NCBI GenBank assembly: GCA_963700665.1
Contig: CAVOYK010000001.1
Coordinates: 542,958 to 606,957, forward strand
Source of the DNA: an uncultured Actinomycetes bacterium
Lineage (GTDB): Bacteria > Actinomycetota > Coriobacteriia > Anaerosomatales > PHET01
Reading direction: 5' to 3'
Length of the DNA: 64,000 nucleotides
In this document: piece after piece, positions 1 through 64,000 of the stretch
Layout: each line of letters opens with the position of its first letter
Numbering within the stretch: position 1 is the stretch's first letter
Program-made: the position numbers and the translations under genes
The notes under the pieces: generated by a model
Told to the model about the DNA's origin: nothing
Database searches by the model: none
The model's input: the letters and a program-made list of their open reading frames with translations, nothing else

Positions 1-345
1 GGAGAACACACACTCGTCGCCAGGTCGCAGTACCGCTTGGGCGATCAGGCGAAGCAGCTCGTTGCTGCCGTTGCCCACCACGATGTTTTCGCTCGCTACG
101 CCCAGGTGTTCCCCGAGCGCGCTCTTGAGCGCACGAGCCGAGCCGTCCGGGTAGCGATTGACACGCGAGATCAATGCCTCCATCGCTTCTGCGGCCGCGG
201 GAACGGGGCCGTAGGGGTTCTCGTTGCTCGACAGCTTGTGGATGACCTCGCAGCCACACTGCTCGCGCACGTCAGAAGCGCGCAGTCCCGGCGCGTATGG
301 CACCATCGGCGCAAGTTCGTGCCGGATGAGCGCGTCCCAGTCCAC
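1..345 (-). CDS. PLP-dependent aminotransferase class I/II, HisC or CobD (5' part only, runs off the window)
   Basis: Manual translation from GTG at 345: MDWDALIRHELAPMVPYAPG...KLSSNENPYGP...NRYPDG...VGNGSNELL, typical of HisC/CobD. SD GGAGG upstream. Adjacent cob genes make CobD possible. Confidence 0.85.
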   Translation of the reverse strand, partial: MDWDALIRHELAPMVPYAPGLRASDVREQCGCEVIHKLSSNENPYGPVPAAAEAMEALISRVNRYPDGSARALKSALGEHLGVASENIVVGNGSNELLRLIAQAVLRPGDECVFS

Positions 346-387
346 GTGACCTCCGTCCGTCGGCCTCGGCTCGCGAGGGTGGCGACG

Positions 388-416
388 ATTGTCGCCGAAC
401 GCGTGATGGCGGGCAA
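388..416 (-). promoter_or_regulatory. Putative sigma70-type promoter for the aminotransferase
   Basis: TTGCCC-N17-GACAAT on the minus strand in the intergenic gap. Confidence 0.4.
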
Positions 417-442
417 GCGCCACCAGCTCACGCGCTCCTCGG

Positions 443-1027
443 CTACCCCTGAATGTACTCCTCGAGCATACCGTGGCCATCTAGCACTCTGACGTGGGCA
501 AGCTGGGCGTTGTGGATATGAAACGCCCAGATGTCAGTCGACGCCAGGCCGAGGAGATGCACGAGGGACGCCCTGAACACGCCGCCGTGGGTGACCACGG
601 CGTGCCTGCCTCCGTGGGCAAGCAGACCGTCACAGAACGCAGCAGATCGTGCTTCTATGCTCGCCCTGCTCTCACCGCCGGGCGCCACAGGTTCTCTGCG
701 GCTCCGGTAGTTGAACGACATCCCCGCCTCGGATATCTCCTCGAAGGTGAGCCCCTCGGCCTCGCCGAAGTCCAGTTCCAAGAGTCGCTCGTCGATCTCA
801 AGCGCGACGCCAGACAGCGATGCCGCACGCCGTGCGAGGCGACGCGCGCGCTCTAGGGGACTCGACCAGACACGCTGCGGCTTGAATGCGGCGATCTTTC
901 GCGGGACCCGCGCGAGCTGTCGTCGACCGACGCTCGTGAACGCTGAATCTCCTCGGCCCACGAGGCGTCCCGTCACGTTGGCCTGCGTCTCGGGATGCCG
1001 AACGAGAAGCACTTCGCAGTCTTGCAT
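443..1027 (-). CDS. cobC: Histidine phosphatase, alpha-ribazole phosphatase-like
   Basis: LVRHPET, SSPLERA, LLELDFGEAEG, PGGES and VTHGG motifs. ATG overlaps the cobS stop (TGATG). Confidence 0.8.
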   Translation of the reverse strand: MQDCEVLLVRHPETQANVTGRLVGRGDSAFTSVGRRQLARVPRKIAAFKPQRVWSSPLERARRLARRAASLSGVALEIDERLLELDFGEAEGLTFEEISEAGMSFNYRSRREPVAPGGESRASIEARSAAFCDGLLAHGGRHAVVTHGGVFRASLVHLLGLASTDIWAFHIHNAQLAHVRVLDGHGMLEEYIQG

Positions 1028-1806
1028 CACGCCCCCCACATCAGAGCCGCCAACGCGAACAAACTCGCCTCGCAGATCAGCACGCTGGCTCCCATCACGT
1101 CCCCCGTCACGCCACCGAACGGCCTGGAGAGTAGGTGTGGTACGGCCAAGGCGAGAATCACTGAGAACCCTCCGAGCAGCGCGCCGGAGGTCCCGTAGCC
1201 CAGGTAGAGCAGGGCTACACACGATCCGACCACAACCCCGGCGACCAGCAGATCGACCACCGTGGGCGGTCCCATGACGGAGCGGCCCAAGCCCTTGGGT
1301 CGGGCCGGCTTGCCCAGCCACGCTGCACCGCTCGCACTCAAGCGAGCCAGGGCGGGCACGACGAGCAGAGGCATCTCATGACATCCACCCGTGATCGAAG
1401 CGATGCTCGCAGACTCCAGCAGGGCCACGATAGCGATCGCGGTAGCGCCAAACGCACCGGTATGGCTGTCAGCCATGATCTCGAGACGCCGCTCGACCGT
1501 CGTGCCGCCCCACAGCCCGTCGGCGCAGTCCGCCAGACCGTCCCAGTGGAGCATACGTGTCATCAGTGCCCAGAGAGCCACAACCCCCACGCCTACCACG
1601 AGCGCAGCGTCACCGCCCCACCCCACCCGTTTGAGCACATGGATCGCGCCCCAACCCACACCGCCCACGATGAGGCCCACGAACGGGAACCACGCCGCAA
1701 CGCCCGTTCGCTCGTCTTCGGGCCATCGTGCCGAGGACGGGACGATCGTGAGCAGCGAGACGGCCAGCGAAGCGTCTCTGAACGGTCTGTTCGTGCGGAC
1801 ACTCAC
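1027..1806 (-). CDS. cobS: Adenosylcobinamide-GDP ribazoletransferase
   Basis: LHWDGLADCADG, RRLEIMADSHTGAFG and FGGVTGDVMGA motifs; multiple hydrophobic helices. Confidence 0.95.
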   Translation of the reverse strand: MSVRTNRPFRDASLAVSLLTIVPSSARWPEDERTGVAAWFPFVGLIVGGVGWGAIHVLKRVGWGGDAALVVGVGVVALWALMTRMLHWDGLADCADGLWGGTTVERRLEIMADSHTGAFGATAIAIVALLESASIASITGGCHEMPLLVVPALARLSASGAAWLGKPARPKGLGRSVMGPPTVVDLLVAGVVVGSCVALLYLGYGTSGALLGGFSVILALAVPHLLSRPFGGVTGDVMGASVLICEASLFALAALMWGA

Positions 1807-2891
1807 GAGTCCTCGACTCCGCTCACTCCGGCCTCGTCAAAGGTGGCCATCTCGGCCAGCATGTGGCAGGCGGCGTCGATGATCGCGAACGCGAGCACGG
1901 CGCCCGTACCCTCACCGAGCCGCATGTCGAGGTCGATGACCGGTTCGAGTTCGAGCGCGCGAAGGACGATCGCATGACCGGGCTCCACCGAGAGGTGCGA
2001 GGGCAACACGTAGTCTCTCGCTGCGGGGCACAGCGCGACCGCCGCAAGCGCGGCGGCACCTGAGATGTAGCCGTCGGAGACCACGCACACCCGCTCTTGG
2101 GCAGCGCCTATGACGACGCCGGCGAGCATCGCTATCTCGAGACCGCCGACGGCGGCGAGTATGCCAAGCGCGTCGAGCGAGCGAACGTCGTTGACCTGCA
2201 TCGCTCGACGCACCACTTCGACCTTGCGCGCCAGCGCGGCGTCATCGATGCCGGTGCCGCGCCCCACGACCATCTCGGGAGATGCGTCGCTGAAGGCAGC
2301 GGTCAGCGCGGCGGCGGCCGTCGTGTTGCCGATTCCCATCTCGCCAGTCCCCAACAGCGAGAATCCGCGCTCGGCCAGGCCGCGTGCGGCCTCCACGCCG
2401 ATGAGTACCGCTCGCGAGCACTCCTCGCGCGTCATGGCAGGTCCGAGCGCCATGTTGCGCGTTCCGGACGCGATCTTGCGATGCTCGATATCGACGAGGT
2501 GCTCGATGTCGGCTGCGACCCCGACGTCGTAGACGACCACCTCCGCGCCGACGCTGCGAGCAAGCGCGTTGACCGCGGCACCTCCCGCCGAGAAGTTCGC
2601 GACCATCTGCCACGTAACGTCCTGGGGATAGGCGGAGACACCCTCTGCGACCACACCGTGGTCCGCGGCCGCTATCACCACCGCCTTCTTGGTCACGTGG
2701 GGACGAACCGTCGCCTGCACTCGTGCGACACGAGCCGCTATCTCCTCGAGTCTACCGAGAGAACCAGGGGGCTTCGTAAGGCTGTCAAGACGTCGCCACG
2801 CCGCGGTCTCGTCGTCGTCGATCGTGGGCACGACGGCCGCTACTACCACTGCCAGCTGCTGCTCGTAGGTCATCGTTTCGTCGGTCACCAA
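1803..2891 (-). CDS. cobT: Nicotinate-nucleotide:dimethylbenzimidazole phosphoribosyltransferase
   Basis: LTKPPGSLGRLE, AADHGV, GEMGIGNTT and LDMRLGEGTGA motifs. Confidence 0.97.
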   Translation of the reverse strand: MVTDETMTYEQQLAVVVAAVVPTIDDDETAAWRRLDSLTKPPGSLGRLEEIAARVARVQATVRPHVTKKAVVIAAADHGVVAEGVSAYPQDVTWQMVANFSAGGAAVNALARSVGAEVVVYDVGVAADIEHLVDIEHRKIASGTRNMALGPAMTREECSRAVLIGVEAARGLAERGFSLLGTGEMGIGNTTAAAALTAAFSDASPEMVVGRGTGIDDAALARKVEVVRRAMQVNDVRSLDALGILAAVGGLEIAMLAGVVIGAAQERVCVVSDGYISGAAALAAVALCPAARDYVLPSHLSVEPGHAIVLRALELEPVIDLDMRLGEGTGAVLAFAIIDAACHMLAEMATFDEAGVSGVEDS

Positions 2892-2909
2892 ACTCCCCTT
2901 CGCTCGCGC

Positions 2910-3512
2910 TCAGTCTTCCGGCCAGCGGACGCTCGCCGGTAGGCCGTGAAGGTCGATCAAGCGGCCGGCAACGCACAGGTACGCCGCGTCGGCTCGATCG
3001 ACGAGGACCCGATTCGCCCGGCCCAGCGCGTCTCGGAACAGCCTGCCTGCCCAGTAGGCCGGCACGACGCCGTCGCCGACCTCATTGGTCACTACAATGG
3101 TGTCGCCCTCACGCTCGGTGATCCACTTCAACGCCGCGTGAAGTCTCCGCTCCACCGATTCTTCGAACCCACGGGGCATCTCCTCTTCGTCCCACAGCAC
3201 CGAACCTTCGGCGTCCGCATTGACCTCGTCCATCATGAGCCCCAAGAGCGTGCCCAGACAGTCGACGACCACGATGTCGGTCTCCGGCACATCGCGGACC
3301 CATCCCAACGAGTCGTGAGCCTCCACCGTCGTCCAACCCCTCGGCCGCTGAGCACGGTGTGTCGCGATTCGCTCCGCGAACTCGGCGTCAATGCCGGCTT
3401 GGCCGAACGCGACCACCGTGACGCCAGCGTCGGTCGGGCGAGACTCGACAAGCCTGACCGCTGCCGCGCTCTTTCCGCTGCGCGCACCGCCGGTGAACAC
3501 CACGAGGGCCAT
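2910..3512 (-). CDS. cobU: Bifunctional cobinamide kinase / cobinamide-phosphate guanylyltransferase
   Basis: TGGARSGKS P-loop, RIATHRAQRP..W, VDCL, VTNEVG.G and FRDALGRAN motifs. Confidence 0.95.
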   Translation of the reverse strand: MALVVFTGGARSGKSAAAVRLVESRPTDAGVTVVAFGQAGIDAEFAERIATHRAQRPRGWTTVEAHDSLGWVRDVPETDIVVVDCLGTLLGLMMDEVNADAEGSVLWDEEEMPRGFEESVERRLHAALKWITEREGDTIVVTNEVGDGVVPAYWAGRLFRDALGRANRVLVDRADAAYLCVAGRLIDLHGLPASVRWPED

Positions 3513-4313
3513 CTACTCCCCCATTCCAACAGCCATCCGAAGCGCGCCGATCTCGCTGGAGGAGAGCATGCGCCACGTTCCGGGACTCAACGCCCCCAAC
3601 TCGATGGGGCCAACTGCGGTCCTGTGCAGTTCTTCGACAGGATGGTGGACTGCCGAGAACATGCGACGGACCTGACGCTTTCTGCCCTCCGTGATGACGA
3701 TCTCCACGAGCGCGGTTCCCTCACGACGTTCGAGCACTCGAACGATCGCAGGGGCAGTGATGCCGTCGTCGAGCTCTACTCCGGTGGCCAGCCTCTTTCG
3801 TGCGATCTGTCCGGGATGACCTTGCACCACGGCCACGTAGGTCTTCGGGACCTTCCAGCGCGGGTGCAACAATCGGTGCGACAACTCCCCATCGGTCGTG
3901 AACAGCAGCAGGCCGGTTGTGTCGGCGTCGAGTCTCCCAACGGGGAACAACCCCGGAAACTCATCGCCCGGGACAAGATCGGCTACCGTTGGGCGTTGCT
4001 GAGGGTCACGCATGGTCGTGACGAATCCGGCGGGCTTGTTCAGAGCGAGGTAGACGGGGCCGGCGGACGCGTGGACCTCGCGTCCGTCCACCTCCACGAC
4101 GTCGACGCGCGGATCGACCTTGCTTCCCAGAGAAGTGACGACGGTTCCGTTGACGCTGACACGACCGGCGGTCATGAGGTCCTCACTACCCCGGCGCGAC
4201 GCGACGCCCGCGCGAGCAAGGAACTTCTGAAGGCGCATGACGACCACGCGTTCATCACCCGCCCCCGCGGCATCGGCCGCTTGAGAGCGGTTGCTGTCTG
4301 GCGCAGCGCACAT
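3513..4313 (-). CDS. rluB: rRNA pseudouridine synthase (RluB/RsuA family)
   Basis: S4 domain MRLQKFLARAGVASRR, NKPAG, catalytic GRLD, EGRKRQVRRM. True start may lie further downstream. Confidence 0.9.
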   Translation of the reverse strand: MCAAPDSNRSQAADAAGAGDERVVVMRLQKFLARAGVASRRGSEDLMTAGRVSVNGTVVTSLGSKVDPRVDVVEVDGREVHASAGPVYLALNKPAGFVTTMRDPQQRPTVADLVPGDEFPGLFPVGRLDADTTGLLLFTTDGELSHRLLHPRWKVPKTYVAVVQGHPGQIARKRLATGVELDDGITAPAIVRVLERREGTALVEIVITEGRKRQVRRMFSAVHHPVEELHRTAVGPIELGALSPGTWRMLSSSEIGALRMAVGMGE

Positions 4314-4318
4314 CGTTC

Positions 4319-4945
4319 TCAGTCGACCTCGGCTATCTCGTCCTCGAGGTCCTCATGATCACTTTCGTCCGAGGTCCTATCGGTGGAGGACAGTCGATCG
4401 CGAATGGCGCTCTCCGTCACGCTGTCGGGCGCGAACTCCGCCAACGGTGGAAGGCCGCCGATGTCGTTGAGCCCGAACTTCTCAAGAAACGTCCGAGTGG
4501 TGCCGTAGAGGATGGCGTTGCCCTGATTCTTGTCGCGGCCGACCTCTCGGACCAGACCCTTCTCGACCAGCGACGCGATCACCCCTCGGAGTTGACCCCA
4601 CGCACCGCGTTGACGCCGGCCCGCGTCACAGGCTGGTGGTAGGCAACGACCGCGAGAGCCTCCAGAGCCGCTTGAGAGAGCCGTCTGGTGTCCCACGACA
4701 GCACGTAGCGTCTCGATGACGTCGTGGTGAGCCGGATGGGTGTAGAGCCGCCAGCCTCCGGCGACCTCTCGCAGCTGGAATCCCCTCTCCTGCTCGCGGT
4801 ACTCCTCGGCAAGGTCCGCAAGCGCCGACTCGACTTGCCCGGGCGCAGCGTCCACCACCTTGGCAAGCCTTGCCGCCGAGACAGGCTCGTCGCTCACGAA
4901 CAGCAGCGCTTCCAGTGCTCCCTTGACGGGAGAGCTCTCACTCAT
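4319..4945 (-). CDS. scpB: SMC segregation/condensation protein B (compensating indels near 4710 and 4590)
   Basis: [40 protein letters not shown] (alternate frame), [14 protein letters not shown]. Confidence 0.92.
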
Positions 4946-5722
4946 CGTGCTCCTCCTCGGCCATCCCGCGAACGGCGGCCTCCTCGGCGCTCAACCGGCT
5001 GATGACTATGTCGCCGAAGATCGCGTCCTGAACGACATCGACCGCTCCACGTTTGTAGAGCTCCAGTACCGCTAGCAGGGTGACGACCACGATCTCGGGT
5101 GTCGGCTCGCCGCCCACGAGCTCTGAGAAGGACACTCGACCCTGCTTGGCGACCTTGCGGCGCACGCTTTCCGCATGAAGCTCGAGGGAGATCGGCATGC
5201 TCGCCACGTGTTCGGCCTCGAGCAAGAAGACCTCTCGGCGATACTCGAGATCCGCACAGATCAGTGCCAGCGCGTGCAAGGTGAGGCCCTCGAGGTAGTC
5301 CGGCATCAGCCCGAGGAACTCCATCTCGAGCCCCGCCTGCCGAGGATGCATCCTGTCTTCGTTCTCCATGCGCTGCGAGAGCTCGTTGGCCGCGTTCTTG
5401 AACTGCTTGTAGCTCAAGCAGGCGTGCGATGAGGATGTCTCGAGCCTCCTCGGGCGAAAGATCGTCGAGCTCATCGCCGACGTAGGCGTCTTGCTTGGGG
5501 CAGAAGCGAGGCGGCCTTGATCTCGAGCAGCGTCGCTGCGAGCAGCAGGAACTCGCTCGCAACGTCAAGGTCGAGGTCGCTCATCTTGTCGATGTGCGCA
5601 AGGTACTGGTCGGCGACTTCGCAGATGGAGATCTCGCTGACGTCGACGCGCTGTCTCGAGACCAGGTGAAGCAGCAGGTCGAACGGACCCTCGAAGACGT
5701 CTGTCTTGACCGTGTATCCCAC
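4938..5722 (-). CDS. scpA: SMC segregation/condensation protein A (frameshifted in assembly)
   Basis: GTG start, YTVKTDVFEGPFDLLLHLV, ASEFLLLAATLLEIKA; C-terminal VVTLLAVLELYK..Q..IFGDI. Confidence 0.92.
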
Positions 5723-5732
5723 GACCGTCGCG

Positions 5733-6806
5733 CTACTCTTCGCCGATAAACGACGGCGCCGAGGCCTGCGTGGCGGTGGCGTCGCGCACGGTGATCCCCT
5801 TCGACAGGTCGGTCCGGGGGTCGAGACCCACGAGTTCGCGACACGTAGCGACGACCCCGGTCGTGACCGGCTTGGCCTTCGCAGCCCCACCAGCCAACAC
5901 CTCAGCGGCGTAGCCGGGACGCGCCGCCAGCTCTTCTCGGCGCTGCTGGAACGGGGACAAGGTAGGCGACGAGGTCGTCTGCCAGCTTTCGCTTGTGCGC
6001 GACGCAGCCACACTCGGCCACGCGGCAGCAACGGTCCCACTCGGCGATCTCACCGGCGTCGGCGATCAGCTTGTGTACCTGGTGCAGCGGACAGATGTCC
6101 GGATCGCCCGGGTCGGTCTTGAGCTTGCGAGCGGGATCGGTCATGAAGCTCATGACCTTGGCACGGATCTCGTCGTGCGGGTCACTGATGAAGATCGAGT
6201 TGCCGTAGCTCTTCGACATCTTGCGGCCGTCCGTGCCGGGGACACGCGCGCCCTCGGTCGCGATGATCGCCTGTGGCTCTCGCAGGAACTCGCCGTACGT
6301 GTTGTTGAACCGACGCACGATCTCCCGAGTCAACTCGAGATGAGGTAGCTGGTCTTCCCCAACCGGCACGGCGTCGGCCAGCACGATCGCGATGTCGGCG
6401 GCCTGCAGTGCGGGTAGAGGAAGAACCCGACGTTGCCCAGGTCCTTGGTCGTGATCTGTGCGCGCTGCTCCTTGTAGCTGGGCGTGCGCTCCAACCATGG
6501 CATGGGCAAGACCATGCTGAAGAAGAGCATGAGCTCGGCGACTTCGGGAACGTCGGACTGGCGGTAGATGGTGCAGATCTCGGGATCGAGTCCGGCGGCG
6601 CACCAGTCGAGGACCATCTCCTCGGTGAACCCGCCGATGCCACTCGGGTCTGCCCAGTCACTCGTGAGCGCGTGAAAGTCGGCGATGAAGTAGTACGCGT
6701 CGTACTCGTGCTGCATGCGAAGCATGTTCTGAAGGTTGCCGAACCAGTGCCCCAAGTGGAGCTTGCCGGTGGGCCGGTATCCGGTGAGGGTGCGCTTCTT
6801 GGTCAT
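5733..6806 (-). CDS. trpS: Tryptophanyl-tRNA synthetase (frameshifted in assembly)
   Basis: TGYRPTGKLHLGH (HIGH-like), YP.LQAADI, VPVGEDQ and KMSKSYGN, spread across three frames. Confidence 0.95.
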
Positions 6807-6915
6807 GCGGGAAATACTCCTCGCCGAGAAGGAACGGGCGGTGCGGTTCATGATAGCGCAGCGGACCTGGAAACCGCGTCGGCACGAAGCGCCCACGCAC
6901 GGGCCGACCTCGCTG

Positions 6916-7567
6916 TCACAAACCGGTGAACAACACGAACAGCGGCTCCACCGTCGCCTGTATGTAGGTCCCAAACGCGCCCGGGACTACCCACGTCAGA
7001 CCGATCAGGAGAATGAAGCCGTACCGCTCGAGCGAGTGATATCCGTCGCGCAGCCGATCAGGCAAGAAGAACTGCACTACCCGAGAACCGTCCAGAGGGG
7101 GGATCGGAATCAAGTTGAAGAAGGCCAGAACCAGGTTCGCGTAGGCGAAGTATTGAAGCACGTACGCGACCGTCCCGTCGACCTGAAACACGCCCAGCCC
7201 AGCTGTGGCCACGATAATCCGGATGAGAACCCCCGCGAGGGCGGCGAGCCCGATGTTGGTGACAGGACCGGCGATGCCGGTCAGTAGCATGCCAAGCCGC
7301 TGGTCCTTGAAGGCGTACGGATTGATCGGGACGGGCTTCGCCCATCCAAAGAAGTAGCGTCCTTGGGACAAGATCAGCATCGACGCCGGCAAGGATGATG
7401 GTGCCCACCGGATCGATGTGCTTGATGGGGTTGAGACTGAGCCGTCCCGCGCGCTTTGCGGTTTCGTCGCCCAAGAGATACGCCACGTAGCCGTGCGCGA
7501 CCTCGTGCAGGATTATGGCGGGAAACAGTATCGCGAACCTGATGACGTACGACAGCAGTGAGGTCAC
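6916..7567 (-). CDS. Site-2 protease family (M50) membrane metalloprotease (one frameshift near 7390)
   Basis: HEVAH, GRLSLNPIKHIDP, FGWAKPVP and NLIPIPPLDG motifs. Confidence 0.92.
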
Positions 7568-7582
7568 TCATTCTCCTTGGCT

Positions 7583-10221
7583 TCAGCGGGCGACTATGCC
7601 GCGCTTGACCGCGAGTCGCCGCAGATTCGCAAGTTCGGCCTCGCGGCCCACCGCTCTTCGATCGAGGCGATCGTCACGGGCAGTCGCGAGTATAGCCGAG
7701 AAGGCCTCGCTCGGCGCCGCGCCCATCGCGATGAGATCACGGCCGTCGACCGCGGGCTTGATGCGTGAGAGCTCGCAGCTGAAGCGCTCGTATGCGATCG
7801 CGCGCCCGCTCGTCTCCTGCAGCCCACAGATTCAGCACCGTCTCCGGCGGCAACGGTTCCAGCAGCCTGAAGAGCCGGCTATCCTTCATCGTTCGCGGAT
7901 TCTGCAGTGCTCGAAGAACAGCGGTGCCTCTCGCCGAGAGTGACAGGACCGCCTGCGAATGCTCACGGCCGATCCTGAAGTGCCGCAGCCACCGCTGCGT
8001 CGCTCCCTCGCGTCCCGATCTGCGCCGATCGCGCACAGGTACGCGCCACGCCGCGACACACGGCGAGGGGCGATCTCCGACGCCGAATCGAGGGCATCGC
8101 CACCCCGCTCAGCCCGAGCGAGCACGGACGAGCGCGCTCGCGCCGGAAGGCAGAAGTGGAGCCAACGCTCCCAGCTCGTCGAGGCGCGAAAGCACCGACA
8201 CCGGGTCGGCCTCGTCGAGGATGTCGTAGAGCTCCTCGCGGACCCGCGCCCCGGAGACCTCGTCGAGCACGCCCATCGCGACCGCGCGACGGGCGAGCTG
8301 CTCGGTGTGGGGCTCCATCGAAAAGCCGTAGCGCTGCTCGAAACGAGCGGCGCGAAGCACGCGCGTGGGATCGTCGACGAACGACAGCGCGTGCATGACC
8401 CGGATCACGCCGGCACGCAGATCGGCCAGGCCACCGTAGGGATCGGCGATAGCTCCGAAACACCCGGGGTCGAGGCAGGCCGACATGGCGTTGATGGTGA
8501 AGTCCCGGCGCAGCAGGTCTTGTCGCAGGGAAGACCGCTCGATCGTCGGGAGCGCGCCGGGACGCGCGTAGTACTCGGCTCGGCTGCTCGCGACGTCCAC
8601 GTGAAACTCGCGCGAGAAGACGATGACGGCCGTACCGAAGCGCCGATGCACCTTCACGCGCGCGCCCAGTCGCTCGGCGGCGCTCCAAGGCGAAGCGACA
8701 CCGTCACCTTCGACCACGATGTCGATGTCGAGGTTCGGCTCTGCCCAAGATCATGTCACGCACGAAGCCGCCCACCACATGCGCGACGCAGCCCTCCCGC
8801 ATCCGCGATCTCCCCCAGGCTGTCGGAGCTGTCTCGCGTACCTCGGCCGGCAGCAGCTCGTGGACTCCCGCCTTGAACGCCTCGGTGGCACGTGGATGAG
8901 CGCGCCTGCTGCCGCGATCGAGGTAGGCGTCCCCGTGCTCGGCGCGCAGCACGTCCTTGCGCGTGACGATGCCGATCATCTCGACCCCCGGCGACGACCG
9001 GCACTCGACCGATGCCCCTCATCGCCAGAAGCTGCTCGAGCTCGCCGAGGTCCATGTCGGGGTCGACTGTGACGACGTCTTTGCCGATGAAGCCTCTGCA
9101 CCGGGGCGTGATCGAGTCTGTGACGAAGCGCCTTGTCGACATCCTTGCGCGTCACGATCCCGACCAGAACGCCTCCGTCAACGACCGGCACACCTCCGTG
9201 CCCCCACTTCGCCATCAGCTCGCCGGCCTCGGCCATCGGCGTGTCCGGAGCGACACGTGCGAACCGGGGTGCTCATGACGTCGACGGCGCGCAAGGGTGG
9301 CCGCACCTCGGCCTCAAGTGCGCGCGCGCACTCGCTCGAGGGCCTCGTCGACACTCAGCGATCACGGAATCCGGCCGACGCCGCCTGCGCGTGACCGCCG
9401 CCGCCGATCTGAGCCATCACCTGCACCGACGTCGACCTCGGCCAGCCGCGATCGCGCGACGATCTGAAGCCGCTCCGGCATCTGCGACGATGCCGACCGC
9501 CACTCGGTATCCCATGTCCTCGACAACGTAGTGCGTCAGCACGCTCGCCGAGTCGACGTATTCGTCGGCCCGCGCGACGCCCACGGCGATCTGCTGCCCG
9601 TTGACGTCCCACACCTCCAGCGACTCCTGCAGCTGCGAGAGCAGCACCTGCTGCGTCGGGCTCGAGCGTTCGAGACAGGAACTGGTTGAGCACCTCGATG
9701 TCGGCGCCGATCGACATGAGCCACGCAGCGGCCTCTGCGTCGAACGCCGTCGCCCCCGGGTAGGTCAGCGATCCCGTGTCCTCATGGATCCCGAGAAGCA
9801 TGAGGCTCGCCTCCAGCACCGTTACCTCGATACCTCGCCGCCGGATCTCGTGCACGAGGATCGAGGTGGTCGCCCCCACCTGAACGCCGCGGTCCTCCGC
9901 TCCGGCGATATCCCCGTCCTGGGGCGGGTGATGGTCGTAGACGACAACCTCGACGCCCGGCCTAGTGACCACGTCGCGAAACTCCCCCACCCGATCGGGA
10001 TCTCTCGTGTCGACCATGACGACCGAGTCGACCGCTGCAAGGTCCAGGCCGCGAAGATCCACGAAGTCGAAGAACCCCTCGTGCAGGTTGTGGAAGGCGC
10101 GAACGTTCGCGTTCTGGCTGCCGAGAAACACGGCACGCGAGCCCTCGAAGAGCTTCGTGGCCGCAACCGTCGAGGCGTAGGCGTCGAAGTCAGGGTTCGC
10201 ATGTCCGACGACGACACGCAC
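7583..10221 (-). CDS. DHH-DHHA1-CBS-class II tRNA nucleotidyltransferase (several indels)
   Basis: N-terminal HANPDFDA/YDHH/GGGGHAQAASA, a CBS pair (GIVTRKDV), then VGGFVRD, DVASSRAEYYARPGALP, DLLRRDFTINAM and SFVDDPTRVLRAARF. Confidence 0.88.
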
Positions 10222-10233
10222 GGCTGCCGGCCC

Positions 10234-11545
10234 CTACAGCTCGTGGAACAGCGGCGGTGGCTCGACAGCTGCGTCGCTGAGCTTCAGTGAGTCCCTGAAC
10301 CGCTCCTCGCCTCGGTCGAGCAGCTCCTCTGTACGGGCGTACATCGTGCACAGCACGTCACCGCGGCGAACGGCGTCCCCCGTGCGAACGGCAAGCTGGA
10401 GTCCCGCTCCGAAGTCGATGGCGTCCTCCTTCGAAGCACGCCCCGCTCCCAGCAGCATGGCCGCCCTGCCTATCCCCTCGGCGTCGCAGCCAATGACGAA
10501 GCCCTCACTCTCGGCGCGCACCTCTCGCACGCACGGGGATAGCGGCAGCAGCTCGGGGTCGTCGGCGATGCGGGCGTCACCTCCTTGCGCTGCGATCCAG
10601 AGCCGAAAGCGCTCGAGGGCGCTCCCGTCGGCTATCGCAGACGCACAGCGCTGACGGGCGCTCGCTCTCGGATTCACACACCTCGCCCATGACGAGCATC
10701 TTGGCCCCAAGCGCTACACACAGCTCGGACAGCGCGATCGGACCATCCCCCCTCAGGGTCTCGATGGCCTCGCGCACCTCGAGCACGTTGCCCACCGCCA
10801 TACCCAGCGGCTGGCTCATGTCGGTCATGACGCACACGATCTCTCTGCCGAGCACCGCGCCGACTCGAACGAGCTCTCGCGCCAAAGCCCGGGCGTCCTG
10901 CTCTGTCTTCATGAACGCACCGGAGCCGACCTTGACGTCGAGCAGAACCGCATCGGCTCCGCCCGCGATCTTCTTGGAGATGATGCTTCCCACGATCAGA
11001 GGGATGCTGGGAACGGTGGCCGTCACGTCGCGCAGCGCGTAGATCTTCTTGTCCGCCGGATCCACGTCGGGCGACTGCGCGATCACGGCGATTCCGACGT
11101 CTCGGACCTGGGCCACGAACTGCTCGGGACTCAGCTCTATCGAGTAGCCCGGAATCGACTCGAGCTTGTCCAGCGTGCCGCCGGTGAAGCCCAGGCCGCG
11201 TCCGCTCATCTTGGCCACCGGTACGCCGCACGCCGCCACGAGCGGGGCAAGGACGAGCGTCGTCGTGTCGGCGACCCCGCCGGTCGAGTGCTTGTCGACC
11301 TTGACGCCAGGGATGGACGACAGATCGACCTGCCTGCCGGAGCGCACCATCGCGTCGGTCATCCAGACCGTCTCGTCCGGACCGAGACCGTTGAGTAGCG
11401 CCGCCATCAGCCAGGCCGCCATCTGGTAGTCGGGGATCTCGCCATCGGTGTAGCCGTGGATGATGCGCTCGAGCTCCTCGGCGGAGTGGGCGTGCCCGTC
11501 CCGCTTGCGCTCGATGAGCTCTTCGATGGTCGTCTCGACGCTCAC
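10234..11545 (-). CDS. pdp: Pyrimidine-nucleoside (thymidine) phosphorylase (frameshift near 10670)
   Basis: [47 protein letters not shown]; C-terminal [13 protein letters not shown]. Confidence 0.95.
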
Positions 11546-12739
11546 GCCCCGCGCACCTCGGCCAGGAAGCTCGTGCCGCGACCGCACTGCCCGGCAAGCC
11601 CGTAGAAGTCCAGCACCGACTCCCCGATGTCGCTGAACGTCGCTCGCGTGCCGAGCGCGACACCACGATCGACACCCTTCACGTACGCGATCAGCGGAGT
11701 GTACTCGCGAGAATGGTCCGTGGACGGTGTCGTCGGATCGCATCCGTGATCCGCCGTGATGATGAGCAGATCGCCGGCGATCATCGCGTCGAGCAGCTCG
11801 GGAATGCGCGCGTCGACCGCCTCCAGCCCGCGCGCGTAGCCTTCGGCATCGTTGCGATGACCCCACACCATGTCGAAGTCGACGAGATTGGCAAAGACGA
11901 ATCCGTTGTCCGTCGTCGTCGGCCACGCGCTTCACCAGGTTGTCGACGCCGTGCATGTTGTTCTCGGAGTGCGGCGACTCGCAGATGCCCCTCCAGGCGA
12001 AGATCTCGCCGATCTTGCCGATGCCGTACGACACGATTCCCTGCCCGGCCAGTACGTCGAGGACGGTCGGCTCGAACGGGGCAACGGCGAAGTCGCGTCG
12101 CCGGTGAGTCCGCGTGTAGGTGCCCGAATCGTCGGGACCGACGAACGGGCGCGCGATGACCCGGCCGACCGCATGCTCGCCGATGCAGACCCGCTCACGC
12201 GCGATCTTGCAGATGCGGTAGAGCTCCTCGATGCCGATCACCTCTTCGTGGGCGGCGATCTGGAAGACGCTGTCGGCACTGGTGTAGATGATCGGCTTGC
12301 CTGTCGCCACATGCTCATCGCCCAGTTCCTGGATGATCACCGTGCCGCTCGCCGGGTAGTTGCCCAGCCACCCGAGACCTGTCTCACGCTCGAACGCCGC
12401 CATGACGTCGGGTGGGAAGCCGTCGGGATAGGTGGGAAACGCGCTGGCCAGGGTGAGGCCCATCATCTCCCAGTGCCCGGTCGTCGTGTCCTTGCCGGCG
12501 CTGGCCTCGGCGTTTCTGCCCCACGAAGCTCGGGGCGTCGACGTAGGCGGAACACCCGAGACATCGGTGATGTTGCCGATTCCCATGGCGCCGAGATTCG
12601 GCAGGGTCAGCCCGCCGACGGCCGCAGCGGTGTTCGCGAGCGTGTTCGAGCCAGCGTCGCCGTACTCGTCGGCGTCGGGCAGCTCGCCGACACCGACGCT
12701 GTCGAGGACCAGCACGATCGCGCGCGGGCTCCTCCCCAT
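11542..12739 (-). CDS. deoB: Phosphopentomutase (frameshift near 11900)
   Basis: [37 protein letters not shown]; second frame [16 protein letters not shown]. Confidence 0.95.
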
Positions 12740-14410
12740 CTAGACCACCACCCGGTCGACTTCTTCGAGACTCGTGATTCCGGCCATGACCTTGTCCAAC
12801 GCGTCGCGGCGAAGAGTGCGCATACCACGACCGACGGCGGCCTGGCGAAGCTCAAAGGAGGGTGCGTTGTGCAGGAACAGGCTCTCCAGCTGGTCGTCGA
12901 ACTCCATCACCTCGAAGACCGCGATTCGACCCAGATATCCGGTCATGCCGCACTCGTGACATCCTCGTGGCTCGTAGACGACCAGTCCCATCGCTTCTTC
13001 TTCGCTCATGCCCGCCGCGACAAGCCGATCCCACGAGATATTCGCGGGCTCCTTGCAGTTGTCGCACAGCTTTCGCACCAGGCGTTGAGCAACCGCACCA
13101 CTCAGCCCCGACGACGTCACGTACGGGGGAACCCCCATATCCGTCAGTCGCGTCAGAGCCGATGGAGCGTCGTTGGTGTGGATCGACGTCAGGACCAGAT
13201 GCCCGGTGAGTGCCGACCTGACGGCGATCTCAGCGGTCTCGGGGTCTCTGACTTCGCCAACCATGACGACGTCGGGGTCCGACCGGAGAATCGTCCTCAA
13301 TCCTGCGGCGAAGGTCAGGCCGATCCGCGCGTTGACCGCCAGCTGAGTGACGTTCTCCATGCGGTACTCTATGGGATCTTCCACGGTGATGATCTTGCGC
13401 CCCGGATCGTTCACGGCGTGCAACAGAGCGTAGAGGGTCGTCGACTTGCCGGATCCGGTTGGCCCTGCGATCAGAAGGGCACCGTACGGCTTGCGCAGCA
13501 TCCGCTGGACGGTCTCCAAGTCCGCATCGGAGAGTCCCAGCTCCTCTAGAGCGATGAAAGCAACCTCGCTGTCGAGCAGACGCAGGGTGATCGCCTCGCC
13601 CTGTGGCGTGGGAAGCGTCGCGACGCGCAGGTCGAGATGCTTTCCGTCCACACGGATCCCGAATCTGCCGTCTTGGGGGCGGCGCCGCTCGGTGATGTCG
13701 AGATCGGCCATCACCTTGATCCTCGAGAGTAGTTCCGCCTGGGAGCTCTTGGGCAGCCCTGTGGCCTCTCGCAAGACACCGTCGACGCGGTAGCGCACGC
13801 GAACGCCACCCTCGCTGGGCTCGAAATGAATGTCGCTGGCTCGCTCGCGAACGGCGCCCTGCACGAGCTGGTTCACGATGCGCACGACCGCGACGTCCGC
13901 GTCGAGATCGGCATCACGACGGTCGTCGGTCTCCTCGGCGATGTGGCTGACGATCTCAAGCTCCTGCAGCGCGTCGGCTCCTGCTACGTACTTCTCGATC
14001 GCCATCTTGACCTGGTTCGATGCAGCGACTACGGGTTCGACCTTCATGCCGGTGATGAGCTCGGCCTCGTCTATCGCCTCCACGTCAAGAGGATCGGCCA
14101 TCGCCAGTATCAGTCGATCGCCAACGATGTCGAGCGGCAGAATACGTCTGCGGCGTGCTGTGCGCAGAGGCACCATCGTCACAACGGCCCGGTCGATCGG
14201 GTAGGCCGCCAGATTCACGTGTTCGAGACCCTTCTGGGCAGCAAGGGCCGAGGCGATCTGGTCATCAGTCAGGAGAAGGTCTCGAACGATGATCTCTCCG
14301 AGCTTGCCCCCCTCACGCGTCTGAGCGTCAAGACAGGCCTGGAGCTGCATGTCGTCTATCAGTCCCGCGGTCACGAGCAACTGACCGAGACGCTCCCTCG
14401 TGTAAGACAT
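12740..14410 (-). CDS. Type IV pilus / T2SS assembly ATPase (PilB/GspE) with N-terminal MshEN domain
   Basis: RLGQLLVTAGLI..QL..CL..Q N-terminus, ASDIHFEP, GPTGSGKSTT, LRSDPDVVMVGEVRD and a tetracysteine motif. Confidence 0.93.
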   Translation of the reverse strand: MSYTRERLGQLLVTAGLIDDMQLQACLDAQTREGGKLGEIIVRDLLLTDDQIASALAAQKGLEHVNLAAYPIDRAVVTMVPLRTARRRRILPLDIVGDRLILAMADPLDVEAIDEAELITGMKVEPVVAASNQVKMAIEKYVAGADALQELEIVSHIAEETDDRRDADLDADVAVVRIVNQLVQGAVRERASDIHFEPSEGGVRVRYRVDGVLREATGLPKSSQAELLSRIKVMADLDITERRRPQDGRFGIRVDGKHLDLRVATLPTPQGEAITLRLLDSEVAFIALEELGLSDADLETVQRMLRKPYGALLIAGPTGSGKSTTLYALLHAVNDPGRKIITVEDPIEYRMENVTQLAVNARIGLTFAAGLRTILRSDPDVVMVGEVRDPETAEIAVRSALTGHLVLTSIHTNDAPSALTRLTDMGVPPYVTSSGLSGAVAQRLVRKLCDNCKEPANISWDRLVAAGMSEEEAMGLVVYEPRGCHECGMTGYLGRIAVFEVMEFDDQLESLFLHNAPSFELRQAAVGRGMRTLRRDALDKVMAGITSLEEVDRVVV

Positions 14411-14456
14411 TCAATCTCCCTCAAAGACGGTACAGAGCATGGCGTCCTAGCAGAAT

Positions 14457-14744
14457 CTACCCCCTGGAACGCACACGGCTGAGTAGAAACTCCAAAGCGA
14501 GCACGACCACGATGGTGAGCGCCGCGTTCACGTCGAAAATGCCTCCGTACGGAGTCTTGATGGCTTCAACGCCGAAGGAGATCGTGATCGGGTCTGTGAG
14601 TGCGACGATGACCTCGCCCCACCGTTGCGAAGACAACTGACCGAAGAACAGAACCACCAAGCGGACGGTTTCGGCGATCGCGACGACCACGAGAATGTCC
14701 ATCACGATCGTCAGGATGGTTCGAAGGGGCTTCACGTCGGCCAC
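14457..14744 (-). CDS. Small membrane protein, YggT-like
   Basis: GTG after GGGAGG; two hydrophobic segments around LTDPI..F...GGIFD, which resembles YggT. Confidence 0.55.
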   Translation of the reverse strand: MADVKPLRTILTIVMDILVVVAIAETVRLVVLFFGQLSSQRWGEVIVALTDPITISFGVEAIKTPYGGIFDVNAALTIVVVLALEFLLSRVRSRG

Positions 14745-14821
14745 GACTGCCTCCCGAGGTCGCACGAGTGTGACCCCGATTATGGGCATACCCGGGCGCG
14801 AGCGCTACCGCGTCTTGGCTA

Positions 14822-15076
14822 TCAGCGCAGCCAGTCGGACATGATGCGACACATCATCTTCTCTGCGATGAGCCTCGAATCGAGGTCGCCCTCGTTCAGC
14901 CAGACGCGGGCGTGTTCGATCCTGTCCGAGCGCACCTCCGGAGCGGACCGTGCCACCGCCTCGGCAGCTTCGAGAACCGCCGGGGCGACGTCGGCATCGT
15001 CGGGTTGTTGCGGAGGCGGGCTACCGGCTCGAAGGCTCTGTGCCACCAGCCGCGCTTGGTCGTCTGAGATGATCAT
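14822..15076 (-). CDS. FlgM-like anti-sigma28 factor
   Basis: 84 aa; C-terminus PEVRSDRIEHARVWLNEGDLDSRLIAEKMM resembles the FlgM consensus; sigma28-type promoter directly upstream. Confidence 0.65.
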   Translation of the reverse strand: MIISDDQARLVAQSLRAGSPPPQQPDDADVAPAVLEAAEAVARSAPEVRSDRIEHARVWLNEGDLDSRLIAEKMMCRIMSDWLR

Positions 15077-15083
15077 GTGCTCC

Positions 15084-15111
15084 GTATCGGCACTGGTCCA
15101 AACGCACTTGA
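15084..15111 (-). promoter_or_regulatory. Sigma28 (FliA/SigD/WhiG)-type promoter
   Basis: TCAA-N16-GCCGATAC, 7 nt before the ATG of the FlgM-like gene. Confidence 0.65.
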
Positions 15112-15113
15112 AG

Positions 15114-15280
15114 CACTTCACAAAACCACCCTGAAGTGACTGTGACCGATGACCAATGCGCCCCGAGCGACGTCCGCTCGACAGGCGGGGGCCGCCGGAT
15201 TCTCCCCAGAAAATGGGGGAGCCCCAAGGCCGGCACCTTGAGGCTCAGGGGTAAGGGGTTGCATTCGCATGCAACTCTTG
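15114..15280 (-). ncRNA. Candidate structured RNA or long 5' leader, family unassigned
   Basis: Five or more hairpins in about 170 nt (e.g. GUUGCAU-GCGA-AUGCAAC and GAGCCUCAAGG/CCUUGGGGCUC), directly downstream of a sigma70-type promoter. Confidence 0.4.
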
Positions 15281-15286
15281 AGGCAA

Positions 15287-15315
15287 ATGCTAGCACCGAC
15301 GTTCTCGGTTCGCAA
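15287..15315 (-). promoter_or_regulatory. Sigma70-type promoter
   Basis: TTGCGA-N17-TAGCAT with a TG extension. Confidence 0.55.
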
Positions 15316-15332
15316 TACCGCGCCAAAGGGAC

Positions 15333-16817
15333 CTACAGAAGGAATCCTCGAAGGGCAGACGAGAAGGGCATCACGAGTGGGGCCAGCCCCAGGACCAGAA
15401 CGGCTAGCGCAAGCAAGATCACCACGCCCTCGGACACGCTGGCCTGCCCGGATTCGCGACCCGGTTCATCGGTCGGTCGGCTGTAGATGACGCGAACCAC
15501 CGAACCGTAGTAGCCCACCGAGATCACCGATCCAAGGATGCCTACGAGAGCGAGAACGCCGAAGAGCACGGCGAGGTTGATCGTCGCAGGCTGTCGAAAC
15601 CCGACCGCGAGAACCACAGCTGCCCTGAAGGCCTGCAGCTTGCCCCAGAAGCCGAGAAGCGGCGGGATTCCAGCCAAGGACAACACCAGCACGCTCAGCG
15701 CGAGCCCCAAGAGCGGCCGTCGGCGAGCCGCACCGGCAAGTTGCCGGGTCGAGCCATCCCAATCTGGGTTCTCGATGCTGAAGGCGTGAGCGGCGACAAA
15801 GGTGCCTGTTGAGGCGATGGCGTACGTGCACGCGAAGAAGACGGCTGCCGAGTGGTTGCCCGCAGCAACGGCGATCAGCGCGTAGCCCACCTGCGCCACG
15901 CCTGCGTACGCGAGCATGCGTGTGTACGACTTCTGGCGCCACGCCAGAAGCGAGCCCACGAGCACCGAGAGCACCGCGATCCCCGCGACCACAGGGAAGA
16001 GCTGCGATCCCAGCAGGCCCATGGGGCGAGCTTGCGTGGCTCCAGCACTGCCGATCACCACGGCGACCGTCGCAAGCGAGGTGATCATGGCCAGCTTGAC
16101 CGGGCCGGCCAGAAAAGCCGCCACCGGCCTGGGCGCGGTCTCGTACGCGTCAGGGGCCCACGAGTGGAACGGCGCGCCGCCCGTCTTGAAGACGAGACCG
16201 GCGAGCAGCAGCGTCATCGCGAAAAGGAGCGGTAGGCGGGGACCTTGCTCGATGGAGCCGACGATGTCCGGATAGGAGCCGCTTGACGCGTAAGCGCCTA
16301 CGAGCACCGCTGCCGCGAGCGCGATGAGCGCGGTGACTACGGCTCCCTGCACGAGGTACTTCATCGCCGCCTCCGACGACGCCCGCGTGCGCGTGGCAGC
16401 CACGAGGGCGTATCCACTGGCGGCCGCAATCTCCAGTGCGATGAGCAGGGTCACGACATCGGTTGCCTGCGCGGCAACGCCCGCACCCACCGATGCGAGG
16501 CACACAAGTGCGGTCTGCTGAGCGATCGAAGCGCCCTCCGACTCAGTCGATGCAGTCGACAGCGCGCACACGCCCCCCAAGACCCCGACGAGTCCCGCCA
16601 CGCCGGAGAACGCGGCGCCGGATATGAAACTCCCATAGGTGACCGTCGGCGGTACCGTCCAGGAGGCGTACAGGGACACCCCTCCTCCGGCGACAAGGAG
16701 CAACGCGGAGAGTCGGGACGCGCCCGTGCCTCTCCCCAGGCCGTCTCCAGCCAAGGCGAGCAGGGATGCGACCCCGAAGGCGCCGAATGTTAGGGCGAAG
16801 ACAGTCTCGGCCGCCAC
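15333..16817 (-). CDS. nuoN: NADH-quinone oxidoreductase subunit N
   Basis: EAAMKYL, FKTGGAPFHSWAPDAYE, RMLAYAGVAQ.GY and LSLAGIPPL.GF.GK. Confidence 0.93.
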   Translation of the reverse strand: MAAETVFALTFGAFGVASLLALAGDGLGRGTGASRLSALLLVAGGGVSLYASWTVPPTVTYGSFISGAAFSGVAGLVGVLGGVCALSTASTESEGASIAQQTALVCLASVGAGVAAQATDVVTLLIALEIAAASGYALVAATRTRASSEAAMKYLVQGAVVTALIALAAAVLVGAYASSGSYPDIVGSIEQGPRLPLLFAMTLLLAGLVFKTGGAPFHSWAPDAYETAPRPVAAFLAGPVKLAMITSLATVAVVIGSAGATQARPMGLLGSQLFPVVAGIAVLSVLVGSLLAWRQKSYTRMLAYAGVAQVGYALIAVAAGNHSAAVFFACTYAIASTGTFVAAHAFSIENPDWDGSTRQLAGAARRRPLLGLALSVLVLSLAGIPPLLGFWGKLQAFRAAVVLAVGFRQPATINLAVLFGVLALVGILGSVISVGYYGSVVRVIYSRPTDEPGRESGQASVSEGVVILLALAVLVLGLAPLVMPFSSALRGFLL

Positions 16818-18260
16818 TCACGCCCCCGTTTCCAGCAGGCGGGTCAGCGTCTCGACCGCAGCGTGCGACATGTTGACGATCACCCAAGGCGCCACGCCCA
16901 GCACAAGGATGCCGGCGGCCATCGCCGTACTCGTAGCGACTTGGCGGCTATCGAGATCAGGGAGCTCCCCGAAGTCTCCGACCGGTCCTTGGACAGACGC
17001 GCGAACGGCCCTCAGGTTGTAGGCAGCAGCCAGTACGACTCCCAGACCTACTGCGATGACGACCCAGCCGTAGGCAGAGTACGTTTCCAAGATAGTGACG
17101 AACTCTCCCGGGAAACCTGAGAGAGCGGGTAGACCGGCCGACGCCAACGACGCGAACACGAAGGCCATGGCCCATCTCGGCGTTACGGACCCCAGACCGC
17201 CGAATCGAGACAGCTCGCGAGTGTGAGTTCTTTCGTACAAAACGCCCACAAGATAGAAGAGCATGCCGGCGACGAAGCCGTGGCTCACCATAGTGAGAAG
17301 CGCCGCGCTCAGACCGTCGGCGCCGCCGGTCGAGATGGCGAGAACCACGAAGCCCATGTGCGCAACGGACGAGTACGCCACAAGCCTCTTCAAGTCGGTT
17401 TGCACGAGAGCAGTCGCCGCACCCCAGATGATGCCGATGACGCCCAGCGCGGCCAACACGGAGCGCCCGGACGCAAACGCCGTGGGGGCAAGTGGCAGGG
17501 CGATTCGAAGAAGCCCGTAGCCGCCCATCTTGAGCAACACTCCGGCAAGCACTATCGACCCCGCGGTAGGGGCCTCGGTGTGCGCGTCGGGCAGCCACGT
17601 GTGGACTGGAACGACAGGCAACTTCACCAAGAAACCGGCTGCCATCAGCCAAAACACGAGTTCCGGTGAGGCTATCGCGTCACGCCCGGCGATCAGGTCT
17701 ACTATCGAGATCGCTCCGACCGATGTCCAAGCCACCAGGATGCCGACCAGCAGCAGACCCCCGCCCGCGAACGTGTAGACAAGGAACTTCATCGCGGCCT
17801 TGCGAGAGTTCGCGGAGCCCCACCCCGCAATGAGCAGGAACATCGGAATCAACACCGACTCCCAGGCTATGTAGAACAAGATGACGTTGTCGGCAAGAAA
17901 GACCGCGGCCACCGCCGCCTGCAGCAAGAGCAGCAGCGCGAAGTGAGCCCCACTTCGCTCGGACACCTTCCAAGAAGCCGATATGGCGATGATTCCGATG
18001 AACGACGTGAGTACCAGAAGCGGCGTCGACAATCCGTCGGTGGAGAGTCCCCATACTCCACCCAGCGCGCCCGCATCGGCGCCCACGAGCCGAGCTCCAG
18101 CGAAGATCCCTGCTGGACCGAGCGCCATCAACAGGCCGCCTTGAGCCGCGGCGGCGGCCAGAGCTATCCACCGGGGTGCCTCAGGCCAGCTTCTGGACAC
18201 CAGGACCGCTATCGGCGCGAGCACCAGCGGAATCAGCACGATGAGATCGAGGGCGAGCAT
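16818..18260 (-). CDS. nuoM: NADH-quinone oxidoreductase subunit M
   Basis: FYIAWE, VKLP.VP.HTWLPDAHTEAP, LLKMGGYG and DLKRLVAYSSVAHMG. Confidence 0.95.
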   Translation of the reverse strand: MLALDLIVLIPLVLAPIAVLVSRSWPEAPRWIALAAAAAQGGLLMALGPAGIFAGARLVGADAGALGGVWGLSTDGLSTPLLVLTSFIGIIAISASWKVSERSGAHFALLLLLQAAVAAVFLADNVILFYIAWESVLIPMFLLIAGWGSANSRKAAMKFLVYTFAGGGLLLVGILVAWTSVGAISIVDLIAGRDAIASPELVFWLMAAGFLVKLPVVPVHTWLPDAHTEAPTAGSIVLAGVLLKMGGYGLLRIALPLAPTAFASGRSVLAALGVIGIIWGAATALVQTDLKRLVAYSSVAHMGFVVLAISTGGADGLSAALLTMVSHGFVAGMLFYLVGVLYERTHTRELSRFGGLGSVTPRWAMAFVFASLASAGLPALSGFPGEFVTILETYSAYGWVVIAVGLGVVLAAAYNLRAVRASVQGPVGDFGELPDLDSRQVATSTAMAAGILVLGVAPWVIVNMSHAAVETLTRLLETGA

Positions 18261-18265
18261 CTGCC

Positions 18266-20118
18266 TCACCGCCCCCCTACTGCGACGGCTACCAGCATGG
18301 CCGCGACGCCAACGGCAATCGCCAGCGCGTAGCCCTGGCCATCGCCGGTCTGAAGCCGCGAGAGGGCCGTTCCCGATATCCTCACGAGCGCCGCGGTGCC
18401 GTCCACCGCACCGTCGATCAAGAGCCGGTCGCCCCACGCCCACAGCACCCTACACAGAGTCACTGTCGGCCGCACAACGAGGCGGTCGACCAACGCGTCC
18501 CAGCCAAAGCCAGAGCGCAGAACCAGCCCGATCTTGCCAAGCCGTTGCATGAACGCCGAGTCGCGGCCGGTGTCTTTGCCGATCGAGCCATCCGGCCGTC
18601 CCGCCGGCCAGCGCCAAGGTGACAGCGAGCGCCGAGACGCCGAGCGCGAGGGGCTCGGCCTCGGCACCGAGCAACTCAGCCATCTGGGACCCGAACCAGC
18701 CAAGACCCACGGCCAAGGCAGCGAGCACCACCAGCGGTCCGAGCATCGAGCGTGGGCTCTCGTGCGGGTGAGCTTCGGCAGGCGTGGAGCCGAAGAAGGC
18801 GAGCCGAGTGGCGCGTGCCATGTAGAACGCGGTCAAGGCGCTGGCCGCAAGCAATGCCCACCCGGCGACGGGCGCATCGTGCAGCACCGCCTCGAGAACG
18901 GCGTCCTTGCTGAAGAACCCCGCGAACCCCGGGATGCCGGCGAGTGCCAACGCGCCCACAAGCCATGTGGCAAACGTGACCGGCATCGCCTTGCGCAACC
19001 CACCCATCTCGTGCAAGTCCTGCGTACCGGATCCGTGTATGACACTGCCGGAGCCCAGGAAGAGCAATCCCTTGAACGCCGCGTGGGTGACCAGGTGGAA
19101 GAAGGCCGCCGCCCATGCCCCCACGCCGAGTGCGGCGAACATGAACCCCAGCTGACTGATGGTCGAGAATGCAAGGACCTTCTTGATGTCGCGCTGGACG
19201 ACTGCGATCAGCGCCGCGCCTAGGGCGGAAATGGCACCCGCAGCCAGCACGAGTTCGCGCGCGCCGGGAGCGAGCTCGAAGATCGGCCACACTCTCACGA
19301 TCAGGAAGACTCCCGCTGCAACCATCGTCGCAGCGTGTATGAGCGCCGAGACCGGCGTGGGACCCTCCATCGCATCGGGCAGCCACGCGTGAAGCGGGAA
19401 CTGCGCGGACTTGCCCATGGCCCCGATCGCGATGCAGATGGCCGCGGCCTGCAGCAGCCCCGCCGGCATGGGCTCGATGCGTGCGATGACCTCTTGGTAG
19501 GCAAGCGACCCCGTGGCCCACCACAGCACGGACAGCCCCACCAGCAGTCCCACGTCGCCTACTCGCGTGGTAAGGAACGCCTTGACCGCCGCCGCCGCGG
19601 CCGTCGGCTTCTCGAACCAGAATCCGATGAGCAGGTAGGAACACGCGCCTACCAGCTCCCAGCCGATGAACAACCCCACGAACGAGTCGGCTATCACCAG
19701 CAAGGACATCGATCCGGTGAAGAGCGACAGCAGGGCGAAGTAGCGGTTCCAGCCCTTGTCGTCAGCCATGTAGCCCACCGAGAAGACCACGACACACAGA
19801 GCGACAACGCCCACGACGCGCGAGCATCACCGCGGTCAGCGAGTCGATAGCCCAGCCAACGCCGAGCGGACCGCGTCCCACCGTGAACCACGGCAGGCTG
19901 CCTTCGGACACAAGGGCGCTCGTCCAGGGCGACGCCGTGGCCGTCGTGCCAAAGGCAGCCCTCCCCGCCGAGAAGGACAGAGAGATGACCATCAGCGGGC
20001 CCAACGCCGCGATCCACGGCGCGAGACCCTTTCTGGCAGGCCCGAGTAGCGCGATCACGGCAGCCAGAAGGAACGGCAACCCCACGACGACCCAAGGTGA
20101 GTGGAGAATGAGAGGCAT
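18266..20118 (-). CDS. nuoL: NADH-quinone oxidoreductase subunit L (indels near 19815 and 18550)
   Basis: WELVGACSYLLIGFW, GKSAQFPLHAWLPDAMEGPTPVSALIHAATMV and HAAFKGLLF. Confidence 0.95.
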
Positions 20119-20417
20119 CAGCCCTTCACCTCCGACATCTCGTCGATGCGGGTGGTGCCCATTCGCCTGGCAACCGCAACGAGCAGAGCAAGTCCGACGG
20201 CCGCTTCTGCCGCCGCAAGCACGATGACCAGGAGCGCGACCGCCTGGATCGTCGCCGGATCGGAGCCCCTGTTGAGTGCTCCGACAGACGTGAGCACAAG
20301 AAGCGCCGCACCCATCATCACCTCGACCGAGGCGAGGATCGCGACCACGTCCCGCCGGGTGAGGACCCCGTACAGCCCGATGGAGAAGAGGGCGCCTGTG
20401 ATGACCAGAACGCTCAC
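20118..20417 (-). CDS. nuoK: NADH-quinone oxidoreductase subunit K
   Basis: LFSIGLYGVLTRR, SVEVM and AAAEAAVGLALLV. Confidence 0.93.
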   Translation of the reverse strand: MSVLVITGALFSIGLYGVLTRRDVVAILASVEVMMGAALLVLTSVGALNRGSDPATIQAVALLVIVLAAAEAAVGLALLVAVARRMGTTRIDEMSEVKG

Positions 20418-20905
20418 TCGCTGCCCCCTGAGATAGAAACGACCGCCACCAAGGCGGCAAGAAGGAGCACGCCGGCCAGCTCGAACTGCGGCAGCAACGG
20501 GCCCAAGAGAGCCGCACCCAGCGCGTCGACCGCACCCGCGCCAGGCCCATCTGAAGGAGTGAAACCCGCTGCCAGCGGGCGGAGGAACACTACCAGGAAT
20601 CCGAACACGCCAGCCGACGCCACCACTGCCAGCAGATCGTGACGACTCTCCAGGGATGGTGAACCGGGGGCAGACCGATGCACCAGCATGATCGCGAACA
20701 GGAGCAGCACCAGGACGCCGCCGACGTAGACGAATATCTCCGCAAGAGCGAGGAACCCGAAGCCGAACAACGCGAAGAAGCCAGCGACCGCAAGCAGGAA
20801 CGCGCCGAGACCGAGCGCCATTCGCATGACTTCGCGCGAGAAGACGACTGCCACCGCACCGATGATCGCGAGGGTCGACAGACCCCAGAACAGTGCCGAC
20901 GTCAT
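20414..20905 (-). CDS. nuoJ: NADH-quinone oxidoreductase subunit J
   Basis: VYVGGVLVLLLFAIML and FELAGVLLLAALV. Confidence 0.93.
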   Translation of the reverse strand: MTSALFWGLSTLAIIGAVAVVFSREVMRMALGLGAFLLAVAGFFALFGFGFLALAEIFVYVGGVLVLLLFAIMLVHRSAPGSPSLESRHDLLAVVASAGVFGFLVVFLRPLAAGFTPSDGPGAGAVDALGAALLGPLLPQFELAGVLLLAALVAVVSISGGSE

Positions 20906-23064
20906 CGTTGAGTCTCCTCGTTCGTGCGCGCGCCGACCGCACTTGGCAGCGCCGACTCAGCCGCAACATGGCGCGTGCCATCCGCATCCGCGACGATGTG
21001 CGCGCTGCTCGTGGCAGCGCCCGGCCCGCTGTCCAGACCGGTTGCTCGCGAACCCTCTCCGGATCGGACCATCTGATCTCGATCGAAACGCGTCAGGTCT
21101 CTGCTGAAGAACGACAGCTCGTACTGCCCCGTGTGCTGAAGCGCACCCGTCGGGCACTGCTCCGCACACAGCCCGCAGTAGCAGCACTTCGACAGGTCGA
21201 GGTCGTAGCGGGCAACGCTGCGCGCGCCGGGGTCGTCGATGCGATCGACCAGGATGGCGTAGTCAGGACACGTCCGAGCGCAGAACTGGCAGCCGACGCA
21301 GACTCCGGACTCGCAGCGCAGACAGCGCGCGGCCTCGCTGAGCGCCTCAACGCGCGTGAATCCGAGCTCGACTTGGCGGAAGTCTCGGCAGCGTTCTTCG
21401 CCCGGCGCCATCGGCATCGTGACACGTCGGCGCGACGACTCGACGCCCTGCAGGTGGGCCTCGTTCGTATCGCGGATAGATCGGCACCGGTCGGTAGGCT
21501 CGGCCCTCACCGAGGTCGCGACCGCTGATGAAGCGGTGTATCGACTCCGCCGCCTCGTGCCCGCTTGCGATCGATGCGATACACGAGCCGGGCCCGGTCA
21601 CGACCTCGCCGCACGCAAAGACGCCCTCGACATGCGTGGTCATGAAGGTGCCGTCGACGGGCAGCAGGCCCCGCTCGGTCAAGATGAGATCCGACCCGCC
21701 GACCATGTCTTTGAGATCGGGTGCCTGCCCGATCGAGAACACGATCACGTCACACGACAGATCGGTGTACTCATCGGCGAACTGGGAGCGAAGCGTCCCT
21801 GTGCGTCGAAGACGGACAGACAGCTCTGCAAGCGCATGCCGACGACACGACCGTCTTGCTCGAGTACGTGGTGGGGTCCGTACGAGCACATCGCCGTGAC
21901 GCCTTCGTCGAGCGCCTCTTCGATCTCCCACGGGTGCGCCGGCAGCTCGTCCATCGACTCGAGAGACGAGAGAGTGACCTCGCTCGCACCGCAACGCAGG
22001 GCGACCCGCGCGCAGTCGACGGCCACGTTGCCGCCGCCGATGACCAAGCACCCTCTTGCCCTTGACGCCGGCGTCGCCCTTCCAGTTGCCCGCACGCAGG
22101 AACTCCAGAGCCCCGATCACACCCTCGGCATCGATGCCCGGAAGAGGAAGCATCCTGCTGACCTGCAGGCCTGCTGCGATCAGCACCGCCTCGTACTCGC
22201 CGACAAGGTGGTCGATCGGCACGTCCTCACCGATCTTGACGCCGGTGAACAGCTTCATGCCCATGGTCTGCAGGTCGTCGATCTCCTGGGCCAGAACGTC
22301 GCGCGGCAGCCGGTACGAGGGCACGCCCGAGAGCAAGGCGCCCCCCGGAGCATGGTCCTTCTCGTAGACGTGGACCTCGTACCCGAGCTTCATCAGATCG
22401 TGGGCCGCCGACAGTCCGCTGGGCCCGCTGCCGATGATCGCGATCCGCTCATCGCGCGTGACCGGGAGTGGCACGACGCGCGACTCCCTGAACTCGGCGT
22501 AGCGTTCGTAGGCGACCCGATGCAGCGGCCGGATGGCGATCGGCTCGTCGTAGTAGTTCCGCTTGCACGCCTGCTCGCACGGATGATGGCAGATCCTGCC
22601 AAGCACGCCGGGCATGACGTTGCGGTCTCGAACGAGCTCGTAGGCGTCGGCCGGATCGTCGTCGGCCAGGAAGTACGACTGTCCACGCGCGTCGACGTTG
22701 GCAGGACAGTTCCCGACACACGGCGGCAAGCCCTCGGCATCGTGAAGCTGCTCGATGAAGCCGTTGTACTCCGAGGAGGGCGCGGTGATGACGTCGATGG
22801 CGTCCCGCCCGAGAATCCCTGTGAGCCGCAGTGCGCCTCTCCAGCGCGGCGAAAGGGTGAGCTTCTCGAAGGGGTAGCGGAGCGTCTCTGGCTTCTCGGC
22901 GGCCCTTCGAGCGGTGATCCTCAGCCCGTGATCAGGCTGGACCACCTCTCGACGAAGCCCTTCACACCCGGGCTGAAGTCGTTGGAGACCGACACCTTGA
23001 GCGGTACGCTCTGCGGCGTGCGGTCTGGGGCGTTCACGTCGGGGCGTGCGGGCTCTAGAGCCAC
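20902..23064 (-). CDS. nuoI: NuoI with an inserted GltD/NfnB-like FAD/NAD(P)H Fe-S oxidoreductase (about 720 aa once indels near 22925, 22050, 21785 and 21460 are repaired)
   Basis: NuoI N-terminus (TLRYPFEKLTLSPRWRG), then PPCVGNCP / GRICHHPCEQAC / GSGPSG / GGGNVAVD / EAARCLRC, then the NuoI 2x[4Fe-4S] domain CVGCQFCARTCP...CCYCGLCAEQCP...YEL. Lies between nuoH and nuoJ. Confidence 0.88.
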
Positions 23065-24006
23065 GGCAGCACCACCCCCACCATGACGAGCTGCACGAGC
23101 GCCATCGGCGTGAGGACCTTCCACGCCAGGCCCATGAGCTGGTCCGGACGCATGCGCGGGAAGGTCCACTTCACCCAGATCATCGCCGTGGCGATCGCAA
23201 CGGCGATACCAACAAACACGATGCCTGCGAGCGGCTCGGGAAGGCCAAGACCCCCGCCAAAGAAGACGGCCGCGCCAAAGAGCGAGGCAGCGACGATGCC
23301 GCCGTACTCCGACCATCATGAAGATCGCCCAGCGGATGCCCGAGTAGTCGGCGAAGTAGCCGGCGACGAGTTCGGACTCGGCCTCAGGCAGGTCGAACGG
23401 ACCGCGATTGACCTCGGCGATCGAGGAGATGAAGTAGACGACGAAGCCCAGGGCCGTCAACGGGATCCACCACAATCGCCACTCGGCCCGGATCGTGCCG
23501 GCAGACAGCGACCCCGCCAGAAGACACAGCGCGAGAACCGATAGCGTGCGCGGCAGCTCGTAGGAGATCATCTGGGCAGCCGCCCTCACCCCGCCGATGC
23601 TCGCGTAGGTGTTTTGCGACGACCATCCGGCAAGCAGGATGCCGAGAACGCTCAGCCCCGGGACCGCCAGGAAGAACAGTGCGCCGGTCGAGATGTCGAG
23701 CGGCGCCCACCCGGAGGCGTACGGGATGACCACCAGGGCGCTCGCGATGGGCACGAAGACCAGAAACGGCATGGCGCGAAAGACCGCACGTCGGCCTGCG
23801 CCGGGGTGATGTCCTCCTTGAGCACCAGCTTCACCGTGTCGGCGAGCGTCTGCAGCAGTCCGGACGGGCCGGCCTCTTGCGGGCCGTAGCGCAGCTGGAT
23901 GCGCCCGGCGACCTTGCGCTCCCACCACACGCCGATGAGCGCGGCGATGCGCGATCAACAACGCCGCAGCCAGGCCCCAGGCGGCGCCCTGAAGCATCGA
24001 GCTCAT
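23055..24006 (-). CDS. nuoH: NADH-quinone oxidoreductase subunit H (frameshifted in assembly)
   Basis: [37 protein letters not shown] and [16 protein letters not shown]. Confidence 0.93.
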
Positions 24007-25153
24007 CGGTCCACCTCCCCGAAGACGGGGTCGAGTGAGCCGAGGACGACGACCAGGTCGGAGAGTGTGTGCCCGACGGCGAGCTTGGGCAGCAGGGCGA
24101 GGTTGCAGAACGCGGGGCTGCGGACGTGCATGCGGTACGGCCGCGGCGAGCCGTCGCTGACGAGGTAGACGCCCAACGAGCCGCGAGCGCTCTCGATGTG
24201 GTCGTAGGCCTCCCCCGGCCGGTGGCGTGATCAGACGCGGTATTCCGTCGGTCAGGACCACGCCGCCCGGCATCTGGGCGATGGCCTGCTCGATGATGCG
24301 CGCTGACTCGTAGCACTCGAAGAGGCGGCATCGGCCGCGATCGTACGCATCGCCGTTGTCGCCCACGACCACGTCGAAGTCCATGCGCGGATAGACCGAG
24401 TACGGATCGTGCTTGCGCAGGTCCCAGTTCACGCCCGAACCGCGCGCGGTGGGGCCTGAAGCACCCCACGCCACCGCGTCCTCGGCGCTCAGCACCCCGA
24501 TGCCCTTCATGCGACCGCGGGCGATCATGTTGCCGAAGAACAGGTCGTCCATCTCGTGCCAGCTTCGCGCCGAGACCCGTCACGAACGCGAGGACGTCGT
24601 CGGTCCAGCCCTCAGGCGCGTCGAACGCCACTCCGCCCGGCCGCACGTAGTTGTACGTCAGGCGGGCACCGCACAGCGCCTCGAAGAGCTCGACGATGCG
24701 CTCGCGCACGTCGAACGCGTAGACGAACATGGTGGTCGCGCCGGTGTCGGCCGCCGATGCGCCCGATGCCCATCATGTGACTCGCGATGCGCTGCAGCTC
24801 GCACACGATGACGCGCAGATACTCGGCGCGCTCGGGCACCCGGTATGCCCGACGAGCCGCTCCACCGCTCGGCAGTACGCCCAGTTCGCGTACATGGAAC
24901 CCACGTAGTCGAGACGGTCTGTCAGCGGCACGACCTGCAGGTAGGTGCGGTTCTCGGCCATCTTCTCGATGCCGCGGTGAAGATAGCCGACGACCATGTC
25001 CGCCCGCACGACGACGTCGCCATCGAGGTGCACGACGACTCGGCCAACACCGTGAGTCGAGGGGTGGGACGGACCGACGTTGACGACGAGCTCCTCGACG
25101 GGGGTGCCATCGGCCGACGCCACTAGCGAGCGAGACTGTATTTCGACGGGCAT
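24003..25153 (-). CDS. nuoD: NADH-quinone oxidoreductase subunit D (frameshifted in assembly)
   Basis: [41 protein letters not shown]; ends GEVDR. No NiFe CxxC motifs seen. Confidence 0.93.
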
Positions 25154-25170
25154 CGGCGACACACCCCCTC

Positions 25171-25632
25171 TCAGATGTAGTCCGGCCGGCGGATCATTCG
25201 CGGGTCGTCGTAGTCGCGCCGCAGCGGGTGTCCGACGAAGTCTTCGGGCAGGAAGATGCGACGCAGGTCGGGATGGCCCTCGAACACGATTCCGAACAGG
25301 TCGAAGATCTCGCGCTCTTGCCAGTTGGCCGCCGGCCACACGCCATAGACACTGGCGACCCGCGGGTCGTCTCGCGGGACTTTCGCCTTCATGAACACGG
25401 CCGCGGAGAGCGCCCGTGACTCGATGCGATAAACGAGGACGAACCACTCTCCCCGGTCGACCGCCGTCACCATGTCGAGCCGATCGAACCCGATGGCGGC
25501 GAACTCGGTGGCGACGTCAAGCACACTGTCACGCTCAACCTGGGCGACCACGTCGCCGAACTCCACCGAGAACAGCGGCCCCAGGACGGGCGAGGCATCG
25601 GCGAGTCTGTCTATGAGCGCCTGCGCGTTCAC
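25171..25632 (-). CDS. nuoC: NADH-quinone oxidoreductase subunit C
   Basis: [28 protein letters not shown]...GHPLRRDY. Confidence 0.95.
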
Positions 25633-26240
25633 TCCGGCTCACCCTCCCGCGCCGCTGCGGACGACTCGGGAGGACACGGGTCGGTGCCGCGGTAGGTCGC
25701 CGACTCCGGACGCGGCAAGGTGAGCTCGCGCTCTCGCCGCTTCCCGGGAGCGATCGACTCCGTGTGAACGAGCTCCCGAAGCTGCAGGACGCCGTCTTGC
25801 AGGGATTCGGGTCGCGGCGGACACCCGGAGATGTAGACGTCGACCGGAAGGAACTCGTCGGCGCCTCGCACGACCGAGTAGGTGTCGTAGTAGAAGATGC
25901 CGCCACTCACGGTGCAGTTGCCCATGGCGATGACCCACTTGGGATCGGGCATCTGGTCGTAGAGCAGCCGCACCGACGGCTTCATCTTGTCGGTGATGGT
26001 GCCGGCGAGGATCATGACGTCGGTGTGCCGCGGGTCCGGCCGCGGAAACGTGCCGAGGCGATCGAAGTCGAACTTGGAGAAGGACGCGGCGATGAGCTCC
26101 ATCGCGCAGCACGCCGTACCCATCGGAAACGCCCACAGCGACTGCCCGCGCGACCAGTCGGCAAGCGCGTCTACGCTCGTCAGAATGATCCCGCCCGGAC
26201 CGGTGGCCAAGGCGCTGCCGATACGGTCTACTAGCGCCAT
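25629..26240 (-). CDS. nuoB: NADH-quinone oxidoreductase subunit B
   Basis: [25 protein letters not shown] and [14 protein letters not shown]. Confidence 0.95.
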
Positions 26241-26593
26241 TCGAGTGCCCCCTTCCGCCAGGCGTACGCGAGGCCGACGGCAAGGAACAGCACGAACAGT
26301 CCAACCTCCACGAGGGCCAGCAGGTTGCCGCGCAACCGAGTAGCCACGGCGAACAAGAGCACGGCTTCGGCGTCGAAGAGCACGAGGAGCATCGCCATGG
26401 TGGAGAACCGCATACGCTGCGCGGACCACGGCCTGCCAGCTTGATCGAGACCGCACTCGTAGGGCGAGTTCTTCGGCGCGTTGGGCGCGCGGGGCGACAG
26501 AACCGCATTCGCAAGGAACACGACGCCGATGAAGGCAGACGCCGAGACGGCGAGGCCGATCACGAACAGCAATGCTTGGGCAGAAGCCCCCAT
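26231..26593 (-). CDS. nuoA: NADH-quinone oxidoreductase subunit A
   Basis: KNSPYECG, LFDAE and [11 protein letters not shown]. Confidence 0.95.
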   Translation of the reverse strand: MGASAQALLFVIGLAVSASAFIGVVFLANAVLSPRAPNAPKNSPYECGLDQAGRPWSAQRMRFSTMAMLLVLFDAEAVLLFAVATRLRGNLLALVEVGLFVLFLAVGLAYAWRKGALEWR

Positions 26594-26703
26594 ACAGCCC
26601 CCTGGCTGCTGTCTTCTGAGCGAGCGTCCCCCGCTTCAGGCCGGCGAGACAGTCCGAAGGTCGCCGCCAGCGCAGACGCGTTGTCCCCAGGCGACTTCCA
26701 GAC

Positions 26704-26746
26704 AGTCTAGGATGACGCGAATACTTTGTAAACATTGTTACAAAGT
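26704..26746 (-). promoter_or_regulatory. nuo promoter with an overlapping palindromic operator (Rex-like)
   Basis: Minus strand TTTACA-N17-TAGACT; palindrome ACTTTGTAAACATTGTTACAAAGT (26723-26746) covers the -35. Confidence 0.65.
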
Positions 26747-26782
26747 GCCCCGAATACTGTTACAAACTCCTGCTCAGGGGGG

Positions 26783-28837
26783 TTACGACTCCGCGTCGCC
26801 CTCAAGCCGCTCGATCTCCTCGCACAGAGACAGCCACTCGGACTCGAGCTCGGGTAGTCGCTGCTTGATCGCGTTGTACTCTCCCATGGCCGCTTCAAAA
26901 CGGCCTTTGTCGGAGTACAGGTCCGGCTGTGCCATCTGCGCGACCAGCTCATCGTGACGAGCCTGAGCGTGCGCAATCTCCTGCTCGAGAGGCTTCAGGC
27001 GCGTACGCGCGGCCTTCGTCGCCCGATAAGCGCTGTTTCGGGCCTCTGCCTCTGCCCGCTTCTGATCCTTGGTCTTCGGCCCTGCCGCGGAGGAGTCCGG
27101 CGGCTGCGGGGCAACCTGCGCCCCCTCCGGAGTATGCACTCGCCGAGGAGTCCGTCCCGTGCGCTCCGACGAGCTGGACCCGGCTCTCGGTCGAGCCACG
27201 TTCGCGCTTGGCTGCGGCTCAACGGCGCTGGCTTGCTCGCGCTTCCACAGGTAGTAGTCGTAGTCTCCGTCGTAGACGGTGATGCGCCCATCGATCACCT
27301 CTACGACCTTGGTGGCGATCGCACGGATGAGGTGCCGGTCGTGGGTGATCAGCGCGATGGTGCCCTCGAACCGCTTCAGCGCCTGCTCCAGCACGTCGCT
27401 CGACGCGATATCCAGGTGGTTGGTCGGCTCGTCGAGACACAGGAACGGAGCGGGCTTCACCAGCATCTTGGCGAGCGCAAGACGTCCCTTCTCCCCTCCC
27501 GACAAGACCCGCACCTGCTTGTCGACGTCGTCACCATGGAACAGAAACGCGCCTAGAAGCCCGCGCACCTCCCCTTGCGTCCACCCGGGTGCCACGCCGT
27601 CTATCTCGCGAAAGACGGTGTTGTCGAGTCCGAGCGCCTGCAGCTGGTGCTGGGCGAAGTACGCGGTCTCAACGTGTGCGCCCAAGCGCCTCGCCCCGGA
27701 CTCGAAAGGCAGCACACCTGCCAGCAGCTTGAGCAGTGTGGACTTCCCTGCCCCGTTGGGTCCCACCAAGGCGACCTTGTCGCCGCGATACAGCGAGAAG
27801 TCCAGCCCGTCGTAGACCACGAGGTCGCCGTAGGACTTGGAGACATCCTCAAGCGCGATCACCAAGTCGCCCGTCCTGGCCGGCTGGGGGAACTTGAATC
27901 TGACGGTCTTGCGCTCCTCGGGAACCTCGACCATCTCGGCCTTGATCTTCTCGATGCGCCTGATGCGATCTTGGGCCGCCTTGGCCTTGGTGTTCTTGTA
28001 GCGGAACCTGTCGACGAACGCCTGCATGTGCTGGATCTCCTTGAGCTGTGCGTCATGTTTGATGCGCAGTTGTTCCAGCGACAACTCGCGAGCCTTTTCG
28101 TACGCGGCGTAGTTGCCGGTGTACAGGGTCACGCGCCGCTGGTCTATCTCGGCAACGCGGTCGACGATGCCATCCATAAACGCCCGGTCGTGGCTCACGA
28201 TGACGATCGCGCCGTCGTAGGCGCGCAAGAAACCTTCGAGCCACGTCACGCTCTCGAGATCGAGATGGTTTGTGGGCTCGTCGAGCAGGAGCACATCGGG
28301 GCGCATGAGCAGGAGTTTCGCCAGCGCAAGCCTCATCTGCCAGCCACCGGAGAACTCGTCGGCGTCGCGCTCGAAGTCGGACTCCTTGAAGCCGAGACCG
28401 CCGAGAACGGCGCGCGCCTCTGCTTCGACCGTGTAACCGCCCATCGTCTCGAAGCGCTCACGGATGCGACCGTACTCTGCGAGCAGTGGAGCGTGGTCGA
28501 GCTCGTCGGCCTCAGCGATCTGCTCCTCCAGCAGGTGCAGGCGGTGCTGCATGGAGGTCACGTGCTCGGCGGCGGTCAGCGCCTCGGCCAGCACGCTTCG
28601 ACCACCCATCTCGATCGCTTCTTGTTCCAGGTAGCCGACGACCGCATCCTTGGCGAACGACACCGTGCCTTCGTCCGGGTACTGGCGCTGAGCGACGATC
28701 TCGAGCAGCGTCGTCTTGCCCGAACCATTGGGTCCGACAAGCGCCAGCCTATCGCGCGCGCCGACACGCAGCGACACGCCCTCGAACAGGACGCGGTCGC
28801 CGAAGGTCTTTGTCACGTTGTCCAGGGAGAGGATCAC
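26783..28837 (-). CDS. ABC-F family ribosome-associated ATPase
   Basis: Two NBDs ([21 protein letters not shown] and [21 protein letters not shown]), no TM segments, Uup-like coiled-coil tail. Confidence 0.95.
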
Positions 28838-28907
28838 AGCGGTTCAGCATAGCACCGAGACGGGCATCTTCTTCACCGAAGATACCCTGCGACGCGAGGG
28901 GACACGA

Positions 28908-30260
28908 ATGGGCACAAAGGGCACGGTGGTCGTGATCGGTGCCGGCGCGAGTGGCAACGCGTGCGCTCGCTATCTCGCCCGACGTGACTGGCGCGTAGTC
29001 CAAGTCGAGCGAGACCGGTGGGGCGGAACGTGCTTGTGGCGAGGCTGCATCCCCAAGAAGGCCCTCTACCATTGCGCCGAGGTAGCTCGCGGTGCGAGGG
29101 ATGCTGACCGGTTCGGCGTCGTCATCAAGGACGCGTCGATAGACTGGCAGTCGGTGCTGGCGTGGAAGTGGCACTGCCAGGAGACCTATGCCGGCGACCA
29201 GGAGGGGCTGGCTAGGGGCTTCGGGATCGAAGTAGTCCATGGCGAAGCCCGCCTCGTCTCTCCCGACGCTGTGGCCGTGGGTGACCAGGTCTTCTCGGCA
29301 GATCACATCGTGATCGCGACCGGCTCAGAGCCCGTGATGCCGCCCATCACCGGAGTGGAGCTGGCCGATACGTCCGAGGACGCCTTGCGCTACACGGAGA
29401 TACCAGAGTCCCTCGCAATCGTGGGTGGCGGCTTCATCGCGATGGAGATGGCGGGGATATACGCTTCGTTCGGCACCCGTGTCACCGTTGTGACGAAGCC
29501 AGACACCGTACTCGAGATGCTCGATCCCGAGCTTGCAGAGACGGCAGTGCGCTGCCTTGGCGAGCTTGGCGTCCGCTTCCTGACCGGCTGCACCGTGCAG
29601 GCGATCGAGGGCGCACCGGGATCGCTCGCAGTACGCGGATCGGACGCCTCGCATGCCGACGTGACCGTGGAAGCCGCTCGGGTGATTCTGGCCGTGGGGC
29701 GTACGCCGTGCATCTGCGGTATCGAGGCGGAGGCAGGCGGCGTGGGCACTGATGCCCACGGACGCGTCGTGGTCGACGAGTACCTCAGGACCACCAACCC
29801 ACAGGTCTGGGCGGTCGGCGACGCCGCCGGTGGGATGATGCAGACCCCTGTTGCGAATCTCGAAGGTCGGACGGTGGGACAGTCCATCGACGAGGGCGTC
29901 CCGTTGCACGCGGACTGCTCGGCGATGCCCATCACCTGCTTCACGGTGCCTCAGCTGGCGAGCGTCGGGCACACCGAAGCGTCCGCTCGGGAGGCCGGGC
30001 TCGATCCCAAGGTGGTCCGAATCAGCCTCGACGGCGTCGGTGCTCCGATCATCGAAGGCGCCACCGACGGCTTCCTCAAGCTGGTGATCGACGCACCTTC
30101 GGACAAGGTGGTCGGCGCTCAAGTGGCCAGCTGCACCGCGAGCGACATCATCTACGCGGTGACCGTCGGCATGCGCACCGGTCTGACCGCCGAGCAGCTC
30201 GGCAAGGCGGTCGCGGTACATCCCTCGCACGCCGAGATGCTGTACTACGCGGGGGGCTAG
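28908..30260 (+). CDS. Class I pyridine nucleotide-disulfide oxidoreductase (Lpd/glutathione reductase-like)
   Basis: GAGASG, GGTCLWRGCIPKK redox disulfide, GGGFIAME, WAVGD; C-terminal HPSHAE. Confidence 0.9.
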   Translation: MGTKGTVVVIGAGASGNACARYLARRDWRVVQVERDRWGGTCLWRGCIPKKALYHCAEVARGARDADRFGVVIKDASIDWQSVLAWKWHCQETYAGDQEGLARGFGIEVVHGEARLVSPDAVAVGDQVFSADHIVIATGSEPVMPPITGVELADTSEDALRYTEIPESLAIVGGGFIAMEMAGIYASFGTRVTVVTKPDTVLEMLDPELAETAVRCLGELGVRFLTGCTVQAIEGAPGSLAVRGSDASHADVTVEAARVILAVGRTPCICGIEAEAGGVGTDAHGRVVVDEYLRTTNPQVWAVGDAAGGMMQTPVANLEGRTVGQSIDEGVPLHADCSAMPITCFTVPQLASVGHTEASAREAGLDPKVVRISLDGVGAPIIEGATDGFLKLVIDAPSDKVVGAQVASCTASDIIYAVTVGMRTGLTAEQLGKAVAVHPSHAEMLYYAGG

Positions 30261-30320
30261 ACACTCGGCCCTCCACGCCGGGACGGTCCGGCCGCGGAAG
30301 CAAGACGCACCCCCGTTCCA

Positions 30321-30785
30321 TCAGCGGTCGCTCGTGTCCGCCTCATCAGAGGCCATGAGACGCAGCTTGTAGGCGAACAGGCAGCGCTTCGTGAGTACGT
30401 AGGCCCCTGTCTCGCCTGTCTCGAGCGAGAGGGCCTTGCAGATCTCGGGCTTCTCGTCGGGGTGAAGCGAACAGAGTCGATCCTCCTGCAACGCACTGCA
30501 CGGCATGGACACGTGAAGGTGGTTCGCCGAGAACTCGCAGCATCCCACCGGCACCGCTACTTCGTCAGCGCCCACCCGAGCCCCGTGCAGTTCGTAGTAG
30601 CGCTTCGAGTCCTCAGACAGTCGGACGTGGATGCGCACCTCGTGCTCGTCCCGGTCCACCCAACTCTGAGGGTTGAGGCGGAAGTTGAAGCCCCCGCAAC
30701 ACTCGGCCTCGCAGTACTCGAGCCAGCAGATGCAATCGTCGCACGATCGCGCCGCTTCGAGCAGCGCTCGTTCGTCAGGCTTCAT
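30321..30785 (-). CDS. Cys-rich protein, YkgJ/CxxCxxCC-like
   Basis: C..C....C...CC N-terminus and PC..L....C..H...KP..C C-terminus. Confidence 0.7.
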   Translation of the reverse strand: MKPDERALLEAARSCDDCICWLEYCEAECCGGFNFRLNPQSWVDRDEHEVRIHVRLSEDSKRYYELHGARVGADEVAVPVGCCEFSANHLHVSMPCSALQEDRLCSLHPDEKPEICKALSLETGETGAYVLTKRCLFAYKLRLMASDEADTSDR

Positions 30786-30911
30786 GTAGCTTCCTCGTCG
30801 AACGGAACGTGGTGATGCCTCCAGCAATCAACCACAACGATGCGCGAAAGACCCCGCAGATGTGTCAGAGCCCAAGCCTGTTGTGATGCAGGCAGACGCG
30901 TAGGCGGTCCC

Positions 30912-30950
30912 AACGAAAAGGACTCGCGCAATGCACGAGTCCCTTTCGTT
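30912..30950 (-). terminator. Intrinsic terminator after the micro-cytochrome gene
   Basis: Inverted repeat AACGAAAAGGACTCGCG-CAATG-CACGAGTCCCTTTCGTT, with a U-run on the minus strand. Confidence 0.75.
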
Positions 30951-30964
30951 CACCACGTGCGCCG

Positions 30965-31174
30965 CTAGTGGCAACCCACGCAGGCGCTGAATCCCGGATC
31001 CATGTGGCACCGCGCGCAAACGCTGTGGACGTTCGCCTTCATCGCCGCGGGTGCTTTGTGCAGACCCGGTGGGGCTGCGCCATTCCCTTTTGCAGCGCTA
31101 GCGATCGTCGGCAGGATTAGCAGCGCGACCATGAGGATCAGTACTAGAAGTACCAACAGTGCTCTGCGCCTCAT
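30965..31174 (-). CDS. Very small secreted diheme c-type cytochrome (69 aa)
   Basis: Sec signal (MRRR + hydrophobic core + ASA), CARCH and C-terminal CVGCH, SD GGAGGAGG, own terminator. Confidence 0.8.
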   Translation of the reverse strand: MRRRALLVLLVLILMVALLILPTIASAAKGNGAAPPGLHKAPAAMKANVHSVCARCHMDPGFSACVGCH

Positions 31175-31407
31175 ACCAGCCTCCTCCCTCGAACCGAACA
31201 GTACCCCTATGTCATACCCTCATTACTCGTGAATCTGTCGGCCAAGAGCAGTCGTCGGCAAGGCCCCGTCTGTGCGTTGTCAGGCTCGCGATTCCCTCGT
31301 CCGCTTGTTGCCATTCATATGCTCACAACGAGACAGTGTTCCGCGATATCGTTGAGGAGTACTGTAGACTGCCGCCACAGAACGAACCAACGGAGACTGG
31401 ACGTTGT

Positions 31408-31848
31408 ATGCAACAGCTGATCCGGTCATGCGAAGTTCGGGTCCCGCGGGAACCACTCTGGGATTTCCTATCGGACTACAACAACGTCGTGGCCATGGGG
31501 TCCCCCGACGCGTCCGCGCGACTTGCTAGGGGGGATTCACAGCGATGTGACTGCGCCTACGAAGCCGAGATCACCTGGCAGGGGTCAACAAGTCACTTCA
31601 CCGCCTACATGATCGATGCCACTCGGCCGGAGACTCTGACGTGGGATGCCGAAACTGGCATGGGGAGAAGCTGGCTTCGACTGGACTTGGAGTCGGTCAG
31701 CTCGGAAGTCACGTTGGTCACAGTAACGCTGCGCTTCGAAGGCAGTCCTTGGGCGCAGATGCTCGAGGCCTTGGCCTGGGGCTTCCTGAGCGAAACGTTT
31801 GATCGGACGCTCGTCGAGTTGTCGCAGCTGGGTCCGAGCGACACCTGA
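31408..31848 (+). CDS. SRPBCC/START-like ligand-binding protein
   Basis: V..PREPLWDFLSD N-terminus, P..LTW and TLVTVTL strands, C-terminal helix. Confidence 0.7.
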   Translation: MQQLIRSCEVRVPREPLWDFLSDYNNVVAMGSPDASARLARGDSQRCDCAYEAEITWQGSTSHFTAYMIDATRPETLTWDAETGMGRSWLRLDLESVSSEVTLVTVTLRFEGSPWAQMLEALAWGFLSETFDRTLVELSQLGPSDT

Positions 31849-31911
31849 GCTCCCCGGCGTTCTCACACGGTCGGCGAGTGACCGCACTCCTCCCTTGAAC
31901 CGCCTGGCCCC

Positions 31912-32094
31912 TCATGACTCCGGCGGTTCATCTTGGACAAGATCCTCCGACGGTTCGCCCACCTCGTTCTCTTTGGCATGAGGCTCCTGATGGCGCGCTC
32001 GGCGTTCAGCGAGTCGGCGTTCCTCGCGAGCGCTCAGCTTCTTCGGACGCCAAGCGGAGCCGTCCGGATTTGTGGAACCGTCGGTCGTCTTCAT
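31912..32094 (-). CDS. Small charged hypothetical protein
   Basis: AAGGAG SD before ATG; 60 aa, low complexity. Confidence 0.45.
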   Translation of the reverse strand: MKTTDGSTNPDGSAWRPKKLSAREERRLAERRARHQEPHAKENEVGEPSEDLVQDEPPES

Positions 32095-32261
32095 GCTCTC
32101 AACTCCTTGGCCAGCTCAGAGCGGGAAGCTCCGCGAGGCGCGTGGAAGGTACCAGTCACGGATCTCGACCGCCGCGAGCGCACACGAGCGCCACGGGGAC
32201 ACACCATCCTTGTACCCATGCACCGCAGGGCCATCGAGCAGCGAAGTCATCATGATGTGAG

Positions 32262-32330
32262 GAAAGGCCCCGGCGACGTCGCCGAGGCCTCGTCCGTTGC
32301 TGGTGGGCCATCGTGGACGCACTTCGAACT
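32262..32330. repeat. att-like junction 1 (hairpin + TGGTGGGC core + integrase tail)
   Basis: Near-identical to 34011-34079; core shared with the tRNA-Val 3' end; plus strand reads WWAIVDALRT. Confidence 0.8.
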
Positions 32331-32371
32331 GCGGCAGAGAATCGGAAGAGGGAATGCGTGAGACAGGGATG

Positions 32372-32460
32372 GCCAGGCTTCCAATCAGCCAGTTCATAGC
32401 ATCGCCAGCAAGACGAGTGGCCCCGCGCTTGACAGCTGATGTCTTCCGCACAGGGGCGCG
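32372..32460 (-). pseudogene. Decayed 3' fragment paralogous to the 33578-33946 gene
   Basis: AGDAMNWLIG vs LGDAMNWLIEA; tgtcttccgcacagg vs tgtcttctgcacagg. Confidence 0.6.
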
Positions 32461-32491
32461 ACTTCGGTCACCGGAGACGAGGTGGACCGCT

Positions 32492-33247
32492 TCATGCCTG
32501 CCTGGGTCCCACCCTGGTGATCTTCATGGACCCTGCAGCGTCATCCAGAACGAACTGACCTGCTACTTCACGGAAGTACTCATCGGCCGCCTTTCTGCAG
32601 CCACCCCAATCATGGTAGTCGTCAAGAATGATGCTGCCGCCCACGACGAGATTCGGGAAGACCCGCTTGAGGCATGTCATCACGGGTTCGTACCAGTCGA
32701 CATCAACGTGCGCGAATGCCACTGGTTGGTCGATGATCATCGTGTCTTGGACCAACCCCTTCACCAGCGCGACAGATTGCTCTTCACAATCTATCCCGAA
32801 GTCCTTCAGGTTCGACTGAACGACGCCGTACAAGTTCTCCTGATAGCCGTAGTAGGTGTCCCCACCGATGCCGGTTGATTTTCCTTCCACGATCGTCCTG
32901 TATCGATCATGCACATCCTGCGTATCGTCGGCTGAGGGTGGAGGGATCATCTCAAACACGTCATAGACGAAGAACGGACGCTCGGAGTCCTTGACAGACG
33001 CAATCAGAATCGCAGAACCGCCAAGTGCGCAACCTGCCTCGAGGAAGATCCCGGCCAGGTTGGCCTCCTCGATCATGCGACACGTGCTCGAAAGGCTGAC
33101 AAGCTTGCTGACTGACAAGTACGTCAGCTTCCTCGATCGGATGCGGGATATCAGTTCACGGTCTCCCGCATTCGGTTTGCTTGGGATGCCTGCACCACGC
33201 CTCCGACCAGCAATCCTCACGATGTATCTTCTCAGCCGCTGAAGCAT
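32492..33247 (-). CDS. TylF/MycF/NovP-family O-methyltransferase
   Basis: GIFLEAGCALGGS, YDVFE, LVKGLVQDT, HVDVDWYE and GGSIILDDY..W.GC..A. Visibly lower GC than the flanks. Confidence 0.88.
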   Translation of the reverse strand: MLQRLRRYIVRIAGRRRGAGIPSKPNAGDRELISRIRSRKLTYLSVSKLVSLSSTCRMIEEANLAGIFLEAGCALGGSAILIASVKDSERPFFVYDVFEMIPPPSADDTQDVHDRYRTIVEGKSTGIGGDTYYGYQENLYGVVQSNLKDFGIDCEEQSVALVKGLVQDTMIIDQPVAFAHVDVDWYEPVMTCLKRVFPNLVVGGSIILDDYHDWGGCRKAADEYFREVAGQFVLDDAAGSMKITRVGPRQA

Positions 33248-33420
33248 GATTCTTCCTTTGAAGACTAACGTGGTGCGCATGAGCTGGAATGCGTGCACCT
33301 CTCGTCTACAGTCTACCTTCCGGCCGATCCGTGCTGAGGCGTCATCGCCGGACTGTCGATCGAGCTTGGGGACTGATGGCCGCCGACAAGACCTGCTCGG
33401 ACTCTAGCAGGCAGTGCGAC

Positions 33421-33557
33421 GTCGGAGATCACGGCACGGTCGCCTACCAGTGGAGAGGCCCCACAGGCTCCTGGAATTGGAGCCCTCTGGGACCTTGAAG
33501 CATTCATGGTGGGCCATCGTGGACGGGCTTCGAACCGCGGTGGGGAGCGACAAGTGA
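33421..33557 (+). pseudogene. Integrase C-terminal tip containing att-like junction 2 (core 33507-33514)
   Basis: YQWRGP..LLELEPSGTLKHSWWAIVDGLRTAVG aligns with YQWKDPFGLLDMEPSGAFRYEWWAIL at 38704-38781. Confidence 0.7.
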
Positions 33558-33577
33558 GCAAGCGTGAGGCCGCGTGG

Positions 33578-33946
33578 CTAGGCTTCGATAAGCCAGTTCA
33601 TCGCATCGCCCAATGAAACGAATGCCACCACCTCAAGGCCCCTGTCTTCTGCACAGGCAGCGAAGAAGTCCGCGTGGTCAAGCCGATCTCGCGGCACCAC
33701 AAGGGCAGTCTTTCCAGCGAACGACTTCCGAACCTTGTGCAACCCCGACGCAAGGTCTACAAGATCCGTCACCGTCATCTCCGAGTGGGCGCTCCGTGTA
33801 TCGACAAGCACGTCGTAGTGTTTCGAAGGTGGCGACGCCGAAGCAATCGCTGCAAGAAGCCGCCTGCTCTCCTCCAGATCGAGCCGCCCGTCTTGGGTCG
33901 ATCTCAGGAACTCATGCGCGTAGATGACCCTGATGTCAGATGGCAT
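33578..33946 (-). CDS. STAS/SEC14 (SpoIIAA-like) small protein
   Basis: VLVDTR, KTALVVP and RGLEVVAF..LGDAMNWL pattern; 122 aa. Confidence 0.65.
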   Translation of the reverse strand: MPSDIRVIYAHEFLRSTQDGRLDLEESRRLLAAIASASPPSKHYDVLVDTRSAHSEMTVTDLVDLASGLHKVRKSFAGKTALVVPRDRLDHADFFAACAEDRGLEVVAFVSLGDAMNWLIEA

Positions 33947-34010
33947 GCTGGCCGTTCTCTCATCGGTAGGCGCACGAACATGGATCCTCTTTCCCCTCAA
34001 CAGGGTACGC

Positions 34011-34079
34011 GAAAGGCCCCGGCGATGTCGCCGAGGCCTCGTCAGTTGCTGGTGGGCCATCGTGGATGGCTTTGTAACC
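34011..34079. repeat. att-like junction 3 (hairpin + TGGTGGGC core + integrase tail)
   Basis: GAAAGGCCCCGGCGATGTCGCCGAGGCCTCGTCAGTTGCTGGTGGGCCATCGTGGA, nearly identical to junction 1. Confidence 0.8.
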
Positions 34080-34090
34080 GCCGCGCTGGT

Positions 34091-34176
34091 GTCCTAACGT
34101 TGCGGTGCATCAGCAGGAGCCGACACGCCTCCTTGAGTCTAGCGGCAAGGCTCTCCGCTGGATGCGCTGGTTCGGC
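34091..34176 (-). mobile_element. Integron attC-like site (solitary)
   Basis: Minus strand GCCGAAC-CAGC-GCATCCAGCGGAGAGCC ... GGCTCCTGCTGATGC-ACCGCAAC-GTTAGGA: R boxes, L boxes with one extra unpaired C, just after a stop codon. Confidence 0.7.
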
Positions 34177-34181
34177 ACGCC

Positions 34182-34300
34182 TCACTCGTGGTGGCTCCAC
34201 ATTCTGAGCATCCCTGACGATCTGCTCGTCCTGCGAGACCTGACAGACGAGTCGGCGCTGGATGTTGATGCGTCGGGAGTCGGCGCCCGCGAGGTCGCCG
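34182..34300 (-). pseudogene. Txe/YoeB toxin C-terminal remnant
   Basis: GDLAGADSRRINIQRRLVCQV...(frameshift)MLRMWSHHE-stop matches the YoeB tail pattern SRRINIQHRLVY...LRMWTHYE. Confidence 0.75.
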
Positions 34301-34376
34301 ACTCCCGATGTACAGTGCCGCGACACCGCCCGCCCTCAGCGCTATTGCGCCATCTCGAGTGCGTGCCTCCATCTGA

Positions 34377-35159
34377 CTACGCCACGCTCTCAGCACTGGA
34401 GGCCACCGCAGACCGATTCAACTCGGTGATGATCGCGGCGCCGGGCAGGCTGACCTTGCTCCCGGCACTGGAAGTCAGAGCCGTCCGGTCGAAGCCCTTG
34501 GCGAGGAGCCAGATGGCCAGCGCCATCTCCTGGAGACCGATCGGGATGTTGAGCACCGTGTTCACCGTCGTGAAGCCGAACTCCTGCGTGAAGCCTGCGT
34601 ATGACGGTCGAGACCATGAACAACACGATCGCGACGAGCCCCCAGCCCGATAGCCAACGGGGAACAAGCCGAGACCTGTAGAGCACAAGCGTAGTACATG
34701 AATGCTCCAATGCCGAACGGGATCAGCGCAACGAACCCATGCACCCACTCGCGTACCGCGAGCACCAGGTTCGATAGCCGTCACCGCCGAGGCCAAGCCG
34801 GCGGAGCCTACAGCCGCGGCCTCCTGGCCTACGGTCAGCAGCGCAAGCAGGCCGAGGGCCCCGACCACGACGAACACAGTCCTCGACCAACCTGCCGGCG
34901 ACAGATCCGAGGGCCAGAGCCGGGTTGGACTTCTTGAAGACCGGATACAGACCGATGGCGATGCCCGCGCCGGTCAATGGCCCACACGAACTCGATGAGT
35001 GCGGTCAACACCACCTGGGTGTTGTTCGTCGCCAACCTGGCGAGATCGACCGGGGCGACCAGCGGACCACCCAGCGGGACGATGCTCAGGATCGACGTGG
35101 CCGAGCACAGGATGAACAGGACTCCTACCGCGATCGCGTTGTCCTCTGTACGTGCGCAT
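34377..35159 (-). CDS. DUF4386 family membrane protein (frameshifted)
   Basis: AIAVGVLFIL, GIAIGLYPVFKK.NPALALG, LYRSRLVPRWLSGWGL and EMALAIWLLAKGF. Confidence 0.8.
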
Positions 35160-35160
35160 C

Positions 35161-35445
35161 TCAATCTCCTTCTTCTGTGGGTTGTGGCGCCGGGTCGGCT
35201 TCAAGGCGATTGACCGAGACGAGCGTTATGCCCAGGTCACGCACCTTCGTCAGGAGTCCGTGCAGCACGGCCTGGTCGACGACGGCGCCGGTCAGGAGCG
35301 TGTCGCCGTTGTCTTCCAGCGCGATCGACAGGTCTTCGAACCAGCTCGTCGTCGCGCGTCCGAGATGGCCTTCGACCCTGATCTGGTAGACCGCAGGCCA
35401 ATCTGGGTCTGTCCTTGGGTTTCGCCGCTCTGCCACTGTCCTCAT
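35161..35445 (-). CDS. Small conserved hypothetical protein (possibly ACT-like)
   Basis: YQIRVEGHL...WFEDL...TLLTGAVVDQAVLHGLL.KVRDLG..LVSV, a pattern recalled from genes next to MalT-like regulators. Confidence 0.75.
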   Translation of the reverse strand: MRTVAERRNPRTDPDWPAVYQIRVEGHLGRATTSWFEDLSIALEDNGDTLLTGAVVDQAVLHGLLTKVRDLGITLVSVNRLEADPAPQPTEEGD

Positions 35446-35534
35446 CGCCCTTTGCCACCGGTTGAGGCGTCTAGGTGCGCGCTACTGGAAGAGCATGGGC
35501 GCGCGCGCAGCAGCACTGACATCGGTCGAAGGGA

Positions 35535-38304
35535 CTAACTGGGGGGACTGCCAGATCTCAGGAGCAACGGGCAGGATGCCCAGTTCCCGTGCGCGCTGGC
35601 GACCGCCTGCGTGCGGCTGTGGGCATCCAGCTTGTCGTAGATGCTGCGCGCGTGGGCCTTGACCGTGAACAGCGAGAGATAGAGCCGGTCGGCGATCTCC
35701 CGGTTCGTGAGTCCGGCGGCGATCAGCTGGAGCACCTCGGTCTCACGATCGCTCAGAAGTTCCTTGCCTTCACTTCGGGCTCCGGGAAGTTGATCGCCGT
35801 CGGGCCCGGTCGACGGGAAGGCCGCCAACAACCGCCTCGCGCTAGTCCGGCGCAATTCGCGCGGGAAGCGGCTGTCGTCGAGAAGGCGGGCCATCGGTGG
35901 GCCCTCACTCACGAACACCCGGACGTAGCCCTCCGGTTCGGCCAGGGATAGGGCGCGCTCCAGCGGCGCGAGGGCCGCGGATGTGTCGCCCTGCGCCTGG
36001 TGAGCGAGCGCCTGCAACACCAGGATCTCGATCGCGCTCCCGATCCTGCCGCCCTCTTCCGCCGCCTGCAGGAGGCGCTCCAGCAGTCCTAGGGCGTCGT
36101 GGACGGCCGCCGCCGCCCCCTCCCGCTCGCCCTGGGCGATGAGCACTCTCGCGAGCGTGACGTGTTCGAACTCGTGCAGGTAGCTGAGATCGTCGTCGAC
36201 GGACAGGCCTCGTTCGCGCGCCCACTCCAGTGCTTCGGCCACCCTGCCCTGCGCGAGCCCAGATCCGTGCCTTCAGGGCGCGAATGGGGCGCACGTCCGG
36301 CAAGGGCGTCCTGATGAACAGGCGCTCAGCCTCGTCAAGCAGGCCGAGAGCGCCGTGCAGATCGCCCTCTGCCTCGAGAAGTCGAGCCTGCGCGACATGC
36401 CAGCGCCAACGCCACACCGGCATCTCGCCTTGCTCGCCGAGTTCCTTGCTTCTCAGCAGGTGTTCCGCGGCAGCAGCCAGGTCCCCCTGTTCGAGGGCCA
36501 GCTCTCCCAGTCCCCGATACAGTTCGGCTGTTTCCGGTGGCAGGGGCTCGCCCTGGTCCACCACGACCTGCAACAATCGTGTCAGTGCGTCGACAGCTCC
36601 GCGCAGACGACCCAGCGCCGGCCTGATGTCGGGCAGGACGGACATGGCGCTGATCGCGATCAAGGATGTTGCCAGCGACGAGCTGTCTCTGGCTGTAGTC
36701 GACAAACAACCCGGTCGGTTGCTTCCAGGTCGCCGCTGGCCCAGTACGTCATCGCCATGAGCGCGATCGCCTGCTGCGCGCCTGAGGTGGTCTCCTTCCG
36801 GCAGGAGCTCGAGTACCCGCTGAGCGTGCTTCACGGTGCCGGGCACATCACCCATAGAATGGGCGCGGTAGGCACGGGCCACGCCGATGGTCGCCAGCAG
36901 AGACCGAAGCTCTTCTTCGTCCGCGAGCGACCGGCGGCTGGCCCTGCCCGGGCTCCAGCCAGCGCTCGGCGTCCGTCAGCCGGGCCTCGGCGGCATCCAA
37001 TTCGCCGCGTACCCAACATCGCGTAGGCATACCAAACGCTGAGCACGGGCCGAGCGCGGATCAACTCGTCCGGCAGCGACCTCGCCCACTTGAGCCACGA
37101 TGGCGGTGTGCGAACTCTGTCACCACTGACGGCCCCGCCAGCTCGATCAGGTCAGCCGCCCACTCGAAGTCCTTGGCGCAGCAGGGCGTGACGGATCGCG
37201 TCGGATCGCGAACCGTTCTCCTCGTACCACTCGGCTCGCCCGTCGGTGCAGAGTCGGCAGCTGATCGGGTTGCTCCTCGAGCAGGTGCGCCTGCAGGACA
37301 TCGGCGAAGAGGTGGTGATAGCGATACCACCGTCGGTCGTCGTCAAGCGGGACGACGAACAGGTTGTCGCGCTCCAGGCGCTCGAGCATCGCTTTGCCAC
37401 GCTTCTGGCCGGTGACGGCATCGCACAGAGCACCGCACAACGTGTCGAGGATGGAGGTCTGCAGCAAGAAGCTGCGCGTGCGCTGTGGTTGGCGGTGAAG
37501 AACCTCCTCGACCAGGTAGTCGAGCACGAAGCGGTGGCTGCCGGTGAAGGCTTGGATGAAGCTGGTGGCATCCGGCCGCGCTTGGATGGAGAGCGCCGCC
37601 AACTGCAGGCCGGCGATCCAGCCCTCGGTACGGATCTCCAAGCGCGGTGATGTCGTCTGTCGAGAGGTCGAGGCCCATCACCCGGTTGAGGAACTCGGCG
37701 GCTTCGGAGGGCGCGAAACGCAGATCGGCCGCGCGCAGCTCGGTCAGTTGGCCCCGAGCCCGCCACCGGGCCAGGGGAAGACGTGGGTCCTCCCGGGTGG
37801 CGATGACCGACGTGCAACTGCGGCGGCAGATGCTCCAGCAGGAACGCGAGCAGCCTCGTCCACCGGTTCGGAGTCGACGACATGGTAGTCGTCGAGGACG
37901 AGGACGACACTCGTGCGGGAGAGCCGCGATCTCGTTGAGCAGAGCCGTCAGCATCGATTCGGTTGGTGGCGGCTGAGGAGACTGGAGCATGCCCAGCACT
38001 CCTTGCCCGACATCCGTCGCAACCGTCCGCAGCGCGGCGACGAGGTAGGCCAGGAAGCGCGCCGGATCGCTGTCGCGTTCGTCCAGGGAAAGCCAGACAG
38101 GTCGAACCTCCGGTTCGAGACGACTGCAGCCGGCCGCCCACTCGCTGACGATCGTGGTCTTGCCGAAGCCAGCCGGGGCAGATACCAGGATCAGCCTGCT
38201 CTGCAAACCCTCGTCCAGCCGTTCTGATCAGGCGGGGGCGAAGAACCACGTTGGGCCGAGAGCGGCGGGACGTAGAGCTTGGTGGCGAGAATCGACGTCG
38301 ACAT
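35535..38304 (-). CDS. MalT-like LuxR-family ATP-dependent regulator (multiple indels)
   Basis: ILATKLYVPP, SAPAGFGKTT, LDDYH, TEGWIAGLQLAA, DYLVEEVL, YRYHHLFAD; C-terminal LuxR HTH LSDRETEVL..GLTNREIA. Confidence 0.9.
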
Positions 38305-38529
38305 GAGGCAATCATAGGACACAACCCCGAGAAGCGAATGGGCGCGGACCGTCGTCTCCGTTGAGGCGTCGGGTTCCTCCGCTACGTCCCCTGCATCGCC
38401 CACTGCTCGGCAGGTCTGCCGAGCAGCACATATGCGGTCCGCATAGGAAGATACGCGCTGGACACAAGCTCAACAATGAGCCGTGTCACAGCCGTCTCAT
38501 AGCATCTAGGCGAACCATATCCCCAGGGA

Positions 38530-38796
38530 TTGCGAGGAGCTGTGCTCGAGAACATGCAGCGTGCCAATGCTCGCTGGCGCGCTATGCGCTCGTGGCGTCC
38601 AGCGCTCGATGTCCGATTCCAGGATGCCCCTGAAGAGAACAAGCGAGAGGTCGTGCAGACCATACTCACTAACCTGGGTGTCCAGGAGGGCCGTATAGCC
38701 TCCTACCAGTGGAAAGACCCCTTCGGACTCCTTGACATGGAGCCCTCCGGGGCCTTCAGGTACGAATGGTGGGCGATACTGGATTTGAACCAGTGA
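38530..38796 (+). pseudogene. C-terminal remnant of a tRNA-targeting integrase (probably a large serine recombinase) reading into the tRNA antisense
   Basis: ENKREVVQTILTNL...YQWKDPFGLL...WWAILDLNQ-stop; homologous tip at 33421-33557; no catalytic domain present. Confidence 0.6.
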
Positions 38797-38841
38797 CTTC
38801 CACCGTGTGAAGGTGGCACTCTCCCGCTGAGTTAATCGCCC
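38767..38841 (-). tRNA. tRNA-Val(CAC)
   Basis: GGGCGATTAACTCAGCGGGAGAGTGCCACCTTCACACGGTGGAAGTCACTGGTTCAAATCCAGTATCGCCCACCA: cloverleaf, anticodon CAC, encoded CCA. Confidence 0.97.
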
Positions 38842-38874
38842 GTGTGTGCCGCAGCTCGGCGGCGAGGAATCAGT

Positions 38875-39854
38875 CTAGCGATACCCGTTCGGGTGGGCAA
38901 GGTGCCAACGCCATGCGTCGCCGACGATCGTGCCGAGCTCCGGGTACTCGCGTCTCCATCCCAGCTCGCGCTCGGCCTTCGCCGCAGATGCCACCAGTGT
39001 GGCTGGATCGCCGGGCCGTCTCGGACCTATCGCCACTTCCACGTCCCGTCCGGTCACGTGGGCGCACGTCCGCACCACTTGGAGGTTGCTGTAGCCGGTT
39101 CCGTTGCCGAGATTGAAGACACCGCCACGCGAGCCGCTCACGAGCTGCTCCAGTGCAAGCACGTGTGCCCGCGCGAGATCCACAACGTGGATGTAGTCAC
39201 GCACACACGTCCCATCGCGCGTCGGGTAGTCGCCACCGAAGACCTCGAACCGCTCCTGGCCCTCGCGCATCGCCCACAGGATACGCGGAATGAGGTGGGT
39301 CTCGGGCTCGTGCGCCTCCCCCACCGAGCCGTCGCGCCATGCTCCAGCGACGTTGAAGTACCGCAGAGTCGTGGCTCGCAGTCCTTGCCCGCGAAGCCTG
39401 TCGATCGATTGCTCGAAGCGCAGCTTGCTCTCGCCGTACGCGTTGACCGGACATCGTCGGAGAGTCCTCGAAGATGGGAACCGTCTCAGGCTCGCCATAC
39501 ACCGCCGCGGTCGACGAGAACACAAGGGCCTGCACCCCTTGCGCCATCATCACTTCGAGAAGCGTGACGCGGGGCCAGAGAGTTGTTGCGGAAGTACTTC
39601 TCGGGATCTGACTGCGACTCAGAGACCTCGATGTAGCCCGCCATGTGAACGACGCCATCGCAGCCACCTATCGCCTCCTCGACCGCGTCGGGGTCTCCCA
39701 CCGACCCCACCACGAGGCTGCAACGAGGATCGATCGACTCGCGCCACCCACGCTCCAGGGTGTCGAGGATCACGCACTCGTGGCCAGCCGCCAGTAGGGT
39801 CCGCGCCGTGATCGATCCGATGTAGCCGGCACCACCCGTGACAAGTACCCGCAT
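38875..39854 (-). CDS. galE: UDP-glucose 4-epimerase (frameshifted)
   Basis: [35 protein letters not shown] and [16 protein letters not shown]. Confidence 0.93.
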
Positions 39855-39878
39855 TCGTTTCCCTCCAGTGCCCAGCCG

Positions 39879-40968
39879 CTAGGTCGCGAGTCGGAACGAT
39901 TCCGCCCTGCAGTGCCTCGCACCACACGCTCAGACACCCGGGTGTCCCATCGTTCGGGTACCTCCCAGTCAGTGCCGCCGGCCAGTGCAGCACCAACGGC
40001 CTCCAGAATCTCGGGTGCAGAGGCCTCAACGAGCCGATTCGAACCCAGCTCGACGGTGATCTGCCGTTCGGTGTTGCGCCGAATGGTGACGCACGGCGTG
40101 TGAAGCATGCACGCTTCCTCCTGCATTCCACCTGAGTCCGTGACGACGACCGCCGCATCCCGCTGCAGCGCAAGCATGTCGAGGTAGCCCACGGGGTCGA
40201 CCACGTGGACACCCGACTCCGGGCCGCGCAGACCAGCGCCCTCGAGCAGCGGGCGCGTTCGTGGATGGGCCGGCAGTAGCACCGGCATCTCGACGTCGTT
40301 GAGGGCGGCCGCGATGGCGCCCAGCGCGCTCCGGGTGATCGGTGTTCTCCGGACGATGACACGTCACAAGCGCGTACGACCGCTCCTCGAGACCGAGGCG
40401 ACCGGCGGTGTCACGGCCAGCGATCCGCTCAACGTTTCGCAGCACCGACTCGGCCATGATGTTGCCCACGAAGTGGATGCGCTCCGCGCCGACCGCCTCG
40501 CGACGCAGGTTCTCCTCGGCCGAGGCCACGGGGGTCAGCAGCATCGCGGAGAGCTGGTCGGTCACCAGCCGATTCACTTCTTCGGGCATGGACATGTCGC
40601 CGCTGCGCAACCCGGCCTCCAGATGAACCACCGGGATGCCGAGCTTCACCGCAGCGAGCGCCCCGGCAAGCGTCGAGTTCACGTCGCCGACCACCAGCAA
40701 GCGCATCGGGCTTCTCGGCGGCCAGCAGCTCTTCGAGCGCGATCATCGCCTTGCCGGTCTGCACCGCGTGCGTACCCGAACCAACGCCGAGAAACCACCT
40801 GGGCTCGGGCAGATCGAGGTCGCTGAAGAAGACGTCCGACATCGACGCGTCGTAGTGCTGCCCGGTGTGCGCAATCCCCGCATCGATCCCCGCTGCGGCG
40901 AGCGCCGGCATGAGCGGGCCGACCTTGATGAAGTTGGGGCGCGCCCCGACGACGACGATGACTCTCAC
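39879..40968 (-). CDS. wecB: UDP-N-acetylglucosamine 2-epimerase (frameshifted; 3' end approximate)
   Basis: VGARPNFIK, HTGQHYD, GDVNSTLA, HLEAGLRS..MPEE.NR, HRPENTD and TDSGG.QEE. Confidence 0.92.
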
Positions 40969-42479
40969 GTGCGGCCTCCAGCCACTGTCAGTAGGCACCT
41001 CGCGCGAACAGCACCGCGGGTATGGTTCTGAACATCAGCGTGATATCGAGTGCCGACCGACCAGTTCTCGATGTAGAACAGGTCGAGCGCCACCATCTCG
41101 TCGAAGGTGAGGCTGCTGCGACCGGAGACCTGCCACAGGCCGGTCATGCCCGGCACCACCTCGAGCCGCCGCCAGTCCTTGACCGAGTATGACTCGACCT
41201 CGTACGGCAGCGGCGGTCGAGGTCCCACAAGCGACATCTCGCCCTTCAGCACGTTGATCAGCTGAGGAAACTCGTCGAGCGAGAACTTGCGCAGCCACTT
41301 GCCGACGGACGTCACGCGGGGGTCGTCCTTCATCTTGAAGAGAGGTCCGGAGGCCTCGTTCGCCGAGACAAGATCGGCCAGGCGCTGCGTCGGCGTCGAC
41401 GTACATCGACCTGAACTTGAGCATCTGGAACGGCCGCCCGTCACGACCGGCTCGAGTCTGACCGTAGAAGATCGGGTCCCGAGCTCGTGAACTTGATCAT
41501 CAGCGCGATCGCGAGCCAGATCGGCATGCCAAGAGACAACGATCAGTCCCGCCACAACGAGGTCGAAGACTCGCTTGACGAGCAGATTGCCCTTCGAAAG
41601 CGAGATGCCCTTGACGGTGATGAGAGGTACGCCGGCGACCTCGTTGACCAAGACCCGGCTCGTCAGGACCTCGAACAGCCCAGAGGAGATGTGCACGTCG
41701 ACGTCGACCGCGCGCAGCTCGGCGATGATGCGAGCGAGCACGTCGTGATCGAACGCAGTCGACGCGATGATCACGCAGTCCGCACCGGTCGCCGCCACGA
41801 TGTCGGCGACGTCTCGCGCCGTCCCCAGCACCGGTATCTCGCCCGAGCAGAAGTCGAGCCCGAGCCGCTCGGCCTGTGAGGAGGCCAAACAGCCGACGGG
41901 AACGAGTCCCGCCTCGGGGTTCTGTCGCAGCACCCTGATGATGTCGCCCGACTCGGCGTTGCTTCCCACGACCAGGGTGTTTCGCATCAGCCGGCCCCGC
42001 CGACGGACGAGCGCGATCACCACCGCGAGAATCCCACGGGCAGTGAGGACCATGACGATCGAGAGCATCCATGCCAGCAGGGTCCACCCACGCGAGAGGC
42101 CGGGGAGCTTTGCGAGGAACGTCGCCAGGATCAGCGCCACGACCCCCATCGACAGCGCACGCGCTACTCGGCCCGTCTCTGACAGGCCCCACGTCACACG
42201 ATCGAGGTCGTAGAGACCGGTCAGGGCAAGAAACGCGACCCACAGTGGCACGACTATCAGGGCCAGCTGCCAGAAGCTGATGTGGAGCTCGGTGGTTTCG
42301 AGGTTGACCGGGGCGGTGAAGGATCCGAACCACAGCCATGTCGCCACAAGGCCAGCGCACAGGATCGCCACCGCGTCGATAGCGACAAGGGCGGCCACCG
42401 TGAGCCTGCGGCGCCGCGTCCGTGACATCGTCCGCGCGCCCGTCTGCGTGTCCCGCACACCACTTGTCGGGTTCGGCAT
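40965..42479 (-). CDS. Priming polyprenyl-phosphate sugar transferase (WcaJ/CpsE-like)
   Basis: N-terminal TM helices, KRVFD, KFRSM (alternate frame), DDPRVT.VG..LRK.SLDE.PQL.NVL.G.MSLVGPRP and PGMTGLWQVSGR. Confidence 0.93.
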   Translation of the reverse strand: MPNPTSGVRDTQTGARTMSRTRRRRLTVAALVAIDAVAILCAGLVATWLWFGSFTAPVNLETTELHISFWQLALIVVPLWVAFLALTGLYDLDRVTWGLSETGRVARALSMGVVALILATFLAKLPGLSRGWTLLAWMLSIVMVLTARGILAVVIALVRRRGRLMRNTLVVGSNAESGDIIRVLRQNPEAGLVPVGCLASSQAERLGLDFCSGEIPVLGTARDVADIVAATGADCVIIASTAFDHDVLARIIAELRAVDVDVHISSGLFEVLTSRVLVNEVAGVPLITVKGISLSKGNLLVKRVFDLVVAGLIVVSWHADLARDRADDQVHELGTRSSTVRLEPVVTGGRSRCSSSGRCTSTPTQRLADLVSANEASGPLFKMKDDPRVTSVGKWLRKFSLDEFPQLINVLKGEMSLVGPRPPLPYEVESYSVKDWRRLEVVPGMTGLWQVSGRSSLTFDEMVALDLFYIENWSVGTRYHADVQNHTRGAVRARCLLTVAGGRT

Positions 42480-42569
42480 GCACCATTCCCTCGTCGATAA
42501 CCCGGCGCTAGCCGTGAGTATATACGAGCAGTCCGCGTTGGAAGGGGCTCGTCACGCCACTTGTGACGC

Positions 42570-42585
42570 CGTGACATCTGTCACA
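42570..42585. promoter_or_regulatory. CRP/FNR-family (CRP/GlxR-like) binding site in a divergent intergenic region
   Basis: CGTGA-CATCTG-TCACA, 9/10 match to TGTGA-N6-TCACA. Confidence 0.5.
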
Positions 42586-42603
42586 TCTCCCGAACGAACC
42601 GGC

Positions 42604-42631
42604 TAAGGTTCGGGCCTTCTTCGTTCGATAA
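42604..42631 (+). promoter_or_regulatory. Sigma28-type promoter candidate for the giant surface protein
   Basis: TAAG-N16-TTCGATAA, same spacing as the promoter at 15084-15111. Confidence 0.5.
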
Positions 42632-42706
42632 CACAAGCGTGCGGAGAACGTGTGGCCAGCGTGCCACGGCGGCTCCGTCGTACCTGTGTCTACCGAGGAG
42701 GCATCA

Positions 42707-45700
42707 GTGAAGGTCCGTCATGTCTGGCTTCGCGTCACGGCAGCTCTCTTCGCAGCTGCAATCCTCGGGTCCACATGGGTGCTACCGTACGCGGCACACG
42801 CCGTCTACGTCCCCGGCATCGGCGACACCCTGGTCTACTCGGCGTCCCACGCCTCTGGCACTGAGGCTTTCCCCGAGGCGATGACGCTGGGACCGGACAA
42901 CTCCGTCTTCTACACCCACAGCGACTACAACCGGCCTCCGCAACTGCCGGAGGACCTGTCGAACTACGTGATCGGGCTGTCGTCGGTCGGCTCGGAGATA
43001 TTCCGAGTGGGCTCGGCCGACGACTCCGTCCTCATGTGGCCGTGCGCGCTCGACTTCACCGCCTCAGGTGATCTGATCGTCGCAGACACCGAGCACCATC
43101 GCATCGTGAAGTACGACGTATCGACCGGTAGCGAACTGATGTCGTTCGGATCCTACGGAAGCAACGCCCTGCAGTTCTCTTCCCCCAGCGGCGTTGTGGT
43201 GGCCGCGGACGGAACCATCTGGGTCTCGGATACCTACAACGACCGCGTGCAGCACTTCACGGCGGGCGGTCTCTACCTCGGCGAGTGGACCACCGGCAGC
43301 GGTTCGTACCCCGACGGTCTGGCGGTGGACTCCGACGGCCACGTGTGGGTGACTCTCTCCGGTCTCAACGCAGTGGCCAAGTATGACCCCGACGGCACTG
43401 AGCTGCTGTCGTTCTCCTCGTGGTACGAGCGCGACGCTTTCGGCAACCCCACGGTCCAAGACGAGTTCTGGGGACCGCGAGATGTCGCCATCGATCCGTG
43501 GGGCACCATCTACATCGCGGATACCGAGAACGGCCGCGTAGTGCGTTTCGCATCTGATGGACAGTGGCTTGGCGCCTACAACCCTGCCGGCGTCATCGCC
43601 AAGGCAGGCGATATCGACATAGACGCCCTGGGCAACGTCTACGTTGCTGACTACTCGAACGACGCCGTATACAAGCTCGACTTCGTAGCGGCGGGCAGCG
43701 ACAACACGCCCCCGACAACGACTTCGAACATTCCCGCAGACTGGATCAACGCCCCTCTGTCGGTCACCCTGCAGGCGCAAGACACCAGCAATGCTGTTGA
43801 AGCGACGTACTACTCGACTGACGGTACGGACCCAACGGTCCTGTACCAGGCACCGTTCACGGTGAGCGCCGAGGGAACCACCACGGTCAAGTACTTCTCG
43901 GTCGACACCGCGCAGAACCAAGAGGACGTCAGAAGCGAACTGCTTCGCATCGACTCGGGCGCCCCCACCTCCACCGTCGACGTCCCGGCGCTCACGTACG
44001 GCTACTCGGTGTCCGTGAGCATGACGGCCAGTGACGCGTTGTCGGGCGTCAAACGCACTGTCTACATCGTGGACAACGGCTTCCCTCAGTACTACACGGC
44101 CCCCTTCTCTGTTCTGGGAATCGGAAACCACTACGTCGACTACTACAGCCAAGACAACGCGGGGAACAACGAGCTGATCCGCCGCGTGAACTTCACGATC
44201 GAGGCACCTGATGTCGCTCCGCCCACGACGACGACGAACATCTCGGCCGGGCTGGGTCAATCTCAACCAGTCGGTGCAGATCACGGCGACCGACGACGTC
44301 AGCGGTGTCGCAGCAACCTACGTGTCCTCAGACGGGAGCACCCCGACAGAGCTCTACGTGTCACCGATTCCGGTCACGACCGAGGGCATCACGACGTTCA
44401 AGTACTACTCGGTCGACAACCGGGGGAACGTCGAGCCCGTCAAGACCAGCTACGTCAAGCTCGACAAGACCCCACCGCAGTCGACGAGTAGCGTGCAGGA
44501 GAGCTACGTCGACAGCGCGACCGTGACCTTCTCTGGAACCGACGCGGTGTCCGGCCTGCTGAACATCGCAGCCAGTCTCGACGGGGCCCCGTGGAACTAC
44601 AGCGGGTCGGTACACACGGACGAGTGGGGATCTCACACTGTCGTCTGGCGCGCCACCGACTACGCCGGCAACCAAGAAGCCCTGCACACCGAGACGTTCA
44701 TGGTCCTGCAGCCCGACAACGAGCCGCCCATCACGGCGGACAACATCTCGAGCAGCTGGACAAAGGGCCCCTACCGCGTCGAACTGACTGCCTACGACGA
44801 GATCTCGAGCGTCGAGGCGATCTACTACTCGACCGACGGTTCGTATCCAAGCGTTCTCTACACTGGTCCGTTCGACTTCAATGTCGAAGGTTCGCACACT
44901 GTGAAGTTCTTCGCCGTGGACACGCGAGGGAATGCAGAAGCGGTGCAGAGTCGACTCCTGCAGATCGACAACACGGCACCGGTCTCCACCTCCAACGCAC
45001 AGACCGACTACTTGGGTCGGGCTGACATAACGCTCACCACGTCTGACGCGCTGTCGACGATCAGCGGCCTGTGGTATCGGCTCGACGGAGGCTCGTGGGT
45101 CAAGGGCGCCTCGGGCGTAGTCGTATCCACTATGGCCGTCGGCCCGCATACGCTCGAGTACTACGCAGTGGACGCGGCGAGCAACACCGAGACGACCCAC
45201 GTCGCCGCCTTCAACATCACGCCACCGGACACCGTGCCGCCTGTCACCACGTTCATCGGACCGTCTGGCTGGGTCAAGGGCCCGGTCACAGCGATGCTTC
45301 AGGCTGTCGACGCCAGTTCGACGGTGGCCGGCACGTGGTACTCACTGGACGGCTCAACCCCCAGCGTCCTGTATCAGGGCTCCATAGCCATCTCCAATGA
45401 GGGTCTGACGACCGTGAAGTACCGATCGTCGGACGTCTGGAACAACGTAGAGACCGTCAAGACCAGCGAGGTCCGCATCGACAACTCGGCACCGGTCACC
45501 ACCTCCGATGCCCTGCTGAACTACGTCGATCTCGCGGTCGTCACTCTGACGCCGTCCGACTCGCTTTCGGGGGTTGCCACCACCAAGTACCGGGTCGATG
45601 GCGGTGCGTGGAAGACGGGCACCTCCGTGAGCGTCACCGGCTACTGGACGCATACCATCGAGTACTACTCGACCGACAACGTCGGCAATAGCGAGAGCGT

Positions 45701-48700
45701 TCAAAGCGCGGTCTTCAGGATCCGTCGCATGGATCGCACGTACTACGACACTGACCCGAAGCTCCTGTACCGCGGCTCGTGGTACTCCGGCTATTCGGGC
45801 AGCGCGTCAAAGACCGACCAGGACAGCGCCGCGGTCTGGTTCTACTCACAGTCCAGCAGAATCCGCTACGTGGCGGTCAAGGCGCCGGACGCGGGAATCC
45901 TCCGAATCAGCATCGACGATGGTCCGTGGACCTACGTCGACCTCTACAGCTCCTACACCAACACGTGGCAGTACGTGTTCGACTCGGGCGACATCGACTT
46001 CGACTACCACCTCGTACGTGTCGAGCACACGGGGACCAAGAACCCCAGCAGCTCGGGCACGGCGGTCAACCTCGACGCGGTGATAATCGAGGGCAACCTG
46101 CTCGACGTGCCCGACGACACACCTCCTGTCACGACCTCCAATATCGACACCGCATGGCAGCGTGGCCCGGTCAGCGTGGTGCTGGCGGCCACCGATGCTA
46201 CGACCGGTGTCGACGCGACGTACTACTCGACCGATGGCTCGGTGCCATCCGTACCGTACACGGGTACCGTTCAGATTTCGGCCGAGGGGACGACTCCGTT
46301 CAAGTTCTACTCGGTTGACAAGCGCGGAAACGTCGAAGGCGTGACCGCTCAAAACGTCAGAATCGACAACACCGCACCGATAACCTCGTTGCCCGGCAAC
46401 ATGCCATCGAGCTTCACTACCACGGCCACCGTGAACCTCGCAGCAGCCGACCCCTACTCGGGAGTGGCGTCCACGAAGTGGCGTATCGACGGCGGGAGTT
46501 GGAACAACGGGACTTCGGTCACGATACCCGGAGCGTCTGTGGGCCAGCACCTGATCGAGTGGTACTCGGTCGACAACATCGGGAACAGCGAGTCCGTCAA
46601 CTCTCGAACGGTCACCGTTCTCAGGCGATTCGAGCAGACGCACTCGGCGATGCTCTACCGCGGCACGCTGGACCAATGCCAGCGCGTCCGGAACCTCTGG
46701 CGGAACGCACAAGTACACCAGCACCGCTGGGTCGTCGTTCTACCTGACGTTCCAAGGAACGCGGCTTGATTGGATAGCGTCGAAGAACTCCTCGTATGGG
46801 AAGGCCAACGTCGTGCTCGACGGCGGGGCCCCGGTGAGTGTGGACCTGTACAACCTCGTCTCACAGACCCAGCAGAAAGTGTGGTCCACCGGAGACATCG
46901 CCGACGGTACGCACACGCTGCGCATCGACTACACGGGCACCAAGAACGCCAGTTCGTCAGGGTACACGATCGCGGTCGACGCCATCGACGTCGTCGGTAC
47001 GATAGTCGCCGACACCGTCGCGCCCGTGAGCACGTGTGACGCGGACCCGACATGGCGAAACGACCCCGGCGACCGTGTCGCTCGGCGCGTCCGACGCGAA
47101 CAGCTGGGTCGCCTCGACGTACTACAAGGTCAATGGTGGCGGGCAGCAATCCTACTCCGCGCCGTTCTCCGTATCCGCCCAAGGGGTCAACACGATCGAG
47201 TACTGGTCGGTCGACGCGGTCGGCAACGCCGAGACCCACAAGTCCGCCACGGTGCGCATCGACACCACCGCCCCGAGCGCCTCTGACGACGCGCCGAGCG
47301 GCTGGGTCAACGGCCCGGTGAGCCTGAGCATCTCGGCAAACGACGCCCTGTCGGGTATCGAGAAGGTGCGCTACTCGGTCGACGGCTCTGCGCCCTCGCT
47401 CACCTACACCGGCGCGCTCTCGATCTCTGACGAGGGCACCACGACCGTGCGCTACCAGGCCCTCGACGTGGCCGGCAACGCCGGTGTCGAGGAGTCTGTC
47501 ATCGTGCGCGTCGACGACACGGCACCGGTGTACGAGCGACGACGCCCCCGCCGGGTGGGTCACCGATCCGGTCACCGTCGCGCTCGAGGCCTCGGACGCC
47601 TTCTCCGGTGTCGCCCAGACCTACTACTCGCTCGACGGCGCCGATCCGCTCACCTACACCGACCCGGTGCTCGTGAGCGCGGAAGGCGTTTCGACGCTCG
47701 AGTACTGGTCGGTCGACGAGGTCGGCAACGTCGAGGACGCGCAACGTCGCCACGGTGCGCATCGACACCACCGCCCCGACGACCACGAGCGACGCCGCGG
47801 CCTCCTACTCGGGCAACGCCGTGATCACGCTGTCGGCATCTGACGCAGGCTCGGGCGTGGCATCCACCGAGTACCGGCTCGACGCAGGCGCCTGGACCGA
47901 GGGCACCTCGGCGTCGACCTCCGTCGGCGGACCCCACACCATCCAGTGGCGCTCCACCGACGCGCTCGGCAACACCGAGCAGACCCGCTCGGCGACCTTC
48001 GACGTGGTCAAGCGCATCGAGCAGACCGACACCCGCGTCTACTACCGCGGTTCGTGGTGGACCGTGACCAACTCCAGCCTGTCGGGCGGCAGTCATGCCC
48101 GTATCGCCTCCGCCGGCGCGGCGCACCTCGTATTCGACGGCACCGGCATCGACCTGATCGCCTTGAAGTCGACCAACTACGGCATCGCCAAGGTCACCGT
48201 CGACGGCGGTACGCCCGTGTTCGCCGACCTCTACGCGCCGAGCGCCCAGTTCAAAGCGCCGGTCTTCTCGGTACGCGGGCTTGAAGACACCGCCCACACC
48301 CTCAAGATCGAGTGGACCGGGACCAAGAACGCGGCGTCGAGCTCGTCTGATATCTCCCTTGACGCGGTCGACGTGGTCGGCACGCTGGCGGCAGACACCA
48401 CCGCCCCGACCACTACGTCAACGGCGACGGGCGCCTGGCGCACCACCCCCGAGACCGTCACCCTCACGGCAAGCGACGCGCACAGCGCCGTGACGCTGAC
48501 CCGCTACCGTGTGGACGGCGGCTCGTGGGTCACCTACGGCAGCCCGTTCGTGATCAGCTCCGAGGGAACGCACACCGTCGAGTACTACTCCACCGATCTG
48601 GCCGGCAACACCGAGAGCGTCAAGACGGCCCTCGTGCGCATCGACAAGACCGCGCCGACCGTCACCGACGACGCGACAGGGGCGTGGTCCGCATCGGCGG

Positions 48701-51700
48701 TCACCGTGAAGCTGACCGCGACCGACACCGGCTCGGGCGTGGCCCAGATCCTCTACAGCACCGACGGCTCAACGCCCACGATCCCCTACACGGGACCGGT
48801 GACCGTCACAGACGAGAACTACACGACGCTCAAGTACCTGGCCACCGACTCGGTGGGCAACGCGACGACCGTGAAGTCAGCGACGGTGCGCATCGACCGG
48901 ACGCCTCCGGCCTCCGGAACCGACGCAGACCCCAAGTGGAGATCACACCCGGTGAACGTGACCTTCTGGGCTGGAGACACCTTCTCCGGTGTCGCCGAGA
49001 CCTTCTACGTCCTCAACGGCGCCGATCCGGTCGCCTACACAGAACCGGTGCTCGTGAGCAAGGAAGGCACCTCCACGATCGAGTACTGGTCTGTCGACGC
49101 GGTCGGCAACGCCGAGACCCACAAGTTCGCCACGGTGCGCATCGACACCACCGCCCCGAGCGCCTCTGACGACGCGCCGAGCGGCTGGGTCAACGGCCCG
49201 GTGAGCCTGAGCATCTCGGCAAACGACGCCCTGTCGGGTATCGAGAAGGTGCGCTACTCGGTCGACGGCTCGGCGCCCTCGCTCACCTACACCGGCGCGC
49301 TCACGATCTCTGACGAGGGAACCACGACCGTGCGCTACCAGGCCTTCGACGTGGCCGGCAACGCCGGTGTCGAGGAGTCTGTCATCGTGCGCGTCGACGA
49401 CACGGCACCCGTGTCGAGCGACGACGCCCCCGCCGAGTGGGTCACCGATCCGGTCACCGTCGCGCTCGAGGCCTCGGACGCCTTCTCCGGTGTCGCCCAG
49501 ACCTACTACTCGCTCGACGGCGCCGATCCGCTCACCTACACCGACCCGGTGCTCGTGAGCGCGGAAGGCGCTTCGACGCTCGAGTACTGGTCGGTCGACG
49601 AGGTCGGCAACGTCGAGGAGCGCAACGTCCGCCACGGTGCGCATCGACACCACCGCCCCGACGACCACGAGCGACGCCGCGGCCTCCTACTCGGGCAACG
49701 CCGTGATCACGCTGTCGGCATCTGACGCAGGCTCGGGCGTGGCATCCACCGAGTACCGGCTCGACGGCGGCGTCTGGACCGAGGGCACCTCGGCGTCGAC
49801 CTCCGTCGGCGGACCCCACACCATCCAGTGGCGCTCCACCGACGCGCTCGGCAACACCGAGCAGACCCGCTCGGCGACCTTCGACGTGGTCAAGCGCATC
49901 GAGCAGACCGACACCCGCGTCTACTACCGCGGTTCGTGGTGGACCGTGACCAACTCCAGCCTGTCGGGCGGCAGTCATGCCCGCATCGCCTCCGCCGGCG
50001 CGGCGCACCTCGTATTCGACGGCACCGGCATCGACCTGATCGCCTTGAAGTCGACCAACTACGGCATCGCCAAGGTCACCGTCGACGGCGGTACGCCCGT
50101 GTTCGCCGACCTCTACGCGCCGAGCGCCCAGTTCAAAGCGCCGGTCTTCTCGGTACGCGGGCTTGAAGACACCGCCCACACCCTCAAGATCGAGTGGACC
50201 GGGACCAAGAACGCGGCGTCGAGCTCGTCTGATATCTCCCTTGACGCGGTCGACGTGGTCGGCACGCTGGCGGCAGACACCACCGCCCCGACCACTACGT
50301 CAACGGCGACGGGCGCCTGGCGCACCACCCCCGAGACCGTCACCCTCACGGCAAGCGACGCGCACAGCGCCGTGACGCTGACCCGCTACCGTGTGGACGG
50401 CGGCTCGTGGGTCACCTACGGCAGCCCGTTCGTGATCAGCTCCGAGGGAACGCACACCGTCGAGTACTACTCCACCGATCTGGCCGGCAACACCGAGAGC
50501 GTCAAGACGGCCCTCGTGCGCATCGACAAGACCGCGCCGACCGTCACCGACGACGCGACAGGGGCGTGGTCCGCATCGGCGGTCACCGTGAAGCTGACCG
50601 CGGCCGACACCGGCTCGGGCGTGGCCCAGATCCTCTACAGCACCGACGGCTCAACGCCCACGATCCCCTACACGGGACCGGTGACCGTCACAGACGAGAA
50701 CTACACGACGCTCAAGTACCTGGCCACCGACTCGGTGGGCAACGCGACGACCGTGAAGTCAGCGACGGTGCGCATCGACCGGACGCCTCCGGTGGTCAAC
50801 GACGACAGCACCGGTCAGTGGTCGAAGGAGCCCGTGACTCTCCATCTGTCCGCGACCGACGCGGGAGCTGGCGGCGTGGTCTTCTGGTACAGCACCGACG
50901 GCAGCCACCCAACCATCCCGAGTACGGGAACCGTTCTGGTGGGCGAGCCAGGCACGACGATAGTCAGGTACTGCGGGGCCGACGCACTGGGGAACACGAG
51001 TGCAGTCGCTCAAGCAACGGTCCGCATCGACGGCATAGCGCCTATCACGACGAGCAACGCCGCGGCGACGTACCTGCAGACCGCGTCGATCTCTCTCCAG
51101 CCCGTGGACTCCATCTCCGGCGTCGTGTCCACCGAGTACCGCCTCGACGGCGGGGTGTGGACGCCAGGCACCTCTGTATCCACCTCGGTTGGCGGTCCAC
51201 ACTCGCTCGAATGGCGATCGACTGACGCCGCCGGCAACACGGAACAGACACGGTCCGCGAGCTTCAACGTCATCAGAAGCTTCGAGCAGACCGACGCCCA
51301 CATCTACTACCGTGGTCCGTGGTGGACCGTCACGCACGCTTCGATGTCGGGAGGAAGCCACATCAAGGTCGCCTCCGACGCCAGCCTGCGCTTCGCCTTC
51401 ACCGGTACCAGCGTCGACCTGTTCGCACTCAAAGCGTCGAACTACGGTATCGCCAGGGTCACTCTCGACGGCGGCGCCCCCACCATGGTCGACCTGTACT
51501 CGGCCTCTTCGCAGCCGCGGTCGAAGGTCTTCTCGGCGAGCGGCCTGACCAACGGCGTCCACACCGTGCTCGTCGAGTGGACCGGGACCAAGAACATCGC
51601 GTCGACCTCCACCGACATATGCTTCGACGCGGTAGACCTCATCGGGGAGATGAGCGCGATACCCCAACACCAGAGCCGAGCAAACCGACTCGCACATCGC

Positions 51701-53296
51701 CTACGCTGGGTCTTGGACCGAGGTCTCGAACGTCAACCTCTCCGGCGGCAGCCACACCAAGATCGACTCCGAAGGCGGCGCCTACGTCTCGTTCAGGGGG
51801 CCGTCGATGGACCTCGTCGCGCTCAAGGCATCGTCGTACGGTATCGCTCGGGTCACCGTGGACGGCGGAGCCCCACAGCTGATCGACCTCTACGCACCGG
51901 CCAGCTCCGTCCAGTGGAAGGCCAAGGTCTTCAGTGTCAGCGGCCTGACCGACACCTGGCACACCGTCGCCATCGAGTGGACCGGCACCAAGAACCCTGC
52001 ATCGACGGGCACGCAGATCGGGCTCGACGCTGTGGGCTACGCGTTCGACATCGGCCAGGCCTCGACGCCTCCGTCGCCAACCACCCGCTTCGAACAGACC
52101 AATCCCAAGCTGGCCTACTCCGGACCGTGGTACAGCGTGTCTCACGCGAACCTCTCGGCAGGCAGTCATGCCAAACTCGGCGCCGAGGGCTCGGTGAGCA
52201 TCGCGTTCACCGGCACTGAGGTCTATGTCGTCGCTCTGAAGGCGTCCACCTACGGCATCGCCAACATCTCGCTCGACGGCGGCGACCCCGTGCCGGTGGA
52301 TCTCTACGCCCCGAGCAGCGCGGTGCAGTGGAAGTCGAGGGTGTGGAGTGCCAAGGGGCTTGCCAACGGTCCCCACACGGTCGTTGTGTCGTGGACCGGC
52401 ACCAAGAACGCCTCGTCGACCAGTACCGATATCGGCATCGACGCCGTCGACGTGCTCGGAACGCTTGACCAGGCGAGCCCGCCGGATTCGCCCCTGACCA
52501 CCTACCAGCAGACCGAGTCCGAGATTGTCTACGAAGGTGGCTGGTTCACCAGCTCCCACTCGAGCCTGTCGGGCGGCAGCCAAGCCAAGCTCGGTGCTGC
52601 CGGACGAGCCAAGATCGCCTTCACCGGCACCGCGATCCAGATCGTTGGCACCAAGGGATCGACCTACGGCATCGCCGAGATCAGCATCGACGATGGTCCG
52701 GCGCAGTCGGTCGACCTCTACTCGGCGAGCACGCAGACACAGGCCGTCGTGTTCTCGGCCGAGGACCTTGCGGATGGACCCCACACCGTCGTGATGTCGT
52801 GGACCGGCGCCAAGAACGCTTCGGCCGGGCGGTGCGGACATCAGCCTCGACGCCCTCAAGGTCCTCGGCACGCTCGACACCTACGTCGAGCCGACGTCGC
52901 CGCTCACCACCTACGAGCAAGACAGCGGCAGTCTCGTCTATGAGGGCAACTGGTTCACGAGTTCTCACTCGAGTCTCTCGGGCGGCAGCCAAGCCAAGCT
53001 CGGATGGTCGGGACAGGTGACCGCCAACTTCACAGGCACGGCCCTCCACGTCGTCGCCACCAAGGGATCGACCTACGGCATCGCCGAGATCAGCATCGAC
53101 GGCGGCCCGGCGCAAGTCGGTCGACCTCTACTCGGCGAGCACGCAGACACAGGCCGTCGTGTTCTCGGCTGAGGACCTTGCGGATGGCCCCCACACCGTC
53201 GTGATGTCATGGACCGGCGCCAAGAACGCCTCGGCGAGCGGCGCGGACATCAGCCTCGACGCCCTCAAGGTCCTCGGCACGCTCGACACGCCCTAG
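42707..53296 (+). CDS. Giant secreted repeat protein (about 3,500 aa, split by indels): NHL beta-propeller, many Ig-like repeats and carbohydrate-binding-like modules
   Basis: SD GAGGAGG + GTG, signal peptide ending AHA; NHL repeats (IVADTEHHRI, WVSDTYNDRV); repeats D..AP.T...YYSTDG.....Y.SVD..GN.E; modules EQT...Y.G.W....SGGS...YGIA...DG....DLY...HT...WTGTKN...DA. Consecutive ORFs continue one architecture to TAG at 53294. Confidence 0.85.
47191..50792 (+). repeat. Near-identical direct repeat of about 1.72 kb (47191-48910 and 49074-50792)
   Basis: ORFs 47755 and 49637 are almost residue-for-residue identical; offset 1882-1883 bp. Confidence 0.92.
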
Positions 53297-53315
53297 ATTC
53301 CCGGGAATCGCCCCC

Positions 53316-53345
53316 AACGGCCGTCTCACTCGTGAGGCGGCCGTT
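53316..53345. terminator. Hairpin between convergent genes
   Basis: AACGGCCGTCTCAC-TC-GTGAGGCGGCCGTT. Confidence 0.7.
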
Positions 53346-54476
53346 CTACGTTCGCGCCTGAGCGCTGCTCGCCCTCACCGCTTCGATCGCCAGCTTGTAG
53401 CGCTCGGCGACCTCAGACGGCTCGAAGCGCCTCACCAGTTCACGGTTGGCCAGCCCCATCGCTGTGGCGAGCGCGGGGTCCTCCTTGAGTCGCACCAGCG
53501 CGGCGCGCAGACTTGCTGCGCTCTTTGTCTCGACGAACAGCGCATTGCGGCCTTCCTCCAGGTGGTCGCGCAGACCGCGTATCCCGGTGCACACGATTGG
53601 AAGCCCGAACCCCATCGCCTCAGATACCACCGTAGGAAACCCTTCCGAGTAGGACGGGAGTGCAAGCACGTCCGCGTGCCGGTACTGCTCCGCGAGCGCT
53701 TCACCCTCGGCAGCTCCCAAGAAGGTAACCCGATCGGCGAGCCCCAGATCGGCCACTCGTCTGGCAAGCGCTGCTCGGACGGGTCCGTCCCCCACGAGCG
53801 TGGTCTCGAGCGCACCTTTGCCATCAACGTCGGCAGCGGCCTCCACAAGCTCGAACACGCCCTTGTCGCGAACGAGTCTTCCAACGAACAAGACTCTGAA
53901 CCGACCGTCCTCGGCGATTCTCGGCGCCTCGCCGAGGCATGCGGGGTCGTACGGATTGTCGACGACCTGCACGCTCGTTTCGGGACGGAACCGCTCGAGA
54001 GCCTCCCTCTCCTGTGAGGACAGTACGAAGACGCCGTCCACGTGGACGAGGAGCGAACGGACGGCGACCTTGAACAGCCAGTCGCCGCGAGCCATCAGTC
54101 GGTCGCTCTGGCTCCCGTGGGGATGCAGCACTACGGTCGGGACGTACGGCCTGATCGAGCGCGCAAGAACGATGTCGCGAGTGACGCTCTTCCAGTCAAG
54201 TCCGGACTTGATCACCACGAAATCCGGTTCAGACGCCCTGATTCTCGCCGCAAGTTCTTTGGCGTCGCGCGAGCGCGCGAAGACCTTGCCGACGAGACCC
54301 TCCGAGTCGCTGCGCTTGCCCCATGGCCAGACCTCGACAGACCAGCCCACCGCGTTGAGCCCCTCAGCCAGCCAGGATGCGATTCGGGGCACTGAGCCCA
54401 TCGTGTGCGGATGTGGAGCCAGTATCACTCCTCGCACAAGGTCACCTGCTCCCACATTCGTCGGCCGACGAACCAT
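53346..54476 (-). CDS. Glycosyltransferase family 4
   Basis: LFVGRLVRDKG, VGDGP and LPSYSEGFPTVVSEAM. Confidence 0.92.
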   Translation of the reverse strand: MVRRPTNVGAGDLVRGVILAPHPHTMGSVPRIASWLAEGLNAVGWSVEVWPWGKRSDSEGLVGKVFARSRDAKELAARIRASEPDFVVIKSGLDWKSVTRDIVLARSIRPYVPTVVLHPHGSQSDRLMARGDWLFKVAVRSLLVHVDGVFVLSSQEREALERFRPETSVQVVDNPYDPACLGEAPRIAEDGRFRVLFVGRLVRDKGVFELVEAAADVDGKGALETTLVGDGPVRAALARRVADLGLADRVTFLGAAEGEALAEQYRHADVLALPSYSEGFPTVVSEAMGFGLPIVCTGIRGLRDHLEEGRNALFVETKSAASLRAALVRLKEDPALATAMGLANRELVRRFEPSEVAERYKLAIEAVRASSAQART

Positions 54477-55680
54477 CCATGCGCGCTTTCAGTCTGGCGA
54501 AACCCGCGCGCGAGCGGTCCTGAACCGACGGTAGCACCTCGACCAAGCTTCTCCGGATCGCGGCTGACTCCCCAAGTAGCTCAGACAGCCGCTGCGCGAG
54601 GACGTCTGTGGAGAGTGCATCGAACCCGATCACGAACCGGTCGTGACCGAACACATCCTGGTTCACCCCAACCGCTTTGGCCGAGTAGCCAAGGCTGATC
54701 GTCGGAACGCCCTGAGACATCGCTGCAATGGTCGCATGGGTGCGAGCTCCCACGAAGGCCGACAACTGGCCCACGACGCCCTTGACTTGGAGTGCGTTCA
54801 TTCCTGGAGGAAGCACGGTCACTCTCGAACGCACGCTCGGCTGCAGGGACTCCCATGCGCCCACGAGAAGAGCTCGATCGTCGCTTTCGCCGACGGTCAC
54901 GTGCGGTACGAGCACGAACGGTTCTGAAAAGTCCGCGCACAACCGCGTGATCATCTCCGCACAGCGCCCACGCCACTGCACGTGGTCGAGTCCGAGCTTC
55001 GCACCGATCAGCGGTGAGAAGTTCAGCCCCACAGCCCCCGAAAGCCCGTCGATGTCCACACCCTCAAGAGTCGAGGGCATGAGAAATGCGGGGTCGGACA
55101 TCCGGAAGACCTTCGACCCGAGGCCAAGAGCGTCGAGGTAGCCGGCGGTGACATCCTCACGCACGAACACACAATCGGTCTTGCTGAGTTCCGCTGCGGC
55201 CATGCGTTCGTAGTCGATGTCGGCCGAGAACGGTCCGATCGACGCCCCCCACATCATCAGGGGGACCTCGGCGTCGAGAAAGACGCGGTTCGCCGCGAAG
55301 AATACGTCGGGGGGACCGTAGTCGAAGGTGTAGTTGTCCCCACCCAAGGCGAGGGCCATACTCGCACGCCTCTCGGCACCGAGATGAAGAAACGGTGAGA
55401 TCACTCCCGGCCTGCGCGTCGGGTGCAGGCGCTGCGCAAGCCGTCGCGCAACGCGAGTGCCGGTGCTCGCGAGTGCGTCACGCAGCGACGTGTCCACGGA
55501 GACGCTGACCCCGGAGACCTCTGCAACCAACTCCGCGCTGAAAGGCAGCCGCGCAGGCATGAACGTCAGGTGCTCGACCCCCTGCTCGGCGAGCCCGCAC
55601 GCCGTACCAAGGTCGATCGCCTGGCAACCGAGGTTGTCGTGCGACCCGTTTCCGAACAGCACTATCGGCCCATGCTCCAC
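54442..55680 (-). CDS. Polysaccharide pyruvyl transferase family protein
   Basis: NLGCQAI, GGDNY..DY, WGASIGPF, VRE..T, SDPAF and GARTHATIAA...VPT...YS.K. Confidence 0.9.
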   Translation of the reverse strand: MEHGPIVLFGNGSHDNLGCQAIDLGTACGLAEQGVEHLTFMPARLPFSAELVAEVSGVSVSVDTSLRDALASTGTRVARRLAQRLHPTRRPGVISPFLHLGAERRASMALALGGDNYTFDYGPPDVFFAANRVFLDAEVPLMMWGASIGPFSADIDYERMAAAELSKTDCVFVREDVTAGYLDALGLGSKVFRMSDPAFLMPSTLEGVDIDGLSGAVGLNFSPLIGAKLGLDHVQWRGRCAEMITRLCADFSEPFVLVPHVTVGESDDRALLVGAWESLQPSVRSRVTVLPPGMNALQVKGVVGQLSAFVGARTHATIAAMSQGVPTISLGYSAKAVGVNQDVFGHDRFVIGFDALSTDVLAQRLSELLGESAAIRRSLVEVLPSVQDRSRAGFARLKARMDGSSADECGSR

Positions 55681-57051
55681 CTAGACGCCAAACCTCCTCA
55701 TGACAGACACCACACCGTCGGTCATTCGCACGAACGCCCGTATTCCGCTCGACTCGAGCATTCGGGACTTCGACAGAGGGACCGAGAATCGTTGCGTCCT
55801 AGCGGCAACCCACGCGTCGACCCACCAACGCAGACGGTCGCTCGCGCGTGCGGGACCCGAACCGCCAACACGTTTCCATCCACTCGCCTCGCGTCCCCAC
55901 ACGTTCGTTCTGCTCAGGCGCTGCGCGAGTCCGGCCCGCTTCCACGCGAACGCGTCCTTCTGGCTCATCATGACTTCATCGGCGCCGACAGGACTGCGAG
56001 AGATCCTGCTGTCGAGACGTCCGAAGATCTCATCGGCAAACTCGGATCGACTCACTACGATCGAGGTACCCCTCCAGTCCGATGAGAACCGTGGCAGCCA
56101 GGCATCCATCAGACCGACGTCTGCGCACTCGGCGGTCATGTCGTCGCAGTACAGACAGGCTTTCATCGAGAACCATTTGTGGCTCCAGAACCCCGCAACG
56201 TCTTCAAGCCAGTCAAGCGTCACCGACGTCCCGTTCCCATCGGCGTCATGCGACTCCAGCGTAACGGCGAAATCCGATGCGGGCCGGCCCTCCCTCTTGA
56301 CGCGATAGCGTGCAACTCGAGTCCGCTCGGGATCGAGTCCGGCTCTCTGGCCGATGAACTGCCAGAAGTCGGGCCGCTTCGTCTGCCCGCACGCGAGGCC
56401 AACGACGCCGACGACATGCTCGCCAAACGACGGCACCCTGTTGCACAACAAGCGAATGCCCTTCGCAACACAGGGCACCGCCACTACGACGAATCTCTCG
56501 TTGGTGCGTGCAAGTTCGGTCAGACAGTCCGCGAGGCTGAGGGGTGCATAGCGCGAACCGGCATGTGCGGCTACGTCGTGTTCGTCGCGGCAGATCACGT
56601 AGCTCGCGACGTCCATGTCCGGACCCGAGGCGATGATGGCTGCGTCGGCCCGACGAGACGCCAGAACCTCTTGGACGAAGAGCGTACCGATACCCCCTGA
56701 AGAGCCTGCCAGTCGAACGTCCGTATCGGTCGCCGCTGCGCCGAACGTCTCCCGGAACGACCCGATGCCGGGCGCGCTATCGCCTGTGCCGAACTGCGCA
56801 GCCGCGATGTCGTCCTCGTTCGGATTGCCGGGCCAGAAGGGGCACACGGCGAGACAGGTCCCGCACGCCTCCTCGCAGGCCCCGTCGGCCAGACTCGGCA
56901 CGCTCGCGCCGCCGTGGGCTCCCACCATGTTCAGCTGCCCGTGTCGACAAGCGGCCACACAGACGCCGCATCCGATGCACATCCCCCGGCGCACGATCTG
57001 TGCGACCACATCCCCCTTTCGCGGCCATTTCGGGCTCTCAGGTGCCGTCAC
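55681..57051 (-). CDS. Fe-S protein with coenzyme F420 hydrogenase beta-subunit (FrhB/FdhB)-like domain
   Basis: CIGCGVCVAAC, C...CGTCLAVCP, SSGG, GSRY, VPC, GLAC, C..CDD..AE.AD..L.DAW. Confidence 0.88.
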   Translation of the reverse strand: MTAPESPKWPRKGDVVAQIVRRGMCIGCGVCVAACRHGQLNMVGAHGGASVPSLADGACEEACGTCLAVCPFWPGNPNEDDIAAAQFGTGDSAPGIGSFRETFGAAATDTDVRLAGSSGGIGTLFVQEVLASRRADAAIIASGPDMDVASYVICRDEHDVAAHAGSRYAPLSLADCLTELARTNERFVVVAVPCVAKGIRLLCNRVPSFGEHVVGVVGLACGQTKRPDFWQFIGQRAGLDPERTRVARYRVKREGRPASDFAVTLESHDADGNGTSVTLDWLEDVAGFWSHKWFSMKACLYCDDMTAECADVGLMDAWLPRFSSDWRGTSIVVSRSEFADEIFGRLDSRISRSPVGADEVMMSQKDAFAWKRAGLAQRLSRTNVWGREASGWKRVGGSGPARASDRLRWWVDAWVAARTQRFSVPLSKSRMLESSGIRAFVRMTDGVVSVMRRFGV

Positions 57052-58157
57052 GGAACTCGACTCCCCTTTCCGCGAGCTCCCGAACCACACAGCCGAACCG
57101 CTCGGACCAGTTGTTGCGGCGAGCGAACTCCCGCAACTCCTGCCTGTCCTCCACCGACAGGCCCCGAGCCCGCTCGACCGCGTCACGCATCGCGTCGAGC
57201 GAGCCGTCAACCCGATAGACGCCGAAGTGGTCTTCCAAGCTCGGAAGCATGGACGATATGGCCGGAGCGCCTGCGAGAAAGTAGTCGTAGATCTTGGTGG
57301 GCAGAACGCCGGCCGTGAAGGCATCGAGCCGATAGGGTACGACGCCGGCCACAGCATCGGCGAGAGCCCCGGGTATCTCGTGCCCCGGTAGCCATCCCAA
57401 CGTGTGTGTGCCGTGGCCGAACTCCCCGGCGCGCGCGTGACCTATGATCCTCACATCGGTGCCTGTCGCATCCGCCACCGTGTGCAAGAACGCGACATCT
57501 ACCGCAGGGTTCATGGACCCGACGTAGTAGAAGTGCCGACGCGGCGCCTCCCAGCTCGGTTCGAACTCGATGTCCTTGCTGCCGTGAGGTATCAAGACGA
57601 TGTCGTCTCTGACCCCCGCCCAGTCGGCGAGACTCGTCCGCGTGTCAACGGTGACCAGCAGAGCGCCACTCACCATAGAGCGCATGGACTCTCTGTCCAC
57701 CGTAGCGTAGGTCTCGCTGTGCAGGAACCGCTCGGGCATGTCGAACCAGTACGGTACCTCCAGACGCTTCAGAACCTCCGCCCACACCTCGGTGGGCGCG
57801 CCAACATAGATGAAGTCTGGCCCCCCCGCCCCGAACTCCTTGCGGATGGCCTTGATCACCCGGTCGGCGTTGCGCGCTATCACATCCGGCCGAGAACTCG
57901 GAATCTGTAGCCAGCGCACGAACTTCGGGGTGGTTCGAGCGGCAGCGCGTCCGGTTGGTACAGGACGCCGAGCTATGTTCCTCAGACGACCGACGAACCC
58001 TCGATGGGGTGATGGTGCCTCCCGCAGCCCGCTCGACGTATACGACCCTGCCAACCCCCATCAACCGGGTTGTGAACTCCTGCTGTCTTTGCCACAGGTC
58101 GAACCACTCGGAACCGAGGAAGGAACCAAGAACGGCGATTCTGTTCACCGCAGTCAC
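57038..58157 (-). CDS. Glycosyltransferase, GT-B (TuaH-like; frameshift near 58010)
   Basis: WFDLWQRQQ, YVE, IPHG, YYVGSM and PTKIYDYFLAGAP. Confidence 0.8.
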
Positions 58158-58158
58158 G

Positions 58159-59574
58159 CTACACATCCTCGTCGTAGTTCGGCTTCAGGAACAGGATCGT
58201 CGAGTAGAAGCCGATTCCAAGCAGACTGAAGCCCTCCCATGGATTCGCGTACACGGCCCCGATGGTCATGAACCCGAACCATATCGCGAAGACGCGCCAG
58301 TCTGCCCCGGGGAAGTCGTCGCGGCGGCAGCGGCGCATGATCGCCACACCCGTCGCGATCACGAACGCGAAGTACGTTACGAGCCCAACGATGCCGTACT
58401 CGACCAGCGAGGCGGTGACTTGGGTGGGGTACGGGATGAACACAGGGGCATCCAAGCGCGACACGGCCCCTGCGGCGGCCAAGCGAAGACCGGTCGCGAA
58501 CTCGATAGCCATCGGCGTGTTGAGATTCGCTGCCGCACCGCTGGCGGCAGAGGCGGGACCGACGCCGAGTGGTGCGAAGGCAGAGTAGCGCTGCGTGAAG
58601 CCCCATCCGTACCCCAGATAGGCGAGCCGCGGAACGCGTCCGGGCTCGAGCACCGTCTGCTCCCGGACGAGCGTCTCCACCTCGAAGCCGCCACCCAGGT
58701 CGGCACGATACGACGGCAAGGCGTAGTAGAGCACCGGAGCCACAAGCAGGAAGCCCGCAACGACTATCGCAACGCGGCGCCCGATACTGCCCATTCCACT
58801 CTCGGTCACAAACACGAAGGCCGCGCCAACCGGTGAGAGCAACAACGGAAGTCGTGCACTGCACATGAGCATGACCAGGATCGCGGCCAAGGCGACGAGC
58901 AGCAGAGACGATCTTCTCCGCTTCGAGTACTGAGCGACCGAATGGACCAGCAGCGCGAGCATCAGAACGCCGAGTACGTTCGCGCCCCCTACACCGAGCG
59001 TCCCCGTCACGAGGTCGGGGTCGGTCGTAGCTCCTCCCCCGACGAAGTACTGCCAGAACGCGACCGGGATCTGGAACAGCACGAACCAGCACGCGACCTT
59101 CCACGCAACTCCGCGGTCCCGGTCCACATCCTCTACGAGCAAGGCGGTCGAGACGACCAGAACCGGCAGAATGAACATTCCACGAAGCCCGGAGAACAGT
59201 CCGATGACTGAGCCCCGATTGACCGCCCACGACACGATGGACTCAGCCGCGAACAGCCCGGCCAGTACCCACGCCGCCTTCTCCTTGAGTACCCAGTGGT
59301 CCCTGCGACCCTTCTGAACAGCAGCCGCAACGACTACGGCCAGAACGAGCAGCTCTATCGCGTTCGCATAGAGACCACTCACGCCAATCAGTTCGAGCAC
59401 TGCGAAACGAACGCCACCCCACAGCAGCAGCCCCACGCCGGCAAGATACGGACGCCTCACCGCAAGCGGAAGTAGTAGTAGTGCGAGAGCCGCTCCGACG
59501 GCGAGCAGTGGCGAGACCGCGACCGCGACCCCCAACAGAATCGCCAAGACGACGATCAGCAAGACCCTGCTCAT
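58159..59574 (-). CDS. Wzy-like polysaccharide polymerase / O-antigen ligase family membrane protein
   Basis: About 12 hydrophobic segments, GTLG...N, LGVGP and EYGIVG; located in a glycan locus. Confidence 0.7.
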   Translation of the reverse strand: MSRVLLIVVLAILLGVAVAVSPLLAVGAALALLLLPLAVRRPYLAGVGLLLWGGVRFAVLELIGVSGLYANAIELLVLAVVVAAAVQKGRRDHWVLKEKAAWVLAGLFAAESIVSWAVNRGSVIGLFSGLRGMFILPVLVVSTALLVEDVDRDRGVAWKVACWFVLFQIPVAFWQYFVGGGATTDPDLVTGTLGVGGANVLGVLMLALLVHSVAQYSKRRRSSLLLVALAAILVMLMCSARLPLLLSPVGAAFVFVTESGMGSIGRRVAIVVAGFLLVAPVLYYALPSYRADLGGGFEVETLVREQTVLEPGRVPRLAYLGYGWGFTQRYSAFAPLGVGPASAASGAAANLNTPMAIEFATGLRLAAAGAVSRLDAPVFIPYPTQVTASLVEYGIVGLVTYFAFVIATGVAIMRRCRRDDFPGADWRVFAIWFGFMTIGAVYANPWEGFSLLGIGFYSTILFLKPNYDEDV

Positions 59575-61058
59575 CCGGCACGCTCCGCGCCGCCGCCTCG
59601 CCCAAGCAGAAGTGAGACTCCCCTGACCCTCAGCAGTGCCATCCCAACCACGATCAGAACCGCAGCCACGGTGCCGACCAGTAGCGGTGGTGCCGAAGCG
59701 AGTGAAGCTGCATACGCCACGACGACACCCGTGACCGCCGACACCACGAGATCGCGCAGGTCCACGAGTGAGAAGGAACCGTCTTTCACCCCGAGGAACA
59801 CGCAGTAGCCCAGGGCGGCCGCAACGAATCCGCAGACCGTCCCGATCACCAGGCCGATCGCACCAAGCCGCTCGACCAGCGCGGACTTCACTGCAAGGTT
59901 GACGCCCAAAGCGAGCCCGAGAAACCCGACGTGCCACCAATACGCACCCGAGTACTGCAGCCGCCGGGGAGCAATCTGCATGATGGCGAGGGCCGGCAGG
60001 CCGACAGCGAACACCGACAGCATCGTGGAGGTGAGCCGCGCCGAATCGACTCCGAAGTTCCCACCCAGGAACAGCAGATCGATCAGGGATCCCGCAGCGA
60101 TGAACAGACCAGCCGCCACGGGCACCATGAGGGCGGCGCCATTGCTCACAGCCAGACCGGTGTAGCGTCGCCCTTCCTTCGTGCTGGTCATCCGCGGGAA
60201 TACCTGCAGGCCGATCACGGTCAGACCCGATGAGACCGTGACCTGCACTATCCGGTCGGCCAAGAGATAGCAGGTCACGGCGCCAACCCCGGCTGCCTTC
60301 ATGTACCACCGGTCGAGCAGAACTCCAGACTGGGACAGCACCACGGCTGACAGGACGGCCGGCAGGCCTGACGACACTCTGCGGGCGAGCCGTCCTGGCT
60401 CTTGGACTCTCCCGTTGAACTGCATGTGGAGCTTGTCGAGTGCGACTGCGGTCCACGCGAGGGCGGCCTGCGCGGCTCCACCTAGAGCGAATGCGAGGTA
60501 GATCCCGCCCGGCAGCGAACGAAGCCCCAGCCAAAGCGCCGCGACGAACACGACGTTGCTCGCGGCCTGTGATGCGAGGAACCACGATTGGCGTCGCGAC
60601 GAGACCAGATACGGCTGGGTCGCGAAGGACAGGCCGTATGCAACAGCGCCAACGCCCACAGACACCACCGCAGCCAAATCAAGCGGCGCAGAGGCCCACA
60701 GCCCGATCGTCCGAGCAAACGGCAACGACAGCGCCACGAGAGCACTCACTACAGCGAACGACACCGCGAGGACGCGCCCTACCCCGCGTGATACACCGTC
60801 TGCGCGCAGATGCTCTGCGATCTCGGGCACGAGAAGCGCCGTGACGACCACACCGAACATGGCAGCCACGGACATCGGTACGGTTGTGACGAGGTAGTAG
60901 TCGTCGAGCGCCACGCCCGCGCCGTACAGCTGGACGACGTATCTGTTCTGCAGGTACGTGAGTACCGCAACAAGAACCGCCAACGATCCCAGCACGAACC
61001 ACGTTCGTCGTCTGTCTAGCACGGAGCGGACTCCCGCAACGAGTCGGCGTACCTGCAT
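59571..61058 (-). CDS. MurJ/Wzx-type flippase
   Basis: YGAG..LD.Y, LLDRW, ADR, FP and LF.GGNF....T; many TM helices. Confidence 0.8.
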   Translation of the reverse strand: MQVRRLVAGVRSVLDRRRTWFVLGSLAVLVAVLTYLQNRYVVQLYGAGVALDDYYLVTTVPMSVAAMFGVVVTALLVPEIAEHLRADGVSRGVGRVLAVSFAVVSALVALSLPFARTIGLWASAPLDLAAVVSVGVGAVAYGLSFATQPYLVSSRRQSWFLASQAASNVVFVAALWLGLRSLPGGIYLAFALGGAAQAALAWTAVALDKLHMQFNGRVQEPGRLARRVSSGLPAVLSAVVLSQSGVLLDRWYMKAAGVGAVTCYLLADRIVQVTVSSGLTVIGLQVFPRMTSTKEGRRYTGLAVSNGAALMVPVAAGLFIAAGSLIDLLFLGGNFGVDSARLTSTMLSVFAVGLPALAIMQIAPRRLQYSGAYWWHVGFLGLALGVNLAVKSALVERLGAIGLVIGTVCGFVAAALGYCVFLGVKDGSFSLVDLRDLVVSAVTGVVVAYAASLASAPPLLVGTVAAVLIVVGMALLRVRGVSLLLGRGGGAERAG

Positions 61059-61248
61059 GGCAAGACCACGCGCGCCTACGCCCACTCGCCTCCCTTCGAC
61101 AAACTCGCAGATATCGTATCGTGAAAGCGTGAGATCCAACGGCGGTGCCGGTGCATGTATTGTATCGTGGATTCGGAGCGGCGACCGTCGCGGCCTCGCA
61201 CTCGATTCGCTCCCGCTCGTGAGCCAGGGTCAACGGGGAAGAAGACTG

Positions 61249-62016
61249 ATGACGTTCCGGCGAGTCCACGTAGCAGGCCTGAGCGTCACAGATCTTGATG
61301 TGAACTCGGTGGTGGGACAACTCGTCGTCGACGCAACCGAGCGCGTCCCCCGTGTATACGTCTTCGTCAACGCCTTCTCGGCCACGCTCCGCCGCAGCGA
61401 CTCGGCGTACGCGGCACTCCTCGACGATGCAGCCGTCCTGCCCCTCGCCGACGGCGCTCCGGTCGCATTCGGCGCCCGTCTCACTGGGCAAGGACACGTC
61501 GGCCGCGCGCCAGGCCCTGACGTCTTCGAAGCCGCGTGCACCGCTGCGGCCACCCGAGGGGTGACGTTCGCCCTCGTCGGCGGTATGCCGGGTACGGTGG
61601 AACAGCTCGCTACGCAGCTGCGCAGCAGACACCCGGGCCTGCGCATCGTCCTCGAGGTCACACCTCCCGTCGGGACGTGGACCCGGGACCAGACCGACGC
61701 TCTCGTGGAGGCTATCCGTGAGAGCGAAGCCGATGTGGTGTGGCTCGGCGTCTCTGCGCCCCGGCAGGAGACGTGGGCCGTCGATAACATCGCCGCGATC
61801 GGGCGGCCCGTACTCTGTGTCGGTGCAGCGTTCGACTTCTTGGCGGGGAACAAGCCCCGGGCTCCGCGTTGGATGCGACAGATCGGCATGGAGTGGCTCT
61901 TCAGGCTGGCAAGCGAGCCCTCGCGGTTGTGGCGACGCTATCTTGCGGGCAACGTCGTCTTCCTCGCAGATCTGGTGCGCTTCAGGTCCGGCGGGACCGA
62001 CGAGCGCGAGCGGTAG
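61249..62016 (+). CDS. WecG/TagA/CpsF glycosyltransferase
   Basis: ADG, GPD, VWLGVSAPRQE, VGAAFDF.AG..RAP.W....G.EW.FRL..EP.RLW.RY. Confidence 0.93.
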   Translation: MTFRRVHVAGLSVTDLDVNSVVGQLVVDATERVPRVYVFVNAFSATLRRSDSAYAALLDDAAVLPLADGAPVAFGARLTGQGHVGRAPGPDVFEAACTAAATRGVTFALVGGMPGTVEQLATQLRSRHPGLRIVLEVTPPVGTWTRDQTDALVEAIRESEADVVWLGVSAPRQETWAVDNIAAIGRPVLCVGAAFDFLAGNKPRAPRWMRQIGMEWLFRLASEPSRLWRRYLAGNVVFLADLVRFRSGGTDERER

Positions 62017-62033
62017 GCGCGATCCGAAGCACC

Positions 62034-63820
62034 CTAGAACCCGAGGACTGGAATCATCTCGGAAATGCCCCACCCGAAGTACTGGTCCAGGAAGTACGCC
62101 GCAACGGCGAGAACCGCAAGCACGGCGAGGAACGCCAGGACTCCCACGAGGACGCGCCTGACGAAACGCGCGATTCGGCGGCCCGGCGTGACCTCTGCGA
62201 CCCATCCCTCGGTCTGTGCCCCACCAGAAAGCTCCTTGGCCGGCCTGGACGCGCCGTACTCGGACTGATGGTAGTAGTAGCCCCCGGTGTAGTAGCCGTA
62301 GCCGTATCCCGCCCGGTTCTTCGACTCGTCCAGGCCCCACACGACCACGCCGATGATGCGCGCCTTCACCTTGCCCAAGAGCTCGACCGACTTCTGGGCA
62401 GCCTCCCGCGTGGACTCTCCGGCCTTGCTGACGATCACAACTCCGTCCACCCAGCGCGAGACCGATACCGGATCTGCGACCGCGAGCACGGGAGGCGTGT
62501 CGATGATCACCCAGTCGCCCCACTGCTTGAGGCTCTCGATGATCTCCTGCATCTTGGCCGAGCCCAGCAACTCGTTGGGATTGGGCGGCATCTTGCCGGC
62601 GGTCAAGACGAGCAGCTGCTCATCGCCCGGTCTTTGAAGCGCCGACTTCAGCGAGTGCGTGCCGAGCAGCACCTCCGAGAGGCCCACTGCGTTGTTCACC
62701 GAGAAGAACTGCTCGGTGGTCGGTCGACGGAAGTCGCACGAGACCAGCACGACCTTCTTCCCGGTCTGCGTCAACGACATCGCGAGGTTCGCCGCGACCG
62801 ATGACTTGCCCTCGGCAGGCGCGGCGGAGGTGACCATCAGCGTGTGCAGATCGTGCTCGAAGTTGATGAAGTCCAGCGAGTTTCGAATCACTCGGTAGGC
62901 CTCGGAGGCTGCGGAACCCGGAGCCTCGACGATCGTAAGCCGGCGCTTGACGCCCTTCTCGAATCGCTCCACCGGAACGATTCCGAGGACCGTGGCGCCG
63001 TAGAGCTTCTCGGCTTCGTCGGTCGACTTGATGGTGTTGTCGAGGTACTCGTACAGGAAGGCCATCCCGACTCCGAGCAGCCAAACCGACGAGCAACCCA
63101 AGCGCGGTGTTTCGAACCGGGTTGGGCTCGATCGGCTCAACCTCTACCACCGCCGCCTGCACCACGACGCCCGATCCGCTCTCAAGTCGCTCGTTGATGC
63201 GGAGTTGCTCGAGCTTCTCGGCGAGCGTCGAGTACGTGCCGGTGGCGATGGCAAGCTCGGCCGCGAGCTCATCGGACCGGCCGCTCTGCTGAATCCTGCG
63301 CCCCAGCGCCAAGATCTCGTCTCGCGACTGGTCCAGCCGCTGCTGCACCTCGTCCACTGCCTCTTGGAGAGAGGCTCGCTTGCGGTCTCTGGAAGCCGCG
63401 ACGTACTCCTCGGCCATCGTGTTCGCTACGTCGGCCGCCTCTTCGGGAACGGGCGCGGTGACCTCGATCGCAATGACGTTCGTCTGGCCGATCGCCCCGA
63501 CCTCCACCCGCTTGAGCAGATCATCGGGCGTCTCCTCGAGCCCGAGCTTCTTGATCGTCGCTTCGGCGACGGGCCGAACCTCGACGAGCTGCACCTGAGT
63601 CTGGAGCGCCCGCTCGGGCTGGCTCGAAAGTTCAGGCAAGCACCGCGCCGAAGATCGCAGCTCCGGCGTCCTTCTCGGAGATGAGGACCTTCGCCTGCGC
63701 CGAGAAGACCTTTGGCTGAAGCAGGGAGACGGCCAGCGCGACGCAGGCCACGATCAGTGTTGCCAGGATGATGATGCCGCGCCGCGCGCTGATAACGTTG
63801 AGGTAGTCGCGTAGTTCCAA
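62034..63820 (-). CDS. Wzc-like co-polymerase / tyrosine autokinase (indels near 63640 and 63090)
   Basis: TTG start ELRDYL, P..P.P.RN, SEAYR.IR, AEGKS, DFRRP, IIDTPP and Tyr cluster GYGYGYYTGGYYY. Confidence 0.9.
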
Positions 63821-63857
63821 GGCCTGCTGGCACCCTTCCGGGAGGGGTCTCGGCGAG

Positions 63858-64000
63858 CTACTCGCCCGCGTTCGAGCCGGTCTCGTTGAAGCGCGCGATG
63901 AACCACATGTCGTCACCCTCGACCTGGGTCCGAATCGCTACAAGGTCAGCGTACCTCTTTTCGGCCCCAGACATCATCTCCAACGGAATCAAGACCGTAT
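63858..64000 (-). CDS. 3' end of an unidentified protein (partial)
   Basis: Reads ...YADLVAIRTQVEGDDMWFIARFNETGSNAGE-stop just upstream of the wzc-like gene. Confidence 0.35.
   Translation of the reverse strand, partial: TVLIPLEMMSGAEKRYADLVAIRTQVEGDDMWFIARFNETGSNAGE

What the first reader, a model, noticed from the sequence alone, without database searches (positions are those of the whole stretch)
20902..23064. Complex I lacking nuoEFG, with an NAD(P)H flavoprotein module inserted inside NuoI
Seen: the operon is nuoABCDH-I*-JKLMN with no E, F or G. The gene in the nuoI slot starts with the NuoI N-terminus (T.RYP.EK..L..RWRG) and ends with the NuoI 2x[4Fe-4S] domain. Between them lie about 500 aa with FAD and NAD(P) Rossmann motifs and extra Cys clusters of the GltD/SudA/NfnB family. 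Known: 11-subunit complexes normally depend on a separate donor such as ferredoxin, flavodoxin or FpoF, and the NuoI clusters are where the electron-input module connects. Inference: this is a single-polypeptide replacement for the N-module, wiring a pyridine-nucleotide site directly to the NuoI clusters. I do not recall this insertion being described.
Basis: partly seen in the sequence, partly recalled or inferred. Interest (0 to 1): 0.88.

Follow-up and report, generated by a model that had tools for sequence, protein, structure and literature searches.

The report
Complex I subunit with built-in flavoprotein
The NuoI iron-sulfur subunit of an 11-subunit respiratory complex I carries an inserted NAD(P)H-binding flavoprotein module, which probably lets the complex take electrons straight from NAD(P)H without the usual three-subunit input module.

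Summary
Window 20902-23064 (minus strand) lies between nuoH and nuoJ in a nuoABCDH-I*-JKLMN operon. It encodes a ~720-aa NuoI in which a GltD/NfnB-type cassette sits between the NuoI N-terminal segment and its 2x[4Fe-4S] domain. The cassette has FAD and NAD(P) Rossmann folds and two extra [4Fe-4S] sites.

The four frameshifts look like assembly errors. Neighbouring genes are broken too, contigs of other public runs differ by one base at three of the four sites, and 60 of 67 sampled genomes of the same order carry an intact single ORF.

New points:
- The cassette is circularly permuted relative to NfnB.
- It is the same cassette that is inserted into the NuoG-like StnC/NfnABC subunits, where NADPH->FAD->Fe-S transfer has been shown.
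- Fifteen Cys and one Glu are invariant, enough for four clusters.
- NuoB and NuoD look quinone-competent.

Most likely function: a one-polypeptide substitute for NuoEFG (about 0.6), probably NADH-linked in this lineage.

Caveats: the direction of electron flow and the acceptor are unproven; quinones were not detected in the two cultured relatives; the genome has two further nuo operons with ordinary NuoI. My ten literature searches found no description of this insertion.

The parts
20902..23064 (-). nuoI* : NuoI with an inserted flavoprotein cassette. About 720 codons, GTG start overlapping the end of nuoH, broken by four frameshifts in this assembly.
   Evidence: tblastn of intact homologue P0005, residues 1-705; three-frame translation
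22802..22927 (-). NuoI N-terminal segment (G.RIT.R....TLRYP.EK..LSPRWRG)
   Evidence: TIGR01971 positions 1-42; profile hit to NDUFS8 60-104, E=2e-6
22499..22726 (-). Fer4_20 part of the cassette, starting at profile position 30. It holds PPCVGNCP and GRICHHPCE..C, the ligands of the two GltD-type [4Fe-4S] clusters.
   Evidence: Pfam PF14691, positions 30-108 of 113, E=1.9e-11; these Cys and the Glu are invariant in 22 sequences
22328..22447 (-). FAD-binding Rossmann motif (GSGPSG)
   Evidence: Pfam NAD_binding_8, DAO and Pyr_redox_2 on P0001 167-206
21892..22047 (-). NAD(P)-binding Rossmann motif (GGGNVA ... LSSLES)
   Evidence: Pfam Pyr_redox_2 positions 146-200 on P0002; motif table
21560..21772 (-). 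C-terminal part of the Pyr_redox_2 flavin domain
   Evidence: Pfam PF07992 positions 222-291 on P0003
21313..21432 (-). Post-flavin segment homologous to the N-terminus of NfnB, ending in RCLRC. This is the permuted piece of the cassette.
   Evidence: Profile A3 hits 4ylf_B residues 4-42 (E=1.1e-9) and StnC 528-565; phmmer domain 1 to 4ylf_B
21070..21309 (-). NuoI 2x[4Fe-4S] domain and NuoI-specific C-terminal stretch
   Evidence: TIGR01971 positions 41-121; NuoI models on P0004 65-148; NDUFS8 106-192 aligned
22921..22945 (-). Frameshift 1 (frame change inside ...SSLITG|LRITARR...)
   Evidence: no contig of the four laid runs covers it
22046..22050 (-). Frameshift 2; the window has one base more than a related contig at 22049
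   Evidence: read-laying table 4, run X1
21781..21784 (-). Frameshift 3; the window lacks one base (T after 21782 in X1 and X2, C after 21784 in X3)
   Evidence: read-laying table 4
21461..21465 (-). Frameshift 4; the window has one base more than a 151-nt contig of X2 that differs at one other letter
   Evidence: read laying tables 4 and 8
26234..26599 (-). nuoA
   Evidence: tblastn with the L004 protein, 73% identity
25689..26288 (-). nuoB, with the tandem-Cys motif [12 protein letters not shown] and SGCPP
   Evidence: tblastn, 80% identity; translation
25174..25620 (-). nuoC
   Evidence: tblastn, 68% identity
24006..25153 (-). nuoD, in three frame pieces (two frameshifts); [10 protein letters not shown] and DRLDY are present
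   Evidence: tblastn; translation; alignment of the L004 orthologue to NDUFS2
23058..23948 (-). nuoH, in three frame pieces
   Evidence: tblastn
20567..20899 (-). nuoJ
   Evidence: tblastn
20127..20393 (-). nuoK
   Evidence: tblastn
18326..20121 (-). nuoL, in several frame pieces
   Evidence: tblastn
16848..18260 (-). nuoM
   Evidence: tblastn
15429..16808 (-). nuoN
   Evidence: tblastn

Best explanation
The gene encodes a genuine NuoI subunit of an 11-subunit complex I. A cassette of about 470 to 500 aa of the GltD/NfnB type has been inserted between the NuoI N-terminal segment and its two-cluster ferredoxin domain. The cassette is circularly permuted. The chain enters at the PC...CP motif, runs through the FAD and NAD(P) domains, and then forms the piece that is the N-terminus in NfnB (ending RCLRC). 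It continues four residues later into the first NuoI cluster motif.

Proposed electron path: NAD(P)H gives a hydride to FAD; electrons pass one at a time through the two cassette [4Fe-4S] clusters, the two NuoI clusters and N2 in NuoB, and reach menaquinone at the NuoD/NuoB/NuoH site, coupled to ion pumping by NuoLMN. The cassette thus does the job of NuoEFG within one polypeptide. In this lineage the nucleotide is probably NADH.

The four frameshifts in the window are assembly errors.

Shown: the anatomy, its conservation, the operon context and the homology to StnC. Inferred: the donor, the acceptor, the direction of flow and the coupling.
For: Anatomy
- The NuoI model is split 1-42 | 41-121 around the insert. 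The N-terminal profile hits NDUFS8 60-104 and the C-terminal part aligns to NDUFS8 106-192.
- The cassette is Fer4_20 plus Pyr_redox_2.

Conservation
- The best 120 database homologues listed are single proteins, 119 of them 654-733 aa.
- 54 of 80 loci lie in nuo operons with nuoH upstream.
- 60 of 67 same-order genomes have an intact copy; 0 of 83 genomes from other orders of the class do.
- 10 of the 150 listed 50%-identity representatives span both NuoI ends, down to 37% identity.

Ligands
- 15 Cys plus one Glu are invariant in 22 sequences of 34-86% identity, which is enough for four [4Fe-4S] clusters. The FAD and NAD glycine motifs are invariant too.

Permutation
- The post-flavin profile hits the NfnB N-terminus (4ylf_B 4-42, E=1.1e-9). 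The same piece lies after the flavin domain in StnC, 9bov_A and 9n5u_A.

Functional analogue
- StnC residues 101-624 are collinear with residues 96-621 here.
- The AlphaFold model (pLDDT 74, pTM 0.70, flavin part 80-96) matches 9bov_A and 8oh5_C best (TM 0.60, about 600 columns).
- In StnC the GltD domain is inserted in a NuoG-like protein and passes electrons NADPH->FAD->C7->C6->C5 (passages of PMC10482914).

Quinone module
- The NuoD orthologue matches complex I 49-kDa subunits (E=1e-103) far better than Mbs (3e-66) or Mbh (3e-57). It keeps the His and Tyr that align with bovine H59 and Y108.
- NuoB has the tandem CC motif (meaning taken from PMC4758237).

Menaquinone genes
- MqnC, MqnE and an MqnA/D-family gene cluster together, and a UbiA-family gene lies elsewhere.

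NADH preference
- 16 of 22 family members, including all 13 close relatives, have (S/C/M)LE where NADPH-binding StnC and NfnB have YRR. Reading this as an NADH preference rests on recalled general Rossmann-fold rules.

Assembly errors
- One-base differences in other runs' contigs occur at three of the four frameshift sites.
- nuoD, nuoH and nuoL are also broken. The genome scores 77% complete in 13 contigs.
Against: - No activity, cofactor content or structure exists for this protein.
- Respiratory quinones were not detected in either cultured member of Anaerosomatales (PMC9686372, passages).
- MqnE was not found in 4 of the 34 genomes that carry the fused gene and were also in the MqnE sample. 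MenA (TIGR00751) was not found in this 77%-complete genome.
- The AlphaFold confidence for the NuoI parts is only moderate (64-79) and below 50 for residues 42-56 and 630-700.
- I could not measure cluster-to-cluster distances, nor test whether the cassette fits sterically on NuoB/C/D.
- The genome also has a NuoEFG-like, formate-dehydrogenase-like cluster and two nuo operons with plain NuoI, so the division of labour among the three complexes is unknown.
- NfnB-type proteins can also react with ferredoxin (PMC12221290, passages).
- No curated NCBIfam model passes its cut-off on the intact homologue: PRK12771 scores 432 against 516, and NuoI 90 against 113.
- The contigs at the frameshift sites have depth 2-3.3 and may come from the sample that the window was assembled from.
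Confidence: 0.6

Rival explanations
1. The wiring is the same but the physiological direction is reversed. The complex uses the ion gradient to push electrons from menaquinol (filled by the membrane H2-uptake hydrogenase or formate oxidation) up to NAD(P)+, supplying reductant for autotrophic CO2 fixation.
For: Both cultured relatives grow lithotrophically on H2 or formate. They have a group 1i hydrogenase with cytochrome b and encode a reductive glycine pathway (PMC9686372, passages). GltD/NfnB-type modules are reversible (PMC10482914 and PMC12221290, passages). From recall, complex I is known to run in reverse in chemolithoautotrophs.
Against: The genome has a NuoEFG-like, molybdopterin formate-dehydrogenase-like cluster that could make NADH directly from formate. 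Nothing in the sequence fixes a direction. Quinones were not detected in the isolates.
Confidence: 0.2
2. The cassette is a ferredoxin-linked module. It would either be a docking and entry site for reduced ferredoxin, or make the complex a ferredoxin:NAD(P)+ oxidoreductase like the one proposed for Mbx-like complexes, with little or no quinone reduction.
For: NfnB-type proteins have stand-alone ferredoxin:NADP+ oxidoreductase activity (PMC12221290, passages). The authors of the isolates' genomes proposed ferredoxin as donor for their EFG-less complex I (PMC9686372). Degli Esposti proposed NAD(P)+ reduction for the gltD-related subunit of mbx-like operons (PMC4758237). Quinones were not detected in the isolates.
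Against: Electrons going from ferredoxin to FAD would bypass N2 and the NuoD site, where coupling occurs in this enzyme family, yet NuoB and NuoD keep the complex-I-type N2 and quinone-site residues. The same genome has two nuo operons with plain NuoI that fit a ferredoxin donor better. StnC, the closest solved relative, does not use ferredoxin at its GltD domain (passages).
Confidence: 0.12
3. The window copy is a decaying pseudogene, or the fusion is an assembly artefact, so there is no functional fused protein in this organism.
For: There are four frameshifts in 2.2 kb. One of the four sites is not covered by any laid contig.
Against: Apart from the four shifts there are no stops, and the pieces are 68-84% identical to P0005. 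Frameshifts also break nuoD, nuoH and nuoL. Other runs' contigs differ by one base at three of the four sites. Intact single ORFs occur in 60 of 67 same-order genomes from many independent assemblies.
Confidence: 0.03

Closest known systems
Canonical NuoI / NDUFS8 (TYKY) / Nqo9
   Same: N-terminal segment, two CxxCxxCxxxCP motifs, NuoI-specific C-terminal stretch, and a gene slot between nuoH and nuoJ.
   Different: About 470 to 500 extra residues with FAD, an NAD(P) site and two more clusters lie between the N-terminal segment and the first cluster motif. It scores below the curated NuoI cut-off (90 against 113 bits).
StnC of the Stn transhydrogenase and the large subunits of NfnABC (PDB 8oh5_C, 9bov_A, 9n5u_A)
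   Same: The same permuted GltD cassette, collinear over about 525 residues. It is inserted into an Fe-S subunit of the complex I / hydrogenase lineage and is followed directly by further clusters. In StnC it works as a non-bifurcating NADPH input module.
   Different: The host protein is NuoG/HydA-like and soluble, not NuoI in a membrane complex. StnC has YRR at the nucleotide site where this lineage has SLE. The partner modules differ (StnAB against NuoB/C/D/H).
NfnB / SudA / GltD (glutamate synthase small subunit family)
   Same: Fer4_20 plus Pyr_redox_2 fold with FAD, NAD(P)H and two [4Fe-4S] clusters, one with a non-Cys ligand position. Foldseek TM to target is 0.75-0.79.
   Different: Circularly permuted: NfnB residues 4-42 correspond to a piece that follows the flavin domain here. 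There is no NfnA or GltB partner gene in the operon.
NuoEFG, the N-module of 14-subunit complex I
   Same: The proposed job is the same: oxidise a pyridine nucleotide at a flavin and hand single electrons to the NuoI clusters.
   Different: Not homologous: FAD in a two-Rossmann GltD fold instead of FMN in NuoF, two clusters instead of six to seven, one polypeptide instead of three, and covalently part of NuoI. NuoEFG-like genes of this genome sit elsewhere in a formate-dehydrogenase-like cluster.
GltD-related flavoprotein of mbx-like operons (Thermotoga and proteobacteria; Degli Esposti 2015, PMC4758237)
   Same: A GltD-type flavoprotein built into a complex I relative that lacks NuoEFG (section 5 of the paper read).
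   Different: In the one Thermotogota locus I examined (L105) it is a NuoB (Oxidored_q6) fused to an unpermuted, full Fer4_20 plus Pyr_redox_2. No NuoI-like gene was seen among the ORFs scanned, and the cluster is Mrp/Mbx-like. No full-length NuoI* match was found in 81 Thermotogota genomes. The paper's supplementary figure S2 could not be seen.
FpoF / FqoF of archaeal F420H2 dehydrogenases (recalled, not tested here)
   Same: An alternative electron-input module on an 11-subunit complex I core.
   Different: A separate subunit with a different fold and substrate (F420H2); it is not fused to FpoI.

Membership tests
NuoI / NDUFS8 | N-terminal segment with the YP.EK ... R.RG motif preceding the cluster domain | tested here: met
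   TIGR01971 positions 1-42 at window 22802-22927. Profile A2 hits NDUFS8 60-104, E=2e-6, and 30 of 31 listed hits are NuoI-family. T44, Y47, P48, R59 and G60 are invariant in 22 sequences.
NuoI / NDUFS8 | Two CxxCxxCxxxCP motifs plus the NuoI-type C-terminal stretch | tested here: met
   C572, C575, C578, C582-P and C610, C613, C616, C620-P are invariant. TIGR01971 is matched to its last position, 121.
NuoI / NDUFS8 | Gene lies between nuoH and nuoJ in a nuo operon | tested here: met
   True in the window and in the 54 of 80 fetched loci that lie in nuo operons. The Pfam names of the L004 neighbours were confirmed.
NuoI / NDUFS8 | Score above the curated family cut-off | tested here: not met
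   The intact homologue P0006 scores 90 bits against the TIGR01971 cut-off of 113.05, and every PRK05888 NuoI model is also below its cut-off. The model is interrupted by the insert.
GltD / NfnB (Fer4_20 + Pyr_redox_2) | FAD and NAD(P) Rossmann motifs | tested here: met
   Pfam hits. G195, G197, G200 and G326, G328, A331 are invariant.
GltD / NfnB (Fer4_20 + Pyr_redox_2) | Ligands for two [4Fe-4S] clusters | tested here: met
   C99, C103, C142, C146, E147, C150, C564 and C567 are invariant. Assigning them to particular clusters is inferred from homology.
GltD / NfnB (Fer4_20 + Pyr_redox_2) | Collinear domain order, with the N-terminal EA.RCL.C piece before PC...CP | tested here: not met
   The Fer4_20 match starts at profile position 30. 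The missing piece lies after the flavin domain.
Permuted GltD-ferredoxin proteins (NCBIfam PRK12771; StnC/NfnABC type) | Collinear match over the cassette and the following dicluster | tested here: met
   PRK12771 positions 42-561 of 566 match P0006 91-626. StnC 101-624 matches 96-621.
Permuted GltD-ferredoxin proteins (NCBIfam PRK12771; StnC/NfnABC type) | Score above the curated cut-off | tested here: not met
   432 bits against a cut-off of 516.
Quinone-reducing complex I (as opposed to Mbh/Mbs/Mbx) | NuoD quinone-site His and Tyr; NuoB tandem-Cys N2 motif; NuoA, J and K present | tested here: met
   Alignment to NDUFS2 shows the H59 and Y108 equivalents, and the E-value ranking puts complex I well above Mbs and Mbh. 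The CC motif is present. NuoA, J and K are present. That these residues bind quinone is recalled knowledge.
Quinone-reducing complex I (as opposed to Mbh/Mbs/Mbx) | The organism makes a quinone | tested here: inconclusive
   MqnC, MqnE, an MqnA/D-family gene and a UbiA-family gene are present. MqnE scores over its cut-off in 50 of 71 order genomes, G000 included. However, quinones were not detected in the two isolates and MenA was not found.
NAD(P)H-oxidising input module | Measured NAD(P)H oxidation and electron transfer to the NuoI clusters | not testable with these tools
   Only homology to StnC, where this was shown experimentally.

The most novel reading that the evidence does not exclude
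Anaerosomatales-type bacteria and a few other deep-branching lineages have evolved a third, non-homologous electron-input module for respiratory complex I. A circularly permuted GltD flavoprotein cassette is spliced into NuoI itself. This would turn what has been read as a ferredoxin-dependent 11-subunit complex into a self-contained NADH:menaquinone oxidoreductase (or its reverse). The same portable cassette was independently spliced into NuoG-like (StnC), NuoB-like (Thermotogota Mbx-like) and 2-oxoacid oxidoreductase contexts.
Probability: 0.55. Interest if true: 0.8.

Novelty: new variant of a known kind. Interest (0 to 1): 0.72.

Why it matters
- The electron donor of the many complex I versions that lack NuoEFG is a long-standing open question. 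It is usually answered by guessing ferredoxin. Here the donor site would be written into the NuoI polypeptide.
- This changes the metabolic reading of a widespread subsurface order. The description of its first isolates inferred 'alternative donors such as ferredoxin'.
- Cultured carriers of the order exist, so the question is directly testable.
- It shows a reusable, permuted flavoprotein cassette being spliced into different Fe-S subunits of the complex I / hydrogenase lineage. That is a clear case of modular evolution.
- Annotation pipelines miss it: no curated model passes its cut-off, and sources name the protein only 'FAD-dependent oxidoreductase' or 'glutamate synthase beta subunit-like'.

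Tried and rejected
Literature. None turned up a paper describing a GltD-type insert in NuoI.
- 'NuoI' + 'GltD' gave 7 papers, of which only PMC4758237 was relevant.
- 'complex I' + 'NfnB' + 'NuoI' gave 0 papers.
- 'MbxN' gave only unrelated papers.
- The listing showed nothing relevant by title or abstract.
- Papers outside the held library were not searched.

Thermotogota check. I tested whether the 2015 'gltD flavoprotein replacing NuoI' is the same thing. With P0130 as query, no match spanning both NuoI ends was found in the 81 genomes searched. The best hits there sit in 2-oxoacid:ferredoxin oxidoreductase clusters. One Mbx-like locus has an ordinary 130-aa NuoI-like gene (L104), and one has a NuoB-GltD fusion (L105). 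I examined only these two Mbx-like loci.

Metagenome scan. The scan with the divergent representatives used generic Rossmann patterns. None of its 80 loci was a NuoI*-type locus, and only 1 of 80 had any other nuo-like hit. The genomic context and taxa of the YRR-type representatives (P0130, P0131, P0133, P0155, P0158, P0180) therefore remain unknown.

Expression. No RNA holder was listed for this stretch.

Frameshift site 1. No contig was laid on window 22800-22945 in any of the four runs.

Structure. The AlphaFold model and the Foldseek search give fold matches only.

Rejected readings.
- Pseudogene: see the rival explanations.
- Flavin-based bifurcation: only one Fe-S path leaves the FAD, no NfnA-like partner is in the operon, and the closest solved relative is non-bifurcating. 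This was not tested further.
- I also left out any statement on which NuoI cluster (N6a or N6b) lies next to the cassette, because I could only recall, not verify, the ligand assignment.


Full report
**What is in the window**

The window is G+C-rich, about 65%. The region 15.4-26.6 kb carries a nuo operon on the minus strand. tblastn with the eleven intact proteins of a related locus (L004) places the genes as follows (converted to window coordinates):

| gene | window coordinates | note |
|---|---|---|
| nuoA | 26599-26234 | |
| nuoB | 26288-25689 | |
| nuoC | 25620-25174 | |
| nuoD | 25153-24006 | three frame pieces |
| nuoH | 23948-23058 | three frame pieces |
| nuoI* | 23064-20902 | the gene in question |
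| nuoJ | 20899-20567 | |
| nuoK | 20393-20127 | |
| nuoL | 20121-18326 | several pieces |
| nuoM | 18260-16848 | |
| nuoN | 16808-15429 | |

There is no nuoE, F or G between them.

A three-frame translation and tblastn of the intact 718-aa homologue P0005 show that the gene at 20902-23064 is read in five pieces. They alternate between two frames and cover residues 1-705 of the homologue. That means four frameshifts and nothing else wrong.

**Domain anatomy**

- Pfam finds Fer4_20 (profile positions 30-108 only), an FAD Rossmann motif, an NAD(P) Rossmann motif, the end of Pyr_redox_2 and a 4Fe-4S dicluster in that order. The intact L004 protein gives the same result.
- NCBIfam's NuoI models hit the last piece up to the last model position.
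- In a six-frame search of the whole genome, the NuoI model TIGR01971 is split. Positions 1-42 lie at window 22802-22927 and positions 41-121 at 21070-21309.
- A profile of the N-terminal region of 18 homologues hits NDUFS8 residues 60-104 with E=2e-6. Thirty of the 31 PDB sequences listed are NuoI-family.
- The C-terminal domain aligns to NDUFS8 106-192.

The insert therefore sits exactly between the N-terminal segment of NuoI and its first cluster motif.

**The frameshifts are most likely assembly errors**

- nuoD, nuoH and nuoL are broken in the same way. The ORF at 10577-12739 also looks like two genes run together (my reading of the translation, not checked). The genome is 2.45 Mb in 13 contigs and scores only 77% complete.
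- I laid contigs of four public metagenome runs on the gene. They differ from the window by one base at 22049 (one base fewer, X1), 21782 (a T more, X1 and X2), 21784 (a C more, X3) and 21461 (one base fewer, X2).
- These places correspond to three of the four frameshift sites. Two of the contigs (X2 records 10 and 11) otherwise differ at one letter in 151.
- The first site had no cover. Depths are low (2-3.3), and the runs may include the sample of origin, so this is supporting rather than independent evidence.

**Relatives show a single intact gene**

- A database search with the first in-frame piece, which contains the NuoI N-terminus, listed its 120 best hits. 119 are 654-733 aa and one is a 1266-aa call. 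They are 69-87% identical over 92-98% of the query. Where named, they are called 'FAD-dependent oxidoreductase [Coriobacteriia bacterium]' or 'glutamate synthase beta subunit-like oxidoreductase'.
- I fetched 80 loci from species-representative genomes. In 54 of them (L004-L056 and L065) the gene lies in a nuo operon, with nuoH upstream and nuoJ, K or L downstream wherever the contig reaches. Pfam confirmed the names of the L004 neighbours.
- The other 26 loci match only from about residue 51 onward and have no nuo genes by my criteria. They are free-standing GltD-ferredoxin proteins.
- In a sample of 150 genomes of the window's class, 60 of the 67 genomes of the same order have a full-length match without internal stops. 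None of the 83 genomes from other orders does.
- Record titles of the nearest loci (Coriobacteriia, one 'Anaerosomatales') suggest the order is Anaerosomatales/OPB41. The window's own taxon is not told to me.
- More distant nuo-embedded copies (42-48% identical) carry titles such as Candidatus Geothermocultor, Actinomycetota and 'Elusimicrobia UBA5214'.
- Among representatives clustered at 50% identity, 10 of the 150 best listed span both NuoI ends, down to 37% identity.

**Cofactor sites**

I aligned 22 family members that are 34-86% identical to the first sequence. The invariant residues are:
- the NuoI N-terminal motif;
- the FAD and NAD glycine motifs;
- fifteen cysteines and one glutamate: C99, C103, C142, C146, E147, C150, C564, C567, C572, C575, C578, C582, C610, C613, C616 and C620.

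Sixteen ligands are what four [4Fe-4S] clusters need. Which ligand binds which cluster is inferred from homology only.

**The cassette is circularly permuted**

- Fer4_20 matches only from profile position 30, and no Cys precedes PPCVGNCP.
- phmmer aligns NfnB (4ylf_B) in two pieces: residues 46-459 to residues 98-496, and residues 4-43 to residues 528-568.
- A profile of that post-flavin piece from 20 loci (A3) hits the extreme N-terminus of NfnB-type proteins: 4ylf_B 4-42 (E=1.1e-9), 5jca_L 8-45 (E=5e-8) and 5vj7_A.
- The same profile hits a position after the flavin domain in 9bov_A (527-566), 9n5u_A (552-593) and StnC 8oh5_C (528-565).
- Free-standing relatives (P0132, P0134, P0136, P0151) start just before PC...CP and have the same order.

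So the chain enters the cassette at the third Cys of the GltD motif and leaves it after the second. It then runs into the NuoI motif four residues later (RCLRC-x4-CxxCxxCxxxCP). That adjacency argues that the outer cassette cluster and a NuoI cluster are neighbours.

**The closest solved analogue**

- StnC residues 101-624 are collinear with residues 96-621 of the family.
- An AlphaFold2 model built on the 22-sequence alignment has mean pLDDT 74.3 and pTM 0.70. The flavoprotein part scores 80-96, the NuoI parts 64-79, and residues 42-56 and 630-700 fall below 50.
- Its best Foldseek matches are the large subunits of C. saccharolyticus NfnABC (9bov_A, E=3e-42, TM 0.60, 604 columns), S. ovata StnABC (8oh5_C) and T. 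sibiricus NfnABC (9n5u_A). NfnB, GltD and DPD rank below them.
- The Stn paper (passages read) describes StnC as a GltD domain (aa 102-565) fused into a NuoG-like protein. It reports a linear path from NADPH and FAD through clusters C7, C6 and C5 onward, and an FAD that does not bifurcate.

The NuoI* cassette is the same unit in a different host subunit. This is the main basis for the proposed mechanism.

**Is the rest a quinone-reducing complex I?**

- The NuoD orthologue matches mitochondrial and bacterial 49-kDa subunits (E=1e-103; T. thermophilus 9e-97) far better than Mbs (3e-66), Mbh (3e-57) or formate hydrogenlyase (6e-42).
- The alignment keeps the His and Tyr that correspond to bovine H59 and Y108. 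Their role as quinone ligands is recalled. The window copy has the same motifs.
- NuoB has the tandem-Cys motif, which PMC4758237 gives as the N2 signature.
- The genome has clustered MqnC (449 bits, over cut-off), MqnE (507 bits, over cut-off) and an MqnA/D-family gene, plus a UbiA-family gene.
- MqnE scores over its cut-off in 50 of 71 order genomes, G000 included.
- Of the 39 genomes present in both samples, 30 have both genes, 4 have only the fused nuoI, 2 have only MqnE and 3 have neither. These genomes are related, so this is not a statistical test.

Evidence against menaquinone as acceptor: the paper on the two cultured Anaerosomatales reports 'respiratory quinones: not detected', and MenA was not found here.

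**Nucleotide preference**

At the end of the second strand of the NAD(P) Rossmann fold, StnC (solved with NADPH), NfnB, 9bov_A and 9n5u_A have YRR. Sixteen of the 22 family members have (S/C/M)LE instead. These include all 13 close relatives of the window gene. The other six, all distant, have YRR(S/T). By the general rule for Rossmann folds (recalled), an acidic residue there favours NADH. This is an inference only.

**Genome context**

- The genome has three nuo-like operons: the one in the window and two with an ordinary NuoI, at C1:29.9-39.3 kb and C4:127.4-138.6 kb.
- NuoE-, NuoF- and NuoG-like genes exist at C1:41-47 kb. They lie on the opposite strand to the neighbouring nuo operon, and the NuoG-like protein has full molybdopterin domains. 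This is a formate-dehydrogenase-like arrangement.
- 'Lacking nuoEFG' is therefore true of each operon. Three complexes that differ at NuoI fit the idea that they differ in donor.

**Comparison with the literature**

- The isolates' paper lists nuoNMLKJIHDCBA, notes the lack of NuoEFG and proposes donors such as ferredoxin. The passages I saw do not mention a flavoprotein domain in NuoI.
- Degli Esposti (2015) states that in mbx-like operons of Thermotoga and proteobacteria NuoI is substituted by a gltD-related flavoprotein (section 5 read).
- I looked at two Thermotogota Mbx-like loci. One has an ordinary 130-aa NuoI-like gene. The other has a 622-aa fusion of NuoB (Oxidored_q6) with a complete, unpermuted GltD, in a cluster with MrpF-, NuoL-, NuoC-, NuoD- and NuoH-like genes and no NuoI-like gene among the ORFs scanned.
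- No match spanning both NuoI ends was found in 81 Thermotogota genomes.
- The concept of a GltD flavoprotein built into a complex I relative is therefore in print. The NuoI insertion in a true nuo operon, its permuted form, its kinship with StnC and its order-wide spread were not found in my ten searches.

**Verdict**

I file this as a new variant of a known kind: complex I with an alternative electron-input module.

Noticed in passing
G000 C1:29.9-39.3 kb (locus L089) and C4:127.4-138.6 kb (locus L090): The genome has two further nuo-like operons (A,B,C,D,H,I,...,L,M,N) with an ordinary NuoI. They are 30-50% identical to the window's subunits, and both are also frameshifted.
   Followed up: partly
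G000 C1:41-47 kb, minus strand (L089:12875-19148): A NuoE-like, NuoF-like and NuoG-like trio in which the NuoG-like protein has full molybdopterin domains. It looks like an NAD-linked formate dehydrogenase, lies next to but opposite the first nuo operon, and is frameshifted.
   Followed up: partly
L105:13120-14988 (+), a Thermotogota genome (G024:C30): A 622-aa fusion of a NuoB-like domain (Oxidored_q6) with a complete GltD (Fer4_20 1-112 plus Pyr_redox_2). It sits in an Mrp/Mbx-like cluster in which no NuoI-like gene was seen.
   Followed up: partly
L097:9011-10666 and L097:12719-15715; L098:7607-9385: In Thermotogota the permuted GltD-ferredoxin protein sits inside 2-oxoacid:ferredoxin oxidoreductase clusters. 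One 998-aa ORF fuses POR_N and TPP_enzyme_C with Fer4_20 and Pyr_redox_2, as if the flavoprotein replaced the delta ferredoxin subunit.
   Followed up: no
G000 C5:129240-130829 and C3:45309-46476: Free-standing GltD-type paralogues in the same genome. The first is 39% identical over residues 135-675 of the fused protein.
   Followed up: no
L047 (record titled Elusimicrobia bacterium UBA5214): A nuo operon with the fused nuoI and several extra NuoL/M-like antiporter genes on both sides. The phylum label may be doubtful, given the 47% identity to actinobacterial copies.
   Followed up: no
window 10577-12739 (-): A 720-aa ORF whose two ends look like two different nucleoside-metabolism enzymes joined through an out-of-frame middle. 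It is probably another pair of frameshifts. This is my reading by eye of the translation and was not checked with a tool.
   Followed up: no
G000 C5:152082-155191: A futalosine-pathway cluster (MqnC, an MqnA/D-family gene and MqnE) in a lineage whose cultured members had no detectable quinones.
   Followed up: partly
P0132, P0134, P0136 (free-standing homologues): Their C-terminal tails look like MvhD/FlpD-type domains (read by eye, not scanned). This hints that the same cassette also serves heterodisulfide-reductase-like systems.
   Followed up: no

Follow-up and report, generated by a model that had tools for sequence, protein, structure and literature searches.

A Putative Minimal Dihaem Cytochrome c and Its Rare Family in Uncultured Actinobacteria

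Introduction

The locus analyzed here raises two questions: whether an open reading frame (ORF) of only 69 codons is a gene, and whether its product, which would keep some 42 residues after export, can be a cytochrome with two haems. The frame lies on the minus strand, as do all its features given below, of a stretch of 64,000 nucleotides (the window) from an uncultured bacterium of the order Anaerosomatales, class Coriobacteriia. The source assembly has 2.45 Mb in 13 contigs and is 77% complete. Cultured members of this order have 17–18 multihaem cytochromes, and one of them is an obligate Fe(III) reducer, according to PMC9686372.

Results

A Short Gene with Its Own Signals

The frame runs from an ATG start to a TAG stop (30965–31174) and has little room, as the open frame around it spans only 84 codons from stop to stop. 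A Shine-Dalgarno sequence, GGAGGAGG (31180–31187), stands 5 nt 5′ of the ATG. On the other side, a terminator hairpin with an 18-bp stem and a 3-nt loop (30912–30950) starts 15 nt past the stop codon, and its 3′ arm runs into UUUUCGUU. The 86 nt at 30890–30975 (minus strand) fold with −44.9 kcal/mol (z = −4.75), an energy that no shuffle out of 200 equalled. A simple consensus scan of 30300–31900 returned no promoter-like and no terminator-like site; it missed the hairpin because the T run there has an interruption and is in part base-paired. A preliminary description of this DNA had claimed a 69-aa frame with a strong Shine-Dalgarno sequence and its own terminator, and all three are found in place.

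The protein begins with RRR, followed by a hydrophobic core of about 20 residues and then by P-T-I-A-S-A, so that the Sec signal that had been proposed can be read from the sequence. Residues 1–27 (31094–31174) have the pattern of a Sec-type signal peptide with a signal peptidase I site, and cleavage would follow A25 or A27. A cut after A-S-A leaves a mature domain of 42 residues and 4.17 kDa (30968–31093), and a cut after T-I-A leaves 44 residues and 4.33 kDa; the latter position aligns with P-A-x-A/G of the relatives. Within the mature domain there are two histidines outside the haem-binding motifs, H39 (31058–31060), in the block A-P-P-G-L-H-K-A-P-A, and H50 (31025–31027), three residues N-terminal of C53. 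The two motifs, C53-A-R-C56-H57 (31004–31018) and C65-V-G-C68-H69 (30968–30982), are 7 residues apart and H69 ends the protein, exactly as first described.

Judged from family conservation and from the synonymous changes in a 95%-identical variant (see below), the 69 codons and their TAG are coding sequence. The frame is a real gene and not a chance ORF, the latter being dismissed because both motifs, H39, and H50 are kept in homologues from other genomes and from metagenomes.

A Rare Family of One, Two, or Three Motifs

A search with the single sequence retrieved one protein of 74 aa, 76% identical, and a search with a three-sequence profile matched six proteins. When 1.84 billion representative proteins were searched exhaustively with an HMMER profile, 16 matched with E ≤ 1e-3, of which 14 are true members; P0017 and P0020, which are without CXXCH, were discarded as false matches. 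Three more loci were found in metagenome contigs and one in a collection of species genomes, in an uncultured Coriobacteriales MAG. Altogether, the profile searches yielded 24 related small proteins (48–84 aa), one of which, called at 184 aa, looks mis-started. The preliminary description had supposed that gene callers could miss such a gene; this does not hold for the family, as homologues of 48–84 aa are already in the JGI, ENA, NCBI, and Logan protein sets, one of them under the automatic name "cytochrome c553." A full-text literature search returned no account of such a mini-cytochrome family.

Among 146 genomes of the window's order, 34 matched at E ≤ 1e-3. The best 12 new loci among these matches comprise five small one-motif ORFs (G104, G139, G020, G135, and G140), one member of a sub-family (G103), and six cases of a similar signal peptide only, belonging to larger proteins that are mostly multihaem cytochromes of 300–420 aa. 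A core member is present in at least seven of the 146 genomes, including the window's own (G000) and G031. The gene was not found in four genomes of the same genus (60%–97% complete), and a sample of 401 genomes drawn from the whole phylum had matches at E ≤ 1e-5 in the window's own genome and in no other. Among the genomes searched, the family is confined to the window's order. A search of the window's own genome, in its 77% complete assembly, revealed no paralogues. The mini-cytochromes form an unnamed and rare family, found in related uncultured actinobacteria, whose members would have one, two, or three haems.

There are traces of the gene in RNA libraries. Metatranscriptome assemblies from two studies contain one contig each (230 and 234 nt), about 95% identical to the window, and these span 30949–31178 and 30963–31178, which corresponds to the mini-cytochrome ORF and almost nothing more. 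Word depth on the two contigs is 9.4 and 15.9, against 2.9 in one run and 0 in the other for the neighbouring 168-aa gene. Eight substitutions are listed for the variant, five of them synonymous third-base changes in the minus frame and three conservative replacements (M58V, I20V, and A17S), a pattern that supports the reading frame. The contigs, which may include DNA carry-over, show no transcript ends, and come from a relative rather than from this strain, hint at transcription of the gene, as a short unit, in a close relative. The sequencing runs that share words with the window all do so at shares of sampled words of 0.14 or less, and the DNA contigs X1 and X2 from such runs do not cover the ORF.

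If the gene were a decaying remnant or a by-product, it would be a module left over from a multihaem cytochrome, or a frame resulting from the frequent single-base errors of the assembly, with no function of its own. The assembly does contain evident frameshifts (hemA is in two overlapping frames and a CcmF/NrfE gene is represented by a 206-aa piece), and the short CXXCH ORFs within the multihaem clusters of this genome may be fragments. However, at least six further genomes of the order, as well as several metagenomes, have full-length homologues that agree with it in size and in the places of start, signal, and stop, the gene has a Shine-Dalgarno sequence and a terminator of its own and lies far from any multihaem cluster, and the substitutions in the 95% variant are mostly synonymous. 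The preliminary description had named a fragment of a longer multihaem gene as a case that would speak against it; the exhaustive profile search, run without length limit, returned no longer multihaem relative, and a word search for longer forms returned one protein, the 184-aa P0021, which ends in a 60-residue tandem form of the family, preceded by an apparently mis-called start. Conservation has already largely refuted the remnant, and we hold it to be extremely improbable.

One Spare Histidine per Motif in Most Members

All members share a putative signal peptide with P-x-x-[AG] at its end, a G-[LIV]-H block, seen as such in distant relatives and within A-P-P-G-L-H-K-A-P-A in closer ones, and at least one CXnCH motif, the last of which is either C-terminal or at most five residues from the C-terminus. 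The counts that follow are based on 24 core sequences, some of which are near-identical and hence not independent. There are eight members with one motif (mature part of 25–34 residues), 14 with two (39–58 residues), and two with three (60–61 residues), so that homologues with both motifs, whose existence the preliminary description had left to be checked, are well represented. The number of spare histidines equals the number of motifs in seven, 12, and two of these, respectively, i.e., in 21 of the 24 core members. No member has fewer, and each of the three exceptions has one histidine more. Every CXnC is trailed by a His in all 24 sequences. The three-motif forms contain an additional inserted unit, P-H-x-x-C-x-x-C-H, and P0019 and P0021 each repeat the one-motif unit in tandem.

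The two spare histidines of the window's protein have different distributions. H39 (in GLHK) is invariant in alignments A3, A4, and A5 and is present in every monohaem form. H50 (in VHS) is kept in di- and trihaem forms, although P0014 and P0018 have it at a slightly different position, a few residues away; the tandem forms P0019 and P0021 are without it and have a second G-V-H in place. Of the eight one-motif forms, seven are devoid of H50 as well as of motif 2. In motif 1, C53 is invariant in A4 and C56 and H57 are nearly so, the sole exception being the misaligned tandem P0019, and in A5 all three residues are invariant. This suggests that H39 would be the distal ligand of haem 1, because it is the only spare histidine when a single motif is present, and that H50 would be the distal ligand of haem 2, because it is gained and lost together with motif 2. 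In cytochrome c7, a His located a few residues before the first Cys of one haem ligates the next haem. The preliminary description had pointed to both His and Met as spare axial ligands; the histidines remain the likely ones, and Met as a general ligand is ruled out because the mature part is free of Met in 11 of the 24 core members, M45 and M58 not being conserved.

The last motif of the 16 di- and trihaem members is CX2CH in eight, CX4CH in seven, and CX6CH in one, and its His is always kept. The 95%-identical RNA-library variant shows how such a change of spacing can arise, for it carries a 6-nt insertion that turns C-V-G-C-H into C-V-G-S-G-C-H, that is, CX2CH into CX4CH. As far as alignments can tell, Cys spacing that varies between X2, X4, and X6 around a kept His is variation of haem c sites and is unlike that of metal-knuckle sites. 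A fixed trailing His, an elastic Cys spacing, and one distal His per haem together fit the behaviour of bis-His haem c.

The Genome Can Mature c-Type Cytochromes

The preliminary description had called for Ccm or Ccs maturation genes, and by its sequence the genome carries those of System I. A cluster on contig C5, adjoining hemA and hemC, contains a CcmE domain (E = 4.5e-35), the CcmF/NrfE-like piece, a CcmC-like ORF, a further Cytochrom_C_asm ORF, and a CcmA-like ATPase. The Cytochrom_C_asm ORFs of the cluster number three, and NCBIfam names them CcmF/NrfE-like and CcmC-like; a CcsA-like ORF is found apart from the cluster, on contig C8. The CcmE domain and Cytochrom_C_asm of Pfam score above their gathering scores; the NCBIfam names CcmE, CcmF/NrfE, CcmC, and CcmA are given by E-value, below the curated cut-offs, and the ORFs are fragmented. 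ResB was not found in this 77% complete genome. In the genome, 65 mechanical ORFs have at least two CXXCH, with a maximum of 22 in one ORF. Among these sequences the mini-cytochrome gene stands apart, being the sole small signal-bearing CXXCH ORF of the genome outside the multihaem clusters.

The small size of the protein would not preclude haem attachment. According to PMC8112865, purified bacterial CcsBA joins haem in vitro to CXXCH peptides down to 9 residues, requiring only two thiols and a His, so that the exported mini-cytochrome would be a substrate in principle.

Neighbours Differ between Genomes

The mini-cytochrome gene stands alone. On one side there is a divergent SRPBCC-type gene (31408–31848, plus strand) and on the other a Cys-rich gene of 168 aa that belongs to no family (30321–30827, minus strand), with the terminator in between. 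No neighbour common to the dihaem forms emerged when 102 ORFs from 10 related loci were scanned with Pfam. The neighbours of the relatives vary and include a heliorhodopsin gene, SOUL and fasciclin genes, one META-domain and one ferritin-like gene, and a glutamate-synthase-like gene. A small RF-1-domain gene is found beside the one-haem forms and the sub-family locus L022 only (five of the 10 loci), which we read as local synteny with no functional link. Neither this locus nor the related ones have an adjacent gene for a modifying enzyme, an immunity protein, a transporter, or a partner complex. Because neighbours differ between genomes, context yields no clue to function.

Comparison with Known Cytochromes

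No Pfam or NCBIfam model reaches its cut-off on the mini-cytochrome, and the weak matches are to models of multihaem cytochromes: Paired_CXXCH_1 (PF09699) scores 12.4 bits for a cut-off of 20.6 and TIGR01905 scores 11.6 for 25.2. Among 18 members, Paired_CXXCH_1 is matched at E ≤ 1 by three, Cytochrome_C7 (PF14522) by one (E = 0.01), and Cytochrom_c3_2 (PF14537) by one (E = 0.019), the last two below threshold; none of the 18 reaches the gathering score of the class III c3/c7 models (PF02085, PF14522, and PF14537). The TmcA and c7 models of NCBIfam match one member with E of 0.05–0.96. A profile of the mature part, compared with the PDB, demonstrated homology to no solved cytochrome, and c-type cytochromes fill 24 of the 25 rows that it gave at E ≤ 10, led by MtrC (E = 0.006) with a local H-x-x-C-x-x-C-H context. 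Two leads from these comparisons were rejected. The match of the full profile to a tetrahaem c3-type protein (2a3m, E = 8.4e-5) vanishes once the signal peptide is removed, and the one to NapB (1jni; E = 4 with the full profile and 0.46 with the mature one) covers the motif only. The nearest clusters in the ESM Atlas are all small cytochromes of the c3/c7 type (scores 0.81–0.83), which has the value of a lead.

Structure prediction adds little to this. The haem-free AF2 models (pLDDT 82 and 71) consist of the signal helix and a mature part that is mostly coil, as is expected for a peptide whose fold would be its haems. The full-length model has no Foldseek match, and its best VIA-align rows (Z ≤ 2.8) are long-helix proteins brought in by the signal helix; the model of the mature part (a haem-free coil of 42 residues) has no match with either program.

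These data lead to the conclusion that the mini-cytochrome would work like a class III (c3/c7-type) cytochrome and yet cannot be filed as a member of that class. Proteins of the c3/c7 type are small, exported, and very haem-dense, as the mini-cytochrome would be. In c3 and c7 all haems are bis-His, a spare His shortly before a CXXCH serving a neighbouring haem, and the histidines of the mini-cytochrome appear to be arranged likewise. CX4CH is an alternative motif in both. By analogy with c3/c7 cytochromes, which are periplasmic or envelope electron carriers, a similar role can be predicted here. The known proteins have three haems on 68 residues or four on 107, whereas the mini-cytochrome would have two on 42–44 residues, i.e., 2.1–2.2 kDa of peptide per haem, and the invariant A-P-P-G-L-H-K-A-P-A block is distinct to it. 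Among solved structures, according to a review (PMC7096707), c7 with 2.4 kDa per haem represents the apparent lower limit, the smallest monohaem protein has 7.1 kDa, and the smallest dihaem structure is DHC2 of Geobacter sulfurreducens, with 4.6 kDa per haem. DHC2 is a stand-alone dihaem c-type cytochrome, which the mini-cytochrome is likely to be as well, but the latter would have about half as much peptide per haem, and DHC2 was not matched in the PDB searches.

High haem density exists elsewhere in the same genome. A wire-like cytochrome with 22 motifs (G000 C9:83910–85577) is built of 36-residue modules, each with two CXXCH and two spare histidines, and the density of these modules, 18 residues per haem, is the reason why density alone cannot be regarded as novel. 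The modules, however, belong to a chain of 555 aa, unlike the free-standing mini-cytochrome, and the positions of their histidines relative to the motifs differ. Homology between the two was considered and is undetectable (at most 7.7 bits per domain with the family profile). The unusual feature would be such a density in a free-standing protein.

Microperoxidases such as MP-11 and engineered CXXCH tags combine a short peptide with covalent haem c, and the one-haem relatives, with 25–34 mature residues, come close to them. Microperoxidases are, however, proteolytic or engineered products with an open sixth position. A 2004 paper reportedly described artificial microperoxidases made through the Ccm system of Escherichia coli. 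Because they are encoded by natural genes and have a conserved second His, the mini-cytochromes are probably six-coordinate electron carriers and not peroxidases.

The lack of any cytochrome model above threshold leaves room for an alternative in which the protein is not a cytochrome but a secreted Cys/His-rich peptide that binds metal or forms disulfides, with a role in metal buffering, signalling, or antimicrobial activity. Each H…CxxCH unit contains two Cys and two His, and H-x13-C-x2-C-H could form a Cys2His2 site, the haem reading resting for its part on sequence. Yet no motif of any member has lost the His that directly follows its second Cys, while the spacing between the two Cys shifts between 2, 4, and 6, and neighbouring Cys and His rarely bind the same ion. 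Moreover, an exported CXXCH in a cell with a maturation system is by itself a substrate, all the weak similarities point to cytochromes, and none of the adjacent genes codes for a modifying enzyme, an immunity protein, or a transporter. A metal-binding or disulfide peptide is in our view very unlikely.

Cleaved Signal or Membrane Anchor

The N-terminus allows for a different arrangement of a cytochrome with the same haem chemistry. If it were not cleaved, the protein would be a small, single-pass, membrane-tethered accessory subunit of a respiratory complex, with its two haems some 15–40 residues above the membrane, serving as a point of electron entry or exit and not as a free carrier. A hydrophobic core of about 20 residues is sufficient to span the membrane, and AF2 predicts a single helix over residues 2–28 with a pLDDT of 93–95. 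An anchor would also solve the problem of retention in a cell without outer membrane, and the small cytochromes of Gram-positive bacteria are usually anchored. On the other hand, all members have P-x-x-[AG] at the end of the hydrophobic core, the residues at −3 and −1 being small, and P-A-F-A is likewise found ahead of large multihaem cytochromes that the profile matched, by their N-termini, in related genomes. Long hydrophobic cores are typical of Gram-positive signal peptides, and no gene for a partner complex is adjacent. The conserved cleavage-site motif favours cleavage, and the long core and the retention problem favour tethering. We regard a tethered protein as rather unlikely.

Discussion

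The best explanation of these results is that the gene encodes a minimal exported bis-His dihaem c-type cytochrome, likely an electron carrier of the cell envelope, and we give this reading a probability of roughly 0.6. The pre-protein would be exported by Sec and its signal peptide removed, probably after A25 or A27. The maturation system would then join one haem to C53 and C56, with H57 as proximal ligand, and the other to C65 and C68, with H69 as proximal ligand, and the distal histidines H39 and H50 would complete the bis-His coordination of haem 1 and haem 2, respectively. This would yield a dihaem protein in the low-spin state, with a peptide of about 4.2 kDa, or about 5.4 kDa with the haems. 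With almost no protein shell, both haems would be solvent-exposed and close together. Such a protein would most likely act as a small, promiscuous electron carrier of the cell envelope; it could work among the many multihaem cytochromes of the membrane and of the wall or surface, or alternatively as a released shuttle.

The small, haem-dense exported cytochrome of the preliminary description therefore gains from the conservation of the motifs, the count of histidines, the maturation genes, and the finding that the gene is not a fragment, and its ligands are amended in favour of His. Haem attachment and the function as envelope electron carrier are nonetheless read from sequence, and the shuttle role is a suggestion of the same kind. 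The version with a soluble carrier is weakened because a free protein of 5 kDa would be lost from a presumably single-membrane cell unless bound.

Oligomerization belongs to speculation. The forms with 25, 42, and 60 residues could be haem "bricks" that self-assemble, H39, which sits on a Pro-rich arm, ligating a haem of a neighbouring chain, so that stacked oligomers or filaments would conduct through the wall; or else they could be the smallest diffusible shuttles. The predicted homodimer of two copies of residues 28–69 with four haems scored 0.02, for a mark of 0.42, which counts neither for nor against this proposal. We consider it distinctly unlikely. Were it true, the one-haem forms of 25 residues would rank as the smallest cytochromes known from nature and tell how little peptide suffices for a six-coordinate haem c.

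Returning to the envelope carrier, the mini-cytochromes make up a family that is new and rare, although of a known kind of protein. The window's member, with about 42 residues and two haems after export, most likely ranks among the smallest c-type cytochromes in nature. If the haems are attached as predicted, the family would set a new lower size limit for natural cytochromes, with about 2.1 kDa of peptide per haem in a free-standing protein and one-haem relatives down to 25 mature residues. This would bear on how little protein haem c needs, which is of interest for the design of maquettes and microperoxidases, for which the family would offer ready substrates for Ccm-based expression, and on the recognition of substrates by cytochrome synthases. 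The series of one-, two-, and three-haem forms with matching histidines would be a natural example of the growth of multihaem proteins by "His + CXXCH" units. For the organisms themselves, the finding would bear on how electrons may cross the Gram-positive envelope in uncultured actinobacteria that resemble iron reducers.

Genomic Context of the Probable Mini-Cytochrome and Its Relatives

Directly downstream of the terminator of the mini-cytochrome lies a cysteine-rich ORF of 168 aa (window 30321–30827, reverse strand), whose cysteines are clustered as C-x-x-C and C-C. This ORF has no match among Pfam and NCBIfam families, and a search of the four same-genus genomes did not find it. Because GC content falls to 0.59–0.62 over window 30–34 kb, the region around it may be a variable one. 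Three copies of a direct repeat (window 32262–32362, 33507–33568, and 34011–34084), 60–100 nt long and 76–86% identical, are found between small genes.

Among family members with a single predicted haem site, those of four genomes of the order (loci L036–L039 in G139, G020, G135, and G140) have a predicted mature part of 25–34 residues. In all four, a gene coding for an RF-1-domain (ArfB-like) protein of 124–148 aa is located a few hundred bases away, which we read as conserved local synteny; DUF2325 is also close by in two of these loci. In G104, a Coriobacteriia-like genome, the one-haem mini-ORF adjoins a heliorhodopsin gene (L035 1556–2599, forward strand; E = 3e-102).

A second kind of tiny signal-bearing ORF (67–72 aa) occurs in G014 (L022 1495–1713, reverse strand) and G103 (L043, C54:12744–12941, forward strand). 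Where the mini-cytochrome family has P-P-G-L-H-K, these have G-C-G-C-H-K (a C-x-C-H), followed by G-S-[IV]-H-T-G and then by C-M-[RK]-C-H at the C-terminus. The G014 copy also has a small RF-1-domain gene nearby.

Multihaem Cytochromes and Their Maturation

A conserved, predicted secreted multihaem cytochrome of 350–420 aa is present in G027, G075, G058, and G007 (L040, L041, L044, and L046). The signal end, P-A-F-A, is the same across loci, the predicted mature N-terminus is E-G-Y-N, and one CXXCH is followed by a G-G-G-G-G-S-T run. In each locus the cytochrome frame stops and another CXXCH-rich frame comes directly after.

The genome carrying the window (G000) has a cytochrome c maturation cluster (C5:184000–201000) with CcmE, CcmF/NrfE-like, CcmA-like, and CcmC-like genes, adjoining hemA and hemC. 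There, hemA is broken into two overlapping frames and CcmF is present as a fragment; hence, the assembly carries frameshift errors. Judged by its CXXCH motifs, G000 is very rich in predicted multihaem cytochromes, with ORFs containing 22, 19, 14, 13, 12, and 11 motifs (C9:83910–85577; others on C11, C3, C1, and C4). The 22-motif protein is made of 36-residue modules, each predicted to bind two haems and having two spare histidines.

Follow-up and report, generated by a model that had tools for sequence, protein, structure and literature searches.

Small units beside tRNA-Val(CAC)

The window, i. e. the whole 64-kb stretch of DNA that was analysed, contains a tRNA-Val gene and, to its left, three units bounded by copies of a short core. 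Below, LSR stands for large serine recombinase and P' for the conserved right arm of each site. The features are, from left to right:

30261..32261, no strand: variable stretch between a host gene and site A
30321-30827, minus: Cys-rich ORF inside the variable stretch
31159-31848, plus: SRPBCC gene inside the variable stretch
31912-32094, minus: 60-aa ORF inside the variable stretch
32262..32332, plus: site A, with hairpin arm (stem 32266-32289), spacer, core 32301-32308 and P' arm 32309-32332
32333..32410, minus: remnant of a STAS-like gene's 3' end (GDAMNWLI), with homology to the sequence that follows site B on its right
32492..33298, minus: cargo of unit 1, a TylF-like O-methyltransferase (PF05711, E 1.1e-19)
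33441..33538, plus: site B, with decayed LSR tail arm 33441-33506, core 33507-33514 and P' arm 33515-33538
33578..33949, minus: cargo of unit 2, a SpoIIAA/STAS-like protein (PF11964, E 0.0054, a weak match under Pfam's cut-off)
34011..34081, plus: site C, with hairpin arm (stem 34015-34038), core 34050-34057 and P' arm 34058-34081
34377..38324, minus: cargo of unit 3 overall, three ORFs
34377-35164, minus: DUF4386-like membrane protein in unit 3 (weak match)
35161-35445, minus: 94-aa ORF in unit 3
35535-38324, minus: MalT-like LuxR-family regulator in unit 3 (clear MalT-TPR and GerE matches)
38503..38796, plus: stub of an LSR gene, the last ~75-95 codons only, running into the tRNA antisense
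38767..38841, minus: tRNA-Val(CAC) (ARAGORN anticodon CAC; Rfam tRNA 67.1 bits)

The 8-base core TGGTGGGC occurs nine times in the 64-kb window against 2.46 copies expected, and none of 100 shuffles reached nine. Four of these copies lie at 32301, 33507, 34050 and 38767, where the original prediction had placed them, and the last is the 3' end of tRNA-Val(CAC). There, the final 8 bases of the gene make up core D (38767-38774), and the tRNA body forms the B' arm. The core continued by CATCGTGGA is present exactly three times in the window, at 32301, 33507 and 34050. The same three positions have an exact copy of the 17-mer TGGTGGGCCATCGTGGA, from which the tRNA end differs by 3 mismatches; counting the tRNA end there are 4 matches, compared with 0.30 expected and 0 of 100 shuffles reaching 4. 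Translated across the four sites, in order, the sequence reads WWAIVDALRT, WWAIVDGLRT, WWAIVDGFVT and WWAILDLNQ.

The distances between successive cores are 1206, 543 and 4717 bp, in line with the predicted units of 1.2, 0.54 and 4.7 kb. As to their cargo, the proposed TylF gene (E 1e-19) and MalT module (MalT-TPR, GerE) were recovered by profile searches; the STAS-like protein gave only a weak match (E 0.005). The membrane-protein and regulator genes of unit 3 are each broken over several frames, probably by assembly errors. Many single-base errors are present in this assembly.

The two kinds of left flank that had been proposed, a hairpin and an integrase-like tail, were both found: the hairpin flanks (32262-32300 and 34011-34049) are 95-96% alike and the tail flanks (33459-33523 and 38719-38783) 72%. 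YQW of the two tails begins at 33445 and 38704, respectively. The first copy reads LLELEPSG only after a 1-base frame shift, and the tail arm of site B is one base shorter than copy D.

The array probably reaches left past 32262, to about 30.3 kb. A conserved lpdA-like host gene ends at 30260 and forms the left border of the variable stretch; conservation in the same-genus genomes G003 and G004 is confined to 28700-30260. Positions 31409-31854 together with the hairpin 32255-32309 match a single 700-bp unit of another genome, G010, which is bounded by two cores. No core with up to 6 mismatches was found within 30261-32261, and this stretch probably represents older units whose sites have decayed. 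From their cores onward, sites A and B resemble each other as well (32301-32406 and 33507-33610 match at 76-91%). The GC content is 65.1% in the window, 57.8% in unit 1 and 61.8% in 30261-32261.

The recombinase remnant and its site

Of the LSR, no more than the last ~75-95 residues remain in the window, as the stub, whose stretch 38705-38766 represents the left arm in its long form. A phmmer search with the stub returned 78 hits, of which 60 were shorter than 200 aa. Among the longer ones were P0019 (494 aa; E 2.9e-11, residues 419-493) and P0035 (488 aa; E 5.2e-9). Both combine PF00239 (Resolvase), PF07508 (Recombinase) and PF13408 (Zn_ribbon_recom), i. e. the resolvase catalytic, recombinase and zinc-ribbon domains by which LSRs are recognised, and these parents are weakly similar to the A118/LI and TP901-1 integrase structures. 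The full-length relatives measure ~490 aa and end in the same peptide as the stub. The tails do match recombinase C-termini, and judged by these similarities the tail is the C-terminus of an LSR family and not of a tyrosine tRNA integrase, which corrects the reading of the original prediction.

No recombinase was found in the three window units by profile searches. PF00239 and PF07508 have no match anywhere in the source genome, which is 77% complete, and its five PF00589 matches all lie outside the window range (C1:542958-606957). The window holds no complete integrase, as had been stated. Near-full-length LSRs are present at 20 places in 18 of the 146 genomes of the order, and about 14 C-terminal fragments occur beyond these. 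At 12 of 14 fetched LSR loci the end of the LSR gene overlaps a tRNA-Val. With its end the recombinase gene also overlaps its own site, as well as the terminator it provides to the tRNA.

Each junction consists of a left arm, the 8-bp core and a conserved 24-bp right arm (P'). The left arm is either a compact 24-nt stem-loop of the terminator type, perfect and GC-rich, or a longer version that encodes the last residues of the LSR; the two align as short and long forms of one sequence (alignment A1). A dG of -15 or below was reached by the hairpin at 42 of 70 sites compared with 41 of 270 control positions, and the fold z-score of the site C hairpin is -4.4. Since the hairpin is the short form of the tail arm and moves together with the units in many genomes, the hairpin junctions at 32262 and 34011 are most likely attP-like, as is the one at 33507. 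This sequence comparison bears out the view of the junctions as att-type sites and retains the attP-like assignment of 33507, but it replaces the attR-like assignment, i. e. that of a host flank, which the hairpin junctions had been given.

In a profile of 56 sites the P' arm has high information from +8 to +31 and drops to background past +32. The motif TTYGAAC has its first base at +22 in the P' arms of these 56 sites but at +17 in 14 tRNA arms, with +8 to +16 in register. In the window, correspondingly, TTCGAAC of P' sits 5 bp further out than TTTGAAC of the tRNA. According to PMC3783163, attB and attP of LSRs have the same outer motif for the zinc-ribbon domain (ZD), but in attB it is 5 bp closer to the centre. 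Our sites display this shift in the right half, to which the comparison was confined; in our reading of the site profile the left half has no clear symmetry with the right.

Arrays in related genomes

With up to one mismatch, the 17-mer was found at 81 places in 34 of the 146 genomes of the order, compared with 2 hits for the reversed control. The arrays sit at tRNA-Val genes of all three anticodons found, CAC, TAC and GAC. Unit content is not fixed but varies between close relatives, and the homology breakpoints, i. e. the unit boundaries, coincide with the cores. For example, a unit with an enolase gene at the Val-CAC locus of G003 is 95.4% identical over 1655 nt to one at the Val-GAC locus of G004. 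The homology sets in with the first base of a core and stops about 25 nt past the next core; between the host flanks of G003 and G004, identity is 90.6-92.6%. Similarly, where G077 has a single site, G076 has two, with one additional hairpin-type unit exactly between them. Identity between shared units is mostly 75-85%, thus most of the exchange is old.

The units are mostly 0.3-3 kb long with one or a few genes, and the smallest (342-700 bp) have a complete site at each end. Among the ORFs listed or scanned, non-systematically, in hairpin-type units, no LSR or Rep-like gene stood out. The putative driver elements of relatives span 4.4-6.8 kb and contain an LSR, a Rep-like gene and cargo. In G030 (97% complete) one intact LSR is located at Val-GAC, and the arrays at Val-TAC and Val-CAC are free of LSRs. 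No LSR was found in the array-bearing genomes G000, G003 and G004 (77%, 60% and 82% complete). In family f12 all five genomes have the site and none of the five an LSR, so many arrays could be fossils. Metagenome matches that resembled true sites had 24 hairpin arms and about 5 tails.

Origin of the array and comparison with known systems

On balance, these comparisons favour a tandem array of small recombinase-less units that accreted at the 3' end of tRNA-Val(CAC) through site-specific recombination of the LSR family. A unit would enter as a circle bearing hairpin, core and P', and recombine with the site at the tRNA-Val locus by a crossover inside the 8-bp core. In LSR att sites the exchange takes place at a central dinucleotide common to both partners. 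The insertion would restore the tRNA, with the terminator supplied by the unit. The recombinase would be provided in trans by the 4.4-6.8 kb driver elements, one of which may have been lost from the source genome or left unbinned. Movement in trans is a step that we infer, since no LSR was found in the 77%-complete source genome, and the methyltransferase, STAS-like and regulator units of the window may by now be fixed. Several points speak against the proposal. Besides the arrays in genomes without a detected LSR, the age of most of the exchange and the left half-site's lack of clear symmetry, no circular junction or empty site was obtained. In addition, canonical LSRs recombine attP with attB only (PMC3783163), and this standard model allows neither repeated insertion at a site whose left arm is already derived from a unit nor the P' x P' recombination that the G076/G077 difference would need.

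A less likely alternative is that each unit was once a full LSR element of ~5 kb at tRNA-Val, which lost the recombinase and most genes by deletion and is now a fixed fossil, at best mobilizable in cis (CIME-like), and was never a small mobile cassette. The LSR tail remnants at two of the four window junctions (B and D) fit such decay, as do the frequency of C-terminal fragments in the order (about 14 besides the near-full copies, and the 60 short hits out of 78) and the many arrays in genomes without a detected LSR. There is precedent as well: decay followed by accretion is a documented route to CIMEs (PMC5704250) and has been proposed for 15 ssrA islands without integration modules (PMC3146451). 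However, sites A and C and most units of relatives have the compact hairpin arm instead of a tail. The hairpin stem sequence recurs across unrelated units and genomes, and random deletion would not remake it each time. The excess of hairpins over tails in the metagenomes, the complete sites at both ends of 342-700 bp units and the lack of a conspicuous LSR or Rep-like gene among the ORFs scanned, non-systematically, in hairpin-type units likewise argue against erosion.

It is improbable that the ~70-bp site (hairpin, core and P') is a mere patch of homology at which RecA-type recombination or slippage gains, loses and swaps units between tRNA-Val loci, with no recombinase acting on LSR-less units. 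Such shuffling would also put breakpoints at the repeats and agrees with the persistence of arrays without a detected LSR, but exact identity between sites is often 17-25 bp only, which is short for efficient exchange. Moreover, the first arrival of unrelated cargo between sites and the LSR-type 5-bp offset between P' and the tRNA arm would be left unexplained. Chance repeats or an assembly artefact are hardly conceivable: despite the many single-base errors in the assembly, independent genomes and metagenome contigs have the same architecture, and the motif counts are far above those of shuffles.

A more far-reaching reading, which we put forward tentatively, is a true gene-cassette system run by an LSR. 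Single-gene units would carry a ~70-bp site that serves as both a tRNA-end mimic and a transcription terminator, and drivers with LSR and Rep would act in trans to capture them serially at any tRNA-Val. The partner sites would differ in the right half only, by the 5-bp offset, so that each insertion remakes the target and arrays grow like those of integrons, with unrelated chemistry and site logic. Should the units move in this way, they would represent a second, integron-independent route to a chromosomal gene-cassette array, via a serine recombinase and a tRNA end. A natural LSR site pair differing in one half-site only, if true, would bear on the directionality of these enzymes, which are widely used genome-engineering tools. 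Even as fossils the units would be a clean example of tRNA-targeted LSR accretion, and the array locates a gene-turnover hotspot in an Actinomycetota order that is uncultured and so far known from metagenome-assembled genomes.

The likeness to integrons is one of function only: a row of small, mostly one-gene units with hairpin-bearing sites beside a fixed chromosomal site. Here a tRNA end serves as the fixed site and the recombinase is of the serine type; IntI, a tyrosine recombinase, and an attI/Pc platform are absent. An integron with IntI was rejected, as the window has no PF00589 match and the remnant is serine-type. The imperfect palindromes of attC, whose conservation is structural and not one of sequence, were rejected too, the sites having a conserved linear core, a P' arm and a perfect GC-rich stem-loop.

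The tycheposons of Prochlorococcus share islands beside tRNA genes, full or partial tRNA repeats, degenerate integrases and older elements pushed inward by successive integrations, and 27 of 937 carry an LSR. Most of them, however, are elements with a tyrosine recombinase and replication modules, and arrays of recombinase-less single-gene units do not feature in the part of their description drawn on here (10.1101/2020.12.28.424599).

The closest known cases are the ssrA islands of Dehalococcoides, the composite SCC islands and the cis-mobilizable elements. SCC/SCCmec of staphylococci differ in host phylum, target (rlmH/orfX) and recombinase pair, and their units are much larger. Tandem 'cassette chromosome' units exist among them, some without ccr genes. 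To our knowledge, neither a terminator hairpin within the site nor a tRNA target is a feature of SCC. What they share is insertion by LSRs (CcrAB) at the 3' end of a conserved gene (PMC3146451).

CIMEs and accretion elements of the ICESt1/ICESt3 kind keep att sites, have lost integration and transfer genes and are arranged in tandem at one target (PMC5704250). The three window units, flanked by sites and without a recombinase of their own, agree with this description. CIMEs differ in depending on tyrosine integrases and in being decayed ICEs or IMEs (PMC5704250); such an origin would suit the tails at B and D but not the compact hairpins at A, C and most units of relatives. The legend of Figure 1 in PMC5704250 puts serine-recombinase targets mostly inside genes; here, in contrast, the 3' end of a tRNA is targeted and would be restored on insertion.

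The ssrA islands, as described in PMC3146451, likewise combine a serine recombinase with the 3' end of a small structured RNA as target, tandem arrangement and a short direct target repeat, and 15 of them, without an integration module, were proposed to be cis-mobilizable. They are large, and their integration module comprises six genes, among them one for a second, small serine recombinase. At tRNA-Val, in contrast, most units measure 0.3-3 kb and drivers 4.4-6.8 kb, and the gene of the recombinase itself extends into the target.

Units at tRNA-Val in the window

The 3' end of tRNA-Val(CAC), which reads TGGTGGGC on the plus strand and is termed the core here, occurs nine times in the window, compared with 2.46 copies expected. 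The cores at 32301, 33507 and 34050 are followed by the identical continuation CATCGTGGA. With up to three mismatches, the 17-mer of these sites had four matches in the window versus 0.30 expected, the fourth being tRNA-Val itself. With up to two mismatches it was found genome-wide at the three window places, at one unrelated place on contig 11 and nowhere else in the 2.45 Mb scanned (13 contigs of a 77% complete assembly). These counts confirm the predicted recurrence of the core at tRNA-Val. The cores delimit the following units:

Core at 32301 to core at 33507, 1206 bp: TylF-like methyltransferase
Core at 33507 to core at 34050, 543 bp: weak SpoIIAA/STAS-like gene
Core at 34050 to core at 38767, 4717 bp: membrane protein, 94-aa ORF and MalT-like regulator
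38767-38841, minus strand: tRNA-Val(CAC), called by ARAGORN and Rfam

GC3 gene calling was unreliable in the units because the GC content of the cargo is lower, and it overlooked both the STAS-like gene and that for TylF. At 38860-41000, each of two host genes, galE and wecB, is split over several frames, and comparison with three relatives revealed six single extra bases in them (at about 39450, 39568, 39891, 39920, 40326 and 40700), which suggests assembly insertion errors. If this is true, the completeness score of the assembly is lowered too. Given the extra bases in these host genes, decay was rejected as the reason for the frame breaks in the MalT and membrane-protein genes; they are probably assembly errors as well.

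Two kinds of left flank precede the cores, as had been predicted: a GC-rich stem-loop (32262-32300 and 34011-34049, 95-96% alike) and a 65-nt tail (33459-33523 and 38719-38783, 72% alike). Rfam returned only tRNA-Val and one noise match between 31000 and 40000 (E <= 1), and ARAGORN found one tRNA and no second in the window. As the CATCGTGGA arm also forms no T-arm, it was rejected as part of a second tRNA or known RNA. Elsewhere in the source genome, ARAGORN called on contig 11 (378093-378187) a tRNA-like gene whose anticodon has four bases (catg), and on contig 13 (26583-26671) an 89-nt tRNA-His. A search of the whole region against a plasmid collection gave one unrelated match (76%), to part of the MalT gene.

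The array had been taken to start at 32262. Probably it starts further left: beyond the conserved host gene, whose end is at 30260, conservation is lacking over 30261-32261 in two relatives of the same genus (G003, G004), and one 700-bp unit between two cores in another relative, G010, has its match in the SRPBCC gene (31409-31854) plus the hairpin at 32255-32309. No surviving core was found in the window left of the SRPBCC gene.

Arrays in relatives

In the 146 genomes of the host order, the 17-mer with at most one mismatch turned up at 81 places, which are spread over 34 genomes and 21 of 76 genera; its reversed control had 2 hits. The site clusters terminate at tRNA-Val in 11 of 17 loci from relatives, the others being cut by contig ends or lacking a tRNA-Val. 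The 52 units measured have a median length of about 1.4 kb (range 69-8837 bp); 32 do not exceed 1.7 kb. Two site pairs, only 69 bp (locus L054, 7979/8048) and 141 bp (L055, 13991/14132) apart, are effectively empty units. Of 20 small-unit ORFs, 15 had no Pfam match at E <= 1e-3, and some of these may not be genes. The other five comprise two weak matches and three that pass the cut-off, namely enolase, PocR/PAS and SRPBCC.

Content at tRNA-Val is not fixed among relatives, as seen at the syntenic galE locus, where G003 has seven or eight units, G004 one with a recognisable site, and the relative G001 none. Here the host flanks of G003 and G004 are 90.6-92.6% identical and just one unit-sized stretch is common to both. 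Two comparisons bear out that unit boundaries match the cores. The enolase unit, located at Val-CAC in G003 and at Val-GAC in G004, is 95.4% identical over 1655 nt; the homology starts at the first base of the core and stops about 25 nt past the next core. A single site of G077 corresponds to two sites in its relative G076, and precisely the interval between these two is occupied by an additional unit that brings a hairpin arm of its own. The left flank of the G077 site shares 86% identity with the first of the G076 sites and 24% with the second. In the relative G030, a 342-bp Val-TAC unit recurs at the Val-CAC locus with a 1.7-kb insert.

The cargo of the 1.6-kb enolase unit is a complete gene for what is normally a housekeeping enzyme (L050, 6038-7309; L026, 12928-14200), intact in G004 and in two frames in G003. 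A further G004 locus (L027, oriented 3092-3953) holds an 85% homologue of the methyltransferase-like unit 6 of G003, adjoining a conserved lpdA-like gene and with no recognisable cores in its surroundings. Either its sites decayed in G004, or in G003 sites came to lie on both sides of a resident gene.

The att-type site and its probable recombinase

Fifty-six non-tRNA sites and 14 tRNA sites were aligned at their cores; they came from the window and 17 loci of relatives, 18 in all. The right arm of the units (P') is strongly conserved from +8 to +31, with the consensus CAT(C/A)GTGGA(T/C)G..CTT(C/T)G(A/T)AAC(C/G)G, and falls to background past +32; the tRNA arm (B') reads GAT...GGATTTGAACC. Both arms share the register from +8 to +16, whereas the start of TTYGAAC is at +22 in the units but at +17 in the tRNA arm. 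In large serine recombinases (LSRs), the zinc-ribbon-domain (ZD) motif is offset by 5 bp between attP and attB half-sites, according to Rutherford et al. (PMC3783163). By analogy, the 5-bp offset of TTYGAAC is the one described there, and counting back in the same way we infer that the centre of the site would lie near +6, inside the core.

A metagenome scan with the 17-mer gave at least 120 matches in at least 119 stretches. Regular expressions sorted the matches listed into 69 without site features (chance), 34 apparent true sites and 17 tRNA genes, the last being ordinary tRNA 3' ends of other organisms (loci such as L072 and L092). Therefore the first nine bases of P' equal a real tRNA acceptor/T-stem sequence, and the P' arm looks as if derived from a tRNA end with five inserted bases.

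The distal site in G003 (L026, 14325, minus strand) reads TGGTGGGC GATAC TGGATGG, which is tRNA-Val(CAC)-like to +12 and P'-like beyond; its 95% identical counterpart in G004 carries CATCG at those positions. The variant could stem from a different crossover point or be ordinary site variation. As a clue to a crossover right of +12 it was rejected as weak, since P' arms differ among themselves anyway at +8 (G/C) and +11 (A/C).

On the left, a stem-loop lies about 10-12 nt from the core. Folds with dG <= -15 kcal/mol were obtained at 42 of the 70 sites; for 270 control positions taken from these loci the number was 41. Read on the strand of the tRNA, the hairpin resembles an intrinsic terminator, with UUUC/UUCC behind it; the tail, on this strand, gives a two-tier version of the hairpin stem. 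In alignment A1 the two kinds of arm line up as a long form (tail) and a short form (hairpin) of the same sequence, between which the metagenome site L085 is intermediate. We therefore interpret the junctions with a hairpin, at 32262 and 34011, as attP-like with a short arm, and not as the attR-like host flanks of the original prediction.

Two other places in the source genome resemble parts of the site. On contig 3 (148580-148689), there is behind tRNA-Val(TAC) a stem-loop, GGCCCCGGCGACGTCGCCGGGGCC, nearly identical to the unit hairpin arm; no array is present at this locus. The contig 11 copy of the P' 17-mer (270553-270572; L004, about 1498-1520) has one mismatch and no CCA triplet, lies 1.4 kb from tRNA-Ser(CGA) and near an apparent second, partial tRNA 3' end (L004, about 1800-1841), and may belong to another island with a different integrase.

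The tail belongs to a longer reading frame:

38503-38796: LSR tail frame, running into the tRNA in antisense

A search of this frame against 1.84 billion proteins gave 78 matches (E <= 1e-3), of which 60 are shorter than 200 aa and match at their C-termini. The two full-length matches, P0019 (494 aa) and P0035 (488 aa), contain Resolvase, Recombinase and Zn_ribbon_recom domains and both terminate in ...SYQ(Y/W)K.PF.VLE...GA....WWAI.DLNL; P0033, P0032 and P0067 are partial proteins of the same type. Since proteins of this domain composition have the matching C-termini, the window tail is, judged by its homologues, the C-terminal tip of an LSR. The earlier assignment to an integrase tip thus holds as regards the match to recombinase C-termini, but the enzyme class is not tyrosine integrase. 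A tblastn search of the source genome for the full-length parent returned the two window copies and nothing further.

In the host order, near-full-length LSRs 49-76% identical to P0019 were found at 20 places in 18 of the 146 genomes (two copies with one internal stop), besides about 14 fragments. The end of the LSR gene overlaps tRNA-Val (CAC, TAC or GAC) in 12 of 14 LSR loci inspected; therefore the tRNA supplies the last codons of the integrated gene. Of the remaining two, one has no tRNA found and the other overlaps tRNA-Ile(GAT), in which a full-length LSR of the family terminates (L040, G123:C59). To the LSRs in the phage and plasmid collections searched, the family is only about 30% identical. 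These matches mostly end near residue 340, and the C-terminal part was covered too in one of 509 phage records.

Proposed movement of the units and comparison with known systems

Intact LSRs belong to small elements adjoining the tRNA, the proposed drivers of the array units, which measure 4927 bp in the relative G014 and 6754 bp in G030; the G010 element has 4375 bp, and its LSR three stops. The cargo is an ion channel in one intact element and a BglII-type restriction-modification pair in the other. Common to both (36% identity), just upstream of the LSR, is a protein that may be a rolling-circle replication initiator:

L055 16354-17385 and L056 10809-11867: protein of about 350 aa, weak Rep_trans match (E 0.005, below the Pfam cut-off)

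G030 (97% complete) has one LSR, at Val-GAC, and LSR-less arrays at two other tRNA-Val genes, which is the arrangement that action in trans would require. We consider it fairly probable that the units entered as small recombinase-less circles through an LSR acting in trans. In the standard model LSRs recombine attP with attB exclusively (PMC3783163), so that looser rules would have to apply for insertion into a site whose left arm already derives from a unit.

No LSR was found in the source genome, G003 or G004, nor in any of the five genomes of family f12, all of which have the site; these LSR-negative genomes are all metagenome-type assemblies, in which small circular elements may be unbinned. 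None of the metagenome contigs among the 17-mer matches listed had a terminal repeat, and no circle was seen. Among the sequencing runs searched, all consisting of contigs rather than raw reads, the best contained a fraction of 0.14 of the words; four runs aligned with the region gave scattered short pieces and no circular junction, joints with sides below 30 being excluded. One 237-nt contig of run X3 matches 33508-33665 with three differences and begins with 79 letters that do not resemble the window; the break is thus at the core at 33507, which is taken as a hint only.

Most units common to relatives are 75-85% identical, and this, like the missing LSRs and circles and the attP-attB rule, counts against mobility at present. 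That the units are eroded full elements, each having once carried its own recombinase, we think unlikely. The predicted interpretation is supported in part: the boundaries at the cores and the recombinase tail stand, the enzyme class and the attR-like hairpins do not.

The array is not an integron, and the literature searched yielded no account of an LSR-type cassette array at a tRNA-Val gene. The Dehalococcoides ssrA islands are similar in that a serine recombinase and tandem islands are involved, and 15 of these islands have no integration module (PMC3146451). Among the closest described systems are also cis-mobilizable elements formed by accretion (PMC5704250) and tycheposons (bioRxiv 2020.12.28.424599). 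SCC composite islands belong here too. Compared with these systems, the tRNA-Val array has features of its own: small single-gene units, a compact site that includes a terminator, tRNA-Val as the target, and a recombinase gene that ends inside its own site.
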